Source: Marsupella aquatica (lineage: Eukaryota; Plantae; Marchantiophyta). From it: a stretch of DNA of 64,000 nucleotides. The position numbers and the translations under genes were made by a program. Numbering within the stretch: position 1 is the first letter of the stretch; each line of letters opens with the position of its first letter. Where the stretch lies: assembly GCA_973895155.1 (NCBI GenBank), contig OZ316892.1, positions 696,917-760,916 of the forward strand. The letters run 5' to 3'. Positions 1 through 64,000 of the stretch are shown one piece after another. The notes under the pieces are model-generated. The model did not search any database. It saw nothing but the letters and a program-made list of their open reading frames with translations, and was not told where the DNA came from.

Positions 1-2730
1 ATAAGCAGAAAAGAGGGTCTTGTTGTAGGCCATCACGGCCACAAAAAGTTTATTTGAGAGTTCGACAAACATGGAGGCCCATCTTGGCCCAATTCCACCT
101 ATTTGACTTAGTGTTATTTTTGTAAATCATGCTAGCATCCAATTTAGAATTTATCACCTTGAAATTGAAATGATATTCATTTTTCCAGTGAACGCAAAGA
201 CCTCAACCAAAGCCTCCCAAACCATTGCAAACGAGAGTCAGAGAAGAAAGCTAAAGCCACTTAGCGTTACAAGAAATAACATGATTGATTCCTTGCCCAA
301 TTAGACTCCAGGAATGCCCTTGGGGGTTCACTATTTAGGCACCTCACATGAGGTTTTTGGTGTACTCTTATCACTTAGAAAGTAAAGCAGCTCTAACAAT
401 CAAGCAATCATTAAAAGAGTTTGGACCCTTATTTGCATATAAATCTCCAGAAAGTCTTCCTCAAAGTCAAAGAAAAACTCTTTTTTATCCCAGATCTCTT
501 GCTTACTTAGCATGCTGAGGTCAAGGTTGATGTGTGATACTGGGAGCCTTTCACACTAGGTTACCTCTTGAAGGGTTTTGAGAAGAATCAAATCTGTAAA
601 AATAAATATAAAAACACTTCCAAAGAACAAAAGGGCCATTCATGGGACACCATCCCACTGGCCAAAGACCCAATCAAAGGGAGGCAACCAAAGTAAGGGC
701 CAAAAAGCCAAAAGGACCTTTTCAGGATTGGGGCATTTCTGACTTTTTCCACCAGAGAAAATCCAAGTGTCACTCATCTTACTAATAAATTACATGAGAA
801 GCTAGAGTTAGAGCTAGACTTCTAGAGTAAAGCCCAGTGACTTTAAAGGCCCACCAAATTTATGTGTATCCATTGGACGTTATGTATGTCAGAATGATGA
901 TCGTCCATGATAATTTTTGTCATAGTTTTTATTATCAACATATAAAGAATGGGCATTCAGGGTCATTAGTCTAAAGATAGCAAGGCAAACTAAAATCTTT
1001 TGAAACGTTCCAAGGAAAATCTTTTGAAACGGAAAGACTTTTGTGATATTTCTCTTTGTATTTTTGAGTGCATATTAAGTTCCCATACAGACTCCCTTCT
1101 TTTGAGGAGGGCATTATGTGAAGTATGACAAAAATAGGAAAGGTAAAACCCAAATATAGTGTTACCAAATAAAATAACATAATAACTTGTATCAAAATCA
1201 CATTTTTTTTTAAAAATGTCTTTCATGCCTTTGGCCAATTGCAGGCCCTTTTGCTGGATTTTCTATTCAGAGATTCACTTTTTCTTGTTTAATACCCAAA
1301 AATCACTCTCAAGTTTTTACATACAATGTACTAGTTACTGGCATTATGAGAATAATGCCCTCAAAACTTTGGCTGCCACCCTAGTTTTTCAGGGCATTAT
1401 ATCTCATAGTGCCCTCTAACCAGGACATTATCCTATTCAAAACTCCACAAATGCAAGTCCGTGAAAGCCAAAAGTTTGGAAATGTGGGCATTTATGACTT
1501 TTCTTCACCAAAGCCAACTGGAATTTCACTTTCGGTTCTACATATACTGAATATGGGGGCATTTATAGCTCTTTGTCACCAAAGCCAACTTACTGGAGTT
1601 TCACTTTTTATTTCCTTAGATTTAATGTTGTCCGTCGTGCAATCGGTGGCTGCAGGTTTGCTGCCCGCAGACTAAATACAAATACAAGAAAACTGCCACT
1701 CTTATCGTCCATCAGGTTGTGGGCTGGTAGTGGTGCGCGAGAGTGGGGCCACAGAGATACTAGGTTTGCCCGCTAGTATTTGATCTGAGGAAATTGTCTC
1801 CAGCATCAACCCGAGCATATCACTCAAAAGGAAACAAACAACTCCAGTTGGTTCATTGAATCATTGAATTGACTAGCCCAACAACTACTGTAGCATTCTA
1901 TAGTTTACAATGTAACTTTCGTTTGATTGTTTGAAATCCTTGGCTAAATGACACCAGTTTGTAACAACAGAGGGATGACCAATGTATGATAGACACAAGA
2001 CCAATTATATAGCTATAACTTTCTCTTTATGAGGCGTGCACTTGTGTAAATGATCCCATTCTACTAATCAAATATTTGTCTTCTTTACTCTCACTTCCAA
2101 ATTATCCTAGCCAACACCCAAAGCTTCATTTATCTTACAGATTTTGTTTGTGTTACTTGATGGCATGATTAGGTCAAGCCAAACTCTTTTTACTCATGTA
2201 TCTCTCACTACTGCTTGTCCTTCATCACATTATTGCACCTCCTACATGCGGGCCTACATGCTGTGACAAGATCATGCCCTTACCTCTCATGGATGATTTG
2301 GGGTGGGAACTGATTGAAAAACTAAGACTAAGTGGGACGGAGACATCTAACTCTACCTGCAGCTCAGAATTACTAATTTGGCGAGATCAAGCTGCATACC
2401 ACTGCTGTCAACAACATTCTCCAACTTACTACCATTGTTATTCTTTGTTGTTGCCTTGTGATTACCTGCCCAGATATTGTGTGGTGCAGGAGACTTCACT
2501 TGTGATCCAAAATCTTGAATTGTTAGTGGGCACTACCTTGTGTTCAAATGATGGTTGGACATAACCTTGCACGCCAGAATTCCAATTGGTGGTGACAACC
2601 ACCTATGGTTCCATTGAGGGTTGAATGTAAGATTGAAACCCAAAAATTCCAATTGGTGGTGGGACTACAAATGGCTGCAGTGCGGTTCAACAAAAAGTTG
2701 TAATCCAAAGTCTTCAATCCATGTTGAGAA

Positions 2731-3907
2731 CTACTCATGGGTCCATTTATGGCCGAATATAAACTCGCACTCCAGATCTCCATCATCTCGAAGGTCTGTG
2801 GCATGTATGGCATTTTTCACCTTGCTCACTCCAAATCAAGCACAAATGCTTTCGGGCCTGAGTTGACGTGCAATTACTGGATCTGTTGGTCCACAGAGGT
2901 CCCAAATTAAAGCTTTTAACAGGATTTTGACCTGTCTCCTTGCTGGTGATTTCCAGGGCAACTATATCCCCTGATCAAAGCTCGTGGGTCATTGCATAAA
3001 AGTCTTGTCTGAACAACATCCTTGTAGACCTCATAAAACTCCTATGCACTAGCACGAGAAAATACCTCATTTCCTTTCCATGGCTGTAATGTCAAACTTC
3101 TCCTGAATGACTCTGATCACACATCCTGCAGCACATGCTGCTACTGCGTGGGGTTTTATGATGCCAAGAGTACAATTGCTCATTCTTGCACAAGGGGCAT
3201 AGCTTCGATCGGCAAAGAAGTGCAACCCTTCCAGCCGAGCAGTCTCATAAGAGGCAGCAGCATGGACAGCATTCCTAGTAATGTCGATCCCAAATTGTGC
3301 ATGGAGTGAGCTTGGCGCCTTCATCCTGGCCACTTCCACGGAGGCAGGACTTCCATTTGCCAATTGCATCCTTAGCCACCAGCTCCATCGCAACACAAGG
3401 TCCACTGGCCATGTGTCTTGTCAAGTCATCAAAAAAGGGTTTGTTGTCATGCTCTTTGTAAAAATCTCAGGCTTGGCCTAGTGACAATTGGCACATCCAC
3501 AATTGCTTTATTAGGAGGCCATTGCAGCAGATTGCCTCTATGATTTTTCCCATGTGTTCAACTTGTCGGGCTTAATCATCGCGATTGTCCTCTCTTGAAG
3601 CTGTTCAAGATTCCTCCTGGTGAACTCATCTGCGTAATCTTCGATCAGAAGGAGCCACGTGTAGACAGAAATCACTGATCCCACAAAGTTGCTCCAAAGT
3701 CAAATCTGGAAACGCAATTCTCCTGAGGAACATTCCCGCATTCTTGATGTCATACATCTCAATCAAATTATCGAAAGTGTAGAACATGAGTTGATATTTC
3801 CACACAACACCGCTCATGGGATCTTTCCATTGCACATTGAATGCAAAACGTGCTCCATCATTCTTAGTCTCAATCTCTTGGAAACTACCATTACCGTTAC
3901 AGCCCAT
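2731..3907 (-). pseudogene. NME7: Nucleoside diphosphate kinase 7 (NME7/NDK7-like) pseudogene, intronless, frameshifted
   Basis: DM10-like N-terminus (RFAFNVQWKDPMSGVVWKYQLMFYTFDNLIEMYDIK). NDK domain A (ERTIAMIKPD, SGPCVAMEL, FGIDITRNAVHAA) and NDK domain B (CTLGIIKPHAV, LCGPTDPVIARQLRPESI, KNAIHATDL..DGDLECEFIF). Spread over several frames with stops; terminal TAG at 2731-2733. Confidence 0.88.
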
Positions 3908-5620
3908 GATACCAGCATGTGCTCAACTTTAATTCTTTGAATATCTTGGATCGTGCCCGAGGAGGAGTCTGTCCCTCTTCGATCAAATAACACATTCACA
4001 GGCAAACCTAATCATTCATTCTCATTGAAGACTCCAGCCACTGCATTCGAGCCATTCAACGGATCCTACTGTGTTACCCTTGAAATTCCAATTGCATTTG
4101 TTATCCAAGCTCTTCAAGATCAACACGCGTCTTATAAAATTGTCTTCATTGGCTGAACTTAAAGTTCAGCTTTGTGGTGGGAGCCCAAAATGGCTCCAAA
4201 CTTTTTTTCTGCGCGTAAGTTTTCTCCACATACGTTTTCTCCACATATCCTTTCTCCACATACATATAGAGGCACACAAATATACTTTAGTCACAATATA
4301 CTCATTCTAACACTCTTTAGTTTGTATGGAGTACTCAAGATCAAGACAAATTGGAGTACACAGAGTATATTGTATTCAACACAAATGAAAGTACATTAAA
4401 TGTTCCCCCCTCAATGTACATGTGTACTTGATTCTCTCACCATTTAATGTCTTTATCTTTTAGTTATCAGAATTTCTTAATGCTTTTATATATCTCCCTT
4501 TGGGACCAAAGTCACCTTGAAAAGGTACGACTATTAAAAGGGCTTCCTTTTTGTTTTTGGGTGAAATTGGTCACCTCGAAATGATTTTTAAAGGGGCTTC
4601 TTTTTTTTAGAAAAAACGATGAGTAAGGAGCATGCCCTATGGTTGATCTCATTATTTTATTTTCTTTGAGAATTAAAACAGATAGAGAATCAAGGGTATT
4701 TTAAAGAATGGGAAAATAAAAAAGACAAAAAGAGACATTTTTATTTTTTGGCCCGGATGGAGGATTACTTTAAGGGGAGAAATAATAAGGGTTTAAAGAA
4801 TTTTTTCTTTAATTGCTGAGAGGTTTAAGGGTATTTAAGGGAGAGATTTTCAAAATGGTCTTTGTTTATATTTTTTTCTTGCTAGAGGGGGCAGACACTA
4901 GTTGAGTGTATCGAACAAGCTAACCCCTATTCTATCTTAGAAGTGGGGAGCGATGGATGGTTTAAGGGTCTTTTAAGGGGAGGAACAATAAAGACAAAGA
5001 ATGGAGAGATTTCAGGTTTTATAAATCTTTCCTTTTTCTTGCAAGAGGGGGGTCAACATCAAAACAAAAAATGTGTTTTTATTCCTTTTGTGGACTTCTC
5101 ACTCATTTTTCAACATAGATATAGATTTTTATTTGAGTAATTCTAGAAGAATGGGTGGGTGTGCTTTTAATTAGGTTAGGTATGATATTAATTAGTCGCT
5201 AATGAATTTAGGTATGACATTAATTATGAACTTAGAGATGATTAGCATAAAAAGGAGAGTCTCTTAGTTCATTCTCCTCATTCTCTTCTCTTCTCCTCTC
5301 ATTGCTTATTCTTTTGCCTTTTTTGGCCAAAGTGACCTCATAGGCATTTGCTGGGGCAAGCGGCGCCATAAGCGTTGATTGCAACCTACCATTTGCCTAG
5401 GTGGTCATGGAGGGACGCGCTCGATCATTAGGGTCGTTCATAGGTAGTTTTCTATCGTATTCTCTTGGACTAGTGTGAGTTTGCTCTAGCCGGTGGTAGC
5501 AATGACCTAGGCATTTGCTACAGACCTGCCTATAGTCACTTAATCTAGTACATTTGGATGCAACTCTTTTTTGTTGGAGATATACTTTGGCTTTGTGTTG
5601 TCATCGATGGAGTGTTCTCG

Positions 5621-5756
5621 ATGCATACAATGCTTGTTGCTTGAGAAGTATTTTGCCTACGAGCGTGTTCATCCTTTAGATGCTGGTCAATGCATACAAT
5701 GCTTGTTACTTGAGAAATATTTTGCCGACGAGCGTGTTCATCCTTCAGATGCTGGT
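5621..5756. repeat. Tandem duplication, ~69-bp unit x2
   Basis: atgcatacaatgcttgtt...gagcgtgttcatcctt.agatgctggt at 5621 and again at 5690. Confidence 0.85.
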
Positions 5757-6904
5757 TTGTATATACATCAACGAAAGGTTGACGATGAGAGGAGAAAAAG
5801 ATTAAATTATTTATGATTTATTTCAGATTAGGTGGTGGACGATTTAGGGTTAATTTAGGTTAGTCTTTTAGATACATTTAGGTTTTGATACATTTTTTTC
5901 TCTTATCAAATAAAAATTACATGTATGAATTCTATTTCAAACTTATATTATTTTGAGGTATCATATTATAATGAATTATCTTTTCCTTGTATTTATTAAT
6001 TTTTCTCAAATCTAAATGCAACCCCAACTTATCATGTTTTTGTACTATTGCAAGTCGAATTTGGGTCAAAGCATTTCAGGACCCGAGTTTTGAACCTGAG
6101 ACCTCCCCCTCACGAGAGTGATCACTATACTAATGAAACATTCATGTATTGGTGACAATAACTAATCACTCACAAATTATAAAGAGTAGTTCAGTTTTTG
6201 TGACCAAACCCCTTTGGTCACGGGCATTTTATTTATAGCTGTTAAAGAACAACATTTCGGACAACATGAGAAAGTTGGCAAAGCAGAAATCTTAAATTAT
6301 CAGACTAAGTTTTGTGGGTCAAGGAGCCAGAGGATGAAAACTGCATCAAGCTCCTTTCTCATGATACTCATGACGATTCAGAATTCTTTACCTACCCGGT
6401 CATTGTGTCGCCATGTCTGTAGTAACAGAGTTTGACAACACTATCAGGCCGTGTCTTTGATTCATTCAAACACTAATTTCCACAGAGAAATTGTGGGTCA
6501 TTAGGTACTGCACACGAGAGGATCTTCAGAAACAATCATAGGCTTTGCACTCGGGGGTTGCATTTGCGCAAGGATGGCTTCAGACTCGTAATGTAGACAT
6601 CATTCGCTAGATTCCCTGCGCACCACGAGGTCATGCATGTCCACCCGAGGCACTGTAGCTCACCTGTCCTAGTGGGACTGTTGAAGGCCCCGTAAAGCAT
6701 ACCCCGGTAAACTCTAGTTTTTCTTAGCGCTCCTGAAGCGGTCCAGCTGAATACATGCATACAGTTTTCCCTAAATGGCACATTATAGGGTGAGTTAATG
6801 TGCTTAGCCAAAAGTGAAAATAGAAGGGAGCAATGCGTTAAGGAAATGAATGAGCCTCAAAATCATGTACGGGAAGAACGGCCGTAAGGAGTTGACAAGT
6901 TCTA

Positions 6905-7715
6905 TCAACTCCACATTACCGTAAGTTCTATAAGCCCCAAGCAGGGCTGTCCAAGTTACTCCATTTGATTCAGTTGGCATGTCTATAATGCATGTCTATA
7001 ATGAACAGCTTGTTGGCATGTCTATAATGCATGTCTATAATGAACAGCTTTACTTCCTCCTAGTGTCCAAGAAGATCACTATGCAGTTATTTTGCACATT
7101 GTCAGGCTTGATGCCACAATCTCGCATCATAGCTAAAGAACGTCTGCGGCCGTCATCAACAAGGCTTGCACGACAACAGGCGGAGAATATTAATCGAACA
7201 TTAATATTACCACGAACGAAGCCCTGGAACTCCTTCTGTTTCGAACAAATTTGCAAAGCATATGTGTACGAGTCTGTAGTAATGCGTAGTTGTCGACAAT
7301 TCTGCAAAACAGCAATTGCTTCACTCGTGGTACCAGCGCTATGCATGTGCGTACTGCCATTCCCTTGCGCAAGAGTCTCCGGTTGCTCCTCCTCCTCTCT
7401 GGACCAAGTTCCCTGCTCTCGAATTTCCAACACATCGTTGGCTTCTATAAAAGATTGTACATACACTGTTCAGCTCGGGTCCCTGGTGGAATCAAGTTGA
7501 ATGCGTCCTTAAACTTTTCCTTCGGCAATGGCCTCCGCTGTTTCAGCTCTGGCGTCTTCATGAAAAACAGTTTGGAAATGCTTCACACAAAAACGTCCAT
7601 TTTGTAAGTTAGTTTCCAGAAGAAGCACCCGCGGCGGCTGATGCCTGACAAAATTGAAAAATTACAGTTCAGAAGTTATAGAGGGGTGGAAAACGGGGCA
7701 CTGCTCCACGCTCGA
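6905..7715 (-). pseudogene. Internally deleted PPR(-DYW) pseudogene, paralog of the gene at 46161-48533
   Basis: Nucleotide similarity to 46720-46950 (ctccacattaccgtaagttcta..), 48220-48300 (HSA.TTSEAIAVLQN) and the upstream region 48910-49155. Most PPR repeats and the DYW domain are missing. Confidence 0.85.
6973..7050. repeat. Nested tandem duplication (39 bp x2, each containing 13 bp x2)
   Basis: gttggcatgtctataatgcatgtctataatgaacagctt occurs twice in tandem. Confidence 0.9.
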
Positions 7716-8203
7716 GTCAATAAACCTTCATCATCGTCATCTTTCTCGTCATCTTTCTCTCCGCTGACTCCCTCCACCTCTTCGTTCGCCATGCCGCTTC
7801 TCGACGACCGACGCTGGCTCCCCACTTTCCCCTTTCACCCAGTCCAATCCGCCCCAAATTCAACCCAATTTAAATTACTTCAATCCAACTCTATCGGGCC
7901 CGTGCGCTAGCTCGATCTCCAGCTCGCATTCGTTGACACTCCTCAAGCTAATGATTAAACCCAACAGCATTTTCTTCAGTCAGACCTCACAACTCTCATC
8001 CGCCTAGTCCTCTCAGACATGTGAGGACTCGCCTTCACTAACCCTTCCATTGCTACGTCTGCAGCCATCTTCCCATCAATTTCATTTCTTCCCCTTCGTC
8101 CGCCGCGTTGCCGCACCGTACTGTTGGTTGCTCTACGTCAATGTCACCAAGGTGATTGCAGTGGCTGTGGTAGCGAGGAGGAGGAACCGTGAGAAGGCGC
8201 CAG

Positions 8204-8270
8204 CGTTAAACCCTGACCTGTCACTCGAATTCAGTCGTTAAATCCTGATCTGTCACTCGAATTTGATCGC
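8204..8270. repeat. Tandem duplication, ~32-bp unit x2
   Basis: cgttaaa(c/t)cctga(c/t)ctgtcactcgaatt occurs twice. Confidence 0.75.
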
Positions 8271-9379
8271 ACAAAGCTTGACCCGTCACATAGAGTGCAG
8301 TTGGAATTTAGAGCGCTCTTGCATGTTAAAATGGCCTCGAAAAAATAATTCGAAACTGCCTTGGTGTACCTTGTTAGGGCAAGAGCGATTTGTGGTGGCT
8401 TTATGCTAATTCTAAGGAGCAGTTTGGGGAGGCAACCCTCTTCACGACCAAAGCCTTCCTTCCTGAATTTTTTTGGCTTACTTGTTTGTAGGTGAAGAGT
8501 TATGTTTATCGAGAGTTGGTCAACTAGTTTGTAGGCAAACAGTTTTAGCAAGAGTTGTTCGGCTAGTTTGTAGACAAAAGTTAGGCAGTTTTAGGACCAA
8601 TTTTTTAAGGACAGTTACATGCAAGAGGTGGCTCTTAGGAGAATACTTTTCTGACCTTGGCTAAAAAATCAATGTTTCATGCACCCGTTGCACCAACAGG
8701 AATGTCTCTGGTGACTTGAGATTCCTCACAGGGCAATTGAGATACTCCATTCGTTTCTCAATATAGCGACTTCAAAATTTCAGTAGAAGATTGAGTTTTC
8801 CCTCAGCCAACACTCCCATAAGTGAAGACCCAAACCAATTGCAAGTCTGACCAGTCAAACAAGCACACAGCCTAGTATTCAAAGCGCTCGTGTTATAAAG
8901 AAGTCTCGACAAACTTCAGAGCCAGTCTTTGATCGAAGGACGCCACTGATTTCTTAAGTCCTTTACTAACTAGCTCCTATTAGGAAGAAATCCTGCACAA
9001 GAAGGAACAGTACCTCTGTCTTTTGAAGAATCAAATGTACAATGGTCATTATTGTATTTGGCAAGTCCTCGTAGGTCCCCTCCAGTAGATGGAATGATCG
9101 ATGAGCTCGAGATAATCTGGAATACCAAACTCCTTGTTTTGTTTTTAGCGACAGGGTTAAACTTACATTGCTTCTTCCACTTTTGGACGGAGTGGCTACG
9201 TTTTGTACCAACATTATTGTGATTGTGTTCGGGCAATAACATAACCTCTGGTTGTTTCGCTACCCGTACACCAACTTACTGCAATATGATCACCCCGTCT
9301 GCGGACTTCAAAAGCATTACCGTAAACAGTTCTGCTGTAAATTGTGGGTGATTGCTGTGAGATTCTCGAGTTTGCGGGC

Positions 9380-9691
9380 TTGAATGTTTGAATCTTTGGA
9401 TGCACGGACCCCGCAAATTGTTCCTGTGGGGGTGTTATCCTGTACAGTAGCTCCCCCCGAGGGACAGGCCTAACGCGTAGGGCTGTGGCAGAGGGGTGAT
9501 CCAGAGGCGGGACAGATTAGAAAGGAATTTTGTGTTCCATTGCGAAGACCATAATCATGGCCATGGGCAAATGGACAGACTGGGCCAGTGGGCCCGTAAC
9601 GATATGATCTGAGGATATCGGAACACCAGGACAAGATCGTCTTGCGGACAAGATCATCTTGCGTAAGAGGGGTGAAGAAATTCATTGCCAT
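9380..9691 (-). pseudogene. Possible degenerate tandem CCCH zinc-finger gene fragment
   Basis: RKTILSWC...CPFAHG...LR resembles the KTxLC...CxFAHGxxELR finger; a second CPSGGSYCTG*HP motif follows with in-frame stops. Confidence 0.3.
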
Positions 9692-10067
9692 GGCAGCCGG
9701 AATCTGCTGTTGGACTCCTCACCCTACTAGCTGTTTCACGATTGCAATTTGCAGGGGCGCCGAGCAATCCTGGCAGCCGTCGACTTCATGTGAGTGTTTC
9801 TGGAACTTAAAAGAGGTTTAGATGTGAACCCAGCGAATCATCGACGGTAAGCTGTAGTTGTATCCTGCTTGCCTCCGAGGTGTACTGCATCGTTGCCGTC
9901 TTTTCGGAATGGGTCTATTGATTCCTTGAACGGAAAGGAAATTTAATGGCAAATCTTGTTTGGCGGATGCAAGTGGAATCAAGCTATTGTGAAGAATAAA
10001 CCTTCGCTGCAGCTTCAAGTTTGCAAATTGTCCAGAGTTCCGTTCTGAGGTAAGACATTGCTTTGAT

Positions 10068-10902
10068 ATGCGCCCTTCGCATACAGGTGGAGTCCGTACA
10101 GCATTAGGAGCTGACGCCCATCTGGTGCGACACCAAGCGGCAGGGCAAAAGACAAGTACTTCTACTGACCGCAGTTGTGGCGTTCTTCTCCGGAATGCAT
10201 TCAGTCATCGCCAAAAGGTTCGTAAATGTCACGCAGCTCCTCGTTCTCTCGATGGTACCGGGTAGTGGTTCTCGTAGACTCGATTGTTGGTGCCAGGATC
10301 AACCATGATCGGCATCCGAGCTGTTCCGTGGTTACCGGTGAGAGCAATTGTAACAGAGACAGGAGAGAACTTGAAATGGATAGAAATACTCTCAACTTTC
10401 AGGCTGAGAAGGTCAAGTAGCCGGATAGCCAGCATAAAGTTCGAAACCACGCGTAATGGATATGCCGATGATTAATTTCTTATCAGATCAAAATTGTTAA
10501 CATTCGCGCTCGTGAGAGTTTGTTTGCATTGTACACAATCCAGGTACTCGGCCTTGATTTATCTTTTCTCAGGCAAGTTGTGAAGCCAGGAACTAATCTC
10601 TTAATTGTTACCCTGCGGAGAAGATTCTTCCGCATGGAGGGCGGTCACTGCTGTACGAAGATGTGGTGGAATATGTACTGATGGAGCCAGGTGAGGATGA
10701 GCAATTTGTGACCCTCGAGGAGTTGCAGGCGAGATTAAAGTCATGGCTGATGAAGTGGCCGGCAAACGAACTCCCAAACGATCTCCAGCAGTTCGAAACT
10801 TTGGACGAAGGAGTGATCTATCTCATAGATTCCGCTTGTGAGCTGGATCTAGGCGGAGGTTTGGGCTCCCTTCAGTGGTTCCAAGTCAGGTTAGAGGCGT
10901 AG
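10068..10902 (+). CDS. CRR7: Chlororespiratory reduction 7 (CRR7)-like NDH complex assembly protein; 5' exon structure uncertain
   Basis: 10663-10902 encodes YVLMEPGEDEQFVTLEELQARLKSWL..WP..LPNDL..F.TLDE.V.YL..SACELD....GSLQWFQVRLE. A candidate transit-peptide exon lies at 10068-10217 (S/T/R/A-rich, AAG|GTTCGT donor). Confidence 0.75.
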
Positions 10903-12336
10903 AGCTTGACCTGCCGCAGAAACAGGTTCTTGACGGAAGTTGGCCGATTACTTAAATTGCGAATATCTTCATGGTCGGAACTTGCACAGAGCAGGATGAC
11001 CTTGGACTATGTCATAATACGATTTGTTCAGAATAGCAAATTCGTTGACAAATGAATCTTAGGCTAGGGTGTATGACGAGGTCATCGGGTACAATAGGAG
11101 ATCCACTTCGTTAGTTGACAAATAGACTTTTACAATTGCTCAGCACTTTAAAAAGAACATGGAATATTCTTTTCTTAGAGGAGGGTGTCATCGTCATTCC
11201 CTCGCTTAGCTAAGTCTGTCGGTCCGACTGAAATCAAAGTCCGTTCTTTTGTGTAAATCGTTGTTTCTGTTTCCAATAATCGACTTGACAACTAAGCTCC
11301 ACAACATCAGACAACCGTTCATGGATAAAAATTGACATTGTGCTCTGTTGCACGTATGATGGTCATGTTGAGAAAGGGATCATATCGACGAAACACAAGC
11401 GTCGTACCATATTGATTGCACTACACTTCGTGAAACATTTTTATCACAGCAAGAAAGCCTTCCTATTGAGCTCGAGCACTTTCTATCTCGAGAATTAGGA
11501 ACCTCGAACACGCAGAATGGCCACTAACCGGATTGCGAAGTCATTTTCTTCAAACCTATCCTTACCTGACCAGTGATCCACAAAAGACTGAATTAGTGAG
11601 TTATGGAGTGAACCCAAGTTCCACATTCCCCGGAAGTAGGAACTTCTATGTATCTCGGAAGTGTCACAACTTTCTGTTAGCAATGGCCACTCAGCTGTCC
11701 ACAAAGGTTTCGGAAATGCCACTTTTTAGATCAGTATCATTCTGACGTTTGGGGCTCAGGGATGGTGCCTGGGCCACGCAAGCTGAGAGTCAGACCATAC
11801 TTAGCAAACTTTATCCCTTCTTATTGGAGTGGCTTCCGCTAAGTGTTCGCAAGATGACAGACCTTAATGGTGCCCATAGCTGAGGAAAACGGACGTGAGA
11901 AGATACACCACATGGAAAGCTCAGCAGATGTGGTCGATTCAGAAAATTCGTACATTCAAATCGAGAATAAGTGCCAATATTTCACTCCTGAATTTTCTTT
12001 TGGCATCTTAACATTACACGGCTGGATAGATCCTCTCGGGACAGCAGAACTTTAACGAGTGTGGAAGGAAGTTTTGAGATTGCTTGAAATCATTAAGAGG
12101 ACGACCTGAACGAAGCCACATGTTCCACAGTATATTAATAATGTACAAAATGAAGTATTAAAGAAAGTTTCTATGCCTCGATGAATTGAGAAGACTGTAT
12201 CACTTTACTACTAATGACTTTCTCTAGATAGTGTACAGGTTACCGGTATGTAAACTCTTCAGTGTGCAATTGCCATGACTTAGCACCAACCAAGAGTTTG
12301 TTGCCCTTCTATACACACGACTCGTACGAAATACAT

Positions 12337-15300
12337 CTATCGTGATGAGGAAACTGGACTGGGTAAGTGCTGGGTAGCTGTAAAGTTGGTATTAGTACAA
12401 ATTGCCTTCACTGGGGGGGTATGAAAGTCCCGAAGATCAGAAAGCCGTCGCTTCTCAACTGCAATTCTTGCCTGATTGCGTAAATACACCACGTGAGTTT
12501 CATGAAATCAATCAACCCTAAACCGTGCTAGATGACATTCCTTCAAAAGAGCCGAGAATGTCGAAGCTACACGAAGGATCAGACCAGGGAACATATCGTT
12601 TACCTTTAGTGTACAGTCGGAAAGTTCTCTCTCCAAAGACTCGAGCCGGTCCTGGAGCTGGTGGAGAGCCATCATTGCTGCAGATGGATCAAGATCTCTG
12701 GATGCACTTTGAATGCCAGCAGCCTGCTCTCACCAAAGCATTCGACAAAATGTTAAGACTTTATCTGACTCGCTTCAAAGATGACCGTCTACTGATGGGC
12801 AGATCGTCTTCGGTTTCAAGGCAAAAGAAAGACTCAGAACACAAAAAATGGTATAAGGCAGAACAATAAAACATCTCATAAACACACCTGCATAATCCCT
12901 GTACACAACCCAATTAAAGTTTCTGCCAGCTGTAACCTATTTTCTTCTGTTTCCTGTAATGTTCCACAAAGGTTGGTTGACAGAAAACAGGAATTAGACA
13001 CAGAGATCACATTGCAATCTCGAAGCATACGTAACTGTACAAACCCAAACCATTCGACTGAGAGAAATTTAAGTTCAAGTATAGAAGTGAGATGGGCGAG
13101 TAAGTGACAGTGGACTTGTCCACTGGATTGACACCTGGAGTTTCTTCTGCAGACGGGCTTCCTCATCGAAATTTTGGAATGGACTCTTCCCCTCAGCAGT
13201 CCGATACCGTGCAAGCTCATCATTTACACGAGTAAACAATATCTCCATCCGCCGAAGTTTACCACTGAGATCCTCATTTTGAAGCCTCATAGAGTTGTTC
13301 TCCTCCTGTAGACGACACAATATCTCATATTATGTGAGCTTGTATTGCTGCGGGACACATTCCCTGCACATTGGCCTAGACCATTTGCAGATGGGCCAAA
13401 TAATACGGAAATCTGGATCAACCTTTGTCTTGGCATGATGATGAATTCGCTGCTGTAAGTTTTGCTGCCCAGAGAGCTTTTTGATCTCGTCATCAACATC
13501 TGCGACTTTCTGCCGAAGAGCATGATTGTCCGCCTGTATTCCCGATCACACAAACACAATTGTCGGGGTCATCATAAGTCATCCCAACTCTGGATACGAT
13601 GTTTCTTTATTTCTAAGACCCCACTAGAACTAATTTCACAATGACGCATCTCAGAACTTACCCGAAATTTGTCATTCTCTGCGGTGAGGGTCTCGTCCCT
13701 CAAACGAAGTTTCTCAGCCGAGACCCGAGCAGCAACAGCCTGGGCCTGTCTGCGATTTATCTCTTCTAGCCAGCTGCAACGACAAGAACAGACCATCCAG
13801 AAACATTTTCAGCCTCTTCAGTGGCCCACCAAACCAACGAACTCAGGGAAACCTGAAACATAAAATCATTTTTAACGTCCAAAATCAAGCAATCTGCTGT
13901 CACCCCTCCGACATTGATACCAAAGGTAGAAACGTAGACGATGGAAACCACACTTGTGTATGCTTGGATCCAAGTAAGTACTATCTTGGACTCAACCGTC
14001 ATTACATAATGCCATTTTGAGCCTTGTTTTTGTATACGAACTATTAGGGTGATGCAGTCAAGCTTCAGAGGCAAAAATGAGATGCAAGTGAATGATGAGA
14101 GAAAGAGGTCTACATAGTAAGATTCGCAGAGCCATTAGCTGTCGTTGAACTACTTACTGGGTGTTCTTCAACGAACATGAGAGATTTATTCAAGGACCCA
14201 AAAAGGATACTCTGACCCTGCCAGAGTTAGAAGAACAACCGTACCTCTCTCGCTCTTCAATAAATTCATTTAATTTATCTCGGAGTGTATCCAGCTCGTC
14301 TTCCTGCGAACAGGTCATAACATCCAGATAAGTTTCAGACGCAGAGGAAAACTCCGCTTAGCAACCCAACTGAAACTCGCAAGTTGTGGGGGTGCCCCTC
14401 TGCAGACCTTCTGCTGAGCTTCCACTATGCGACGCCTGGCCTGCTCAGTTATTCGTTGCACCTGCTGCTGATTTAGGAGTGTCTGCAACGGTTGAAAAAT
14501 TGAAGAGGGAATTCAGACAAATCTAGCCGTGAATGACTTCAAGGGCCCCGGACAGCCAACCCGGGCCTGTCAGTCGGACATAAAAGCGAACAAAAATTGC
14601 CGAAGAACAAGAAAGTGTGCCGCGAGATGAAATGGCTGAGAAAGTTATTATCAGTACAATCCTCAACACAATGAGGCAATGAAGCAAATTCGGTGTAAAG
14701 AGCAAAACAGAATAGAAATTCGACACGGTCATAGCCAATTACCATTAAACCTTGGCAACTTACAGCATAGCTGGCAATGTCCATTTTGACTCCTAGAAGA
14801 TCTCTTACTACATCATGAGTCATACTCTCTGCCTCAGCAAGTTTCGTGTTGAGCATGAAGACCTGGGCAAAAACCACGTAAGAACCATGATGACTTTCAT
14901 GAAGCCATTTTGCCGTTCCCCCACTCCCCCGAAAAAAGACATGAGGACTAATACTTTGTCGCACTTGTTGCAGAAAAAATTCTCATTCCTGCGAAGGCAA
15001 GTGACTCAAACGGATACCTCTTTCTGACGAGAAGCCGCGACAGTCTCCAGCTCCTTTATCCTTTTCTTGGCAGCGGAGAGCTCCTCGTCCATATCTGAAG
15101 ATCTTTGTTTGTCTAGACCTGAACCAATACACTTGAATGATGAACTAGCTCCCTTGACCTTGCCTGTGGACTTCTCAACCGCTTTACTAAGTGATCCACA
15201 AGTGGGATGAACTTTACGTTCTTCCACCGTGGGATGTTCCACCATGGTTTCAAGGGTTTTGAGCTGCACCAGACAAGACAGTAACGTCATTCTATGCGTT

Positions 15301-18300
15301 CCGAGTCATTTGCGTAGTCAGAATCACAACAATTTAACAAGTGATAAGCAGAAGAAGTACCTTTTGTTGATTTTCGGACGCTTGTTTTTCCGCTCCTAAC
15401 GTCAACTCAGCAATATGCGCTTTGCAGCTTCTTAACTGCAAAGACGAGGAAACGAAATGATGCTTTAGGACGTATGAACTCTTGTGAGCAATGACCTAAG
15501 AATGTTCCAAAATTGCGAGAGGAACTTGTCTGCACCAGATATATATCAAGGTAATACCTGAACGTCCTTCTCAGCACATTCCTGCTGCAAACTTTCAACG
15601 GATTTGCGGGCCTGAATCTGCTGATTCTTCATTTCGATTACAATCCTGTTCCAAACAAATACAGCTCAGAACCAAACTTCCTTCAAGCCCCACAGGGAAA
15701 TAAAATCTGGAGAGATTCAGAGAAATCATGTTAGGCGCGATAGAATAACTCAAGTACCTGTCAAGTTCAGTTTTCGAAGTCTCTGCACGTTGAATGGCCC
15801 GCACTGTTTGAGCTTCCTGACTGTCTCTCGTTACCTGCATCAATCCCATCTCGCTCTTTGAGGCCTCCAGTTCCTTGTCAAGAGACTCCCTCGCAACGCG
15901 TTGTTTTTCCGACTCTCGTTTGACAATATCGAGCTGAATTGACGGACATCCACTCGTTAGTACATCAACAACCGTAGGACTTCAGCAACGAAATAAAATA
16001 ATAGAAACATCTCGGTTACTTGTCTGTATATAGCTTCCACATACCTGGCTCTCTAGCGCATACACAGTACTCTCAAGTTCCTCTACTGATCGTTCCAAAA
16101 TCCGAGCCTCCTCTTCCTTCTCTTCCGCATGACTTTTACTCCGTTCTGCGGCCTGGCCAGCCAATTGAAGAATGTACTCACAACCGATCAACATACAAAA
16201 GACCAAAATGACTTACCATTTGGAATTTCAAATGTAGAGAAAGCAATGAGACAGCAGAATCTAACACTGAACTTACTTGACGTGCCTCTGCAGCAACTAT
16301 TTCAAGCTCATCAGCTAGAGTCTGAGCCATTTCAAGCTGTTCGTTGAGGACGACAAGATCAGTTTGATATTTGTCGCGCTCATTCTCCACAGCTTTTAGT
16401 TCGCTATTCATCGTCTGAAGCGACTGGACAATTCCTTGCTCTTTCACAACCTTGAGATCAGGAAGGTCTTTCAATGCCCTGTCGTTTTTAGATGTCAGTT
16501 CACAGACAACAGTTTGCATGTCCTCGAAGCTGCTCACCATTTCGCCTTCCAGATCGAGGAGCCGAGCTACCAGATCATCCTTCAGGAACTTCATCTCAAC
16601 ACCTAGATGATCCAAATCCCGTTGATGGTCATTCTTCAGTTCAAATAGTTCCCTATCGACAGCCAAGAGGAGATCCGCCGTTGCAACCAAGCCATTCACC
16701 TCCTCCTTACACATTATCCAGATATCTTGTTTTTGTGTATGCATGTCAGTTTCCAGTCTTGCAATCTTGGACACCAGCTTGTCCCTCTCTGGCATCCACC
16801 ATCCTTGCACAATTCCGAGACTCTCCTTTTCGGTTTTCCAGTCTAGTGCATCCTGTTTTGCATTCTCATTAGCTTTGACTAATGCATCCACAAGATCTTC
16901 AGCTTCTTTCAACGTCGCTTGACCATCCTGGAATTTCTCAAGCAAAGCACCAGCTTCGTTCCTTTTCTCGTTTGCGACAAGTTTTGCTTCAGTTAGCTCC
17001 TGAGCAAGGGCTACTTTCTCTTTCCTCCATTCAAATTCCACATCGTGCATTTTTGTTTCCCAATCGGACATAACGCCCACTACTTTCTGGAGCTCGGCCT
17101 CGCATCCTTCAATTTTGATATCTCGCTTGAAAAGCTCTTCCTCGGTAGTCTTGAACTTCAAAGAAAGGGTCTCGATTAGACTCTTATTCTCGAGCTGGAT
17201 TTGCGTCAACCTGTGGTTTTCACAATGTACTTTGTCCATCTCCAGTTCTGCCTCCTTCAGATTTGCAATTGCTATCTGCATGTCTTTCTTTGCCGAAAGG
17301 ATGGTCCTATCTTTCTCAGAGATCTTGGCTCTCAACACTTGGATTTCCTGCTTTTGCCTGCTATATAGATGAGCCTCCTCGAATTGTTTCTGATCTTCCG
17401 ATCCTGGGATGCACTCATGTAAGCATTGGCTCAGTTCTCCCCTACTTTTGGAAACACCAGACCCTTCGTTGCTGACATTTCCACTTTTTATTTGTCCGGC
17501 CGAGACCTCCAACTCCTCGAGTTTCCTCGTAAGAAGCTCTTGTTCCGATCTCCAGCATGCCTCTGCCAGAAGATACTGGTCTCTTAATTGATTCAATGCA
17601 GCAATGCTATCATCTGCTTCTGTACACTCTGTTTTAAAAGCTATCGACATTCCCCTGAGCGTATCCATTTGCTCCTGTTGCTCTGTAACCTTCGCCAGAG
17701 ATAGTTTGGCATCCTCATTCAACTTATGTACTTCCTCTTCAAGCCCTGTAAGCCTCAAACCAAGATCTTCTATATTCTCAACTGCAACTTTCAAGCTTCC
17801 TTCTGTTGCCACTAATTTCAACTCAGCAGCGGCAATCTCATCTCGAAGCTCTGTTTCACGAGCATCATTTTCATCCTTCATTCTTCTCTTGTTTACTTCC
17901 CAATTGTCCCTTCCCAGCACAACCTGAGCCTTATCTGAATCAGCGACAGCTTGCAGTTCATACGTCTGGACCTCGGCATTCTCGACTCTTCTCTGCATTT
18001 CGAGATATCTGTCCTCCACTTCTTCGAGAGCGACGGAGCTGATGTTAGCAGCTGAATCCAAAAATGCAAGATCCTTCTCCAGATTCCGCTGAGATATTTC
18101 TAGCCCTCCCAACTCCTGTTCCATTGTTATCAATCGGGCTTCTACTCTTTCCAAGGTCTGTTGACTTCTTCTAGTACTGTCAAATATAGCACTCTGTATT
18201 TCTTCCAACTCTACATTTACACAAAATGAATCGAATCGAAGACTGTCTTTCTCCTGTCTCATCTCCTCGGTTACACGCCTTGTGTCTGCCCTCTCTACCT

Positions 18301-18997
18301 CCCATCGTACTTTTGTTCCGGTCAGCTCCTCCATTTGCCTGGATAGCGAGTTCTCGTGCAGCTCCGCTTCCATTAGTTTAAATCGTAGTCCAGCAAGGTC
18401 TCCCTGAGTAGCAACGAGTTCCTGCTCTTTCTCCGTGCAGCGCATTTCAGCTTGGCTAGAAGTAAGCACCAGCCTGCATTTCTCGAGTTCCAGTTCTTCC
18501 ACTGCGACTGTCAAGGACTTAACACCCTCTAGCATCTCTGAAACTCGGAACTCTGTTTTTTTAAAACTCGAGTCCAGACGCTGCACGTCAGTTTTCAGGC
18601 TCCCCTGTGTAGACACCAACTCAGCAGATACAACTTCTTGTCGCGGTTGTGTGTCACATGCACATTTCCCCTCTTCGATTCTTGTGTTATAAGCTTCCTT
18701 GTTGCTCATCTCGAGAGCAAACTGAGTGGCTACCAAGTCAACAGCAATTTGCATATTGTTAATCTGGACCACAACAATCCCGAGTAGTCTCTTCATTTCG
18801 AGCTCCTTCTCTTCCAAAGCAAACGCGTCACCCGAAGCAGCTGCCTCCAGCAATGCCATATCATACTCCAGCTTGACCTTGGACATTTTCAACCTTGCCA
18901 GCTCTTCCTCCATTGCTGTCATTCTAGCTTCCAGTACTTGGAAGGCTTCCTGATTTGCTCTGAAACTCTCCAGTACTGAAATCTCCATTTTTTCCAT
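12337..18997 (-). CDS. Kinesin-12 (POK1/POK2-like) coiled-coil stalk and tail, multi-exon; motor domain not seen
   Basis: Large coiled-coil exon (~18997-16277), then GT-AG exons at approx. 16152-16045, 15933-15758, 15645-15558, 15435-15361, 15263-15018, 14864-14763, 14482-14408, 14303-14246, 13773-13662, 13532-13422, 13304-13137, 12953-12888, 12726-12604, 12471-12337. KIN12 tail motifs VFMLNTKLAEAESMTHDVVRDLLGVKMD and KKLSGQQNLQQRIHHHAKTKEENN. Confidence 0.82.
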
Positions 18998-19009
18998 CTC
19001 TAAATTCAA

Positions 19010-20095
19010 ATAATCTACATGTATCGCAGCTTGTGCTTTTCCTCTCTCAGCTTTAGCATTTCATGTTCCACACCCGTCCTCTCGATATCCCGCTCCACCG
19101 TAGCTACTGTGAGCTCCTCCATTCGTTCGGATACGGATTGCTCTCGCAGCTCTGGTGCACTAAAGTCTGGCTCGTACGTCAGCCAGATCACCCCGGATTG
19201 CGGTTATCTGCAACTCTTTCTCGCTGAAATTCGTGTCACCTTGACGAGCAGCCAGTACTAATGTTCCCGCCAATTTCTTCCTCCAGCATTAATACCTTAG
19301 AACCACAAAGTACCAAGCTCTCTCCCGACTGAACAAATACCAAGCTTTCTTCCTTCGACAGTCGAGACTTCGTGACAGAGCACCTCGAGTCCATCCCTCA
19401 CATTGCTCATGAAGAATTCCAGGCTCTCCGCACATGCATCTGGCGAAGGGAACTTGCTTTCATCACAACATATTTAGCGCCCCGTTGTACGCTGAATATA
19501 TAAATCTAAATTATATATGACGGATATTAGTATATTGTTGTTCGTCTTTCACTCACACCTCGTGTAAAAATCAGCTCGGCATTGTAATTTCTGAGGCTCA
19601 ATTCCACCACCCCAAGTTGTTGCTTTAGATTTCCCTGTTTCTAGAGCATGAATGGACTTCCAAACAGGCTTCTGGAATTCGTGACTTTCTTCCGGTTGAC
19701 GTTGCAGCCTTGACACCTCTGAGGGGGCAATATGTTTTGTTACCTGAATTTTGTTCTCAAGAGGAAAAACACACTATCTCCCACAAATCTCATGATCGTT
19801 GTGCTTCTAAAAGCTCCCTACACAATCCTTCATGTTCTACTCGTGTCTTCTCGAGCTTCTGTTGCAGTCTCTCGTGCTCTTCCCGGCCTTAAACGAGCTC
19901 GTCCAGTGGCTCGTGTCGATCTTGTGCTTTTTCAAACGTCTCGTCGCTCGCAGCATATCGCAAATTAGTAACTGGTGTTGGTCAGCGATGTTCGAGGACT
20001 GGCGATTTGTCATCTTCCTTATTAAGCTTCTTCAACGCAGTCGGCAATAAATCTACAGTACTTGTCTGCCAATCCGTTCAAAAGTAACTCCACAA
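19010..20095 (-). pseudogene. Decayed 5' continuation of the kinesin-12-like gene
   Basis: RMEELTVATVERDIERTGVEHEMLKLREEKHKLRY aligns with the internal repeat of the big exon but is out of frame at ~19020. Further coiled-coil-like stretches upstream contain stops. Confidence 0.6.
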
Positions 20096-20853
20096 CATCA
20101 ACGAGCTGAGGAATCCTTACGCCAAAAGTCCGACAAGTTGCCCCTCTGCAGCACACAGCAGCCCGCTCCTTTTCTTTGGTTTTTGAATTCTCAAACCACT
20201 GAATGCTACAGGATTGGACCAATCCATGCTACTCACAAACATTCTGATAAACTGATTAAACACATATTTTACGTTCGACATCAGACAATCTTTTTTTGGA
20301 AAATGATGCTCCCACCACAACGTTGGTTTTTGAAAACACACATGTACCACATTTACCAAAATTTGAATTTAAATCTAATAACTTGACGTTCATAAATTCA
20401 AACAAATAATAGCTTTGAGGATGTGCTAGAAGAGCAGGTAAGTTACACTTCCATCAAAGTAAGAGAGTTTTGGCCATTTTTATTGAGTTATTCATCATGG
20501 AAGTAGAGGGGTAAATTCTATTAGAATAATTTTCATTGTGTTCATATGAAATATTAAGGGTTTTTTGCCTCCTCCTTCTCTACTCACCTTGCAGGTGAAA
20601 AATTAAATTATCATCAGACTCATAATCATCAAGATGGACCACCAAAGTGTGGTCCAAGGGAGCTCTGTGTCCAACATGTAGTCCATCTGGGCTTTACTTC
20701 CCTCTTTTTAGCCCTGAATAAAATATCAGTTTGAATTCCATCCAAAGGAAAGCATACAACAGGGTGGCCAGAAGGGACCAGAGGTTGGAAGTGCAAAACT
20801 AAACTGCCCGCTGAGGGAAGAAGGGTGCACCAGGACAGATTCCCGGACAGATT

Positions 20854-20957
20854 ACAGGCCTTCCAAAAGGCAGACAGCAAACACTCCAACGGCAGGAGAA
20901 GCACACAGGCCTTCCAAAAGGCAGATAGCAAACACTCTAGCAACAGGAGAAGCACAC
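20854..20957. repeat. Tandem duplication, 51-bp unit x2
   Basis: acaggccttccaaaaggcaga(c/t)agcaaacactc...caggagaagcac at 20854 and 20905. Confidence 0.85.
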
Positions 20958-21340
20958 TCCATATGACTGGCCAGTGCTCAGGTATCGGCGAGGTCCGTTC
21001 AATGGTTCTCTAATAGAGCTACTTTACTATTGGTCAGGGTTGTGACACTCTTTTAGTTCATTTTTAAAAACGTTTTATATATACTTTTTCTGGTTTTGGG
21101 GCCTTGATGTGTCTTTTGAATTCCATTCACGAAGACATCATAGAGCAGGGTGACCTCAAGTGCAGCACAAGGGGAGGACCAAAAGTCATAAGTGCCAAAC
21201 CAAACTTGCTGCTGGCACCAAGAAAGAGGTGAAAGAAAGTTAACAAGCTACTTAACTCCTGCCAGGAGGAGAAGCACGCCATCATTTCTTCCTTAGCAGA
21301 ATCTAAATCAAGCTCGGGGGTTTCACTTTCACAAAAATAA

Positions 21341-22855
21341 CACATCACGTGCGACGAAGTATAGGGTCATTTTATTGGTTCAACGGAAGACTTAAGAATT
21401 TTATGAGAAGAACAATATGGTCTTTAAATCCAATTTTGAGACTTACAAGAACATTAGGGTCCTTATCACCAAATTTTTGGAAAGTTTTGGGGGTTTAGGG
21501 TACATTTTTGGGGGTCCGAGGCCAAAAAATGTTGCAGGTGATGGGGAGGCATCCATATAGTGAGACCCCTGAGAAATCAAGCTCCTTTCAATCTACCAGA
21601 GGCTGAGGCTACAATGTGAAATGTTCTGCAATGGGCTTTGCTTCTTTTGGGGGCCGTTAGGGGGGGAGGGGCATAACAAGAAGTATATATAAGACTGGCG
21701 GGGTTTTATGAAGTGGGTCCGTGATAGAGTTATTTTATGATTGACCAGATCTGCATTGAGGCCTATAATCCTGAATCAAGACATTCAAACTAAATTCATG
21801 GCGGACAAGGTGGGATAATGTTGGGGATCTAATTGAACAACATGACAGCAAAGGAACCAGCATACACAATGAATCAACACTGACAAGGAGAGTATGTGGT
21901 TCAACCCATCTGGGCTACGTCCACGGCCGTGAGAGAAGAATCAATATGAGCATAACAATACATCCACCTTAGTCTACCTCCCCAAACTCCACTATGACCT
22001 GATCTCTCTCACCCTCCAACTGAACCTCTCCACAAAAGACTGGACTCTCAAATGTACATGAGCACACATTTAAGTTCCCCTTGGGTATACCCAGTCCCAT
22101 GGTATATGGGACTTAGAACTCAAATGAGTGCTCTCCTAGTTTGCTAAAGCCTAACTAGTACTATATAAATAGATTAATTATACTAGGGACATAACCTAGC
22201 AGACAAGAGGAACTTGTAACATATCTGTCCATGCGGACCTCCCAAAGCTCTGGATATGTCCCATAATCAAAAACCATATCTAGATAAGTCTTTCCTGTTG
22301 TTACGTGCCTGCGTGGATCCTAACTCAATATCTGGCCCAATCCTTCCATAGATAAACTCCCAGTCAATATCATGATTTTTGTATGATGGCATGTGTGTTG
22401 GACCTTGTGTGCTCAATGAAGTGGGAGCTCCGGTCTTTCCAAATATTTGAGCATTCAATGGCCTGTGTGATGTGCCACAACTTTTCTAGGACATCCCACT
22501 CCTCAGGTAGCTAGGGTTCAAACACAAAGTTGTGGATTGGCTATGGGCTGAAGCTTGCAGGACCAACTGGTGTGTGATGCCAACCTGAGAGTGTATTGAG
22601 CTCAATTTCAAATCGATCAGCTGAGAAACCAGGCAACTTCATATACAATGTACCAGGTCAAATTCCCAAAGTGTACAGTCCTTGCTTGGGGTCCTCACTT
22701 CTTTTCTTCCGACCCATCACGCGCAAATAAGTATAGGGTTTTTTTATTGGGTTTAGTGAAATACTTTTAAATTTTTGTTGAAGAACATTAGGGTTATTTT
22801 AATCTAATTTTGAGAATTATAAGAATCATAGGGTTTTTTAAAACCAAATATGGGA
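21341..22855. repeat. Diverged ~140-bp direct repeats (21341-21480 and 22713-22855) within decayed repetitive DNA
   Basis: catcacg.gc...aagtatagggt..ttttattgg...gaagaaca...aattttgaga.tta.aagaa shared by both segments. Confidence 0.5.
21819..22270 (-). mobile_element. Possible Copia-type LTR remnant
   Basis: Begins TGTTGGGG; minus strand contains GTGGACGTAGCCC...GAACCAC, a motif typical of plant Copia LTR 3' parts. Other boundary and TSD not identified. Confidence 0.3.
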
Positions 22856-25800
22856 ATATTCTTGGAATATTCCATGAAGTTAGGGGTAAAACAATTCCTA
22901 AAAAAAACTTTATTGACTTAACTTTTAGGGTGTTTATTCCCCCAAAACTTCGAGCGTGATATGAGACATCCCTTGGATTGAGGCCCCCGAGAGTCCTTGA
23001 AGTCCCCAATCAGGTGAGATTCGTCACGGATAAGAGCTTCCATGGACAATGACCCCATTGCTTTCTCATTGTCTGAATCAAACACTAGCACGGTGCTGAG
23101 GTCGCAATCAGATTCTAATATGCAATTGCAAATTCTTGGGACCAATTGACTATGGAGGATGTTCTCACTGTTAAGAACATCCTCCATAGTAACACAACCA
23201 ACTCTAGTTATCCAAGGTTGGGGATTAGACAGGCACTTGGCTTGGTTGTCTTGTGTGTAATTGAGGTTTGGTCTCCAAAACAGCAAGGTCCCCCACTCCA
23301 AATGTCTTGGTGTAGAAGGAGGCAACTTACTGTTTTTTATGACATTCCACCCCATGCAAATGTTGGTCCATACCTTCAATCCTCCAAAATGTACCATGGA
23401 GCAAATGACATCGAGACATATTTGGGGGTTTGCAACATGAGTGATGCTCACTCATTTTCTAGATTGAGATTTCATCCCATCTGTTAGTTAGTGTGACCCT
23501 TTTTTCTTGATTGTAAAAGAGTTCTGCTGGCCGCTTTGAGCAGCTCAATTTGCCTGAGCCTGCATGGCAATTAGTGGGTCCCAGTGATAGTGACATGTGC
23601 GCTAAATTTTTGTGGCCAAAGTTGAAATCACCTTGCAAAGGTGGACTAAACTTTTGGCCGCTTTGTCTATTGAATTGAGTGTGTTCCCCACACCGGCCCC
23701 TCTGTTAGTCTCATGCCTGGAAGCCTAGACCCTAAAGCTAGATTCAGGCTGAAACTGGCCCACTCATTTTGATCTGGAATAAGTGTGACTGCCCAGTCCG
23801 ATGGTTCCTGTAAAGCCCCTTTTAGATATTAAAGGTCATTCTATCCTTCCCTATGTGTTCTTGACTTGTAGCGACATTGTTTGTGCATAAAGTTTATATG
23901 GGACCTTGGTCTTCGAATCAAGTGTAATTTCAAGGAAACTAGAATAGCAACCTCACTTGATTCTTAAATAGAGAGGACTGGATTCTCTTGATGTGGAATG
24001 TACTGGGGAATGTGCTTTAAGAAAAATTAGAAAGAGGATTCTCTCCAAGCTTGGAAGCAGGACATGGTCAAGTAGATTGAATTGAGCTGCTTAATTATTT
24101 TGTTGACCAGGAAACACATTGGGAGCAAGTTTACACTGCACCCAAATCATGCCATAGAATCACAAATGTGGAGGATTGCGCATAGGCTAGAGGCCCAACA
24201 AAGATTTAAAGAAAGAGCAGGGCCATCAGATGGGTTATGATGATTACTTTGCAGCAGATTGTGCGTCCACATTAGACACAGATCTTTTCTGCATTTTGTG
24301 AGGGGGTTGAATTAGCCTATGCCTCAAGGGTCTACAGTCGGAGGGAAACATGTGGGACCCACATAAATTTTATTTATAATTATCCAAAATTTTATTGAAA
24401 ACCACTAGATAATTATCTCTTGCCACCCACTCCTCACCTATGTGGCACAATGGTGGCCACCTTCCATGCACAATCCAGGGATCCTACCTAGTTCTATCCT
24501 CCCCTGCACTAACCTTGTTCTAGCAGATACTGTACCTCCTGCCATCAGCTTGCCTGTCCTTGCACTACTCCTTTTTAACCAAATTTCTGCCCTAGCTCAA
24601 TTATAATTACCAATTCTTATCGACACAAATTCTTGGTTGCCAAAAACAGACCTTGGGTGGGGAAGAGAGCAATCCCCATGAGGTTGCCACTCATCCTTTG
24701 GGAAGCCAATGGACAGATGCCATGATGGCTACTTGCCCCAGATTTAAACTGCCACGTTCACCAGGGTTGGGAAGACAATAATGCACTTTTTTTTACTTCA
24801 TTCAAAACATTACTGACTAATTTATATAACTTGTATCCACTTACTTTGGGGACATGGCAATTTAAGCGGGGGTTTAAGGGTGAGAGTAATGGTACTCCGA
24901 GATCCGATGTGTCACGAGCAAAATCTGGAACTGAGAATGCAGCCATGACCATGGACCAGTTTCTTTTACCTTTATAAGTGTCATTATGCGCAGGGCCAAT
25001 CCTCCTTTCATCTTGTGTGTCTTGACTTGAGGAGGAAGAAGGAGAAGTGGCTGCCAATATATTTATTTGTAGGAGCATGAATAGGGTGTCTTTGTTTTTA
25101 AGGGGAAATCTGTGAAACCCCACACACGAAATATAGTCAATCATAACATTTGAACCCAACACTTACCAGTCACTACTCAAATGAGCTACCAAATAACCAT
25201 GTCTCTTGCTGTTTCCTATTTTTTGCAGTAAGCTGCTCTAAGAAATGCACATCCACGACCAAACCAAAACTTAATCTCAAGAGTTAGAGTTTGAGATAGG
25301 TTTCAACAAGCTCCCGCAGGCTCCCAACAATTTTTGAATAGGAGCTGACAATTCTCGGCAGATACCAATGCACAAGTCACACGGAGCAAATGTTGGGGTG
25401 GACGCGGGAGCACTGACGGCCTGAGTTGCTGATGGTCACGTTTTACGGAACCGCAGATTTTGGTCTCTGCCCCGACCTGCAACATTTGGGTCAGGGGGAA
25501 ACTTCCAGGAATGAGCTCGTTTGAGGCGCCCTATATTATTGATCTTCTTTGGCACCACCGCACGCTCGCAGCCGTGCCACTACAGACCGAAATGTGACCA
25601 AGTGGGAAAGAAATGCGTCTACGAAACGAAACGAAGGGACATAGATCGAGAAGAATTGCGTCTTTCTCTCTCCCTCTGTATCTGTGCCTGAAATTGATCC
25701 AAATCGTGGCCGGCGGATATACCGGGTGACAGACAGCTAGTTGCCATCATTCATTGCTGTGTTTCTATCTGGTGCACCCATCTTCTCTATCAGCTTGCCC

Positions 25801-26488
25801 GCGGTCGATATCCTGCAGCCCATCAGGTGGATCTATTTGTTCAGGTGGATCTATTTGTGGGATCGGGTAGGATGGGATGGTACTCCTGATTGCCGGCTGA
25901 GGTTAATGTAGCTGTAAATCGACTCCTTTTCTGGTGACGGAATGAACTCTACTGATAAGTAGAAGCTTGCATCTGAGTTTGATTTCCTTCATTTTAAGCG
26001 ATGCAGGGGGCGCTGATGAATGGAATTTAGTGTACTGAGAGGCTGCATTGCGTCATGATGCCTTCATTTACCCCCAATATTGGGGCAGACGGCCTCGCCA
26101 CTGATGTTCCCATAATTTCTTACACCGAGAAGGTTTGCGCCTGGTGCACTCGCCGCTTTCCTTTTCTTTGTTCTGGTTCTTTGGGTTTCTCCTGGTATAA
26201 ATTCTCTTACTTTTAGAGGTAACACCGCTTGGGCCTGACCTTTGGATAGGTGGTCGTGTTGGTCTGGTAGACATGCTTCTCACAATCTTGAATGTATGCC
26301 TTTCGGCATCTGCGATAGATCTGCATCTCACTGCTGTGTCAATTGGATTTTGATTCCTTGCTTTACTGTTTTACAATAAGAGGAGATGTCTTGCAATTTG
26401 TCTGAAATCTTAGTTCACTAGGTTTTGGAACAAATCTTTTGGCATTGATGTCTCCAGCTAAGACATTCTCATATTGTCTCTGTCACAG

Positions 26489-28271
26489 GTGCTCGAAGAG
26501 AAAGAGCTGAAGTTGAAGCAGTAAGTCACATCTTGTCATTGCCTTCTTGAAGGATCCTTCAGGTCTGGGACCTTGTGCAAAGGGAGGGGGAATATATTAA
26601 AGTGAGAAGTGGCTTGCTGCGGGCGGGTTGTCCGAGTCACTGGGTCTAGATTACTTGAAGAGATGGGCACTCTTTGGGCATTATGTGACCTTAAAATTCA
26701 ATCCAAATGGGTTTTCGAGCACGATTCCAAGAATTAATTTAGTGTTGTCACTCATTGAAACCTAACTAGAATTTCTCGACCTTCCGCCGACACATGGTTT
26801 GCACTCTAGGGCTCAAGTTGGCAATCAGCTTCCTTTCCCGAAACACCATAAGCGAATCTAATTGAGTGTTTCGATGCAGGTACATTCAGGATAATTATTC
26901 GAAGATAAGGAACGTAGAAAAGGAGCTAGCAACCCTTGCTTTGGAAGTGAAGCTCACAGCTGGCCCCAAAAAGCTAGGTGAGGATGCAAGGCACTCGTCT
27001 CGTCATATGCTGTGAAAGTAATTTGCTTCGAGATATTTGTAAGAATCATGTTGCAGTCTACCCAATTTATTGTGGAGTCCTTTCAATTTCTTTTGTGTAT
27101 CATACCCTCGCCGTTTATGCTTTCAGCTCTTGAACATCTTCGGAAAAAGGTTGAGGTTGCGACAGAGAAAATCAAGGTTGCAAAGGTGAAGGAGCAACAG
27201 GCCAAAAAGGTTGGTCAAAATTATTGGTACCTAACTTGTACGTCTGTAAAACATTGCTCTAGATCCTCGGCCTCCTGTTTGAAATAGATCATCCCACTCT
27301 GTATACTGGTGTCATATCGGAGACTGCGAGCTATCATGGCCATCAGAGATCTCCTTTTGTTGGCCTGATAAGCTTGAATTTTGCCTGTCAATAACGTGAG
27401 GATCATATGTGATGATTAGGTTTGGGAAGTGGCAGAGAAGGCCTTGCAGGCAGAGGAGGCGTACAAGCAAAGTCTTTGTGAAGACTTGAACAGACTGGTA
27501 AGCAATAGTTGCCTCCCAAACATTATGGAGATACCCCACTGCGCAATTAGCTACAAAATTGGTGGAGTTTTGTCACGAACCGTGAGACGGATTTGAAGCT
27601 CAAGTCAAGCGTGCTATCTTTAAGTGTTTTTTGTCATCCCTCTAAACTTGGTCGTGAAAAATGCAATGAAGGTACAAGAGAGCGCAGCAGCCCAGTATTC
27701 CCGGCTTGAAGACTTGTCAATGCGTTTGGAGGCTCTCAATCCTGATCTAAAAGGAACAGCTGCCCAGCTTTTGGGGATTGACAACAGAACTGCAAACTCG
27801 TCGCAGCAATCACATGCTGTCAATGGACAACAATCTGCACCGGGTGGCAAACACGTGAGTGCCTTCGTTAGTGCTCGTTAGTTCAACCTTCTTAAACAAG
27901 GTGTCATTCTCAACTACTTTTCATACTTTTCAATTCCATTGCAGAGATTTGCAAGAATTAGGTAAGTACAACTTAGTCCAACTGCCCGATAATTTGAGAA
28001 TCTTTCTCAGGGAGAAAATGTGACAACGGAGCACCCACCACAACTCAGCAAAGATATGAATGGCAACGTGTCTGAACTTAGACCTACACATTCGGGGACT
28101 GACAGTCAAGAGAAACCCTCGGTACTACGAGCTCAACATGTATCCCTTGAGAGAGGCCGGGGAAAGACCTCTGGTGGCCGAGCCAAGGCGGCATTAGTCT
28201 TGCAGGGATCAAAGCACAACGCAGCTGGTGGCTGGAATGGAGCTGGATTTGATGTCGATGAAAACTCGTGA
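26489..28271 (+). CDS. RAB6-interacting golgin (GORAB/DUF662)-family coiled-coil protein; start exon not resolved
   Basis: Exons approx. 26489-26520, 26880-26977, 27127-27209, 27420-27497, 27672-27854, 28011-28271 splice in frame: VLEEKELKLKQYIQDNYSKIRNVEKELATLALEVKLTAGPKKLALEHLRKK...LCEDLNRLVQES...LEALNP, with C-terminal GWNGAGFDVD. Confidence 0.75.
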
Positions 28272-30895
28272 TAAAATCTTTGCAGTGTACGAATCCCTGG
28301 AGCCGGGAATGCTGTAACTGTGCTTTGAGCACCAGGCTTTTGGGCTGTAGGCCTCCTGCCTCCTGACTCTTCAAGGCAGACCGTGAACAGGGGCGTCACA
28401 GGTAATTTGGTGACTAATTGTGGGAGGATCTTCACTCCTTTCCGCATAATTATTTATCTCAGGAACCGGAGATATTGGGGAATAATGTAAGCTGATGAAG
28501 TCAACTACAAATAGGGCAAGTGTGTCAAAGACTCATTTAATCGTTCTTTCACGTTTAGGGTTGGAGTCATCTCAACGTGCACAGTTACTTAGATAGCTTA
28601 TTGAGAAGCATCCGCTTTGAGTGCAAAATAGTCTACTCTTCATAATCTGATGTGATTTGATCTTCAATAAAGCGATAGAGTTAAGAATTCTGTCAAATAA
28701 TGCTTTGGACGCTTTGAAAGAAATGATTAAAATATCTGGACGTCCTCGAATTCTAAAGCTGTTTGAAAGTTGAAGGAAGCAACTCCTATGGTATCTTGGA
28801 TCTGCGCCACCTGTAAATAAAGTGGGAGTTTATCTGTCCATGGGCTGGAGTCGTGGTTTTGTAACGAAATGTTACGGGACTTAAGCAAACCTTCCGTCTG
28901 GAGTTGAGACCAAGATAGATGCCGTTGCGCATCGGTCTTCCAAATGTACAAGCCCACGTTGCCGAGTACCAATTGGCATCCATGTCCATCCACGGCTCAG
29001 ATTCGAATCACTGGACACACTGATACTCTGTCAATTGCCATGCTTTGAACATTTTGAATCAATATGCACAGGATTCTGATTTTTAGGAAGCACGATTAGG
29101 ATTTGGAGTGGGTGTTGTTCTGTTTTATTGAGTCCCTTTAATGAACTTCTTCAAGTGTTATCCAGTTATATTTTATCTGTACGCTTTACCCAACATTTTA
29201 TGTGCAAATATCCAACATCCTGAAGTTTGCGAATTTAATCCAAAGCATCCAAAGCACCCCAAGGTACTCGAGACCACCTAAGACCGATTGTTTGGAAAAG
29301 ATGTGATTTCCCCCAAAGACTGAATGATGTGGACATTGCAGAAAGTAGAATTAAAGTACTGCGTAGAAACGACTTCAGACAACGATTGAATTCTTGAAGA
29401 CTGACTGATTTCTAGTTTCCAAGCTTGTCAGTGATCGTCTCTCAATCTGGGCTCGGCACACTTATCTCTCTATAAATTACCATCGTTTACCGATGTTAAG
29501 AAAGATGATTGGTGGTTCCAGAACACTTTGTATGCCATCACAGGCCCAACCGTCTGAATGACACAACTTCCGCAGTCTCCCAGCGTTCAGCCTTGTCCCA
29601 AGATTTGGCATTTACGGCCACCTCAGTCAAGTAATGTTACACTCGTTCAAGAGGGATAAGGGCCTTGTGAGTGACCTCGGCCTAACTTGCAATGTTTTCA
29701 TTCAGTACTTAGTTCTGCCCTCAGTTACTTGGTGGCTGTACCTATGTTGATCACGGCAGACTTGACCTCCCCATTCTTACTGCTCTTCAAGCAAAAGTAA
29801 GTTTATCCACAGATCGTTTTGATACCGGAACAGCCAGCATCTGCAAGTGAAATGGGTTGGAAGGATCGAGGCACTGTAATCTAATAGACTATGAGGGGTA
29901 GGGACTAGTAAACATTACATAGATGGTGCATTATCAGAATTGAAATAAATGCCTCACAAAATTATCACAAAAACTCCTATTTGTGAGGGATTCTGGAGAC
30001 CGTACATACTTGGACCATTCCAGCAGCATACTTCCCTGCCTCCCCGGAAGATGCACAGCAGTTTCGAATCGGATAGGCAGTTCTCAATACTGATACATCA
30101 GTGTTCACTTGAATGGTGTGAGATTGTATCTGCGATCCCTTGGGAGCACTTCTGGCTGAATGTCATTAATTCCTCCTCTACCAGGATCACGCTTGTGTAA
30201 CAGAATTCTGTAGGACATGGGGAAAGAGGGAGACCAAAAATTGTACATACTTTCTAGTCTACTTAAAATCTCAAGCGAATTTTGTTTTCTGGCTTCTTAT
30301 ACTTTGTTTTCCTTGCCCCAATCGATGATCTGGGGACTTTAGAGTCAGTTGCTTGATTCATTCTCCATCTCTTCATTCCTACATGTCTCATTTTGAAATG
30401 AGACATTCCTACAGGGCTCAGGGACTGCACCAACGAGGGCGATATTGTCTAGGACATGGTCATAGTACGAGAGTGTTTCTTGCAGTACATGAAATAATCT
30501 GTATCCTAATCGCAACAACCTGTCAGATTAATTTTGACGAGCTAGCAACCCCCTGGAGTTATTCACAAAAATCTCAACCCACGGTAATCTTTCAGATTAG
30601 GGAGTAGAACACACCGGAAATTTTAGGATAGCTGTGCACATAGAGCTGAAATGACGCATGGATTCGGCTATAGAAACCGCTTTTTCCCAAGTCAATTATC
30701 ATCAAGCTGCCTTCGCAAACGCACACTCCACATATAACGAAACTAATGCAACAGCCTTCTAACCTGCAGCTTCTTCTTATCTTTTTCCACAGCTGAATTC
30801 GAATGGAATCGCAGGGGAGCCCGCTCCTGAGCTGCTACTGCTACCAGGCAGGCAGTTACATGGTAAGGGATCATGGAAAGAAGTTCCAAGGCTGG

Positions 30896-30972
30896 AGTTG
30901 CATGGCAAGGGGATATAATATAATTATAATTAAGTTGCATGGCAAGGGGATATAATATAATTATAATTAAGT
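30896..30972. repeat. Perfect tandem duplication, 37-bp unit x2
   Basis: agttgcatggcaaggggatataatataattataatta occurs twice. Confidence 0.9.
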
Positions 30973-32837
30973 ACGCTGCTATAAAGTGGAAACAGTTATA
31001 TGATCCTGCCAAAGAACAAAAGGCGTCAAACCTGGAAACCAGAAACAAGAAGCGCGAAACCTGGAGACAGCGTGAAACCTGGAGAAAGGAACCCAAAATA
31101 ATACCGAAAAGCTGGCATATTGGCATTGGCATCAATTAGAAGGTTGTTGTCCCAGCCTACTGTAGCAAGGATTGTGGAATGCAACGGCCATCGTGCCACC
31201 AACCCGTCAGCTTTCGAACTTGGGAGGCCAGGCCAAGTCATCGCGTAAAGCTTGTGAGGACGAAAATATATTCTGGAACTTCTAATAATAAATTGAAAAC
31301 AAAGTACCTGGCCGCTGTGACGCTGTGTGGTCCCTGTTTCCCCTCAAGTACCCGATACTCTAGTCGACGGTCCCTCCATCGCCGCCAATATCTAACGGAT
31401 GAAACCACGCGCTCTTAAAACTGAAGTCACGATGAGTAAACGATCGGTCTTGGTAAAGTGACGGGTTGCCTTCGTCACGATGAGTTCTGTCGTCTCTCTC
31501 GTTTTGTCCGTGGAATCATTTGCGCCCAATTAGTTCTTTGTCCTCTCTCGGAATTGGTTACTCAGCTAACTTGCTCGTTTGGTTTGGTCCCACAGTCTCC
31601 CACGAGGACTTTCTGGTCTGCTCTGCATGGTTGTGGCAGCAACTGAGTCCTGTACTCTGGTCCTTTGGAAGTAAGACCGTCCTCGCGTGTTCTCCAATAT
31701 TCGGTGGTTCTTTCTTCTCCTGTGAGAGTGGCTGGGTGTGAGAGGTCGAATCTTGCGGTAGATTTCGGTGAATGGGTGAGACGAAATTCTGGGGGAACAG
31801 ACCGCCATCACAGTTTTGAGCATTTGGTTTGGCTCAAGGCGTTCACGCACTCATTTACTAGAGTGGCTGATTCATTCATTCAGCTGAGGCTCGGCTTTGG
31901 TCTGTCTGAAGGCACTGCGTCTTCTCACAATCTATGTGACGGATTCGTGAGGGAGTCAATTGGACAAGGAAGGAGAGTTCACGCTTCGATCTAAAGTGAG
32001 CTTTGAGTCCGGTGAGCATCCGCATTTGTGTCTACCTGTCTTCTGTGAGGCTTTGCCAGAAGGCAATTGAATCACTTGTTCAGGGGGTTTCACATTCATT
32101 AATTCGTTCTCTGGCTTTTTCTTTCTCTGTAGTTCCTTGCTCCGTAAACGATGAGAAGCTCTCGTTCTGTGCCACCTCTCGACTTTGAACTTTCTGGCAA
32201 GGGTCCATCCCTTAGTTCAAAAGTTCATTCTGTCATTCGCGTAGTTGTCATTCGGTTACTTCTCGTTTTCTCACCATCTTTATCCTCTCATTCGTTCTTT
32301 GAATTCAAGCCATCGTTGGCCGTGATCATCGATTATACTTGACAAGTAGGAAATCTGACGTCACCAGACGCCAGTCGCATGGCCTCTTCAGCCGGTTTCC
32401 TGTGTCTAGCTGGGAATGGCTAATGTAAATCCGCACTAACCTTGCAATAGGAAATTCATCGCTTCTATCACGGAGGACAAGGTGTAAGATAGCAAACTGT
32501 AGTGCTGAGTCTATCCATTAGCACTCTCTGTTACATCTGCCAATCTTCTGGCAGACGTAGGCGGATTTAGGTAGACCCCTATTCGAATTCCTGTCGCTTT
32601 CTAGTTACAGGCTCGTTGCCAGCTTCCGTAGTTGTTGGAAAATCTGATCAGATTGCGAGTCTGCTTGGCCATTTCCAGGCTGTGTTCAGTTCTGGTTCGT
32701 TGATTTGGGTGGAATTCGAATTGCATTGTCCGTACTCCGCGTCTGAGTAACAAATGAGCTGTTTTGAGCAGGTGGGTTAGGCTCTCATTGAGCTCAGTGT
32801 CGCCACTAGGCGGAATCCGCCTCCTCCTGGCGCTAGT

Positions 32838-35800
32838 ATGGGGTCCGAAGGTAGCCCGCGCAAGCTCAGAGTGCTCGGGCTTCACGGGTATCGAACTAGC
32901 GGGGCGATCTTGAAAAAGCAGGTGTCCAAGTGGGGTCCTACTATCCATGATCTCGTCGAATTCGTAAGCTCTATCGCCACTTCTTCAGCCCCTTCTCACC
33001 TGAATGCACTGAATTAGGCTTGCTTCCCTCCCCACTCATTAGCTGCTCTGAATAAGACGGGATCTGCTTCCTGTAGCTTAAAAACGAATGCGCTCAGCTG
33101 CACCAGTTTTAATCCAGGTCGACCAGCGAAAAAGCTTGGAATGTCAAGTTGTGCCCAAGTAAAATTTCACTCAGACACAGGATTCCAGGACTGAGACTTG
33201 GAACTTACTCTGCAAGCAGATTATTGTATCTGATATCCTCCTGGCTAACTTATTTCGCTTGTTTCCTTGTTCTGACGTTTCGCACGTCTCGTACTTTCTG
33301 TCTCTCCCCTCAGTTGGGCATCTGTGGACTGTAAAAATGAACAATTCTGCCCAAAGCAATTTAATTTGAGGCTTGCACTGCTGTATGGTAGACCTTCATA
33401 GATGCTCCTACTCCAGCAAAAGGCAAGTCAGATGTCGAAGGTATCTACGCGGGCCCATATTTTGAGTGGATGCAATTCAATGAGGTAAAGTTTCTAACAC
33501 TCCCTCACCAAAGGTATGTCTTCTGTTGTTTTTAGATCAAATCACACAGACTTGGATGGCATTCGACTCATTTTCAGTAGACGATTACAGTAAAATTCTC
33601 ACAAGCATTTCCTAGTATTGGGCTTATTTACATCCTTTGAATTGTCAGGAAAAACTTGAGAAGTGCTTGATGCTGCAGATCTGCTTGTCAAATATGGTAG
33701 AGGTCCTTACCTGTTGATTCATCTTGAATTTTTGAAAACAGGATTACTCTGAATTTTATGGATACGAGGAATCTATTGCCTTCCTAGTGGACTACATGGA
33801 GAAGAATGGGCCCTTTGATGGCCTCATTGGATTCTCACAGGTTAATACAACTTCTTTCGTTATTGAGTGTTGAATGCCTGAGATAGGATGTGAGAAATGA
33901 AAACTGGGCATTGACCAATATCAATGGATCAACTGCCATAGTTTATACACCACAGTAACCTGCTACTTACACTGTCGACTGCTCAAGGCTCAGTTTTTCC
34001 AATTGCAGCTACTTTTGCACCTTAACTAACTCTGATAGGTGTTTGCGTACTAAGTAGTTTTTTGACAACACCTCAAGACTCAATGTGGCGATTGCATTTG
34101 GTTTCGACGATACTTTGCTATATATGTGAGTAGTAAATCGTAAATGCTGTTCGATACGTGCAGGGTGCCACCCTTGGTGGAGCTTTGACGGCCGTGCAAG
34201 AAAGGGTATGTGGAAAGAAACCTTTCCTCCCTGTTTTGTAATCGGAATTAGTTTCTTTCTGATATTATGACCCACCACAGGCTCCTTGGAATGCTCAAAT
34301 TCGAACAGCTAGTGAGAAGACTCGATATTTGGAGTGTGGGATGTGTCGCTTTGATTGTTCAATTGACTAGTTCTTTATCCTACGACGAAATGATCTGACG
34401 CATGAGCGTCGTAGACATATTCATTGATATAATATTCCAATTCATATCTGAAGGGGAGAGTCGTGAAGGACAAATCAGCAGCAGCACTTCCTAAAATCAA
34501 ATTTGTGATTTTTATCTCTGGAGCGATACTGAGGGATCCAAAGATTGTTGAAGTTTTTAACACTCCTATAGATCGACCAACGTTACACTTTCTTGGTAAG
34601 TCTTTGCTCTCAAAATGATGGATCATAGAAAGTTATTCGGAGGAATTATAGTCGTTATAGTCGTCTCTCTCTAAGTGCACACTCCAGCATGCAGTGTGCA
34701 TTTAACAAGGGTTTGCACTACTTGATAAGTGCAACAGGCTCCTGTGTCAGCGAACAACCTCGTGACTCACCCTAATTGTACATCCCTGCCTAAAATATGA
34801 TCCTAATTTGTGCTATACGGAACAATGTCATGCGCTCATCAGGAAGACATTGATGGACTTCTGCACTTATCAAGGCTTTTCACTTACAGCGGCAGTTTTT
34901 TAGCTGTTTGCACTTTAAAAAAGTGCAAGCTCCATAGAAATTGGTTCCTTGCATTTATTCAGGGTTTGCAATTATGGAGTGTAAGTCAGAGAGAAACGAC
35001 TGTAACTACCTCAAATGGTTCTTCTCCCTTCAGAAGTGTCACCACACTTTAGGCGAAGTATCTGAGGAACCATCCATGGCTTCACGTGAGCCCCTTGGCT
35101 ACCTTGGCTTGTTGTATATATTCGTTCCCGATAGCCCATTAATGACGTGTGTTTTGTGCAAGTCTAGTAGAACTTGGTAGAGGTCAGCCATGGAGGGAAT
35201 GGCAACAGGATTTTAGCATGCAGTAGACTTCGAATAAGTTAGGCAGGTTGACAGACTAGGTGTATGTATTTCAGGTGAAAAAGATCCCCTCAAGATACCC
35301 GGGGAGAATTATCTTGCAAACTGGAAGGAGTCGGTTGCCATTCGACATCCACAGGGGCACACAGTTCCCAGATTAAGTGAGTACTTTGTGGCTGCAAATC
35401 ACATGAATGCACGAATTCAATCTCGCAATCTTGTTATCACTCCTATGTCAGGGCTGAGACTGCATCACGTTTGGTTATCATAAGGCCGCAAGTTTACTCA
35501 ACTTCTGTAGTCAGCAAGAGCGAAACCAACAACAGGGGAAACCTATCTTGCACAAGAGCTTTCCAATCAGAGGTCCTAGATAGAATGTTAATTCAAGTTC
35601 CGTGGTGGATTCCACTAAGTGATGAAATATGGTGAAAGTACCCAGTTTTGAAATAGCTTGCACCAGCAGGAAACGAGTAGAGTAGCCAGGCGATCTCAAA
35701 CAAGTCATTAAATGTGCCTCGTGTTTTTGTTTTTTTTTCCGTTTTTTTGTTTTTTATCTGGGGGGGTTAATGATGATAAGCAAATTCTGTCATTTGTAGT

Positions 35801-35840
35801 CCAAGACAGATCACAAATCAAAGTGCAGCAGTTTATCTAA
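32838..35840 (+). CDS. FSH1/OVCA2-family serine hydrolase
   Basis: Exons approx. 32838-32963, 33392-33483, 33742-33840, 34164-34205, 34454-34595, 35275-35376, last exon probably 35800-35840. Motifs LRVLGLHGYRTSG, FIDAP, GPFDGLIGFSQGA (nucleophile GxSxG), LHFLGEKDP, HPQGHTVPRL. Confidence 0.85.
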
Positions 35841-38800
35841 TGGAACGTAGACCGTCCAGGAGGTATGCTGACTTTAGAGATATAGCCTCTGAAGGTCGCC
35901 ATGCCGTCAGTATGGTCAGCTAACCTCTTGTGCAGAGTTCTAAAATTGTTTTGAAGTTGCATTTGGCCCGTCGTAACATTTCGGGATTTTGTGGTCTCTT
36001 TGCTTCGCAGATGAGGAAGGTGTATCTACTGTGGTGAAGTTTTTGAAGAGCGTGCAACAGTGACTTACATAGAGTCAAGGGTTTGAAAATGCTCAATTGT
36101 ACAATTTTGTTGCTAGAGGTGCGAGAATCGGCAAATATGTTTGATGTCAAATTGAATACTTCGACCGATTTTGTTGCTTTTAGAAAAACTTGACCGGAAG
36201 TAAATATCAAATAATATAAAGGTTTCTTTTATTTTATAACACATTTGGGATTTGACGACAATATATCTGGCGATAGCAGTTGAGCATGGCACTGTATATA
36301 ACCAACTCCATCTGTTGGACAATAACGGACCTGGTTGGACATTTCATCAGGATCTTCCATAAGAACCACGGAATGCATTCTCATTAGACATTCGAAATGG
36401 TCTAAAACGCGCTATTGTACTCAACTTTTGGACACCCTGATCTAGTTGCAACGAGAAAACAAAACAAACTCGAAAGGTTGTTGTACCCTGGATGGCAAGG
36501 TTTGGAGTGTACTGTATTTATAAGAAGTTTTTGTATCCACGTGAGGGATACATGTCCCTGTACTTAGAATTTTTAAAGTAAATAAAAAGAGGGCCATCGG
36601 CTCAGGAAAGAAGTCCCTGGTTGTAGCCAGCTTCGTTTAATGTGCATTAGCCAAAAGACGTGAACGAACTCTTCCAAGCGATCCAAGTTCTGTTTTTCGA
36701 AAACAATGAGACAGTTCATTACACGGTTTTCAAGGGAAAAGAAAGTGAGCTAATTATTATGAGCGATCTCGGTTCTGTTCTTGTGAAAAGCAGAATCTGT
36801 TTTGCTGCTATGGAACCTTGCTTCTTATGTACGTGATGAACCGTTGGGTTTACGGGGCGGGTTGCTATAATCCATGCAGTGGCTTCCTGCTACATATTTG
36901 TTTCAATTTGGTCTCCGTTAGAGCATCTCAAGCCCTTCCATTACAATCCCTACAACCTCTAATCTTACCTCCAAGGCGAGAGGAAAGACCCGGAAGTGGC
37001 AGAGTGGGGAGATATAGGTGTTTCTTTTCGAGCCCCTCGACTCATTTTCGGCAATCCACATTTCATACGCTATACCATCTCTCTGAACATTGCTGAAGTT
37101 TCTACTCATGCCTGGCCGTTTGTGTATTATTCCCCAGTCTTGAATCCAAAATATGCGCCAGCCATGCAGAATTGTGTAATAGTCGTACCGGAAATTCTTG
37201 GTTGCCTAGTGACATCTGAAGAGTCCTACAGTCAGTCACACTGCTACAACCTACTGTGTGTAGTTCACGCTCCGCAGGTGCTCCATCCTCCCTTGTCCTG
37301 ACCGCAAGTAATTAAGCGTTTTTTTTTAATTTTGGTCGTCTATGAGTTTCTCGTAGACCTCTATGTATGCCTGGCAGTGCTTCTGATCGTCATGATGAGT
37401 CTGTTGGAGTTGCCACCCTTGCCTACTTAAAGCAGCAGCAGGGGATTTGCTGGCCCCAAGTTGACCCCCATAATCGAGTTGGCTGATCAAGACTGACAGC
37501 AGGTCTTGACTATGTCTTCTGAGCGATTTACTGTTCAGTCTTTCGGCTGCTGCCTTCTGTTCGCCATAAGTCTCGCATTAACTCATTCAAAGTGACCAGC
37601 GAAAACTCTGTCTCTTAGAGCTCGTTAAGAGTAAGAGTCCAGGCAACCTCATTGGCCAGCTCCCGGGCCTTCTCAACTGCACATTCGACCAGATCGATAC
37701 CTTGGAAAAGCATGGTCGATATACCTCACCGAGTCTCTTATATTTCGAAAATGTTTTCTTTCCTTAGTTTCTTCTTTGCCCAGCCAGTGTTTTTCCTATG
37801 GTGCTAAACAACTTGCTCAAGATTTCACGTAAAATGACAGCAACATGTTTGGGTGCTTCGTCGTCTAAAGTTAGTGGACTTTCGGATCGGTATAGGAACA
37901 ACATAATTATCCATACGACGATAAAATCTGTTGCGCGACATCTCTATCAATCCACCTACACTGAAAATGGCCTAGGGGGAAATGGACATTGGAATTAAAG
38001 CCCTCAAATACATTATTAATATTACTACTCTGATGGACAATATCAGGCGCTAATCGGCGACACAGGCTTGCTTGGCAAAGGTATGGTTCAAGAGCGTGGC
38101 AACTACTGTACAGGGACATCACATTTTTCCGTGTTCAATCGCGGCCAAATCACGTGTTCTGTTGTATGCAAATTGGATGACGGAATTTGAATTGTCTTTT
38201 GGTTGCATACTCTACAAAAGGAGTCATTGAATGCAGGTGGTCGTCAATCACTCTTCCCATCGATCATCGAAACAGTCCTTGAAATCGTTTCGCAAGGGAC
38301 TACATGTATGAATCATTGTATGACATGTACAATTCATCACAAGGTGGCTCGACTTGGGCATTAGGAATGTATTGTGTGACTGACCTCTAATTAATTAGGT
38401 TAGACCAGCCTACAAGATCTTGGGACCGAACGTAATTTTCCCATCTAGAAGGAAATGCCATCTCGCAGCTTTGACGAGCATCGGCGCAAGTGTAGCCAGG
38501 AGGTCTACCAGTAAGCTGTACGTAGCTCATAAAAGTAACGAGTTCCAGGTCTTAGTTTTCACAAAAAACTATCGCCATGACCAACCAACATGACAGTAGT
38601 TGTTCATAGTTGCCAACGTCAGTTTCACATTAATTTGGACCTACTTAGTTTCGTTCCGGAGAAAAATGGCCTGTACGTTGGCGTGGAGTTTGAATTAAGC
38701 GACATTCTCAGAACTAGATTTCAATGTGGAAAACAACTCACAAGATCGCATGTGACCGCCACATGAGCATTACGGAATCTGTGAAGCAGATAGTAATGCC

Positions 38801-39610
38801 CAATCACTTTTGGAAAGCCCACCGACGTTCGGAGACAAAAAACAAGGATATTCAATCTAAGTAAGGCTAGTTGTAACCGCGGACAAATGCTACACATACG
38901 AATCAGAATGTTCCAATAAAAGCACATGATAATATATGAGCTTCGATCATTTCATTGTTTGTTTCTTGTACATATCGTAACTTCCCAAGGATTACCCTCT
39001 AATTGGATATAGCTCCACCGAGAGTGACACTTGATCGAAGAACTACGCTTTGAGGTCGTTAGATTGCAGGTTTCGACATCAAAGACGAATCTCAGAATTA
39101 GAAGAAGTTAACTAAATCACTTTTACAAGTCCTCTACTCATTCTTGAGGATAATGCAACGTCTCGGTTCCCAGAAGGGGCATCGAGAAGTGAGACGAAAT
39201 TAACACTACTGACGGGACTGGGAATATTCCTGTGCGACGATGGAAGAGCCACCACGTAGATCGAGGCTCACCACGTCTCTCGGGAAGTTTAGAATCAAGA
39301 CCAACGAAAACAAAAACAAATCGGAAATCCGATGGAAGGAGACGATGAAGTCCGGTGCAACGTAACATTCACGGAATGACGGGACCATCCAGTATCTTTT
39401 CCAACCCACTGTCTCCTGCCGAGTTTCTCCAACCACTGTAAGACACTCTCGTGCTAGTCCATAAGTTCCCGAGAGCATTGGTCATCGCACCTAAGTTAGT
39501 AAGCGCATTTCCGACTTACAGCATTAGTTTTGGACCATCAGAGCACCTCATGCCTCAAGTGATTAAATTTCCAGTTCGCACAATGTAGAGTATCCCCCCT
39601 CGTATCCCCC

Positions 39611-40576
39611 TTACAACACTGGCATGACACTGGACTGTCCATTGGTGCCTTCTTCCATTTTAGCGGCTTCCTCCAACTTCAGTGCTGCAGCTTCTCTCTC
39701 TGCATCCCTCGCCCACTTGAGTCGAAGCAAGAGAATTGTAACAATGACGAAGGCCCAGTACAGGAAGTACGAAATCAGGGTACCCACGGTGGCCTCATCT
39801 CTCCAGCCCACTATGGCATTCAGAAGCTTCCAGATACCATTGCCGTCTTGGTGGCAGCAGTGGAGCTTCCACACGAAGTGCTCCGTATGGTTGTACTCCT
39901 CAAACTCGTGGACACTTGTGGAGAACAAACCGGCGGCGATCACGAACAGTAGGAGAGTTGCCGCTCCCATGAACCACTTGAATGCGACGTGGTTCCCTCC
40001 CTTGTACAGAAACACACCAATGCTACAACCACAGATAGCTCCGGTGACTGCAGCCAATGGGTAAGCAGTGCCTGATCCTTCAAGACCGACTCCTCCCAAG
40101 AAGATGACCGCCTCCACTCCCTCTCGGAGGACAGTGAGAAGTGGAATCAAGAAGAGAGCGTACTCGCTTCGTTTGGTCTGCAGCGTGCCATACCTCTCAA
40201 CGCTGTCCAGCGTGACCTTAGTGAGCTTCTTCTCCCACTTTGATTTCCATGTCTCCACTCGAATCATGGACAGCGCCATAAGAGTAATCAAAATCACCGC
40301 AATCAAGCTCAGTATGCCTTCCCATAGAGGCTCAGATTTGTCCCAAGCGTTTTTGGCGACCGTGTAGTAGAGAGACAAGAAAATGGCGGCGCAGCACAAC
40401 GTTAGAACGACCCCGAAGACGACACCTCCCCACACTTGTTTCCGTAGTTGCTTTCGAATTCGGATGTCCGGTACCACCTTGTTCAGGAGCGACAGCATCA
40501 CCGAGAGGATGATGGACGCCTCCAACGTCTCTCGGAACAGAATGAAGAAGGCCGGGACGCTGAAAATTTGGACCAT
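39611..40576 (-). CDS. FTR1: High-affinity iron permease FTR1 (fungal type), intronless, 321 aa
   Basis: Two RExxE motifs (FRETLEA, LREGVEA), multiple TM segments, N-terminal IFSVPAFFILFRE and C-terminal ATVGTLISYFLYW as in fungal Ftr1. Confidence 0.93.
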   Translation of the reverse strand: MVQIFSVPAFFILFRETLEASIILSVMLSLLNKVVPDIRIRKQLRKQVWGGVVFGVVLTLCCAAIFLSLYYTVAKNAWDKSEPLWEGILSLIAVILITLMALSMIRVETWKSKWEKKLTKVTLDSVERYGTLQTKRSEYALFLIPLLTVLREGVEAVIFLGGVGLEGSGTAYPLAAVTGAICGCSIGVFLYKGGNHVAFKWFMGAATLLLFVIAAGLFSTSVHEFEEYNHTEHFVWKLHCCHQDGNGIWKLLNAIVGWRDEATVGTLISYFLYWAFVIVTILLLRLKWARDAEREAAALKLEEAAKMEEGTNGQSSVMPVL

Positions 40577-41884
40577 CTTGACTCACTGCACTGGTCGACT
40601 CAACTTTGCAGAAACTACCGATTGCTCAAAACAGAAATTAATGGGACACTAGTTATGCCTGAAATGAGTCTTTGGCAAGTCTTCCTCCTGTGCCAAATAA
40701 AATTTTGTCAACAAGTACATGAAGGTCCCCGAGCTCTATTCTGCTATGAGTCTACCGTAAAGCACACTCAGGTAGTTAGTACGTAGAATTACTTCGTGAC
40801 ACAGGTCCACGAGGTAGCACAGATGGTACGTTGACGCCAGACAGGGTCTCAGCTGCCCAGTAGCACCGATAGAACGGTGAAGGACGAGTCGCGATTGCCC
40901 AGAAGCACCGAGCTGGTCAGGTAGCCCCGAAAGCATCGATGGGTAATCGTCTGATCGATGCAGGGGAATATATGCACTGGTCCACTGATCTTGTGTATAA
41001 AAGCTTGATTACAGTACTCAGTTTCATCCTTCAGAGGTTGCATGGGGGCGCTGACTACGGGACATACAGGACTACAGGAGCAATATCTTAAAGAACATGT
41101 CCGACCCGAGCCGGGCTGTGATGGGCACGCAGTGGGCACAATCCGCTTTTGCTGAGGTCAGCAGATTTGCTGACTTTGTGCATTCGCTTCGAAATTTTAC
41201 CTTATCGCGATGTTGTGTCATGTTCTACTCTACTGCTGTTGGGGTTTTCTCAAATTTGGCCCATCACTCATTTGCTTGACAGACTTTACATCAGATCGTC
41301 AGAGAATACGGGGACGGCCAGAGATGAATGTCAACCCCTCGCCGGGTGAAATCCAGTTTCGCTTCAAAGTAGACATCTCTTAGTTACCGTTCCACTCGTG
41401 GTCCCAGGCAACCCACTACAGTATCGCATTGAGCAGACACACGCCTGCTGTGTGCCCAACTCGTCGTGATCGTGGAGTATGTGTGTGGCCTTCTCTATTG
41501 AGGATCAGCTCAGAGAATTTGAGAGTGTTTGTGGCATCCTCGAGCGACAGCCAAGAGGATAAGATGAGGACACTGCAAAAAGTCCAAGCTATTTGCAAGT
41601 TCAGAGTAATAGAGGGTTTAAGCAACTAGTTTTACACTAACAACCGAGATCACGTTAAAAAGTTGATAAGTGGACGATTACAAACTATCAGCGACTCGTT
41701 TAAAACTTCGAAAACGTTGATTTTAAAATGTTTACACGCGGACAACTGTAGCAAATTTTGGTGTAGAATAAGGCCCTGAAAACATGGGATTATGGTTCTC
41801 GCCCCTGGTGTCAAGGCCTATACGCTGACTCAAATTTTGCAAGAGACAAAACTGTAACTCACAGTCCAAGCTGTATAAAAAGAC

Positions 41885-42107
41885 GTAACCCCCACTGCAT
41901 TCACTCTCAAACATGAACGACAAGTTGAAGGCTTGATTGGAAGGGATTTAGGGCTTTGAAATCTGTCACGTAGACCTAGAACAAGTTCCGCTGGCTGTAA
42001 CCCAGTGCATTCACTCTCAGAAATGAACTACAAGTTGAAGGCTTGATTGGAAGGGATTCAGGGCTTTGAAATCTGTCACGTCTAGAACAAGTTCCGCTGG
42101 CTGTGAC
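41885..42107. repeat. Tandem duplication, ~112-bp unit x2
   Basis: tgcattcactctca..atgaac.acaagttgaaggcttgattggaagggatt.agggctttgaaatctgtcacgt...ctagaacaagttccgctggctgt occurs twice. Confidence 0.88.
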
Positions 42108-42199
42108 GTCCTTTGCCTGTGAGAAAAGTACTCCCGTCAAACCAATTGCTTATCGTTCACAACCTGCCTTGTAAACCACACTCTTAGCTCTGTCATTGG

Positions 42200-42640
42200 T
42201 CTACCAATTTGCTTTCCAACTTGCCTCTCTATGGTGGGATGTATCAATTTCTACCAACTGGTTTTCAAAAGTTGTTTAAACTCCAGGTGAATCTGGTGCA
42301 ATGTATCAGTTGTGCTCAACAAAATGGTTGTTCTACCAACTTGTTCTCCAAGTTGTTCTAACTCCATATATATACTTTGTGGGATATATGTATGTATCAG
42401 TTGTGCTCATCGATTGAAATGGTTGTTCTACCAACGTCCTTTCCAAGTTGTTTAAACTCCCTATCTATCTGGTGGCCGGATGTATCAAATTTTGTGCTCG
42501 TCAAAATGGTTGCCCTACCAACTTGTTTTCCAAGTTATTTTAAGCTCCCCATATGTCTTGTGATGTATCAATTGTGGTGGGATGCATCAATTTGTGCTCA
42601 TCAAAATTGTTGCCCTACCAACTTGTTTTCCAAGTTGTTT
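42200..42640. repeat. Degenerate tandem repeat, ~60-95-bp units, about 5 copies
   Basis: Recurrent atgtatca.ttgtgctc....aaatggttg..ctaccaacttgttttccaagttgtt. Confidence 0.75.
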
Positions 42641-45600
42641 TTGTTTTTTTTATTTGTGATAATTGTTGTGCTGCCTCAATAACCTCAATGTGTGCAGGAG
42701 CTTATACAAATGGCTGGGACCAAACCCAAGAAAATTTTTAAGGCCCATCTAAACACTCAAAGTAGAACCAAAAGGTAGTCCTACCGTCTGTGGCAGTCAT
42801 CTGAAAATGAAAACAAGAGATACAAAACATGGGAGGAGGAACGATGTTGAACCACGGTATTTTTTTCTAGGGGCCACTTCCTTGTTGAGAAGGTGACGTT
42901 CTTATCGAAGAACTGTTGGCTGATCCCTTACTTGGAGCTTGCTGAACAGGTCAAGCCCCATGTTGAAATTAATCCGATTCAGATCCTAATTGATGCTACC
43001 AATGTTGGCCTGGAAATGGAGAAGGCCAAGATAAGCTAATTGAGATGAAGACTGATTCTGATGAAGTTATCAGTGGTTCTGAGCCCCATATGCACAAGGC
43101 ACATCTTCCACCTGAACCACATCAGGCAACTCCAGAACAAATAGAACTGGTGATTCCTTCTCCTACCCCTTTGATTTTTCTTGCCTTGGCATGGCATGAC
43201 GATTCCACCTGAACCGGTGGTTACGTTGGCTTGCTCTTCTCCTCAACCCCTATGTCCTTTTGCAGATCAAAGCAAAAGTAAGATGCTCAAAGCAATTGAA
43301 GTTCAGCCAATCTAGACCCAACAGTAGTAAAAAAGGCCTAATATATTTAGACCACACCCTTTACAACTACTTTCACAGACTTTTTTAAACAGTGTGATTG
43401 GGAACCATTAAAAAGGTCTAGCTAGATAAAGATTTGTCAACATTCAGTCTTAAAAGGTTTCATGAAAAGACTAGCAAAAAGGACCTACATAGTACTTCTT
43501 TCCTTGCCATGTGCTTTTCACTACAATAAGGTGAGGGGCACAGTTAACTAAGTAACTTGGCTGTCAGTTCCAACATTCACTACGTTGGGGCTTTTATTCC
43601 ATTTTTTAAGCTTCCCAAATCCATAGAAGGAACCAAATTTTCTATCATCTCATGTTTAAATATGAAACCGCAAGGGTTGCACAAAAATTAAAAGCAACAA
43701 AAATATTTCCTCCCATTCCCCCACCATACCAAAAAAAAGGGAAAATGTTCCGCTGGACTCAATATATATCATCCAAAAAGATAAAACAAGTAAAAGCCAG
43801 AAACTCTTGGAAAACAGGTAGTTCAGTTTGGATCCCAAACGAATTAAGGAAAGGAAATGCCAGAGTAAAGCAGAGAGAGAAAACAGAGAGTGGGTGAGGA
43901 TTGATTTTTTCCCAATTTTTCCTTACTGTTTTTAATTGTTTTGTATGTGGACAATGGGAGAGGGGAGGGCAAGGATCACATATTATCGAAGGAGAGAAAT
44001 GAATGTGAGAAGAAAGATTTTTGAAACATGAAATCTCACGTTGCACAAAAATTTAAAAATAACCGAATGCCTTCCTCCCCTTCCCCCACCACACCAAAAA
44101 CGGAAAAAGGTTCCTTTGCACTCAAACCAAAAAATACATATAAATATATCACCTCAAATGATAAACCAAGTAAGTCTGAATTGTACCTGGGGCAACCAAA
44201 AAACTGCAGGAGAATGAAATCTGGGATGGACTGGTTTGTGGTGCTCAATTTGTCCTCACGGCTAAGACCTTTGTATAAAGATCCTGGCTTCAAGTTTCTC
44301 CCTTGGTGTGAGAGCAGTCGGCATGATTTGGCAAAGTCCGCATGATTTGGCAAAGGAGATGGGTATTGTAAACTGTGCAGGGCAGTAGGGAGGGCAGTTA
44401 TTGAAACTATCCCCCATCTCTTTGCTCAGTGTGTGCATACTAGGAGATACTGGGCTTTGGGTGCTGGTGGCTTCCAAAGCACCTTTGCTGACTACTAGGA
44501 TAGGCTGCTAGCCATGCTTGATCTGACTGGGGAGAGAACACAGCACAGTGGCAAAACTCTTTGTTTCTATCAGATCCCCTGGTCCTATGGTTGGGTTGGA
44601 ATGTCCATTTGTTTCAGGTAAATGGCTGCACAAAATTTTACCTTAGTATTTATTCTGTCGGAAGCGGCTGACCAAGTGACTGAGGTTGGATTGCAACTGC
44701 CCCTGGGCGCGCCACACTAGATTACTGTGAGTGAAGGAGATAATTAATCAGGAAAGAATAGCCTGGCTGAATAGGTGTCAAGTGTGGATTACATCTGGCT
44801 AAGGATTTAGCATGCCCTTTGAGTCTGCTTGGTTAGTCAATTTTGTTAATGGGCTCAGTGCTTTATGATGGCCCCTGTAGTAGTTGCTGGCATCCGGCCT
44901 GTTGTTGATTGGAGTTCTCGCTGACTTCCTGGTAGGGAGTTGTTGCTGTTGTTAATGTGGCAGCACGGTTGGTTCCCCCCTTGCCACGGGGTTTCCATGG
45001 CCTCTATTTTATAGCATACAAAATTCCCAAGATAAAACAAGTAAAAGCCAAATGAGAAACTCATATCACCCCAAAAGATAAAACAGTAAAAGCCAAAAGG
45101 GAAACTCCTGGAAGAAGAGAGTGGCAACAATCAAATCCTAAACCATGTGGCCAATAAGGATGTGGCCACACTTTGAGGGGAGGAGAAATATAAAATCAAA
45201 TAACCTCTCGTTGCAGAACTGCTCCGTTCTCATGGGGTATACACAACCTGTTGAGGGTGTATGGTCAAAACGGGATGTACACTTATTCTCATGTGTGGCA
45301 TGTTTTGATTGGATATCTTCTTGTATTTCTACAGCCGTCCCCTTCATTTTGACAATACATCCTGGGGCCATTTTTGGGGGGCCACCACAATATCATAAGG
45401 AATTGGTGCACTGGCTGGACAGTGCTAGTACTCGAATGAGCAAGCCCTTTAAGTCTGAAACACTAAAACTTTTGACAGAAAACCAAAACCGGTAATCAAA
45501 CACGTAATAAAACTTACACAAGTAGATAGTCAAATGCAAGCTTCTGAAGGAAACTTTCATTCGTGATGAGTTCGAAACAATGAGTTCGAAACAAGAACAG

Positions 45601-46160
45601 ACCAATTGCACCTCGAAAGCCTTCACTTGGCTTTATTCAAAATTTTATCAATCTTTCAAGCCTATGTCCGCAACAAGGCAACTACCAGAGCACGTCTAGT
45701 AATCTAACGAGGAAATTAGGAGGCCGTATCAAAATTTCCTTTTGCTCATGTCAAGCCAAGAGCGACACTTAGCAGATCTGTGATTTCGATTGTCAAGAAG
45801 CAATGCTGTTCAGTGAAGCTAGAATTTGGATGTTTGTCAACACTCACTGTGACCAACGCTTTTCCTCCCGATCATTTCTCCGTTACTCCCAAAATTGGTG
45901 AATAGATGAAATATCTTGCAGCCTTGTAAGGGCTACTAGAACCCCAAACTGGATGATCACAAAATTCCTGTCACGGAACTGCCATGCTAGCAACAATAAT
46001 GCGGCACCCTCTCCCCCCCAGCCCCCCTCTGGGGCGAATAATGGTTTTCTGCATGTATGCGCTTCATGAATCACACAACGAAGACCTGCCTATCTCTGGG
46101 CTGCCAGAGAGTATTGTTTAAAGCCACTTTCCAGCCAGCGCAACACAGCTTTCAATCTGG

Positions 46161-48533
46161 TCACCAGTAATCACCACAAGAACAAACGCCATCTTTGAAA
46201 TGGTGAAAGCGATTTGCATCCCTCGCTATAATCTCGCGTCCTGTCACCTTAGAGATAAACTTGGTTGCTGTGTGACAATCTGGACACACCCGAAGGTTCT
46301 TAGTTAGACGAATTGGCTGTTCCCGAGGTATGTGAATTAGTCCGTAAGCAATAGCCAACTTCTCACTGTGAGAGCAAAGAGCTAGTTCTTTATACTCCTC
46401 ATTGATATCATGTAGCACAAGCCGGGTGTCGGGAATGTAGCCTTCAGCCTTCAGTTTTTCAGTCAATTTATTAAGCTCAGTATATATCGCCTGCGCTTCT
46501 GGGTGAGATGTATCCGCTACGACAAACTCATGCATCTTGTTATCAACTTCAATCCAGCAACGCCCTGGCTCCTTCCGAACACCTCTCCTTTGCATCATAC
46601 TGCGCACCAAAGACACCTTCTCCCACTTGCCAGCCGCAGCATAGATGTTGGAGAGAAGCACATATGGAGAGGCCATACTGGGTTCCAACTTGAAAAGCTC
46701 TTGAGCGGCAAGTTCGCCCAACTCCACATTACCGTAAGTTCTACAAGCCCCAAGCAAGGCAGTCCAAGTCACCGTATTTGGTTCAATTGGCATGTCAATA
46801 ATGAAGAGCTTTGCTTCCTCAACGTGTCCTGCCCGCCCAAGAAGATCCACCATGCAGTTGTAATGCACAATGTCAGGCTCAATCCCATAATCTTGCTTCA
46901 TTGCTAAAAAGAGTTTACCGCCGTCATCAACAAGGCCACCATGGCAACAGGCCGACAACACTGCCACGAATGAAGTCCCGTTGGGCTTCACACCGTCTGC
47001 GTTCATTTTCCTGAAGAGCTCCAGGGCTTCATTCCCACATCCATGTTGTGCAAGTCCACCGATCATTGCATTCCACGTAACTACATCGTGTTTTTCCATT
47101 CTCTCAAAAACCCGTCGGGCATCATCTATACTGCCACTCTTTGCATACATGTGAACCAGTGCATTCCCCACACCTAAATCTGACTCCAGTCCCACCTTGC
47201 TAGCATGGCCATGAACATCCTTCACCCACTCCAAAGCCCCGGCACTTGCAGCTGCATTCAGGATGCTCAGACAAGTGATTGCACCCGGTCTGAAGCCTTC
47301 CCGTTTCATTTGGCAAAACAGCCGATATGCTTCATGCCCACAACCATGTTGTGCAAGCCCACCGATCATTGTATTCCATGTGACTACATCGCGTTTCTCC
47401 ATTCTGTCAAAAACTCGTCGGGCGTCATCGATACTGCCACTCTCTGCATACATGTGAACCAGTGCAGTGCCCACACGCAAATGCGACTCCAGTCCCGCTT
47501 TGCTAGCATGGCCATGAATCTCTTTCACCCACTTCAAAGCCCCCGCACTTGCAGATGCATTCAGGATGCTCACATAAGTGATTTCATTTGGTTCGAAGCC
47601 TTGGCGTCTCATTTCAAGAAACATTCGATATGCTTCCAAACCACGACCACTTCCTGCATATGCTCCAATCATTATGTTCCATGTGATGACATCTCGATGA
47701 GTCAAATCTTCAAAAACTCGAGTTGCCTCTGTGAGGCACCCACACTTTGCGTACATCTTAAGGAGGGCAGTCCCTACACGGACATCTGCTTCGAAACCGG
47801 CTTGTCGAATACACACATGCAGTTCTTTTCCCCAAGTCAGAGCTGATGGGCTGGCACATGCCTTCAAAATGCACAAATATGTGACCTCATTAGGTCGCAT
47901 ACCTTCTTGGCGCATTAATTTGAAAACTTCCAAGGCGGATTCAGGATGACGACTCTTAACATAGCCAGTAATCATCGAGTTCCAATGAATAACACTCTTC
48001 TCCTCAAGTTCATCAAAAACTCGGCGTGCATCCAGCAATCCCCCGCATTTGATGTACACATTCAGGAGGGTACTTGCCACATATGGATTCTTATCCATTC
48101 TACTCTCGATCATGCAGTCATGAACTTGCTTGGTCGCAAAAAGGTCGTTCTGTTGCAAGCACATTTGCAGAACTTTAATATACATGGACGAGTTTGAAGT
48201 ACTGCCTCCTTGTAGAAGATTCTGCAAAACAGCAATTGCTTCACTAGTGGTAGCAGCGCTATGGATGTGAGTACGGGGATTCGCTTGTGCAGTGTCTCGA
48301 GACCAATCTCTCCTGCCATAACTGGCACGAGGCTGCAATCTGCTGTGAGCAGTCAAACTGAGCCCTTCCTTCATCCATGCTGAAGTCGACGGCCCATCCA
48401 TCCAAAGAGCTCTCTTTGGCACCTCCTCGGTCTTCAGGTCTTGTCCTACTGAATTCTCGGTCTGCCTGATGACCGAGCCCACAGGTCTACTTGCAGGTAC
48501 AGGGTAACTTGTTAGAGAACGGATCGGCACCAT
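46161..48533 (-). CDS. PLS-class pentatricopeptide repeat protein with E and DYW domains (organellar C-to-U RNA editing factor), intronless
   Basis: P-L-S repeats (GTALVHMYAxSGSIDDARRVFxRMEKxDVVTWNxMIGG), PG box KEPGRCWIEV, deaminase motif HSEKLA...CPDCH, terminal CSCGDYW. First ATG at 48533; the true start may lie further upstream. Confidence 0.95.
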   Translation of the reverse strand: MVPIRSLTSYPVPASRPVGSVIRQTENSVGQDLKTEEVPKRALWMDGPSTSAWMKEGLSLTAHSRLQPRASYGRRDWSRDTAQANPRTHIHSAATTSEAIAVLQNLLQGGSTSNSSMYIKVLQMCLQQNDLFATKQVHDCMIESRMDKNPYVASTLLNVYIKCGGLLDARRVFDELEEKSVIHWNSMITGYVKSRHPESALEVFKLMRQEGMRPNEVTYLCILKACASPSALTWGKELHVCIRQAGFEADVRVGTALLKMYAKCGCLTEATRVFEDLTHRDVITWNIMIGAYAGSGRGLEAYRMFLEMRRQGFEPNEITYVSILNASASAGALKWVKEIHGHASKAGLESHLRVGTALVHMYAESGSIDDARRVFDRMEKRDVVTWNTMIGGLAQHGCGHEAYRLFCQMKREGFRPGAITCLSILNAAASAGALEWVKDVHGHASKVGLESDLGVGNALVHMYAKSGSIDDARRVFERMEKHDVVTWNAMIGGLAQHGCGNEALELFRKMNADGVKPNGTSFVAVLSACCHGGLVDDGGKLFLAMKQDYGIEPDIVHYNCMVDLLGRAGHVEEAKLFIIDMPIEPNTVTWTALLGACRTYGNVELGELAAQELFKLEPSMASPYVLLSNIYAAAGKWEKVSLVRSMMQRRGVRKEPGRCWIEVDNKMHEFVVADTSHPEAQAIYTELNKLTEKLKAEGYIPDTRLVLHDINEEYKELALCSHSEKLAIAYGLIHIPREQPIRLTKNLRVCPDCHTATKFISKVTGREIIARDANRFHHFKDGVCSCGDYW

Positions 48534-50144
48534 GTTGAAAGATCCTGGCCTGGTCAACAACTATATAGGCCGGCTCTACTCTTGTTCGGCTTTTCGGTTC
48601 AAATCTTGGACCAGGCCGCCCATTATTTGGACTTGGGGCTCGCTGATCAGATGTACTCTGTTCCGCTCGCCGTGACCTTGTCTGCTCTGACAGTACTGGC
48701 TTAAAGCTTGCTCTCGAACCTGGCTGGGCAACTTCAAGCGATGATGATGAAGTACTTTTGTCGAAATTCCCAGCAGCATTCAAGTCCCGGGTCCTGCTCT
48801 GATGTTGAGGCTTAAGTGCAGTCGGGTTTTGGGTGACTCGGGAGGGATAATTCCGTGGGGGTCGATGATATTTGCCAAACGTTCAATCCAAAGACTATAC
48901 ATACACAGTTCTCTTCGGTGCCCTGGCAGGATTGAAGTTGAATGCGTCCTTATAGTTTTCTTTCGGCCATGGCCTCTGCAGTGTCAGCGGTCTGGCATTT
49001 CCGTGAAAAGAATGTGGGAGCTGCGTCACACAAAAACTTACTCTGTGTAATTGATTATCCAGGAGAAGTACCCGCTGCCGCTGATTCCTGAAAAATGATA
49101 AATTGCAGTATACAAGTCAGCGGATAGAAAATGGTGGGCAATGCTCTACAGTCGAAGGAAGAGACCCAGAAATGTGTGATGGGAGAAGCGAAGTGGCGAG
49201 AAGAGGGGAGGGAAGGGAAGGGAAGGGAAGGGAAGCAATCCTCCATTAAATTCACCGTAACGAGTACTGCCAAGTGAATGAATAACAATGAGTCAATGAT
49301 TCAAACAGAGGCCAATTCATAGGTTTCACTATATGGGTAGAACTTCAAGTATGAGAACAGACAATTGAGATATGAAATCCAAGCGAAGATCACAACAAAG
49401 AGATGTAATGTGTTTCGAACAACGAACCTGCAGAGCCGTGAGAAAATTATGGCTATGCTGCATCGAGACCTCATCGTATGTGCCATAAGACTGTCCCGGC
49501 AGTTCCAGTTCTGGCTCACGGCCTCCGTTCTGCTCCCCATCATGCGGCGGCATCCTCCAGTCCTACTGAATCATGCGTTGCAACCTCTGGAGCTGCTGAA
49601 GACTCCAGCCTCCTTCGCTCAACTATCCCTCTGCCCAGATCCTTCCTCTGCGTCGTCTCCTGTTCAAATGTCAAAACACCTTGCCTGCCGGGGCAGCTCT
49701 GTCTCCCTCACTCCCTTCCCACTGCGTTTTGCCTTCGTTACTCGTTCAATCTCCCGTATCAGTCGATCAAGCCTAGGTTGATAGTGCTGGAGCTAATGGG
49801 TGCCGTTCTGTCCATGAGAAAGAAGGTTGGTGCTGCAGTTCAGGGTCTAGAGATAGCATCAATATTTGGTGAACTCTATGGGAAGCAAGCAGGTACTAGC
49901 TCAATGGATTTTTGGTCGTTGCAGAGACTGGCATCGGTGGTTGCGGCAACAGTAGTAGTCAGCACATTTAGAGGGCAGGCAGAAGAGTAGTCAATGACAA
50001 GAGAGCGGTGAGATAAGCAGTTCCGCTCCAGCCTTTTCTTCCATCCCTTTCACCAAGAGAGAGTGAGATATCATGGTGAAGTGACCTTCATAGCATATCA
50101 AATTAGTGATAGAGTTTAGATTGCTAAAACTATAGATTTTGGTC

Positions 50145-50227
50145 GGCATCCGAGATAGAGGCATCCAAGATAGAGGCATCCAAGATAAATGTTGGTCCAA
50201 GATAGATCCATCCCAGATAGAGGCATC
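50145..50227. repeat. Short repeat array (ggcatcc(a/g)agataga) interrupted by the retroelement insertion
   Basis: About 5 copies of a ~15-bp motif; the last unit is completed after the element (catctgagatag at 59116-59127). Confidence 0.75.
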
Positions 50228-50557
50228 TGTCACACCATTCTAGATAATGTTAGAGTATATCGTACTATCTAGATCCGTATGTTTGGTATGTGTGCTATAT
50301 GAGCCGATAAGGTTCCGTCATGTTTATGTGAGATAGTACTTCTCACTTGTGAGGCATTGAAAGGTCGTCTTTCAATGTTGAGCCTTAGAGAGAGAGGAGC
50401 TTGAGTGGCTATGGTGGTTGTGAGCTCCGCTTGTGTAACGTGGATTCCTTGAGTAGTGCAAGGTGCGTTGGCTTGACATACGTGTGTGATCGGATCGGTG
50501 CGGGATCGATGGGGTATTGTTGACCGGGATCGTTGTGCCGATTGTATGGAGATTACA
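50228..50557 (+). repeat. Terminal repeat A1 (TG...CA)
   Basis: 328 bp match 58651-58978 with 11 substitutions by manual count; ends GATTACA. Confidence 0.95.
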
Positions 50558-50567
50558 TTGAAAGATC
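50558..50567 (+). promoter_or_regulatory. Putative self-priming primer-binding site
   Basis: ACA|TTGAAAGA(T) across the A1 end is complementary to TCTTTCAATGT inside repeat A (50368-50378; ATCTTTCAATGT in A2). No TGG-type tRNA PBS is present. Confidence 0.55.
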
Positions 50568-51861
50568 ATGAGCTTCAAACTCTGTTGTGCGGACAGAAGC
50601 TCAGTCTGAGTTTGTCGTTGACGGTGACGGTTCATGGTAGCTCGAATCAATTAGATTTGTGTTTGACGCGGATTCATGTTTCTTGAATCGTTGGTTCTAT
50701 TGTTTGAGTACTTTGTTGCTATTCGATCTGGTTCTGGCCAAGCTTGAACGTTGTTGGATCTGGATTTGGTCTAGATCTGGTCTAGATCTGGATCTGAATC
50801 TGGATTTAGTCGGAGTCCAGATCTGGATCTGGAAAGAGATGGCCGAAGGTTGCTGCTTGTATCGCACTGTTGTTTTGTGGACAGATCTGTTGGAATTTTG
50901 AGTGCTCGCAGCGTTTTATTGTCAAGGGACGCTCGCGAAATGTCCCAGAACCGTGCGCGACAGGTTTGCAGAGGTCGAGAGCCATCGACGTTGCCATTTT
51001 TGTGAAGGAAACTGTTGCTTTCGAGTGGCAAATGTTGCCATTTTTGAGCCCGACAACTTCTGTTTTGTATACACACACAATTGTGTTTTGTATACACACA
51101 CAATTGTGCGCGCATAAGGCGACGCGTGAGGTCACCCGTCCCGAAAGTGCTCCCAACCGCTAACACAAAGTCACCCATCGCAAGCGCAAGCAGGCGCGAG
51201 GTCGAGGTCACCCATCCCGGGGCTATTCCGGGTTGTGAGCGCGAGGGGAGGCACGTGGTCAAGGTCAAGTGTGAGGAGGTCACCCATCCCGGGGCTATTC
51301 CCAGCCGCAAGCACTTAACTGGCAAGTTCTCATCCCACCTTGTGTACACACAAGTTTTCACAACTTGTTATTTAGATTTCAAGCGCCAGGGGGCTTTATA
51401 CACTTTCCGGTTTGCTTAGAGCCTTGTTTCGGGCCAAATTAGAGGCTCTTTAGAGGTTTTTGATAGTTCTGAGTTCATCTAAATATACAGATTGAACCAA
51501 TTGTGCATGGTTTCTCATCTATAACATTGGGACATCATGAAGCCTATTATGAAGGCCTTTCATTGAACATTATGAATATTTGTTTGATCAATGTGTGATC
51601 ACTCTTGGTGTGGAGAGTTAGTGTTTGACTATTCTTGTTGATTGGATCCTCTCCACACTTGTTTCCTGTTTATGCGCCATGTTGGTTCGGTGTGGGCGCT
51701 TGATTCCATAGGAGTGATCCGGGTTTGCAACTGAACATTCTAGTGTACTGTGTATTTCTCTCCTGGTGATGTTGGAGTGATGCCCAACACACCATGGTGA
51801 ATGCTTGTGGTGCTGACAGGGATAGATTGCCCTTAGGGTTAGCACATAGATTAGGTTAGGG

Positions 51862-54426
51862 TTGGTCACCACGGATTCTTCTGGTGCTGCTGGATTACCC
51901 AATGGACGACGGACCGGTTTCACTCGGAGTGGGGCACAGTTTCGGCCAGCGGCATTGGTAGCAGTCAGCAGTGCAGCTTCAGACAGTGATTCTGATGAGG
52001 ACTCAGTGACCAGTTCTCCTCATCATCAGGTGGTTGCACCTTTGTTGTGGGATATGGACGAGATGTACGGGGCTACAAAGGGCCCACGATGATACTCTGG
52101 TGCAGTTGGCACGATTGATCTGAATGACTTCATCCAGGAGTTTGATACGTGGTGCGATATGCAGACATTGCGTAACGCCACATTCTTTACCCCTTTCATG
52201 GCATGGAAGGGATTATTTTAGCATTTGGAGGGGCCACCCATGGATGACTACCATGAGTTTCGGAAGGCTCATTTGGTTGAGATTGAGGCATGGAGGCAGC
52301 ATTGGTCGCCTAATTACGTGTCCATCACCTATGGCACTAGTGCGGCTGCCCAACCCATTGCCACAGCTGTTGCCTCTTCTAGCAGCACTAGCCAGAGTGG
52401 CACACCATCCACCAGCAGCACTCCAGCAGCATCCACCGCTACTCCTGCCGGTGTGATTGTGACAGGAACTGGAGTTGCACCAGCATTTAACCCTGTGGTG
52501 GAATTCTTTGAGGTACTGAAGCAGAACTATCAGGGTGTAAGAACTGATAAGTTGAAGGGTCTTGAGGAATTTCAGCGCAAGACTGGAGAGAGTCTACGTG
52601 AGGCATACACTCGTATGCGTAGATTGATCACTGTCACCAAGGGAGTGACAGAGACTCAAGTAGTCCAGTTTTGGTATGCAATTCTGGACAGAGAATTGCG
52701 ACGTAGAGTGAGAGATGTCACTCTGCTTAGGGATGCAGATCCCACATTAGCAGTTGTTTTTACACTTTCTGAGCGCATTGAGCTCAATATGGTGAATGAG
52801 AAGGTGGTGACTTCCGGATTTTCCAAGGAAGCACCAAAGGCTGCATCCACATCCACACCACAGCCTACTGCACGGAAGAGCCAGAGGGAGAAGCCTACTG
52901 CACGAGAGTCTACCAGCCAGAGACCTGTGCCCTCTTATGCTGGACAGCAGTCAGGATGTTGGACCTGTGGTGGGGATCATGCATAGAGATATTGCCCAGA
53001 TCATAGAGGATCAGGGGGAGCATCAGCGTCTGATTAGCGACAGTGTGATCACTGTGGAGCTCTTGGACACACCAAGGATAGGTGTTTCTCACTCCATCCT
53101 GAGTTACGAAGAGGAGGATCCCGTACACATGATCAGGGAAGAGGAGGAGGAGGTAGAGGCGGTGGATGTGGTCGTGGCATGCCACATGCAGGGAGACAGG
53201 GAGGTGACACTGCCCCTGCTGTAACCATAGATCCAAAGGATGCTAAGATTGCGCAATTGGAGCAACAGCTAGCTGCCATGGCTAGTTCCCAGGTGAGACC
53301 TACTTCTGGTGATGGGGCATCAACATCCTATGGACCTTCCACATCCCATGGTCCTTCCACATCTTATGGAGCTGATGGAGACCTTGCCACCATGGGATTC
53401 ATGTATGGCACTGCACATATTGATGCATCAGCAGCTTTGACACGTGGGGCAGCCAAAGCTCTTGAGCCCCGAGGAGCAGTAGTGGAGTTAGATCCACAAA
53501 GGGGGGGTGCACGTTGGCAGACAAAGCTTCCTCAGTCTTTAACATTGTCAGAGACAGTTCAGACTGCCTCTATGAACCCGGTTCGGACAAACCCTGATGT
53601 GGGTAAGTTGGCAGAATCAGGCAGTGATGCAGCAAGGATGACAGGTACCTTGCTGGGGGCGGCTACTGCCATGGTACGTGCCCCATTATTTTTAGCGACA
53701 GACATGCTAAACTTGGGAGTTGGTCCTGCAGAAGTGTTCAGATTGGCAGCTACACTCTGTGAGGACACTCCAATGGTTGCTTCCCATGCAAAAGCAACTT
53801 GTAGTGTTGATGCAGTGAAGACCATGCCACCTACTGCTACTAGTGAGACATGGCATGCAGCAGCAGCGAGGTTGGTGGATTTACCAGCACGCCCTGCATT
53901 TGAGAGGACTAGGTTTAAACCTAGTGTTGTATCATTGGATAATCGGAGTGGTATCTTCCGATTAGTTGGGCCTTCTGGAGCAGTATACCAGCCAGAGAGG
54001 GTGTTACTAGATACTGGTGCTCAGCCCTTGATGTTGGGAAAGTCTGCCATACGTGGATTGGGATTGCATCCAGAGGATTTGGAGGATTGTCCCTTTCTCA
54101 TTCAGACTTCATTGGGGGGACCTACACCTACACAGCACATTACCAAGAGACCTCTTGATTTGAGGATTCAGGAAGGTCATACCACAGATAGCTCACAGAT
54201 ACAGGCGCAAGCTATTCTGACTAAGGCAGAGTCACATGATGTGTTGGTGGGATGTACAGTGCTCTACCCCATGGGATTTATTCTTGATTTTTGGGAGGAA
54301 TCAGTGTTATATAGACCTGATTGGCAGTCAGAAGATGCTCGATTGAGAAAATTGCCAGTGAGATTTAGTGGACCTGTGGGAGGCCTAAATCCACACCATT
54401 GTCTTTGGCAGCATTCAGTGGTCTAA
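51862..54426 (+). pseudogene. Gag (two zinc knuckles) plus aspartic protease, one frame interrupted by stops
   Basis: Capsid-like FQRKTGESLREAYTRMRRL; CWTCGGDHA*RYC (~52957) and CDHCGALGHTKDRC (53044); protease VLLDTGAQ (~54001). Stops at 52090, 52219, 52984, 53035. Confidence 0.88.
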
Positions 54427-54699
54427 TTGTTGGACCTGATGATTTGATTGAGGGTAATGCACATGCAACAGATGTTCCACCATTGGAGGAGTCTCATAAG
54501 GAGCACATCATGCGAGGATTACCTGTTGGCAGTGTTGTGCCACCAGTGTGGGGCACTGCACAGGCCTTGCCACAGATAGCAGCACGATTGGTACATGATG
54601 CATGGCGTCATGCTTTTACACCACAGTCAGGAGCAAAGCAGCCTCTTGCAGATGGACCTATGACTCTTTCACCATTGGATACCACTCCTATTGCTTGGC

Positions 54700-55680
54700 A
54701 GTATCCACCGGAGGGTATTTGTTTGTTGGATCTTTTTGGTGGGATTAGCATTGGATTGGCTGTTGTTCTTCAGGTAGGAATTCCTATGCATCGTTATTTG
54801 TATGTGGAGTCAGATGAGACAGCACGAAGGGTCTCATTGCGACATGTGGCTATGTTGGTGGATAGATATCCACAATTGCTGCCAGTGGATGCTGTTCGTG
54901 GTTATCAGCATGCACTACCTACTGATATTTCATTGCTAGGGGCAAATCATCTGCATCGTGTTGGCCCCATTGATTTGGTGATTGCTGGTTGGCCATGTCA
55001 GGGCCAATCTAGAGCTGGCATTGGGCATGGACTTCATGATCCACGCTCTGCATTGTTTTGGAAGATGTTACGGGTGCTGCGTCATCTCCAGCTACATCAG
55101 ACAGTCTCCAGCATACATTTTGGAGAATGTGCCATTGTTAGGTGATGATCGTAGTCGGATTGTTGCCAGTGTTCACCAGGTGAGGTCTTGGATTGGACCT
55201 GCTGTGTTATTGGATGCTGCACGTGTGGGTTCTTGTGCACATCGTCCACGCTTGTGGTGGACTAATTTGATCCCATGTGAGGTGCTGAAGCGAGCATTTG
55301 ACAGCATTCCACGCTCACCAGTCTTAGTGGTGGATGATATTTTGGATCCAGGGCGTCGTGCACAGGGTGTGACCCAACCTGATAGACCTCCATTGGCAAT
55401 GGTCAATGCAATTGGGTGCCCACGTTGTGCATTACCCACTCTTGTAAGCCACTCTGCTTCATATGCATTCAGAGCAGGTGGCCCTGGACTTGTGTGGGAC
55501 ACAGCTCTCCAGCAGTTAGTGCAACCTACTGCTGATGAGAGAGAGCGTGCTATGGGATTTTTGACTGGCACCACTGCAGTTGCCTCTGTGTCAGAGGGTT
55601 TGCGGCGCCAGGTTCTTGGTCAAGCAATGGACCTGAATTGTTTGACTTGGATTATCAGCTTGGGAGTAGCTGAACAGTTG
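54700..55680 (+). pseudogene. C5 cytosine DNA methyltransferase domain (DNMT3-like) within Pol
   Basis: Motif I LDLFGGIS (54726), II YLYVESD, IV DLVIAGWPCQ (54993), VI ILENV (55123), VIII AHRPRLWWTNL (55243), IX ERERAMGF (55537), X RRQVLGQAMD (55618). One frameshift at ~55100. Confidence 0.93.
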
Positions 55681-55896
55681 CGGATGCGCTCTGCTGGAAT
55701 TACTGATTGTCCCTTGGTGAGCTTGCGGTCCACTGAGACAGTACTGACCACAGCTGGGGACGAGCAAACAGTCCATGGACCTATGGCAGGATTGGCCAAG
55801 GCTAGACAGATTGTTGAGCAGGAAGGGACTGCTCAATCTACTGCTAAATAGCAATCATCGGCTATCTCTTCTACCCTACAAAGAGATATTAGGGAT

Positions 55897-56262
55897 TTGG
55901 TGGAGAGTTGGGAACCACAGCTTGGCCCTAAGTTGACAGGGGAGGGGAGACGTCGCATGCATCGATTCTTGAAGAGTTACTGGAATTGTTTTGCATTTAG
56001 CATGAAAGATTTGGGGACATTAAAGGGTCCTGGTATTCAGATTGAATTGGCTAGTGATGCGCCAATCTTTCGTAGGCCGTACCGTTATAGTGACATGGAG
56101 AGAGCTCTGATTCAAAGCAAAACTCAAGATTTGTTGGAGGCTGGATTAGTGGAGATTTCATATGGGGAGTATGCATCTGCCACAGTGATGCCAGCCAAGA
56201 AGGATGTGCATGGCAATTACACAGATAGGCGCATGTGTGGTGATTACAGACCCATTAATCGC
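55897..56262 (+). pseudogene. Reverse transcriptase N-terminal fragment (core deleted)
   Basis: PIFRRPYRYS...DLLEAGLVEIS...YASATVMPAKKD...RRMCGDYRPINR joins directly to the RT/RNase H connection; no YxDD. Confidence 0.88.
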
Positions 56263-56710
56263 CTTTCAGGAGTTGAAGCAAAGATTGGCATCATCCCCTA
56301 TTTTGAGAAGACCCATTTCAGGCAGACCATTTCAGCTACACACTGATTGGAGTGGAGTAGGACTTGGAGCAGTGCTGACTCAGAAGGATGATGAGGGGAA
56401 TGAGTTTGTTGTGGCTTATGCCAGTAGATCAAACAATTCAGCAGAGGCTAAGTATAGCTCTTATGAGGGAGAGTGTTTGGCAGCAGTGTGGGCTATTGCA
56501 CACTTTCGTTGCTACTTGTTTGGTAACCCCTTCACCTTGATCACTGATCATCAGCCTCTTAAGTGGTTAATGGAGTCTGACAAGCTTACAGGGAAGCTTG
56601 CACGATGGGCATTGTTGTTACAGGAGTATGATTTCCAGGTGGTGCATAGGCCTGGAAAAGTGAACTTGGATGCAGATGGATTAAGCTGCAATCCATGTAC
56701 CAGTCAGTAG
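56261..56710 (+). pseudogene. RT connection plus Ty3/Gypsy RNase H
   Basis: AFQELKQRLASSPILRRP, FQLHTDWSGVGLGAVLTQ, VAYASRS, YSSYEGECLAAVWAI, FTLITDHQPL, KLARWALLLQEYDF, NLDADGLS. Confidence 0.92.
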
Positions 56711-56752
56711 GATGAGACTTGAGCCAGATGGCATGATGAGTCAGATAAGGAG

Positions 56753-58140
56753 ATGGTGCCAGGATGGCATGCATCTGCCTTTCTTTGTTGGGTGCCAGCA
56801 TACAGTGGATCTGTGGACTCTACCTCATTGGATGGAGTGGATGATGAGTCTTCAGATGTGGATGTTGGTGAGGTAACTTTTGGACAACAAGATATTCACA
56901 ATGATGTGAGAGTGTTGGAATATCTGCGTAGTGGTTCTATTGTTGGCAGTGTTGATGCCAAAGAACGTGACAGGGTTCTACAAAGAGCCAAGAGGTTTCG
57001 ATGGGAGAGAAACCATCTTTTGAGAGTACTGCATAATGGTAGGGTGTTGGTGGTACCAAAACCATCACAACGAGTACATTTGGTGCGACATGCACACGAG
57101 GAGTTGGGTCACTTTGGTGTGAAGCGCACTTATAGCTTGTTGCAGACACAATATTGGTGGCGTGGTATGCACACTCATGTCCAGCAGTTGATAGCTAAGT
57201 GTGTGGTATGCGATAGAGTGAGAACATCATTTAATGCTCTCACTCCCCAATTGCACCCATTACCGATCATGGGTTTGGGATATCATTGGAGTTTGGATTT
57301 TGCTGGTCCATTACCTCTTATCCAACGCCATAATCGGTATGTTTTGGTCATGGCGGAGCACTTCTCCAAGTGAATTGAGCTAGTGGCGTTGCCAGATAAA
57401 GCCAGTGGAGGAGTTGCTGCTACATTTTTGGATCGTGTACTCAGTCATTTTGGAGCACCAGCTGAGGTGTTGACTGATCAGGGAACTGAGTTTCGTGGAG
57501 AGTTTGAGAGTTTGTGTGAACAAGCTTTGATTGATCATCGTACTACCTCTCGTGATCATCCTGAGGCAGATGGATTAGCTGAGAGAGTTGTGCAAACTGT
57601 GAAGAGAGGATTGCGTAAGTATGGCTTGCAGGTTGGTCATCTGGGAGATTGGGATCTCCAGCTACCTTGGTTAGCTATGGGCTACCGTTTCAGTCGGCAA
57701 GCATCACTTGCATCCTTCTCACCTTACTTTTTGCTCTATGGTAGAGAGCCAGATTTGCCAGCAGCTATTCGTCGTGATGCTGCACCAGTTGTGAACTTGG
57801 ATGATCCTGATGTTTGGGTCAAGGTGTGTTCAGAGAGAGCACGGGTATTTCAGAGAGTAATGCCCATGGCTTTTGACAACCTTGCCATTGCCCAACATCG
57901 TGATACTTTGAGGTATGCCACTATTCGTGGAGGAGGTTACCGTGCAAGCATTTGACGATTTCATCCTGGTGATTATGTTTATTTGCAGTAGACAGCACCC
58001 ACCACACTTGATGTGACCGCAGGCCGGACAATCTTACGTGTGCGTGAAGTGTTGCCTTCTGGTGTCCTGATGTTGGAGGGACGTGATGGTATGGTTTGGA
58101 AGGATCATGTGCGCAACTGTGCACCATGTCACCTTCCCAA
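56753..58140 (+). pseudogene. DDE integrase with H2C2 zinc finger
   Basis: HEELGHFG...CVVC, WSLDFAGPL, LTDQGTEF, GLAERVVQTVK, SPYFLLYGREP. Stops at 57371, 57953 and ~57989. Confidence 0.92.
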
Positions 58141-58196
58141 CATATATTGATGGTACAGTAGATCCAAGCTTGGCACATGTTCGTGCTGGCTTGAAA

Positions 58197-58337
58197 TGTA
58201 TGTTGTGTGGATCTGCTCAGGGAGCAGCTACTATGTTGATTTGTGATAAGTGTTCTAGAGGATGGCACATGTCATGTTTGACACCACCATTACAGGTGAT
58301 TCCTAGTGGATCATGGTTGTGTCCTCAATGTCGGTGA
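58197..58337 (+). other. PHD finger at the C-terminus of integrase
   Basis: C4HC3 pattern CMLC-x10-ICDKC-x4-HMSCLTPPLQVIPSGSWLCPQC*; joined to the IN frame via a frameshift at ~58140. Confidence 0.92.
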
Positions 58338-58501
58338 AGCCGACTAGTTATCATTTGTGTTCTCTTGGCAGATATGGATTGCAGGTAGGTGATCGATGGG
58401 GCTCACTTGCACCCGGCCTCTTGATCTTCACACCTAAAAAGGTGTATATCAACCTTGTAGAACTCATGGCTAGCTAGAGTTAGGGGACTTTACTCCCAGC
58501 T

Positions 58502-58511
58502 AGGGGGACGA
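58502..58511 (+). promoter_or_regulatory. Polypurine tract
   Basis: AGGGGGACGA immediately before the TG that starts repeat B1. Confidence 0.7.
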
Positions 58512-58512
58512 T

Positions 58513-58648
58513 TGTGGGTTTTGGACATGTGTGGACATGAGTTCCACTTGTATTCCATTCTCTTGTGTTTGTGATGTGGCAGTGTGACTATGTGTGGATG
58601 TATGTGACAAGCGATGTATGTTGTGTAGCGATGTGTATGCGCACGACA
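58513..58648 (+). repeat. Terminal repeat B1 (TG...CA)
   Basis: 136 bp, one mismatch to 58980-59115. Confidence 0.95.
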
Positions 58649-58650
58649 GC

Positions 58651-58978
58651 TGTCACACCATTCTAGGTAGTGTTAGAGTGTATCGTACTATCTAGATCCG
58701 TATGTTTGGTACGTGTGCTATATGAGCCGATAAGGTTCCGTCAAGTTTGTGTGAGAGGGTACTTCTCACTTGTGAGGCATTGAAAGGTCATCTTTCAATG
58801 TTGAGCCTTGGAGAGAGAGGAGCTTGAGTGGCTATGGTGGTTGTGAGCTCCACTTGTGTAACGTGGATTCCTTGAGTAGTGCAAGGTGCGTTGGCTTGAC
58901 ATACGTGTGTGATCGGATCGGTGCGGGATCGATGGGGTATTGTTGACCGGGATCGTTGTGCCGATTGTATGGAGATTA
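58651..58978 (+). repeat. Terminal repeat A2
   Basis: Copy of 50228-50555; lacks the final CA and runs directly into B2. Confidence 0.95.
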
Positions 58979-58979
58979 T

Positions 58980-59115
58980 TGTGGGTTTTGGACATGTGTG
59001 GACATGAGTTCCACTTGTATTCCATTCTCTTGTGTTTGTGATGTGACAGTGTGACTATGTGTGGATGTATGTGACAAGCGATGTATGTTGTGTAGCGATG
59101 TGTATGCGCACGACA
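58980..59115 (+). repeat. Terminal repeat B2 (right end of element)
   Basis: Copy of B1; ends GACA, followed by CATC. Confidence 0.95.
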
Positions 59116-60716
59116 CATCTGAGATAGAAAATAGTTGAGTCAAGTAAAGCAGGGCTTTGTATGTGATGATTGATCACAATCATTTTATGAATAAATTTGA
59201 GCAATCATTTCTACTTGATACATTTTGTTATCACTAATTAGTTCTCCTCTATTTTGTAGATATAAACCATCTACATATGTACAACAATGGCAAACCAAAG
59301 GGTTTTGAATGATATTACTAATTTTGCAACCACCATTGGACAAGTCATTTCTTCTACAAGGTTTTAATATAGACATTACTAATTTTATCACTCTCCTCTT
59401 CTCTGTTTTATAAGAAAAATGCATAATTCAATTTTATTTGCTATTAAAAATGGATCATATATATATATCTAATTTGACTTTTTATTTTTTATTTATTTTT
59501 AGGCATGTTGAATGTTTCACTTATCATAAATGGAAGTGAAACTATTCGCATCAATGAACCAAGACAAGACGAATGTCTTCCGATCGCAAGAGTAAATTTC
59601 TCATATGAAATTGAAGAGCCATTGAATTTCAGGGACCAGCGCGAGTATCATTGAGAGTTGGCGAGACTGTTGACACTATGGGAAAGGCAAATAAAGCCAA
59701 ATATATGCAAGAATGACGTGCACAACAACGAGCCAAAAGATTAGATGCACAAGTAGACGGAGAAGTTACTGAGGTTATTGTGCCAAATAAAGCAACTAAA
59801 CGGGCTAAACAACAAAAGGATCGACGCTCAATTGAAAAAACAACAAGGAACATTCATGTTGTTGTAGAGGATTCAGAAATTCTTCATATCAGGTATTAAT
59901 TTTTGTTTACAAATTTTAATGTGTGTTTGCATCCAGGCTACGTTTCTATCAAGATTTATTTCACTCTTAATTATATTTTTTGATAGGGAACTACCTATTG
60001 TTGGAGATGCACAATTACCTCTTTGGATTCAAATCAGTGTTTAGCATTGGTGCCCATGTAAGTTTTCCTTTTTAAAAGATTTTGATACTGTTTTTTGCAA
60101 GCACTTCTAAAAAAGGCCTTACATTTGATCTTCATGCTCAAATACTCAAGTCATTAGGAATACTATTTTTTTCATTGAAGATTACAACTTATTGGGATAT
60201 AATTTCATTGATTACATTTTTTTACTACACAGGGACCCAATTATTGTTGACAATGTTCGAGAACCTCCACAACTTCCTTCTTCAAATCAATGTTTAACAC
60301 CGGTTGCAAATGATCCATCTCCCACGTAAGTTTCAAGATATTATCATTTTTTGGAATTTCATAATGCAACCATTTTTAAAACATGACTGTGATTGATTGA
60401 TATAATTACAGGTTACCCATGCCTCTCATTCGAAGAAGCCTTCGAGATGAACAGATGCTCGCTAGAGCTGAGGGGCAAAGAAATAGATGTGCAAGGATAA
60501 TTAATGAGCCTGAATTTGTGCCTCTTATGACGCAACATGGGTCTACCTCTAGGTATGAAGCAAATTTATTCTCTTATCATAAATCATGAGTAAATATAAT
60601 TCTACCTTGAAATGTAAATAATATTTTATGTTGTTTATTGTTCTCCACTAGGGAACCGTCTCACAATGAAGATGACATAGTGCCTCCACAAATTACGATC
60701 AACCCACCACGTTGTT

Positions 60717-61253
60717 TGTGACGCCGCCAGCAAGGCTGTTAATTAGTAATATGGCTTAATCCATATTAGTACGCACAAAGTACACGTAGGAGTCCATAGT
60801 TATTAGCATAACAACACTAGATTTAGTCATGATGATTAAACTAGGCATGATAATGATGGAAATTCACTCAAGCTGGCGGCGCGGCATACCCCCAAATTAG
60901 GAGTGCATTATGGCTGTCAGCCTCGGGTCCATATAACCGATCCGGAGGCATGCTTAGACTCGGACTGGAAGAGTAAATGGTAAGCTTTGGACATGATAAG
61001 CCTAGCCAATCACAAGCAGGGGGAGCCAATTGTTTGATGCACACGCAGAGGTATAAAAGGGCGAGCTCTCCTTCCTCTGCCTCACTAATTCATTCCTCGC
61101 ACAAGCTTTGAGCCTCTCACTCCCGAGTCTTTCGGTCCACACTCAGTAATTCAGCCGGCCTTAGAACAAATCACCATAATTATGTCTGGTCCTAAACTGT
61201 CCAGTTCAGCCCCTAGGCCCTTAGTTTAACAAATATGGCATCCCCCGTGCGAA
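60717..61253 (+). mobile_element. Putative 5' LTR plus tRNA-type PBS of a second, decayed LTR element
   Basis: Starts TGTGAC, TATAAAA at ~61053, ends TAACA at ~61231, followed by TGGCATCCCCCGTGCGAA. No partner LTR in the window. Confidence 0.4.
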
Positions 61254-62877
61254 TGTCTCACTTGAGGGGTTTTTAAATCCCATTTTTGACTAGTTGTTAT
61301 AATTGCTTATAACCTAAGAAGCCCATGTTTAATGAAGTGTTTGATTATAATGAATGTAGGGGTTATTAATAAACTATCCCAAGTCACATTTCTCAAGGGT
61401 GAGTAATATGGGCTTGCCATGCGTCACCACCGGATTGGTACACGTGTCTAGACATGGTAAGGTGGACATGGTTTAATATGTGCCTATAGTAAGCACACTT
61501 TGGGGAATTTATTAGACGGCTGAGATCTCTCTTCTGGGTATTGGACGCTCTTGATCAACGGAGTGTTTCAACTCTCCCCGCCCGCACTCACCCCCAAAAT
61601 TTTCTTGCTTGGCAAGCGTCCCCCACTTGCCCCATGCTGGCATTCCCCTCCCCTTACTAAGTACCCCGTTGAGTACTCATTTTTTGCGTTATTGGATGAG
61701 TTTTGGAGGTTTTGTGTGGGGTCTTTAGGGTTTACACGAGAAAAAGTCAAGGCGCGCAAGCATTGAGGTTATGTCTGGGGGTCAATGTTGGTGGCGGGTT
61801 GGAGCCTATGGGAGGCTCTTTGTTTTCTTTCCCAGTTTGCGAGCGCCACCATGTAGCTTTGAGCTTCATGATGATGGCGCTACTCAGAAGGAAGGAAGAA
61901 CGCTGCAATCATTGTTGCAGATTTTTATTCAAAGGGGAGAACTGGTATGGAGGTGGGGATTGTCCTTGTATTTACTGCTTTATGTGATTGTCAATAGTTT
62001 CCTTTGCCAGACTCTGTTGTCAATAGTGGATTCACAATAGACTTCCCTTTGGTGGATTGCTCTTCCAAAATTGTTTTGCCCTCTTGGATCTTGTTTGATT
62101 AGCATTGTTCTTCTGCGCTTGGCTCTGTGCAAGTTTTATGACATTTGCTTGTCTATTTTGATTATCCAACAGGTATCGATTGTGAGGTGCAAGGCGACGT
62201 ACTGAGCTAGAGGAGAAATCAGTACCTTTTGTGAACCAGCATCCACATGTGCTAAGGTAATTAATGAATCTGGTTGAGAAAGCTTGCATCGGGAGCGGAG
62301 GACCTTTCCCATGATGCTAAGTTAGCAATGATCTTGGCTTGTCAACCACACATCCACTCTGACCAAGCATTCTAGGCTTTCTACTCCCAGGATATCACTT
62401 TTTCCATAGCCATCTTCCAGAGTTCTTAGCATAACCTTCAACTCCTCCTGCTATTTGAGTTGCAACTTAGCTTCAACTTGAGCAGCAGTCAAGTCAGTAG
62501 ACTATTCACAATTGAGTCTCCCTCAAAAAAATTGATCGAGTAGACCAACGCAAATCAATGGTCAACGAGGGGAAGCAAGGACTTCCGCCGCTATGACTTA
62601 AGAGGGTTGTTCTCCGATTGGGTAGGGTCACCGAGAGACGACCCCAAATTGAAGAAATGTTCAGGACAGATCTAGCGATCTGCAATTGTCATAGGAGACT
62701 ACTTTAATTGTTTAATTGCTTTAATTTAGTACACTCTGCCTACTTTGCCTGCTCATTTGCCTGTCTGCTTTCTTCTGACCTACGGTGTGTTTTAGAGGTG
62801 GCACGTGGATCCGGTCGAGGGCCAGCCATGGAAGGCACCCTTGAAGAAACAAGATTGTTGGAATAGAGGCAATCCTT

Positions 62878-63018
62878 CTTGCTGCTTCTCAGATGTCAAT
62901 TGTTGCTTCTCAAACTTCAATTGTTGCTTCTCAAAGGTCCATCGCTGCTTCTCAAACTTCAATCACTGCTTCTTGAATGTCAATCGCTGCTTCTTGAACA
63001 TCGATTGTTGCTTCTCCA
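62878..63018. repeat. 21-bp minisatellite, about 7 copies
   Basis: caat(t/c)g(t/c)tgcttct(c/t)(a/g)aa.. period 21; reads as a heptad (EATIEV..) with stops on the minus strand. Confidence 0.8.
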
Positions 63019-64000
63019 GGTGCCAAATCTAGAATGATGGTCTCCATGACCAGTTCCAAACTTTGCTGCAAATTCTTTGGCTTCCTTATCAATCACAAGC
63101 TCCCTGTGAACCTTCTTCAGCTCTTGCAATTCTTTAGCTTTCTTGGAAGCAGCATCTATGGAGAGTTGTTCTTCTATGATGATCGCTTGCCTCTTGGCCT
63201 CAAACTTAATTCATTTATTAGAAGGTTGTCTACAAGCTTGCCCGCAAGCTTGTCGGCAAGGCAACAATTCTCCTTGTCTGCCTATTGCAAATCAGCTATG
63301 GTGTCTTGTTGTTGCCTTTGTAATCGAGTAGAGGCATCTACGATAGTGCTACCTGTGCATGGATGGCTTCTTCTGCGTCCACCTTTGATTGCGCTGCAAA
63401 AGTAGGACAATGATTGAGATCTGAATCAGCAGCCCAAAAGTCACCCCACATCTTCTCCATTTCCAGCACATTTGCCTCTAACTATTGCCTGAGCTCTTCA
63501 TTGGATCTCTACAATTGTCGCAAATCCTCACGCGATATTGTTCCTGTGCTTTTTGGCTTTTGGCTTTTGTTCATATGACAACCCAGAGGATGCTTTGTGG
63601 ATTTTTCCGTTACAACAATGAGAAAAACCCATTGATCTGATATATTCACTTTTTGGCTTTTTTTGGTTATGGCAATGAGCAAGCCCCTTGCTCTATTCAC
63701 TTCATGATCTCCAATAATAGATAATAATAACGCGATCAAAGTCTGGTAGGCTTTTATACAGGCAATGTATTGCCTCCCTTATTACTTTCATGAAACAAAT
63801 ACAACTCCTAGCGCTATTATCAAATACATAATTCCAAGACCCCTTCTTTCCTGTGGTCAAAATACTAATTCCAAAACTGTTCCTTCCCCCTGGTCCGGGC
63901 TAAAAAAGCACAACATCGTTGATAGAGGAATAAGCTTTGCCATTGAACGCACGAGGGACATCACTTGCATTGTTGATGGGAGGCTGGCGCTCGATTTGTG

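Follow-up and report, generated by a model that had tools for sequence, protein, structure and literature searches.

Probable integration from a fixed junction inside the LTR in a Gypsy-type retrotransposon family with permuted repeats

A Gypsy-type retrotransposon family of bryophytes and algae was found to carry a permuted long terminal repeat (LTR), with its repeats arranged as A-internal-B-A-B, and likely integrates by cutting joined (circular) DNA at a fixed end-to-end junction inside the LTR (rough probability, 0.58). The family is represented by a defective (dead) copy in a 64,000-nucleotide stretch of Marsupella aquatica contig OZ316892.1 (here called the window). The survey of copies took in the window and 80 related metagenome loci, and the window's own family was seen through short contigs of runs X1, X2, and X3. 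The mechanism was reconstructed from insertions alone, including its circle, linear cDNA, transcript, and cleavage.

The element measures 8,888 bp (A-internal-B-GC-A-B), with termini TGTCA...CGACA, and interrupts its insertion target, a host 15-bp tandem repeat of about 5.4 units (positions 50145 to 50227; Tandem Repeats Finder and a run X1 contig). All features with a strand described here are on the forward strand. The left end, A1 (50228 to 50555), and the right end, B2 (58979 to 59115), were delimited by self-BLAST and by unrelated flanking DNA in run X3 contigs. Self-BLAST also placed B1 (58512 to 58648), which ends in GACA and is separated by a GC spacer (58649-58650) from A2 (58651 to 58978); the end of A2 is fused directly to the start of B2 (58978 to 58979). 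The A copies (328 bp each) differ by 11 mismatches and the B copies (137 bp each) by 1, and both pairs scored far above chance (E values of 1.9e-155 and 8.7e-65, respectively). The repeats of the original prediction are real, with B, given there as 136 bp, one nucleotide longer. Its proposed termini and CATC duplication also held: the 4-bp CATC lies at 50224 to 50227 and 59116 to 59119, and the host repeat pattern resumes beyond the element's right end. One run X1 contig joined position 50206 to 59120 with six other letters, matching the host repeat minus the element; this contig may represent a paralogue and not the empty allele. Among the listed contigs, none crossed the left or the right insertion junction with 31 letters matched on each side.

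The Pol order, protease-reverse transcriptase (RT)-RNase H-integrase, is that of Ty3/Gypsy LTR retrotransposons, and the polyprotein, which also includes a cytosine methyltransferase and a PHD finger, is broken. A gag-like frame (52222 to 52986) was recognized by where it lies, by its conservation among relatives, and by zinc-knuckle-like motifs at and past its end, and had no Pfam match. The frame with the aspartic protease domain (53038 to 54426) matched PF13650 weakly, under the Pfam cutoff (E = 0.0019), with 30% identity to Klebsormidium protein P0080. The C5 cytosine methyltransferase (54369 to 55851; PF00145, E = 5.9e-08) is divided between two frames in this copy and shared 56% identity with P0080, over 63 residues only; the same domain was found inside Pol in the relatives P0039 and P0080. 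The RT remnant (55852 to 56259; tblastn with P0010 and P0039) lacks roughly 215 residues, the YxDD motif among them. RNase H (56261 to 56710; PF17917, E = 3.8e-38) and an integrase with an HHCC zinc finger and a D-D35-E core (56723 to 58144; PF17921 and PF00665) share a frame interrupted by five in-frame stops, and the PHD finger follows (58071 to 58337; PF00628, E = 5e-12). The top solved-structure match of P0039 was Ty3 Gag-Pol (E = 2.2e-94). No Pfam match to a tyrosine recombinase was found in the 29 of 31 element-overlapping ORFs (at least 80 amino acids) and six long relatives scanned, which, with the D-D35-E integrase, favors a Gypsy-type element over a tyrosine-recombinase element. Elsewhere in the window, a 960-amino-acid ORF was noted at 16178-19060, and a search for its homologues found none.

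The positions of the reverse-transcription signals support an LTR of B+GC+A, with the integrated ends falling inside it. A polypurine tract (58501 to 58511) directly precedes B1, as originally proposed, and occupies the same place in all three families. A1 is followed by a primer-binding site (50556 to 50566) that has an 11-nt perfect complement in A2 and is of the predicted self-priming type. The tRNA kind of site first suggested was rejected, as TGG followed A in none of the 22 5' copies listed and the site complements the middle of A. There, a predicted 11-nt self-primer with which the transcript would begin (A positions 140 to 150; 50367 to 50377) complements 50556-50566, and the two segments were paired in both the minimum-energy and the centroid folds; the window's whole 5' fold was no better than shuffles (z = -1.14). 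Self-primer complements of 11, 14, and 13 nt were present in the three families, with differing sequences (0 of 429 controls each), and a TATA box lay 31 to 34 nt upstream of the self-primer in 12 of 14 family-2 copies, the same scan finding none in the window's own A. Priming in the three families is thus predicted to be Tf1-like, by the transcript's own 5' end. The Tf1 primer is reportedly 11 nt long. By inference from this layout, B1 would represent the upstream part of U3, and A1 its downstream part plus R and U5.

The permuted layout is normal for the family and not a one-off. All 21 independent 5' ends began at A, and B was absent upstream of the A start in all 20 tested, up to 600 nt. 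Among 57 independent 3' ends, 31 were B-A-B and 25 were a single B. Exact 4-bp duplications flanked 12 of 19 complete copies, with one mismatch in 4, two mismatches in 1, and no duplication in 2 (L022 and L023); no exact match of 3, 5, or 6 bp was found among complete copies. The TG...CA termini and 4-bp duplication fit Ty3/Gypsy LTR retrotransposons; the two full terminal LTRs bounded by primer-binding site and polypurine tract that also characterize them were not seen, the polypurine tract adjoining B rather than the TG end. Ordinary BA...BA copies, which would have made the window copy exceptional, were not found in the surveyed loci. An ordinary Gypsy element with a single rearrangement or misassembly at this locus is a largely refuted reading. 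In its favor, the layout at the locus is that of an assembly backed by short contigs, and A plus B at the right end resembles a normal TG...CA LTR. It would have to accommodate eleven further full-length copies with the A-internal-B-A-B layout, which belong to two other families and come from independent assemblies, as well as the heterogeneous flanks in the window's own family, seen in 6 run X3 contigs ahead of the A start (agreement, 0.51) and in 13 beyond the B end (agreement, 0.38). The same layout has moreover been published for Klebsormidium (PMC5890265). Relatives were found in liverworts, Sphagnum, and chlorophytes; 32 pattern matches in viral contigs included none related to the element.

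In the preferred model, transcription would start in the middle of A1, and the first 11 to 12 nt of the transcript would pair back with the primer-binding site and start minus-strand synthesis from there. The polypurine tract would then prime the plus strand at the B start, yielding a linear B-A-internal-B-A, an intermediate suggested by the signal positions and by A1/A2 and B1/B2 each being copied from one template per cycle. As to the latter, distances within elements were smaller than those between elements for A pairs (0.126 versus 0.193; 10 elements) and for B pairs (0.099 versus 0.127; 24 elements), with 0 of 10,000 permutations as extreme in either case. A different age or template for A and B was considered and rejected; G+C content accounts for the higher divergence of A (mismatches per G/C site, 0.22 to 0.27 for A and 0.22 for B), and in the window copy the difference between 11/328 and 1/137 mismatches was not significant (P = 0.19). 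The cDNA ends, which lack TG...CA, would be fused by end joining, and the DDE integrase would nick each strand of GACA-GC-TGTC just 3' of CA, dropping the 2-nt spacer and inserting with a 4-bp stagger. The termini, spacer, and duplication of this step were observed, and its cleavage is the part deduced from them. The insertion sequences IS3 and IS30 integrate from circle junctions, their DDE enzymes cutting head-to-head ends across a short spacer. The HIV-1 and foamy virus enzymes similarly cut head-to-head ends lying a short spacer apart, which yields CA-3' termini (PMC4372172; PMC1180852; PMC1905944), and cleavage of a palindromic two-LTR junction in this way is described for retroviral integrases (PMC4372172). 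The retroviral junction consists of joined cDNA ends and serves a backup route, whereas that of the window's family is genome encoded within the LTR and apparently offers the sole route.

The two kinds of junction behaved differently. The internal end-to-end junction, the putative integrase cut site (58645 to 58654 in the window), is a palindrome, GACA-GC-TGTC, whose spacer measured 2 nt in all 31 copies; C>T/G>A changes alone would turn this 10-mer into the junctions of 29 of the 31. The A|B join, by contrast, was changed in length in 13 of 27 family-2 copies versus 0 of 27 for the B-to-A junction (Fisher's exact test, P = 3.6e-05), and the spacing between A1 and the primer-binding site was unchanged in 16 of 16. 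Most A|B joins were blunt or off by 1 to 2 nt, with larger deletions in some copies (L028 and L045), and the close relatives L021, L023, and L041 had three different joins. In run X3, 3 of 5 joints crossed the A|B join, each with fewer than 31 letters on one side. To judge from these sequences, the variable A|B join looks as if it were made anew each cycle, and it would be the joint of two cDNA ends. Some contigs of runs X3 (4), X1 (10), and X2 (8) are joined to unrelated DNA at 58973, which is 6 nt ahead of the A|B join, and the preferred model leaves these unexplained.

An unlikely alternative dispenses with the circle. The integrase would cut the linear B-A-internal-B-A at its left internal junction and insert both halves, after which the host would either seal the A end to the B start, giving A-internal-B-A-B, or anneal B to B, giving A-internal-B. 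One intermediate would thus yield both products, the two junctions would be nonequivalent through their unequal distance to the free end, and the variable A|B join would be expected along with its larger deletions (L028, L045, and the run X3 joints). Such a route would require a chromosome break at every insertion; none of the 57 3' ends was a failed product that stops where A ends, and the mostly blunt or nearly blunt joins also count against it.

The PAT, TOC, Kangaroo, and Ngaro elements have split direct repeats, A1-B1-A2-B2 (PMC4157794), and the family might follow a route like that of PAT or Ngaro, with an RNA that starts in A1 and extends through B2, inheritance of the A|B join by way of this RNA, and the internal B-to-A junction templating end closure before the DDE integrase inserts the circle. 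The shared layout (PMC4157794; PMC5890265) speaks for this reading, which is nevertheless very doubtful. The start of B and the end of A coincide precisely with the polypurine tract and the self-priming site, the TATA box in the middle of A implies that the first half of A1 would be absent from the RNA, both repeat pairs are homogenized within elements, and the joins of L021, L023, and L041 differ. The window element, moreover, differs from these elements in its DDE integrase, 4-bp duplications, TG...CA termini, and polypurine tract and in lacking a tyrosine recombinase.

The choice between the two junctions of a circle bears most directly on the preferred model. The mirror form, A-B-A-internal-B, was seen in no copy, against 12 of A-internal-B-A-B (P = 0.0005). 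In two-LTR products only the left internal junction, beside the primer site, is used; our guess is that this junction is the first to become double stranded and the first to receive integrase. Both junctions of a closed two-LTR circle are the same in sequence, but the right one was used in 0 of 12, which weighs against the model and leaves a simple symmetric circle incomplete. The original idea of a two-LTR circle opened within the LTR is supported for the position of the ends and unsupported for the use of either junction. It also missed the second product, A-internal-B, represented by the 25 single-B ends. These copies would come from one-LTR circles opened likewise or from later B-B recombination and, lacking a downstream A, would be dead ends. 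Proposals that they are an assembly collapse of young B-A-B copies or a separate subfamily were unsupported: divergence was alike (0.096 for B-only versus 0.097 for B-A-B; P = 0.89), and B-only copies were dispersed over the tree (19 changes versus 15.2 in shuffles).

That similarity and scatter, and the near 1:1 ratio of B-A-B to B-only ends, would also suit a symmetric two-LTR circle cut at either junction, if the two A copies of A-B-A-internal-B, being the longer repeats, soon recombined and left A-internal-B; symmetric cutting with loss of every A-B-A form gives the same ratio. This alternative is improbable, for one tandem form must vanish wholly while the other persists in 31 copies, and an A-B-A remnant was found in 0 of 21 5' ends. 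Locus L080 was rejected as such a remnant, its two A pieces coming from different subfamilies; nesting plus recombination is more likely. L080 does look recombinant, and some B-only copies are therefore likely to have formed once the element was already inserted.

The original prediction took the layout to be undescribed, and it proved to be in print. De Mendoza et al. (2018; PMC5890265, legend to Fig. 4c) assign DIRS-type repeats, a layout written in another part of the paper as A-coding-B-A-B, to a Klebsormidium Gypsy element with a cytosine methyltransferase. This element, KnitGypsy-Dnmt3 of Klebsormidium nitens, resembles the window's family in its Gypsy domains, methyltransferase within Pol, and repeats; P0080 aligned with the window copy in the same order across the protease, methyltransferase, RT, and RNase H-integrase regions (30 to 56% identity). 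The likeness concerns the published description and the protein. KnitGypsy-Dnmt3 is treated as Klebsormidium specific in that paper, whereas relatives of the window element are more widely distributed. Its main-text parts do not give termini, target duplication, priming signals, an A-internal-B form, or a mechanism; its supplementary figures may give the termini. No description of the mechanism was found in the literature searched, a body from which Repbase reports and most subscription journals fell outside.

In Chlamydomonas, REM1 is presumably comparable to Gypsy-7a_cRei as a PHD-bearing green-lineage Gypsy element. The legend for Gypsy-7a_cRei marks LTR subparts and a left LTR without the final 8 bp of the right (PMC9940879), a description that might reflect a like permutation in which B is very short. 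Tf1/Sushi and plant Tcn1 Gypsy elements share predicted self-priming by the transcript 5' end rather than by tRNA (PMC6317226), a likeness of priming complementarity. Those elements are described with a chromodomain and two full LTRs, whereas the window's lineage has a methyltransferase, a permuted LTR, and a PHD finger after the integrase, where no chromodomain was found in the window element or its relatives. Troyka also has unusual termini (PMC12440569) but was rejected as a known split-LTR Gypsy: its text describes two normal LTRs, with CG...CG ends and 3-bp duplications, in animals only. Neither such ends nor such duplications were found in the window's family.

LTR finders such as that of the REXdb survey method demand two full TG/CA LTRs and would miss or misbound these elements. 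As such elements are abundant in bryophyte DNA, their numbers, their ages, and the mobile methyltransferase are probably undercounted. LTR elements and retroviruses integrate the ends made by reverse transcription, and circles are usually dead ends or a backup. The lineage described here separates cDNA ends from integration ends, providing a natural system in which to test a joined two-LTR copy as the normal integration precursor, and it suggests a path by which ordinary LTRs could become the split repeats found in tyrosine-recombinase elements. More tentatively, at somewhat less than even odds, this may be an old Gypsy lineage, extending from green algae to mosses and liverworts, in which the circle is an obligatory substrate, the LTR contains a preformed end-to-end junction like that of bacterial IS3/IS30 circles, priming is tRNA free, and the integrase discriminates identical junctions by a mark, such as which strand was synthesized first or methylation laid down by the methyltransferase that the element encodes.

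The Gypsy-type element at 50228-59115 has the layout A-internal-B-GC-A-B, the CATC duplication, and the TGTC and GACA ends that the original prediction described. It totals 8,888 bp, with termini TGTCA and CGACA and CATC on both sides. The A copies (A1, 50228-50555; A2, 58651-58978) are 328 bp long with 11 mismatches, and the B copies (B1, 58512-58648; B2, 58979-59115) are 137 bp long with 1 mismatch; a GC spacer separates B1 from A2. To the left of the element lies a host repeat with a 15-bp unit; a contig from sequencing run X1 represented an element-free copy of it, in which six other letters linked 50206 to 59120. Short tandem and dispersed repeats of 23 and 26 bp occupied 51058-51301 in the long 5' untranslated region. 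Neighboring minus-strand genes included an FTR1-family iron permease (39611-40582), closest to liverwort proteins (72 to 79% identity to those of Riccia and Marchantia) and next to fungal ones; an intronless PPR protein with E, E+, and DYW deaminase domains (46161-48560), a combination typical of organelle RNA-editing factors; and a 960-codon frame with a high content of E, L, and K (16178-19060), probably encoding a coiled coil, for which neither a Pfam match nor, within the length range searched, a homologue was found. By the affinities of the permease, the host is likely a liverwort.

The element's frames encoded a protease (weak match), C5 cytosine methyltransferase, RNase H, integrase zinc finger and core (HHCC and D-D35-E present), and PHD finger. 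The window copy is dead: it has lost about 215 reverse transcriptase residues, YxDD among them, and its RNase H-integrase frame contains five stops. A scan of 29 of the 31 element-overlapping ORFs of at least 80 amino acids, and of six long relatives, revealed no tyrosine recombinase. Ty3 Gag-Pol was the best match among solved structures for one relative (P0039), and in another (P0106) the methyltransferase sat between RNase H and integrase rather than between protease and reverse transcriptase. Integrase relatives were found in Calypogeia, Marchantia, Riccia, Sphagnum, Klebsormidium, Haematococcus, and Tetrabaena.

An integrase alignment used on metagenome contigs gave at least 412 confirmed loci, and the survey covered the 80 best of these. 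Complete A-internal-B-A-B elements occurred at 11 loci in two families (1 and 2) with repeats unlike the window's. The start of A was the 5' end in all 21 independent cases, and no B lay upstream of it at 20 tested 5' ends (up to 600 nt each; only 58 and 158 nt for two). A 3' end was visible in the window and at 60 loci, and not at 20; with 4 duplicates dropped, independent 3' ends (n = 57) comprised 31 B-A-B, 25 single-B, and 1 deleted form. A few surveyed loci had damaged ends. Both ends were present in 19 copies, 12 of which had an exact 4-bp duplication; it carried one mismatch in 4 and two in 1, and was absent in 2. In run X3, which matched both flanks of the element without differences and may come from the source sample, unrelated DNA preceded the A start in 6 contigs and followed the B end in 13 contigs of the window's own family. 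The A-internal-B-A-B/A-internal-B layout is thus family-wide and not a one-off.

B-only copies were as diverged as B-A-B copies and dispersed over the tree; they therefore do not form a subfamily, nor is assembly collapse an obvious source of them. Either one-LTR circles or later recombination would give them, and L080 suggests that recombination does occur in these elements. The end of B carries a 15-bp sub-repeat, and at L044 (9321-9339) the element's right terminus fell at its upstream copy and was flanked by an exact duplication; this sub-repeat also differed between B1 and B2 at L018, L055, and L068. At L078 (9858-12572), a family 1 element with a single-B end interrupted the RNase H region of a family 2 element, and two families therefore share one genome. 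At the 5' end of L080 (2410-2799), 99 bp from the A of one subfamily led into the full A of another, all within one target duplication, likely through nesting and recombination.

A G-rich purine tract adjoined the start of B in 3/3 families. The predicted primer-binding-like site does adjoin the end of A, but TGG, the tRNA-type start, was absent directly after A in the 5' copies examined; the following 11 to 14 nt were instead complementary to mid-A in the three families, each with a different sequence (control words of equal complement length, 0/429 per family). A TATA box lay 31 to 34 nt upstream of the mid-A stretch in 12 of 14 family 2 copies; the same scan found none in the window's A. 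In RNA folds from the predicted start, the first bases paired with the site after A in minimum-energy and centroid structures alike; the whole fold of the window's 5' region was not unusual (z = -1.14). Such complementarity is the pattern of self-priming, a mode established in Tf1/Sushi and also predicted in the plant elements Tcn1 and TAR (PMC6317226), with which the window lineage would share it. The core promoter would be in A, so transcription would be possible without a left-hand B. Together, the purine tract, self-priming site, and promoter position suggest that the LTR in reverse transcription is B+GC+A, as originally proposed. The A1/A2 and B1/B2 pairs were more alike within than between elements (0/10,000 permutations for each pair), consistent with that extent. 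A second primer-binding sequence copy lay just upstream of the predicted start in the window's family (50355-50377 and 58778-58800) and family 1 (L003, 1835-1858) and was not seen in family 2; a hairpin formed from it could hide the 3' primer copy in the RNA.

The internal junction B1-GC-A2 had a 2-nt spacer in 31/31 copies, and 29 of these junctions were derivable from GACAGCTGTC through C>T/G>A changes alone. The first spacer base was A instead of G in 18/31 copies, exceeding the change rate at flanking positions, which suggests that spacer length matters and its sequence is free. By comparison, 13/27 family 2 copies had a join of the A2 end to the B2 start whose length was not that of the blunt form (P = 3.6e-05 against the internal junction; one of the rows bears a wrong class label, though its length is changed all the same), and three different joins occurred among the close relatives L021, L023, and L041. 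Spacing from A1 to the primer site was invariant (16/16). Given the fixed length of one and variable length of the other, we read the internal junction as an encoded integrase site and the A-to-B join as an end-join made anew each cycle; joining after insertion is a live rival. At window position 58973, 6 nt before the A-to-B join, several contigs in each of runs X1, X2, and X3 joined unrelated DNA, with the last three loose letters identical in all three runs. These contigs, perhaps a mini-element of A tail and B or insertions at this spot, are not explained by the mechanism proposed below.

The termini, spacer, duplication, two product forms, junction variability, complementarity, and repeat homogenization are the observed basis of that mechanism. 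Self-primed synthesis would yield a linear B-A-internal-B-A molecule, its ends would be joined, and a staggered cut after CA on both strands would precede insertion. To our knowledge, such a route is unlike that of any well-studied LTR element. The circle junctions of IS3 and IS30 offer a parallel. Junction cutting has a chemical precedent, as the integrases of HIV-1 and foamy virus are able to cleave a palindromic junction between two LTRs, leaving CA-3' ends (PMC4372172). Products derived from the left junction numbered 12 and from the right junction 0 (P = 0.0005). The original suggestion of a two-LTR circle opened within an LTR accords with termini inside the LTR but not with this one-sidedness, since the two junctions of a closed circle would be identical. 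As a guess, integrase would load early on the junction first made double-stranded. Loss of the mirror form, A-B-A-internal-B, through recombination is also a live rival.

The layout had been suggested as possibly undescribed; DIRS-type repeats of a Klebsormidium Gypsy element were published in 2018, the Fig. 4c legend giving KnitGypsy-Dnmt3 a DIRS-element repeat structure with Gypsy domains, as in the window element (de Mendoza et al. 2018, PMC5890265). Klebsormidium protein P0080 matched the window copy along its length. A 2026 preprint mentions streptophyte Gypsy-DNMT3, with the repeats undiscussed in the parts covered (10.64898/2026.05.21.726589). Chlamydomonas Gypsy-7a has unequal LTRs and shares a PHD finger with the window element (PMC9940879); Troyka, considered as the same kind of element, is a different thing by the description covered (PMC12440569). 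The searches turned up no publication that describes the termini of this lineage, its priming, or its integration; Repbase reports, subscription journals, or supplements may hold one. The layout is real and family-wide, and the window element belongs to a lineage that has been mentioned a single time in print, to which it adds predicted self-priming in three families, a putative de novo A-to-B join, and one-sided junction use.

Follow-up and report, generated by a model that had tools for sequence, protein, structure and literature searches.

A DNMT3-like methyltransferase in the Gag frame of land-plant Gypsy-type retrotransposons, ahead of a conserved readthrough-type stop

The window, by which we mean the whole 64,000-nucleotide stretch of Marsupella aquatica DNA that was analysed, holds several genes and open frames and a large retrotransposon. 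On the reverse strand lie part of a nucleoside diphosphate kinase gene (3070-3420; Pfam NDK, E 7e-10), a 960-codon open frame rich in E, L, K and A that has no Pfam match and is probably a coiled-coil exon (16178-19060), an intronless gene for an FTR1-type iron permease (39611-40582; Pfam E 3e-55) and an ORF of 799 aa for a PPR-E-DYW editing factor (46161-48560). The FTR1 protein is closest to those of Riccia and Marchantia (72-79%), with mosses and ferns at 64-70%, so that this one gene points to a land plant and probably to a liverwort; a segment at 6896-7715 is 69-77% similar to the PPR-E-DYW ORF and looks like a decayed relative of it. The retrotransposon, of Gypsy type, spans 50228–59115 (8,888 bp), starts with TGTC, ends with GACA and carries CATC on either flank. 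Its domains follow the order Gag, protease (PR), DNA methyltransferase (DNMT), reverse transcriptase (RT), RNase H (RH), DDE integrase (IN) and PHD finger, and no second copy was found within the 64-kb window. The features of the element are the following.

50224..50227, forward strand: target-site duplication, 5' copy CATC, 4 bp, matching 59116-59119
50228..50555, forward strand: repeat A1, left end of the element, starting TGTCAC; 11 differences from A2 over 328 nt
51850..55851, forward strand: ORF1 (Gag-protease-DNMT), start approximate; broken here, open for ~1,250-1,450 aa in relatives
52222..53085, forward strand: Gag region with two CCHC-like zinc knuckles (~52957-52998 and ~53044-53085), recognized by sequence
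53992..54147, forward strand: aspartic protease (LDTG); Pfam Asp_protease_2, E 0.0019, below the curated cut-off
54687..55690, forward strand: DNMT3-like C5 cytosine methyltransferase, motifs I-X unpermuted, split by a frame break near 55100
55849..55857, forward strand: conserved in-frame stop in a readthrough-type context, TAG CAA TCA (UAG-CARYYA)
55852..56262, forward strand: first part of ORF2, comprising the linker and the N-terminal portion of RT, by alignment to locus L010
56324..56629, forward strand: RNase H; Pfam RT_RNaseH, E 2e-38
57062..57952, forward strand: DDE integrase (H2C2 zinc domain and rve core) with internal stops; Integrase_H2C2 E 1e-16, rve E 1e-5
58197..58331, forward strand: PHD finger, end of ORF2; Pfam PHD, E 1.5e-12
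58500..58510, forward strand: polypurine-tract-like G-rich sequence abutting B1; also in L045, L054 and L073
58511..58648, forward strand: repeat B1, final bases GACA
58645..58654, no strand: palindromic B1/A2 junction GACAGCTGTC; GACA(GC or AT)TGTC in relatives
58651..58978, forward strand: repeat A2
58978..59115, forward strand: repeat B2, right end of the element, final bases GACA; 1 difference from B1 over 138 nt
59116..59119, forward strand: target-site duplication, 3' copy CATC

The repeats have an A…B-A-B layout, with A1 at the left and B1-A2-B2 at the right, and the same layout is found in the related loci L045, L054, L060 and L073. All five elements with both ends available are flanked by a 4-bp duplication (CATC, TCTC, AAGG, ACCA and TTTC), four of them found by script and that of L054 after correcting a one-base offset. 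Insertion is integrase-type, as given by the TGTC…GACA ends and the 4-bp duplication. The junction palindrome, GACA-GC-TGTC or GACA-AT-TGTC, is present in the window, in 12 other loci and in L041, L105 and L107, and the G-rich tract abuts B1 in 4/5 elements with both ends. The element sits at the end of an array of short ~15-nt repeats (50149-50227), and the CATC duplication belongs to the repeat unit. In the 5' leader, a 26-nt GC-rich motif occurs in three copies (51128-51301) and is possibly a promoter or packaging signal. Two candidate observations were discarded: a terminal overlap of 127 nt in contig L105 was rejected as a DNA circle, because repeats would collapse likewise in assembly; and CpG depletion (0.35 in the element versus 0.64-0.76 in three neighbouring ORFs, with 0.26-0.78 in relatives) was rejected as a sign of self-methylation, because host methylation yields the same pattern.

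The Marsupella aquatica copy is dead. ORF1 has four stops (52090, 52219, 52984 and 53035), and its frame is broken at two points, around 54383 and, inside the DNMT between motifs IV and VI, around 55100; ORF2 has five stops, and by alignment to L010 the RT core lacks ~640 nt near 56262. Both frame breaks, which the earlier note had seen together with the TAG at 55849, are real and private to this copy: at each of the two positions, contigs from other copies contain extra sequence, and P0121, a relative sharing 81% identity in the C-terminal half of the DNMT, is open across both sites. The Gag region is 52-56% identical to the Marchantia ORF1 proteins P0123, P0126 and P0128; in relatives, Pfam gives a weak Retrotrans_gag match in P0367 and zf-CCHC in P0151 and P0166. 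The Gypsy order PR-RT-RH-IN is present in the DNMT-bearing family.

The domain between protease and RT is a real methyltransferase domain, DNMT3-like and not of DRM type, as judged from motifs, sequence comparison and predicted fold. The earlier note had described such a domain, unpermuted and at this place, and the description holds: a weak Pfam match to a protease precedes it, RNase H, integrase and PHD follow it, and all the motifs that it named are found within 54726–55638. These are I LDLFGG (54726-54743), II YVESD (54801-54815), IV GPIDLVIAGWPCQ (54963-55001), VI ENVP (55123-55134), VIII AHRPRLWWTNL (55237-55269), IX ERERAMGF (55537-55560) and X LGQAMDLN (55615-55638), so that the order is I, II, IV, VI, VIII, IX, X and the DRM-type permutation, with VI-X before I-V, is absent. 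Pfam DNA_methylase matches the N-terminal half (E 2.1e-8, 34.4 bits, cut-off 22), and the C-terminal half alone has no Pfam match. Among solved structures, the P0121 sequence finds DNMT3A best (E 3.6e-11), followed by the permuted plant-type 4onj (E 1.2e-6, covering the first part only) and HaeIII (4.5e-5). An AlphaFold model of the L010 domain (pLDDT 87, pTM 0.89) is matched best by Foldseek to DNMT3A/B/C (E 9e-21, target TM 0.82), and the matches listed are all DNMT3; phage C5 methylases also weakly match the family DNMT. The element DNMT has no introns, and Pfam detects none of the companion domains of host enzymes, such as PWWP or ADD, beside it. Of 52 aligned rows, 50 retain the catalytic Cys, 51 the motif VI Glu, and 46 and 48 the motif VIII Arg residues; 18 have Glu in place of the motif IV Pro. 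Even between sequences of ~35-40% identity, motif I, which binds SAM, and the catalytic residues Cys, Glu, Asn and Arg are near-invariant.

Judged from assembled relatives, the TAG at 55849 is a family feature and no decay lesion. It is followed by CAATCA, and the proteins P0121 and P0320 terminate at the same residue. Many full-length relatives of ~1,250-1,450 aa comprise Gag, protease and DNMT without RT, among them P0126, P0360 and P0367, and Marchantia ORFs of 1,278-1,281 aa recur within one cluster. We fetched 80 loci, 59 of which have an RT N-terminal match downstream of the DNMT (the 21 without a match were dropped). Going upstream from RT, one reaches the first in-frame stop 10-25 codons ahead of the RT anchor in 47/59 loci; at those 47 stops, CARYY comes next in 41 and the full CARYYA in 7, compared with 12/767 and 2/767 at decay stops, and CARYYA makes up 0.3% of the hexamers in the element. 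The loci are not independent, so the 59, together with L105 and the window, were grouped into seven families at 80% nucleotide identity: a stop with CARYY in the RT frame is present in 6/7 families and the full CARYYA in 5/7. The intact locus L042 has 1,369 open codons, then TAG CAGTTA, then 1,047 open codons, and this is the sole stop in ~2,400 codons; in L105 and L041, 1,047 open codons come after TAG CAATCA. No Met occurs within 100 codons after the stop in L042, L105 and L050; L010 and the window have their first at codon 36 or 48. Among the 36 loci of the largest family, which groups with named Sphagnum proteins, the stop is mostly followed by CAACCC and then ATG, with the in-frame ATG three codons past the stop; this variant misses the last base of the motif and allows reinitiation. 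At the DNMT-RT junction of a divergent 14-locus family (the L057-L080 group, with A…B-A-B repeats), no stop with CARYY was found. A candidate stem-loop 3' of the stop stands out in 2/7 elements, ranking 1/32 among the segments compared in L105 and 2/33 in L042, and elsewhere ranks 22/26 (window), 16/28 (L010), 11/33 (L041), 6/17 (L001) and 5/32 (L005); two-sided changes affect 0/34 and 5/25 predicted pairs.

CARYYA after UAG is the readthrough signal of the TMV type and works in plants (PMC2754532, PMC2194720). In-frame stops are listed for the retroelements SIRE1, MuLV and Tca2, and the usual gag:pol ratio is given as ~20:1 (PMC2194720). Because the family conserves both the stop and its readthrough-type context, the DNMT ends ORF1 (Gag-PR-DNMT). 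This revises the earlier note in two respects: it had put the DNMT inside the Pol polyprotein, and it had thought the ancestor probably a single Gag-PR-DNMT-RT ORF, the TAG being a chance interruption, an idea at odds with a stop plus CARYY in six of the seven families. Given the fused forms in distant lineages, a single-ORF ancestor may lie further back.

The DNMT occurs in three arrangements. The first, Gag-PR-DNMT, stop, RT-RH-IN-PHD, is that of the window's group and of the L041/L042/L105 group. In the second, PR-DNMT-RT is fused (Closterium P0499 and P0550, as well as P0487 and P0549), and in the distant relatives P0487, P0544, P0549 and P0499 the DNMT shares one ORF with RT and RNase H. 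The third, RT-RH-DNMT-IN-PHD, is found in Haematococcus, Scenedesmus and many metagenome proteins, in full order in 34/138 classified matches; the DNMT lies between RNase H and integrase in P0160-P0195, P0455, L106 and L107. The PHD finger is found in both main domain orders. Since fused PR-DNMT-RT-RH-IN and RT-RH-DNMT-IN-PHD proteins exist, a Gag-level DNMT is dispensable in some lineages. The DNMT-RT gene models P0123, P0124, P0131, P0153 and P0159 from Marchantia and Sphagnum were not accepted as true fusions, because each lacks the ORF1 tail or at least the first 17 codons after the stop; the gene caller appears to have spliced around the stop. As minor points, the palindromic junction recurs in L107, and in P0172 the DNMT is followed by a G-patch.

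Purifying selection acts on the DNMT of the family, and the domain, which the earlier note reported from one copy, is present across the family. We computed dN/dS for DNMT, Gag, RT and RNase H. Between families the DNMT values are 0.10-0.33 (0.10-0.19 in 13/16 pair values and 0.24-0.33 in the other three), ratios that are rough since dS is 1.2-3.2, near saturation; the least saturated pair, L040-L042, gives 0.12-0.14. Among close, decayed copies, dN/dS is 0.42-2.65. The DNMT co-diverges with RT, RNase H and integrase, as the DNMT tree (26 rows) and the RT-RNase H-integrase tree (29 rows) contain the same main groups. The DNMT trees comprised only element DNMTs and three phage outgroups. In the bootstrap tree, the window groups with P0121 and P0320 inside an 11-row group with Calypogeia, Marchantia and Sphagnum (100/99); its root is unreliable because long branches meet.

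Homologous proteins are numerous, with 182 and 79 matches in two length ranges; the organism names among them are Calypogeia, Marchantia, Riccia, Sphagnum, Closterium and Haematococcus, with Scenedesmus in a later look-up, and no Klebsormidium-named protein is among the matches listed. A DNMT profile search gave 567 clusters at E<=1e-30. The best 150 matches were classified (138 new ids) and 20 looked up; no host DNMT3 or Klebsormidium sequence was identified among these. Five sequencing runs from three organisms contain 26-58% of the element's sampled words; no RNA run with the element was among the 16 listed, which has no bearing on its expression. In run X1, 5,831 contigs align to a 2.2-kb stretch at 85-100% identity, a figure that reflects many diverged copies and is not a copy number. 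A scan of viral contigs with a single protein gave no locus, and with an alignment it gave 24 loci at 24-45% identity over short stretches. DNMT retrotransposons are also filed in bacterial genome bins (L105, L106, L107, P0137 and P0199; bins of Synechococcales, Minisyncoccia, Cyanobium, Obscuribacterales and Spirochaetia), most likely through algal contamination of the bins.

We propose the following mechanism. Pol is probably made by readthrough, judging from the conserved stop and its context, with ORF1 as the main product: ribosomes would pass UAG-CARYYA at low frequency to give RT-RNase H-integrase-PHD, and the DNMT, which belongs to ORF1, would reach nearly the Gag level. It would then be packaged in the particle and released by the protease. 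The substrate would be the element's own cDNA before integration, a step to which we give slightly better than even odds. The most likely benefit would be that new copies arrive already methylated and are either taken for self or immediately silenced. For the whole reading, that is, an ORF1 of Gag-PR-DNMT, a leaky UAG-CARYYA stop, a near-Gag dose of DNMT and methylation of the cDNA in the particle, our rough probability is 0.6. As for the ends, the purine tract before B1 suggests that the true LTR is B+A, in which case the cDNA would read B-A-body-B-A. End joining of the cDNA could give a two-LTR circle, which the DDE integrase could open at the palindrome GACA-NN-TGTC in the first LTR, yielding A-body-B-A-B and the 4-bp duplication. 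A wider proposal would join an ancient DNMT3-Gypsy clade reaching from green algae to bryophytes, a shift of the DNMT into the capsid frame in land plants and the circle-type integration; in the land-plant branch, a leaky stop of the plant-virus type would let many DNMT copies per particle pre-methylate the cDNA. This combination we hold tentatively and consider doubtful as a whole.

It is possible to read the stop differently, as a true terminator, with reinitiation, a spliced RNA or an internal promoter giving ORF2; here too the DNMT would be an ORF1 product. The 36-locus family, with its imperfect motif and in-frame ATG three codons past the stop, agrees with this, and Tca2 has a junction promoter in addition to its in-frame gag-pol stop (PMC2194720). 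However, L042, L105 and L050 are without Met for 100 codons, the window and L010 reach theirs at codon 36 or 48, and the two ORFs share a frame with the exact CARYYA in 5/7 families despite differing linker length and residues; we thus regard a true terminator as unlikely. An explanation of another kind leaves the DNMT abundant and moves its action to chromosomal DNA in the nucleus, be it host genes, sister copies or the site of insertion, with the PHD-bearing integrase as a possible guide. It would account for an ORF1 product that presumably exceeds the need of one cDNA, and for a PHD finger in both main domain orders. Yet membership in the Gag polyprotein points to the particle, and many relatives place the DNMT between RNase H and integrase, beside the enzymes that make the cDNA; we regard a nuclear role as unlikely.

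Considering that the Klebsormidium domain was inactive in yeast (PMC5890265) and that Glu replaces the motif IV Pro in 18/52 rows, the domain might be kept as a nucleic-acid-binding or structural module that does not methylate. We find this improbable, as against it stand catalytic residues and a motif I that hardly vary at ~35-40% identity, and related SymbioDIRS DNMT3 domains that methylated CG in the same assay (PMC5890265). The notion that the Marsupella aquatica copy captured a host DNMT3 as a one-off event, its TAG being a decay mutation, can draw on the heavy decay of this copy and on trees that held no host DNMT3. It is contradicted by the 182 and 79 homologues, the 567 clusters, the congruent trees, the low dN/dS and the conserved stop. 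For a domain that purifying selection maintains and that diverges together with RT, RNase H and integrase, a one-off capture can hardly be entertained. Among these alternatives, we continue to prefer readthrough at the conserved stop with methylation of the cDNA in the particle.

Among published elements, KnitGypsy-Dnmt3 of Klebsormidium nitens (de Mendoza et al. 2018, PMC5890265) comes closest. The two have in common the Gypsy domain set, an unpermuted intronless DNMT3-like domain, A…B-A-B repeats and purifying selection on the DNMT, for which the paper gives Ka/Ks < 0.2. They differ in that the DNMT of KnitGypsy-Dnmt3, according to the paper and its review file, lies in the ORF of RT and RNase H, whereas here it is in frame with them and separated by the conserved stop; a PHD finger is found here, and 'PHD' is absent from the main text of PMC5890265; and the host there is an alga, whereas here it is a land plant. 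Kinship with KnitGypsy-Dnmt3 is inferred from anatomy; the earlier note had mentioned DNMT-bearing Gypsy elements of Klebsormidium, and the present land-plant element is related to them in kind. PMC5890265 regards the capture as confined to the lineage of K. nitens, and its species table has no 'Marchantia' entry; the relatives in the chlorophytes Haematococcus and Scenedesmus argue against a Klebsormidium-specific capture. Its authors called the lack of methylation by the Klebsormidium DNMT in yeast inconclusive, found that two Symbiodinium DIRS domains methylated CG de novo there, and proposed cDNA methylation for such elements. SymbioDIRS-Dnmt3 of Symbiodinium (PMC5890265) has a DNMT3-type domain and A…B-A-B repeats like the present element but uses a tyrosine recombinase, in contrast to the protease, DDE integrase and 4-bp duplication found here. 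Likewise, DIRS and Ngaro elements have split direct repeats in common with the family, which has a DDE integrase in place of their tyrosine recombinase.

With type I readthrough, as in TMV and, for the in-frame stop, SIRE1, MuLV and Tca2, the family shares an in-frame stop between ORFs and the CARYYA hexamer. In the retroelements listed in PMC2754532 and PMC2194720 the stop lies between gag and pol or pol and env, whereas here it lies after the protease and methyltransferase and before RT. The host DNMT3 and DRM enzymes of plants and animals resemble the element domain in catalytic motifs and predicted fold; unlike them, the element domain is intronless, lacks PWWP and ADD, is unpermuted compared with DRM and resides inside a Gag polyprotein. 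Compared by description, the Phygy and Selgy elements of moss and Selaginella (PMC6317226) are also non-seed-plant Gypsy elements with a mostly coding interior, but the main text of that paper mentions no methyltransferase or PHD domain for them and, as the REXdb description, names no such domain elsewhere; Phygy prefers NCGN targets, which 0/5 duplications here fit. Our literature comparison covered open-access papers; within it, KnitGypsy is named in a single paper, land-plant members and the stop are undescribed, and CARYYA readthrough in retrotransposons, five Marchantia gene ids and one older-style id are unmentioned.

DNMT3-bearing Gypsy elements have thus been known since 2018, and their presence in land plants extends that finding; new here are the conserved, putatively leaky stop and the Gag-level dose of DNMT that would result. 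Why a retrotransposon keeps a silencing enzyme was left open in 2018, when the Gypsy example came from one alga (PMC5890265). If the proposed reading is true, several Marchantia polymorpha copies with unbroken Gag-PR-DNMT frames make the question testable in a land plant that is a genetic model with methylation mutants, and the leaky stop predicts DNMT at the level of the capsid, not of the polymerase. The Marchantia genes Mp4g09160, Mp5g06330 and MpVg00370 resemble host DNA methyltransferases and are ORF1s of such elements, which affects counts of plant DNMTs.
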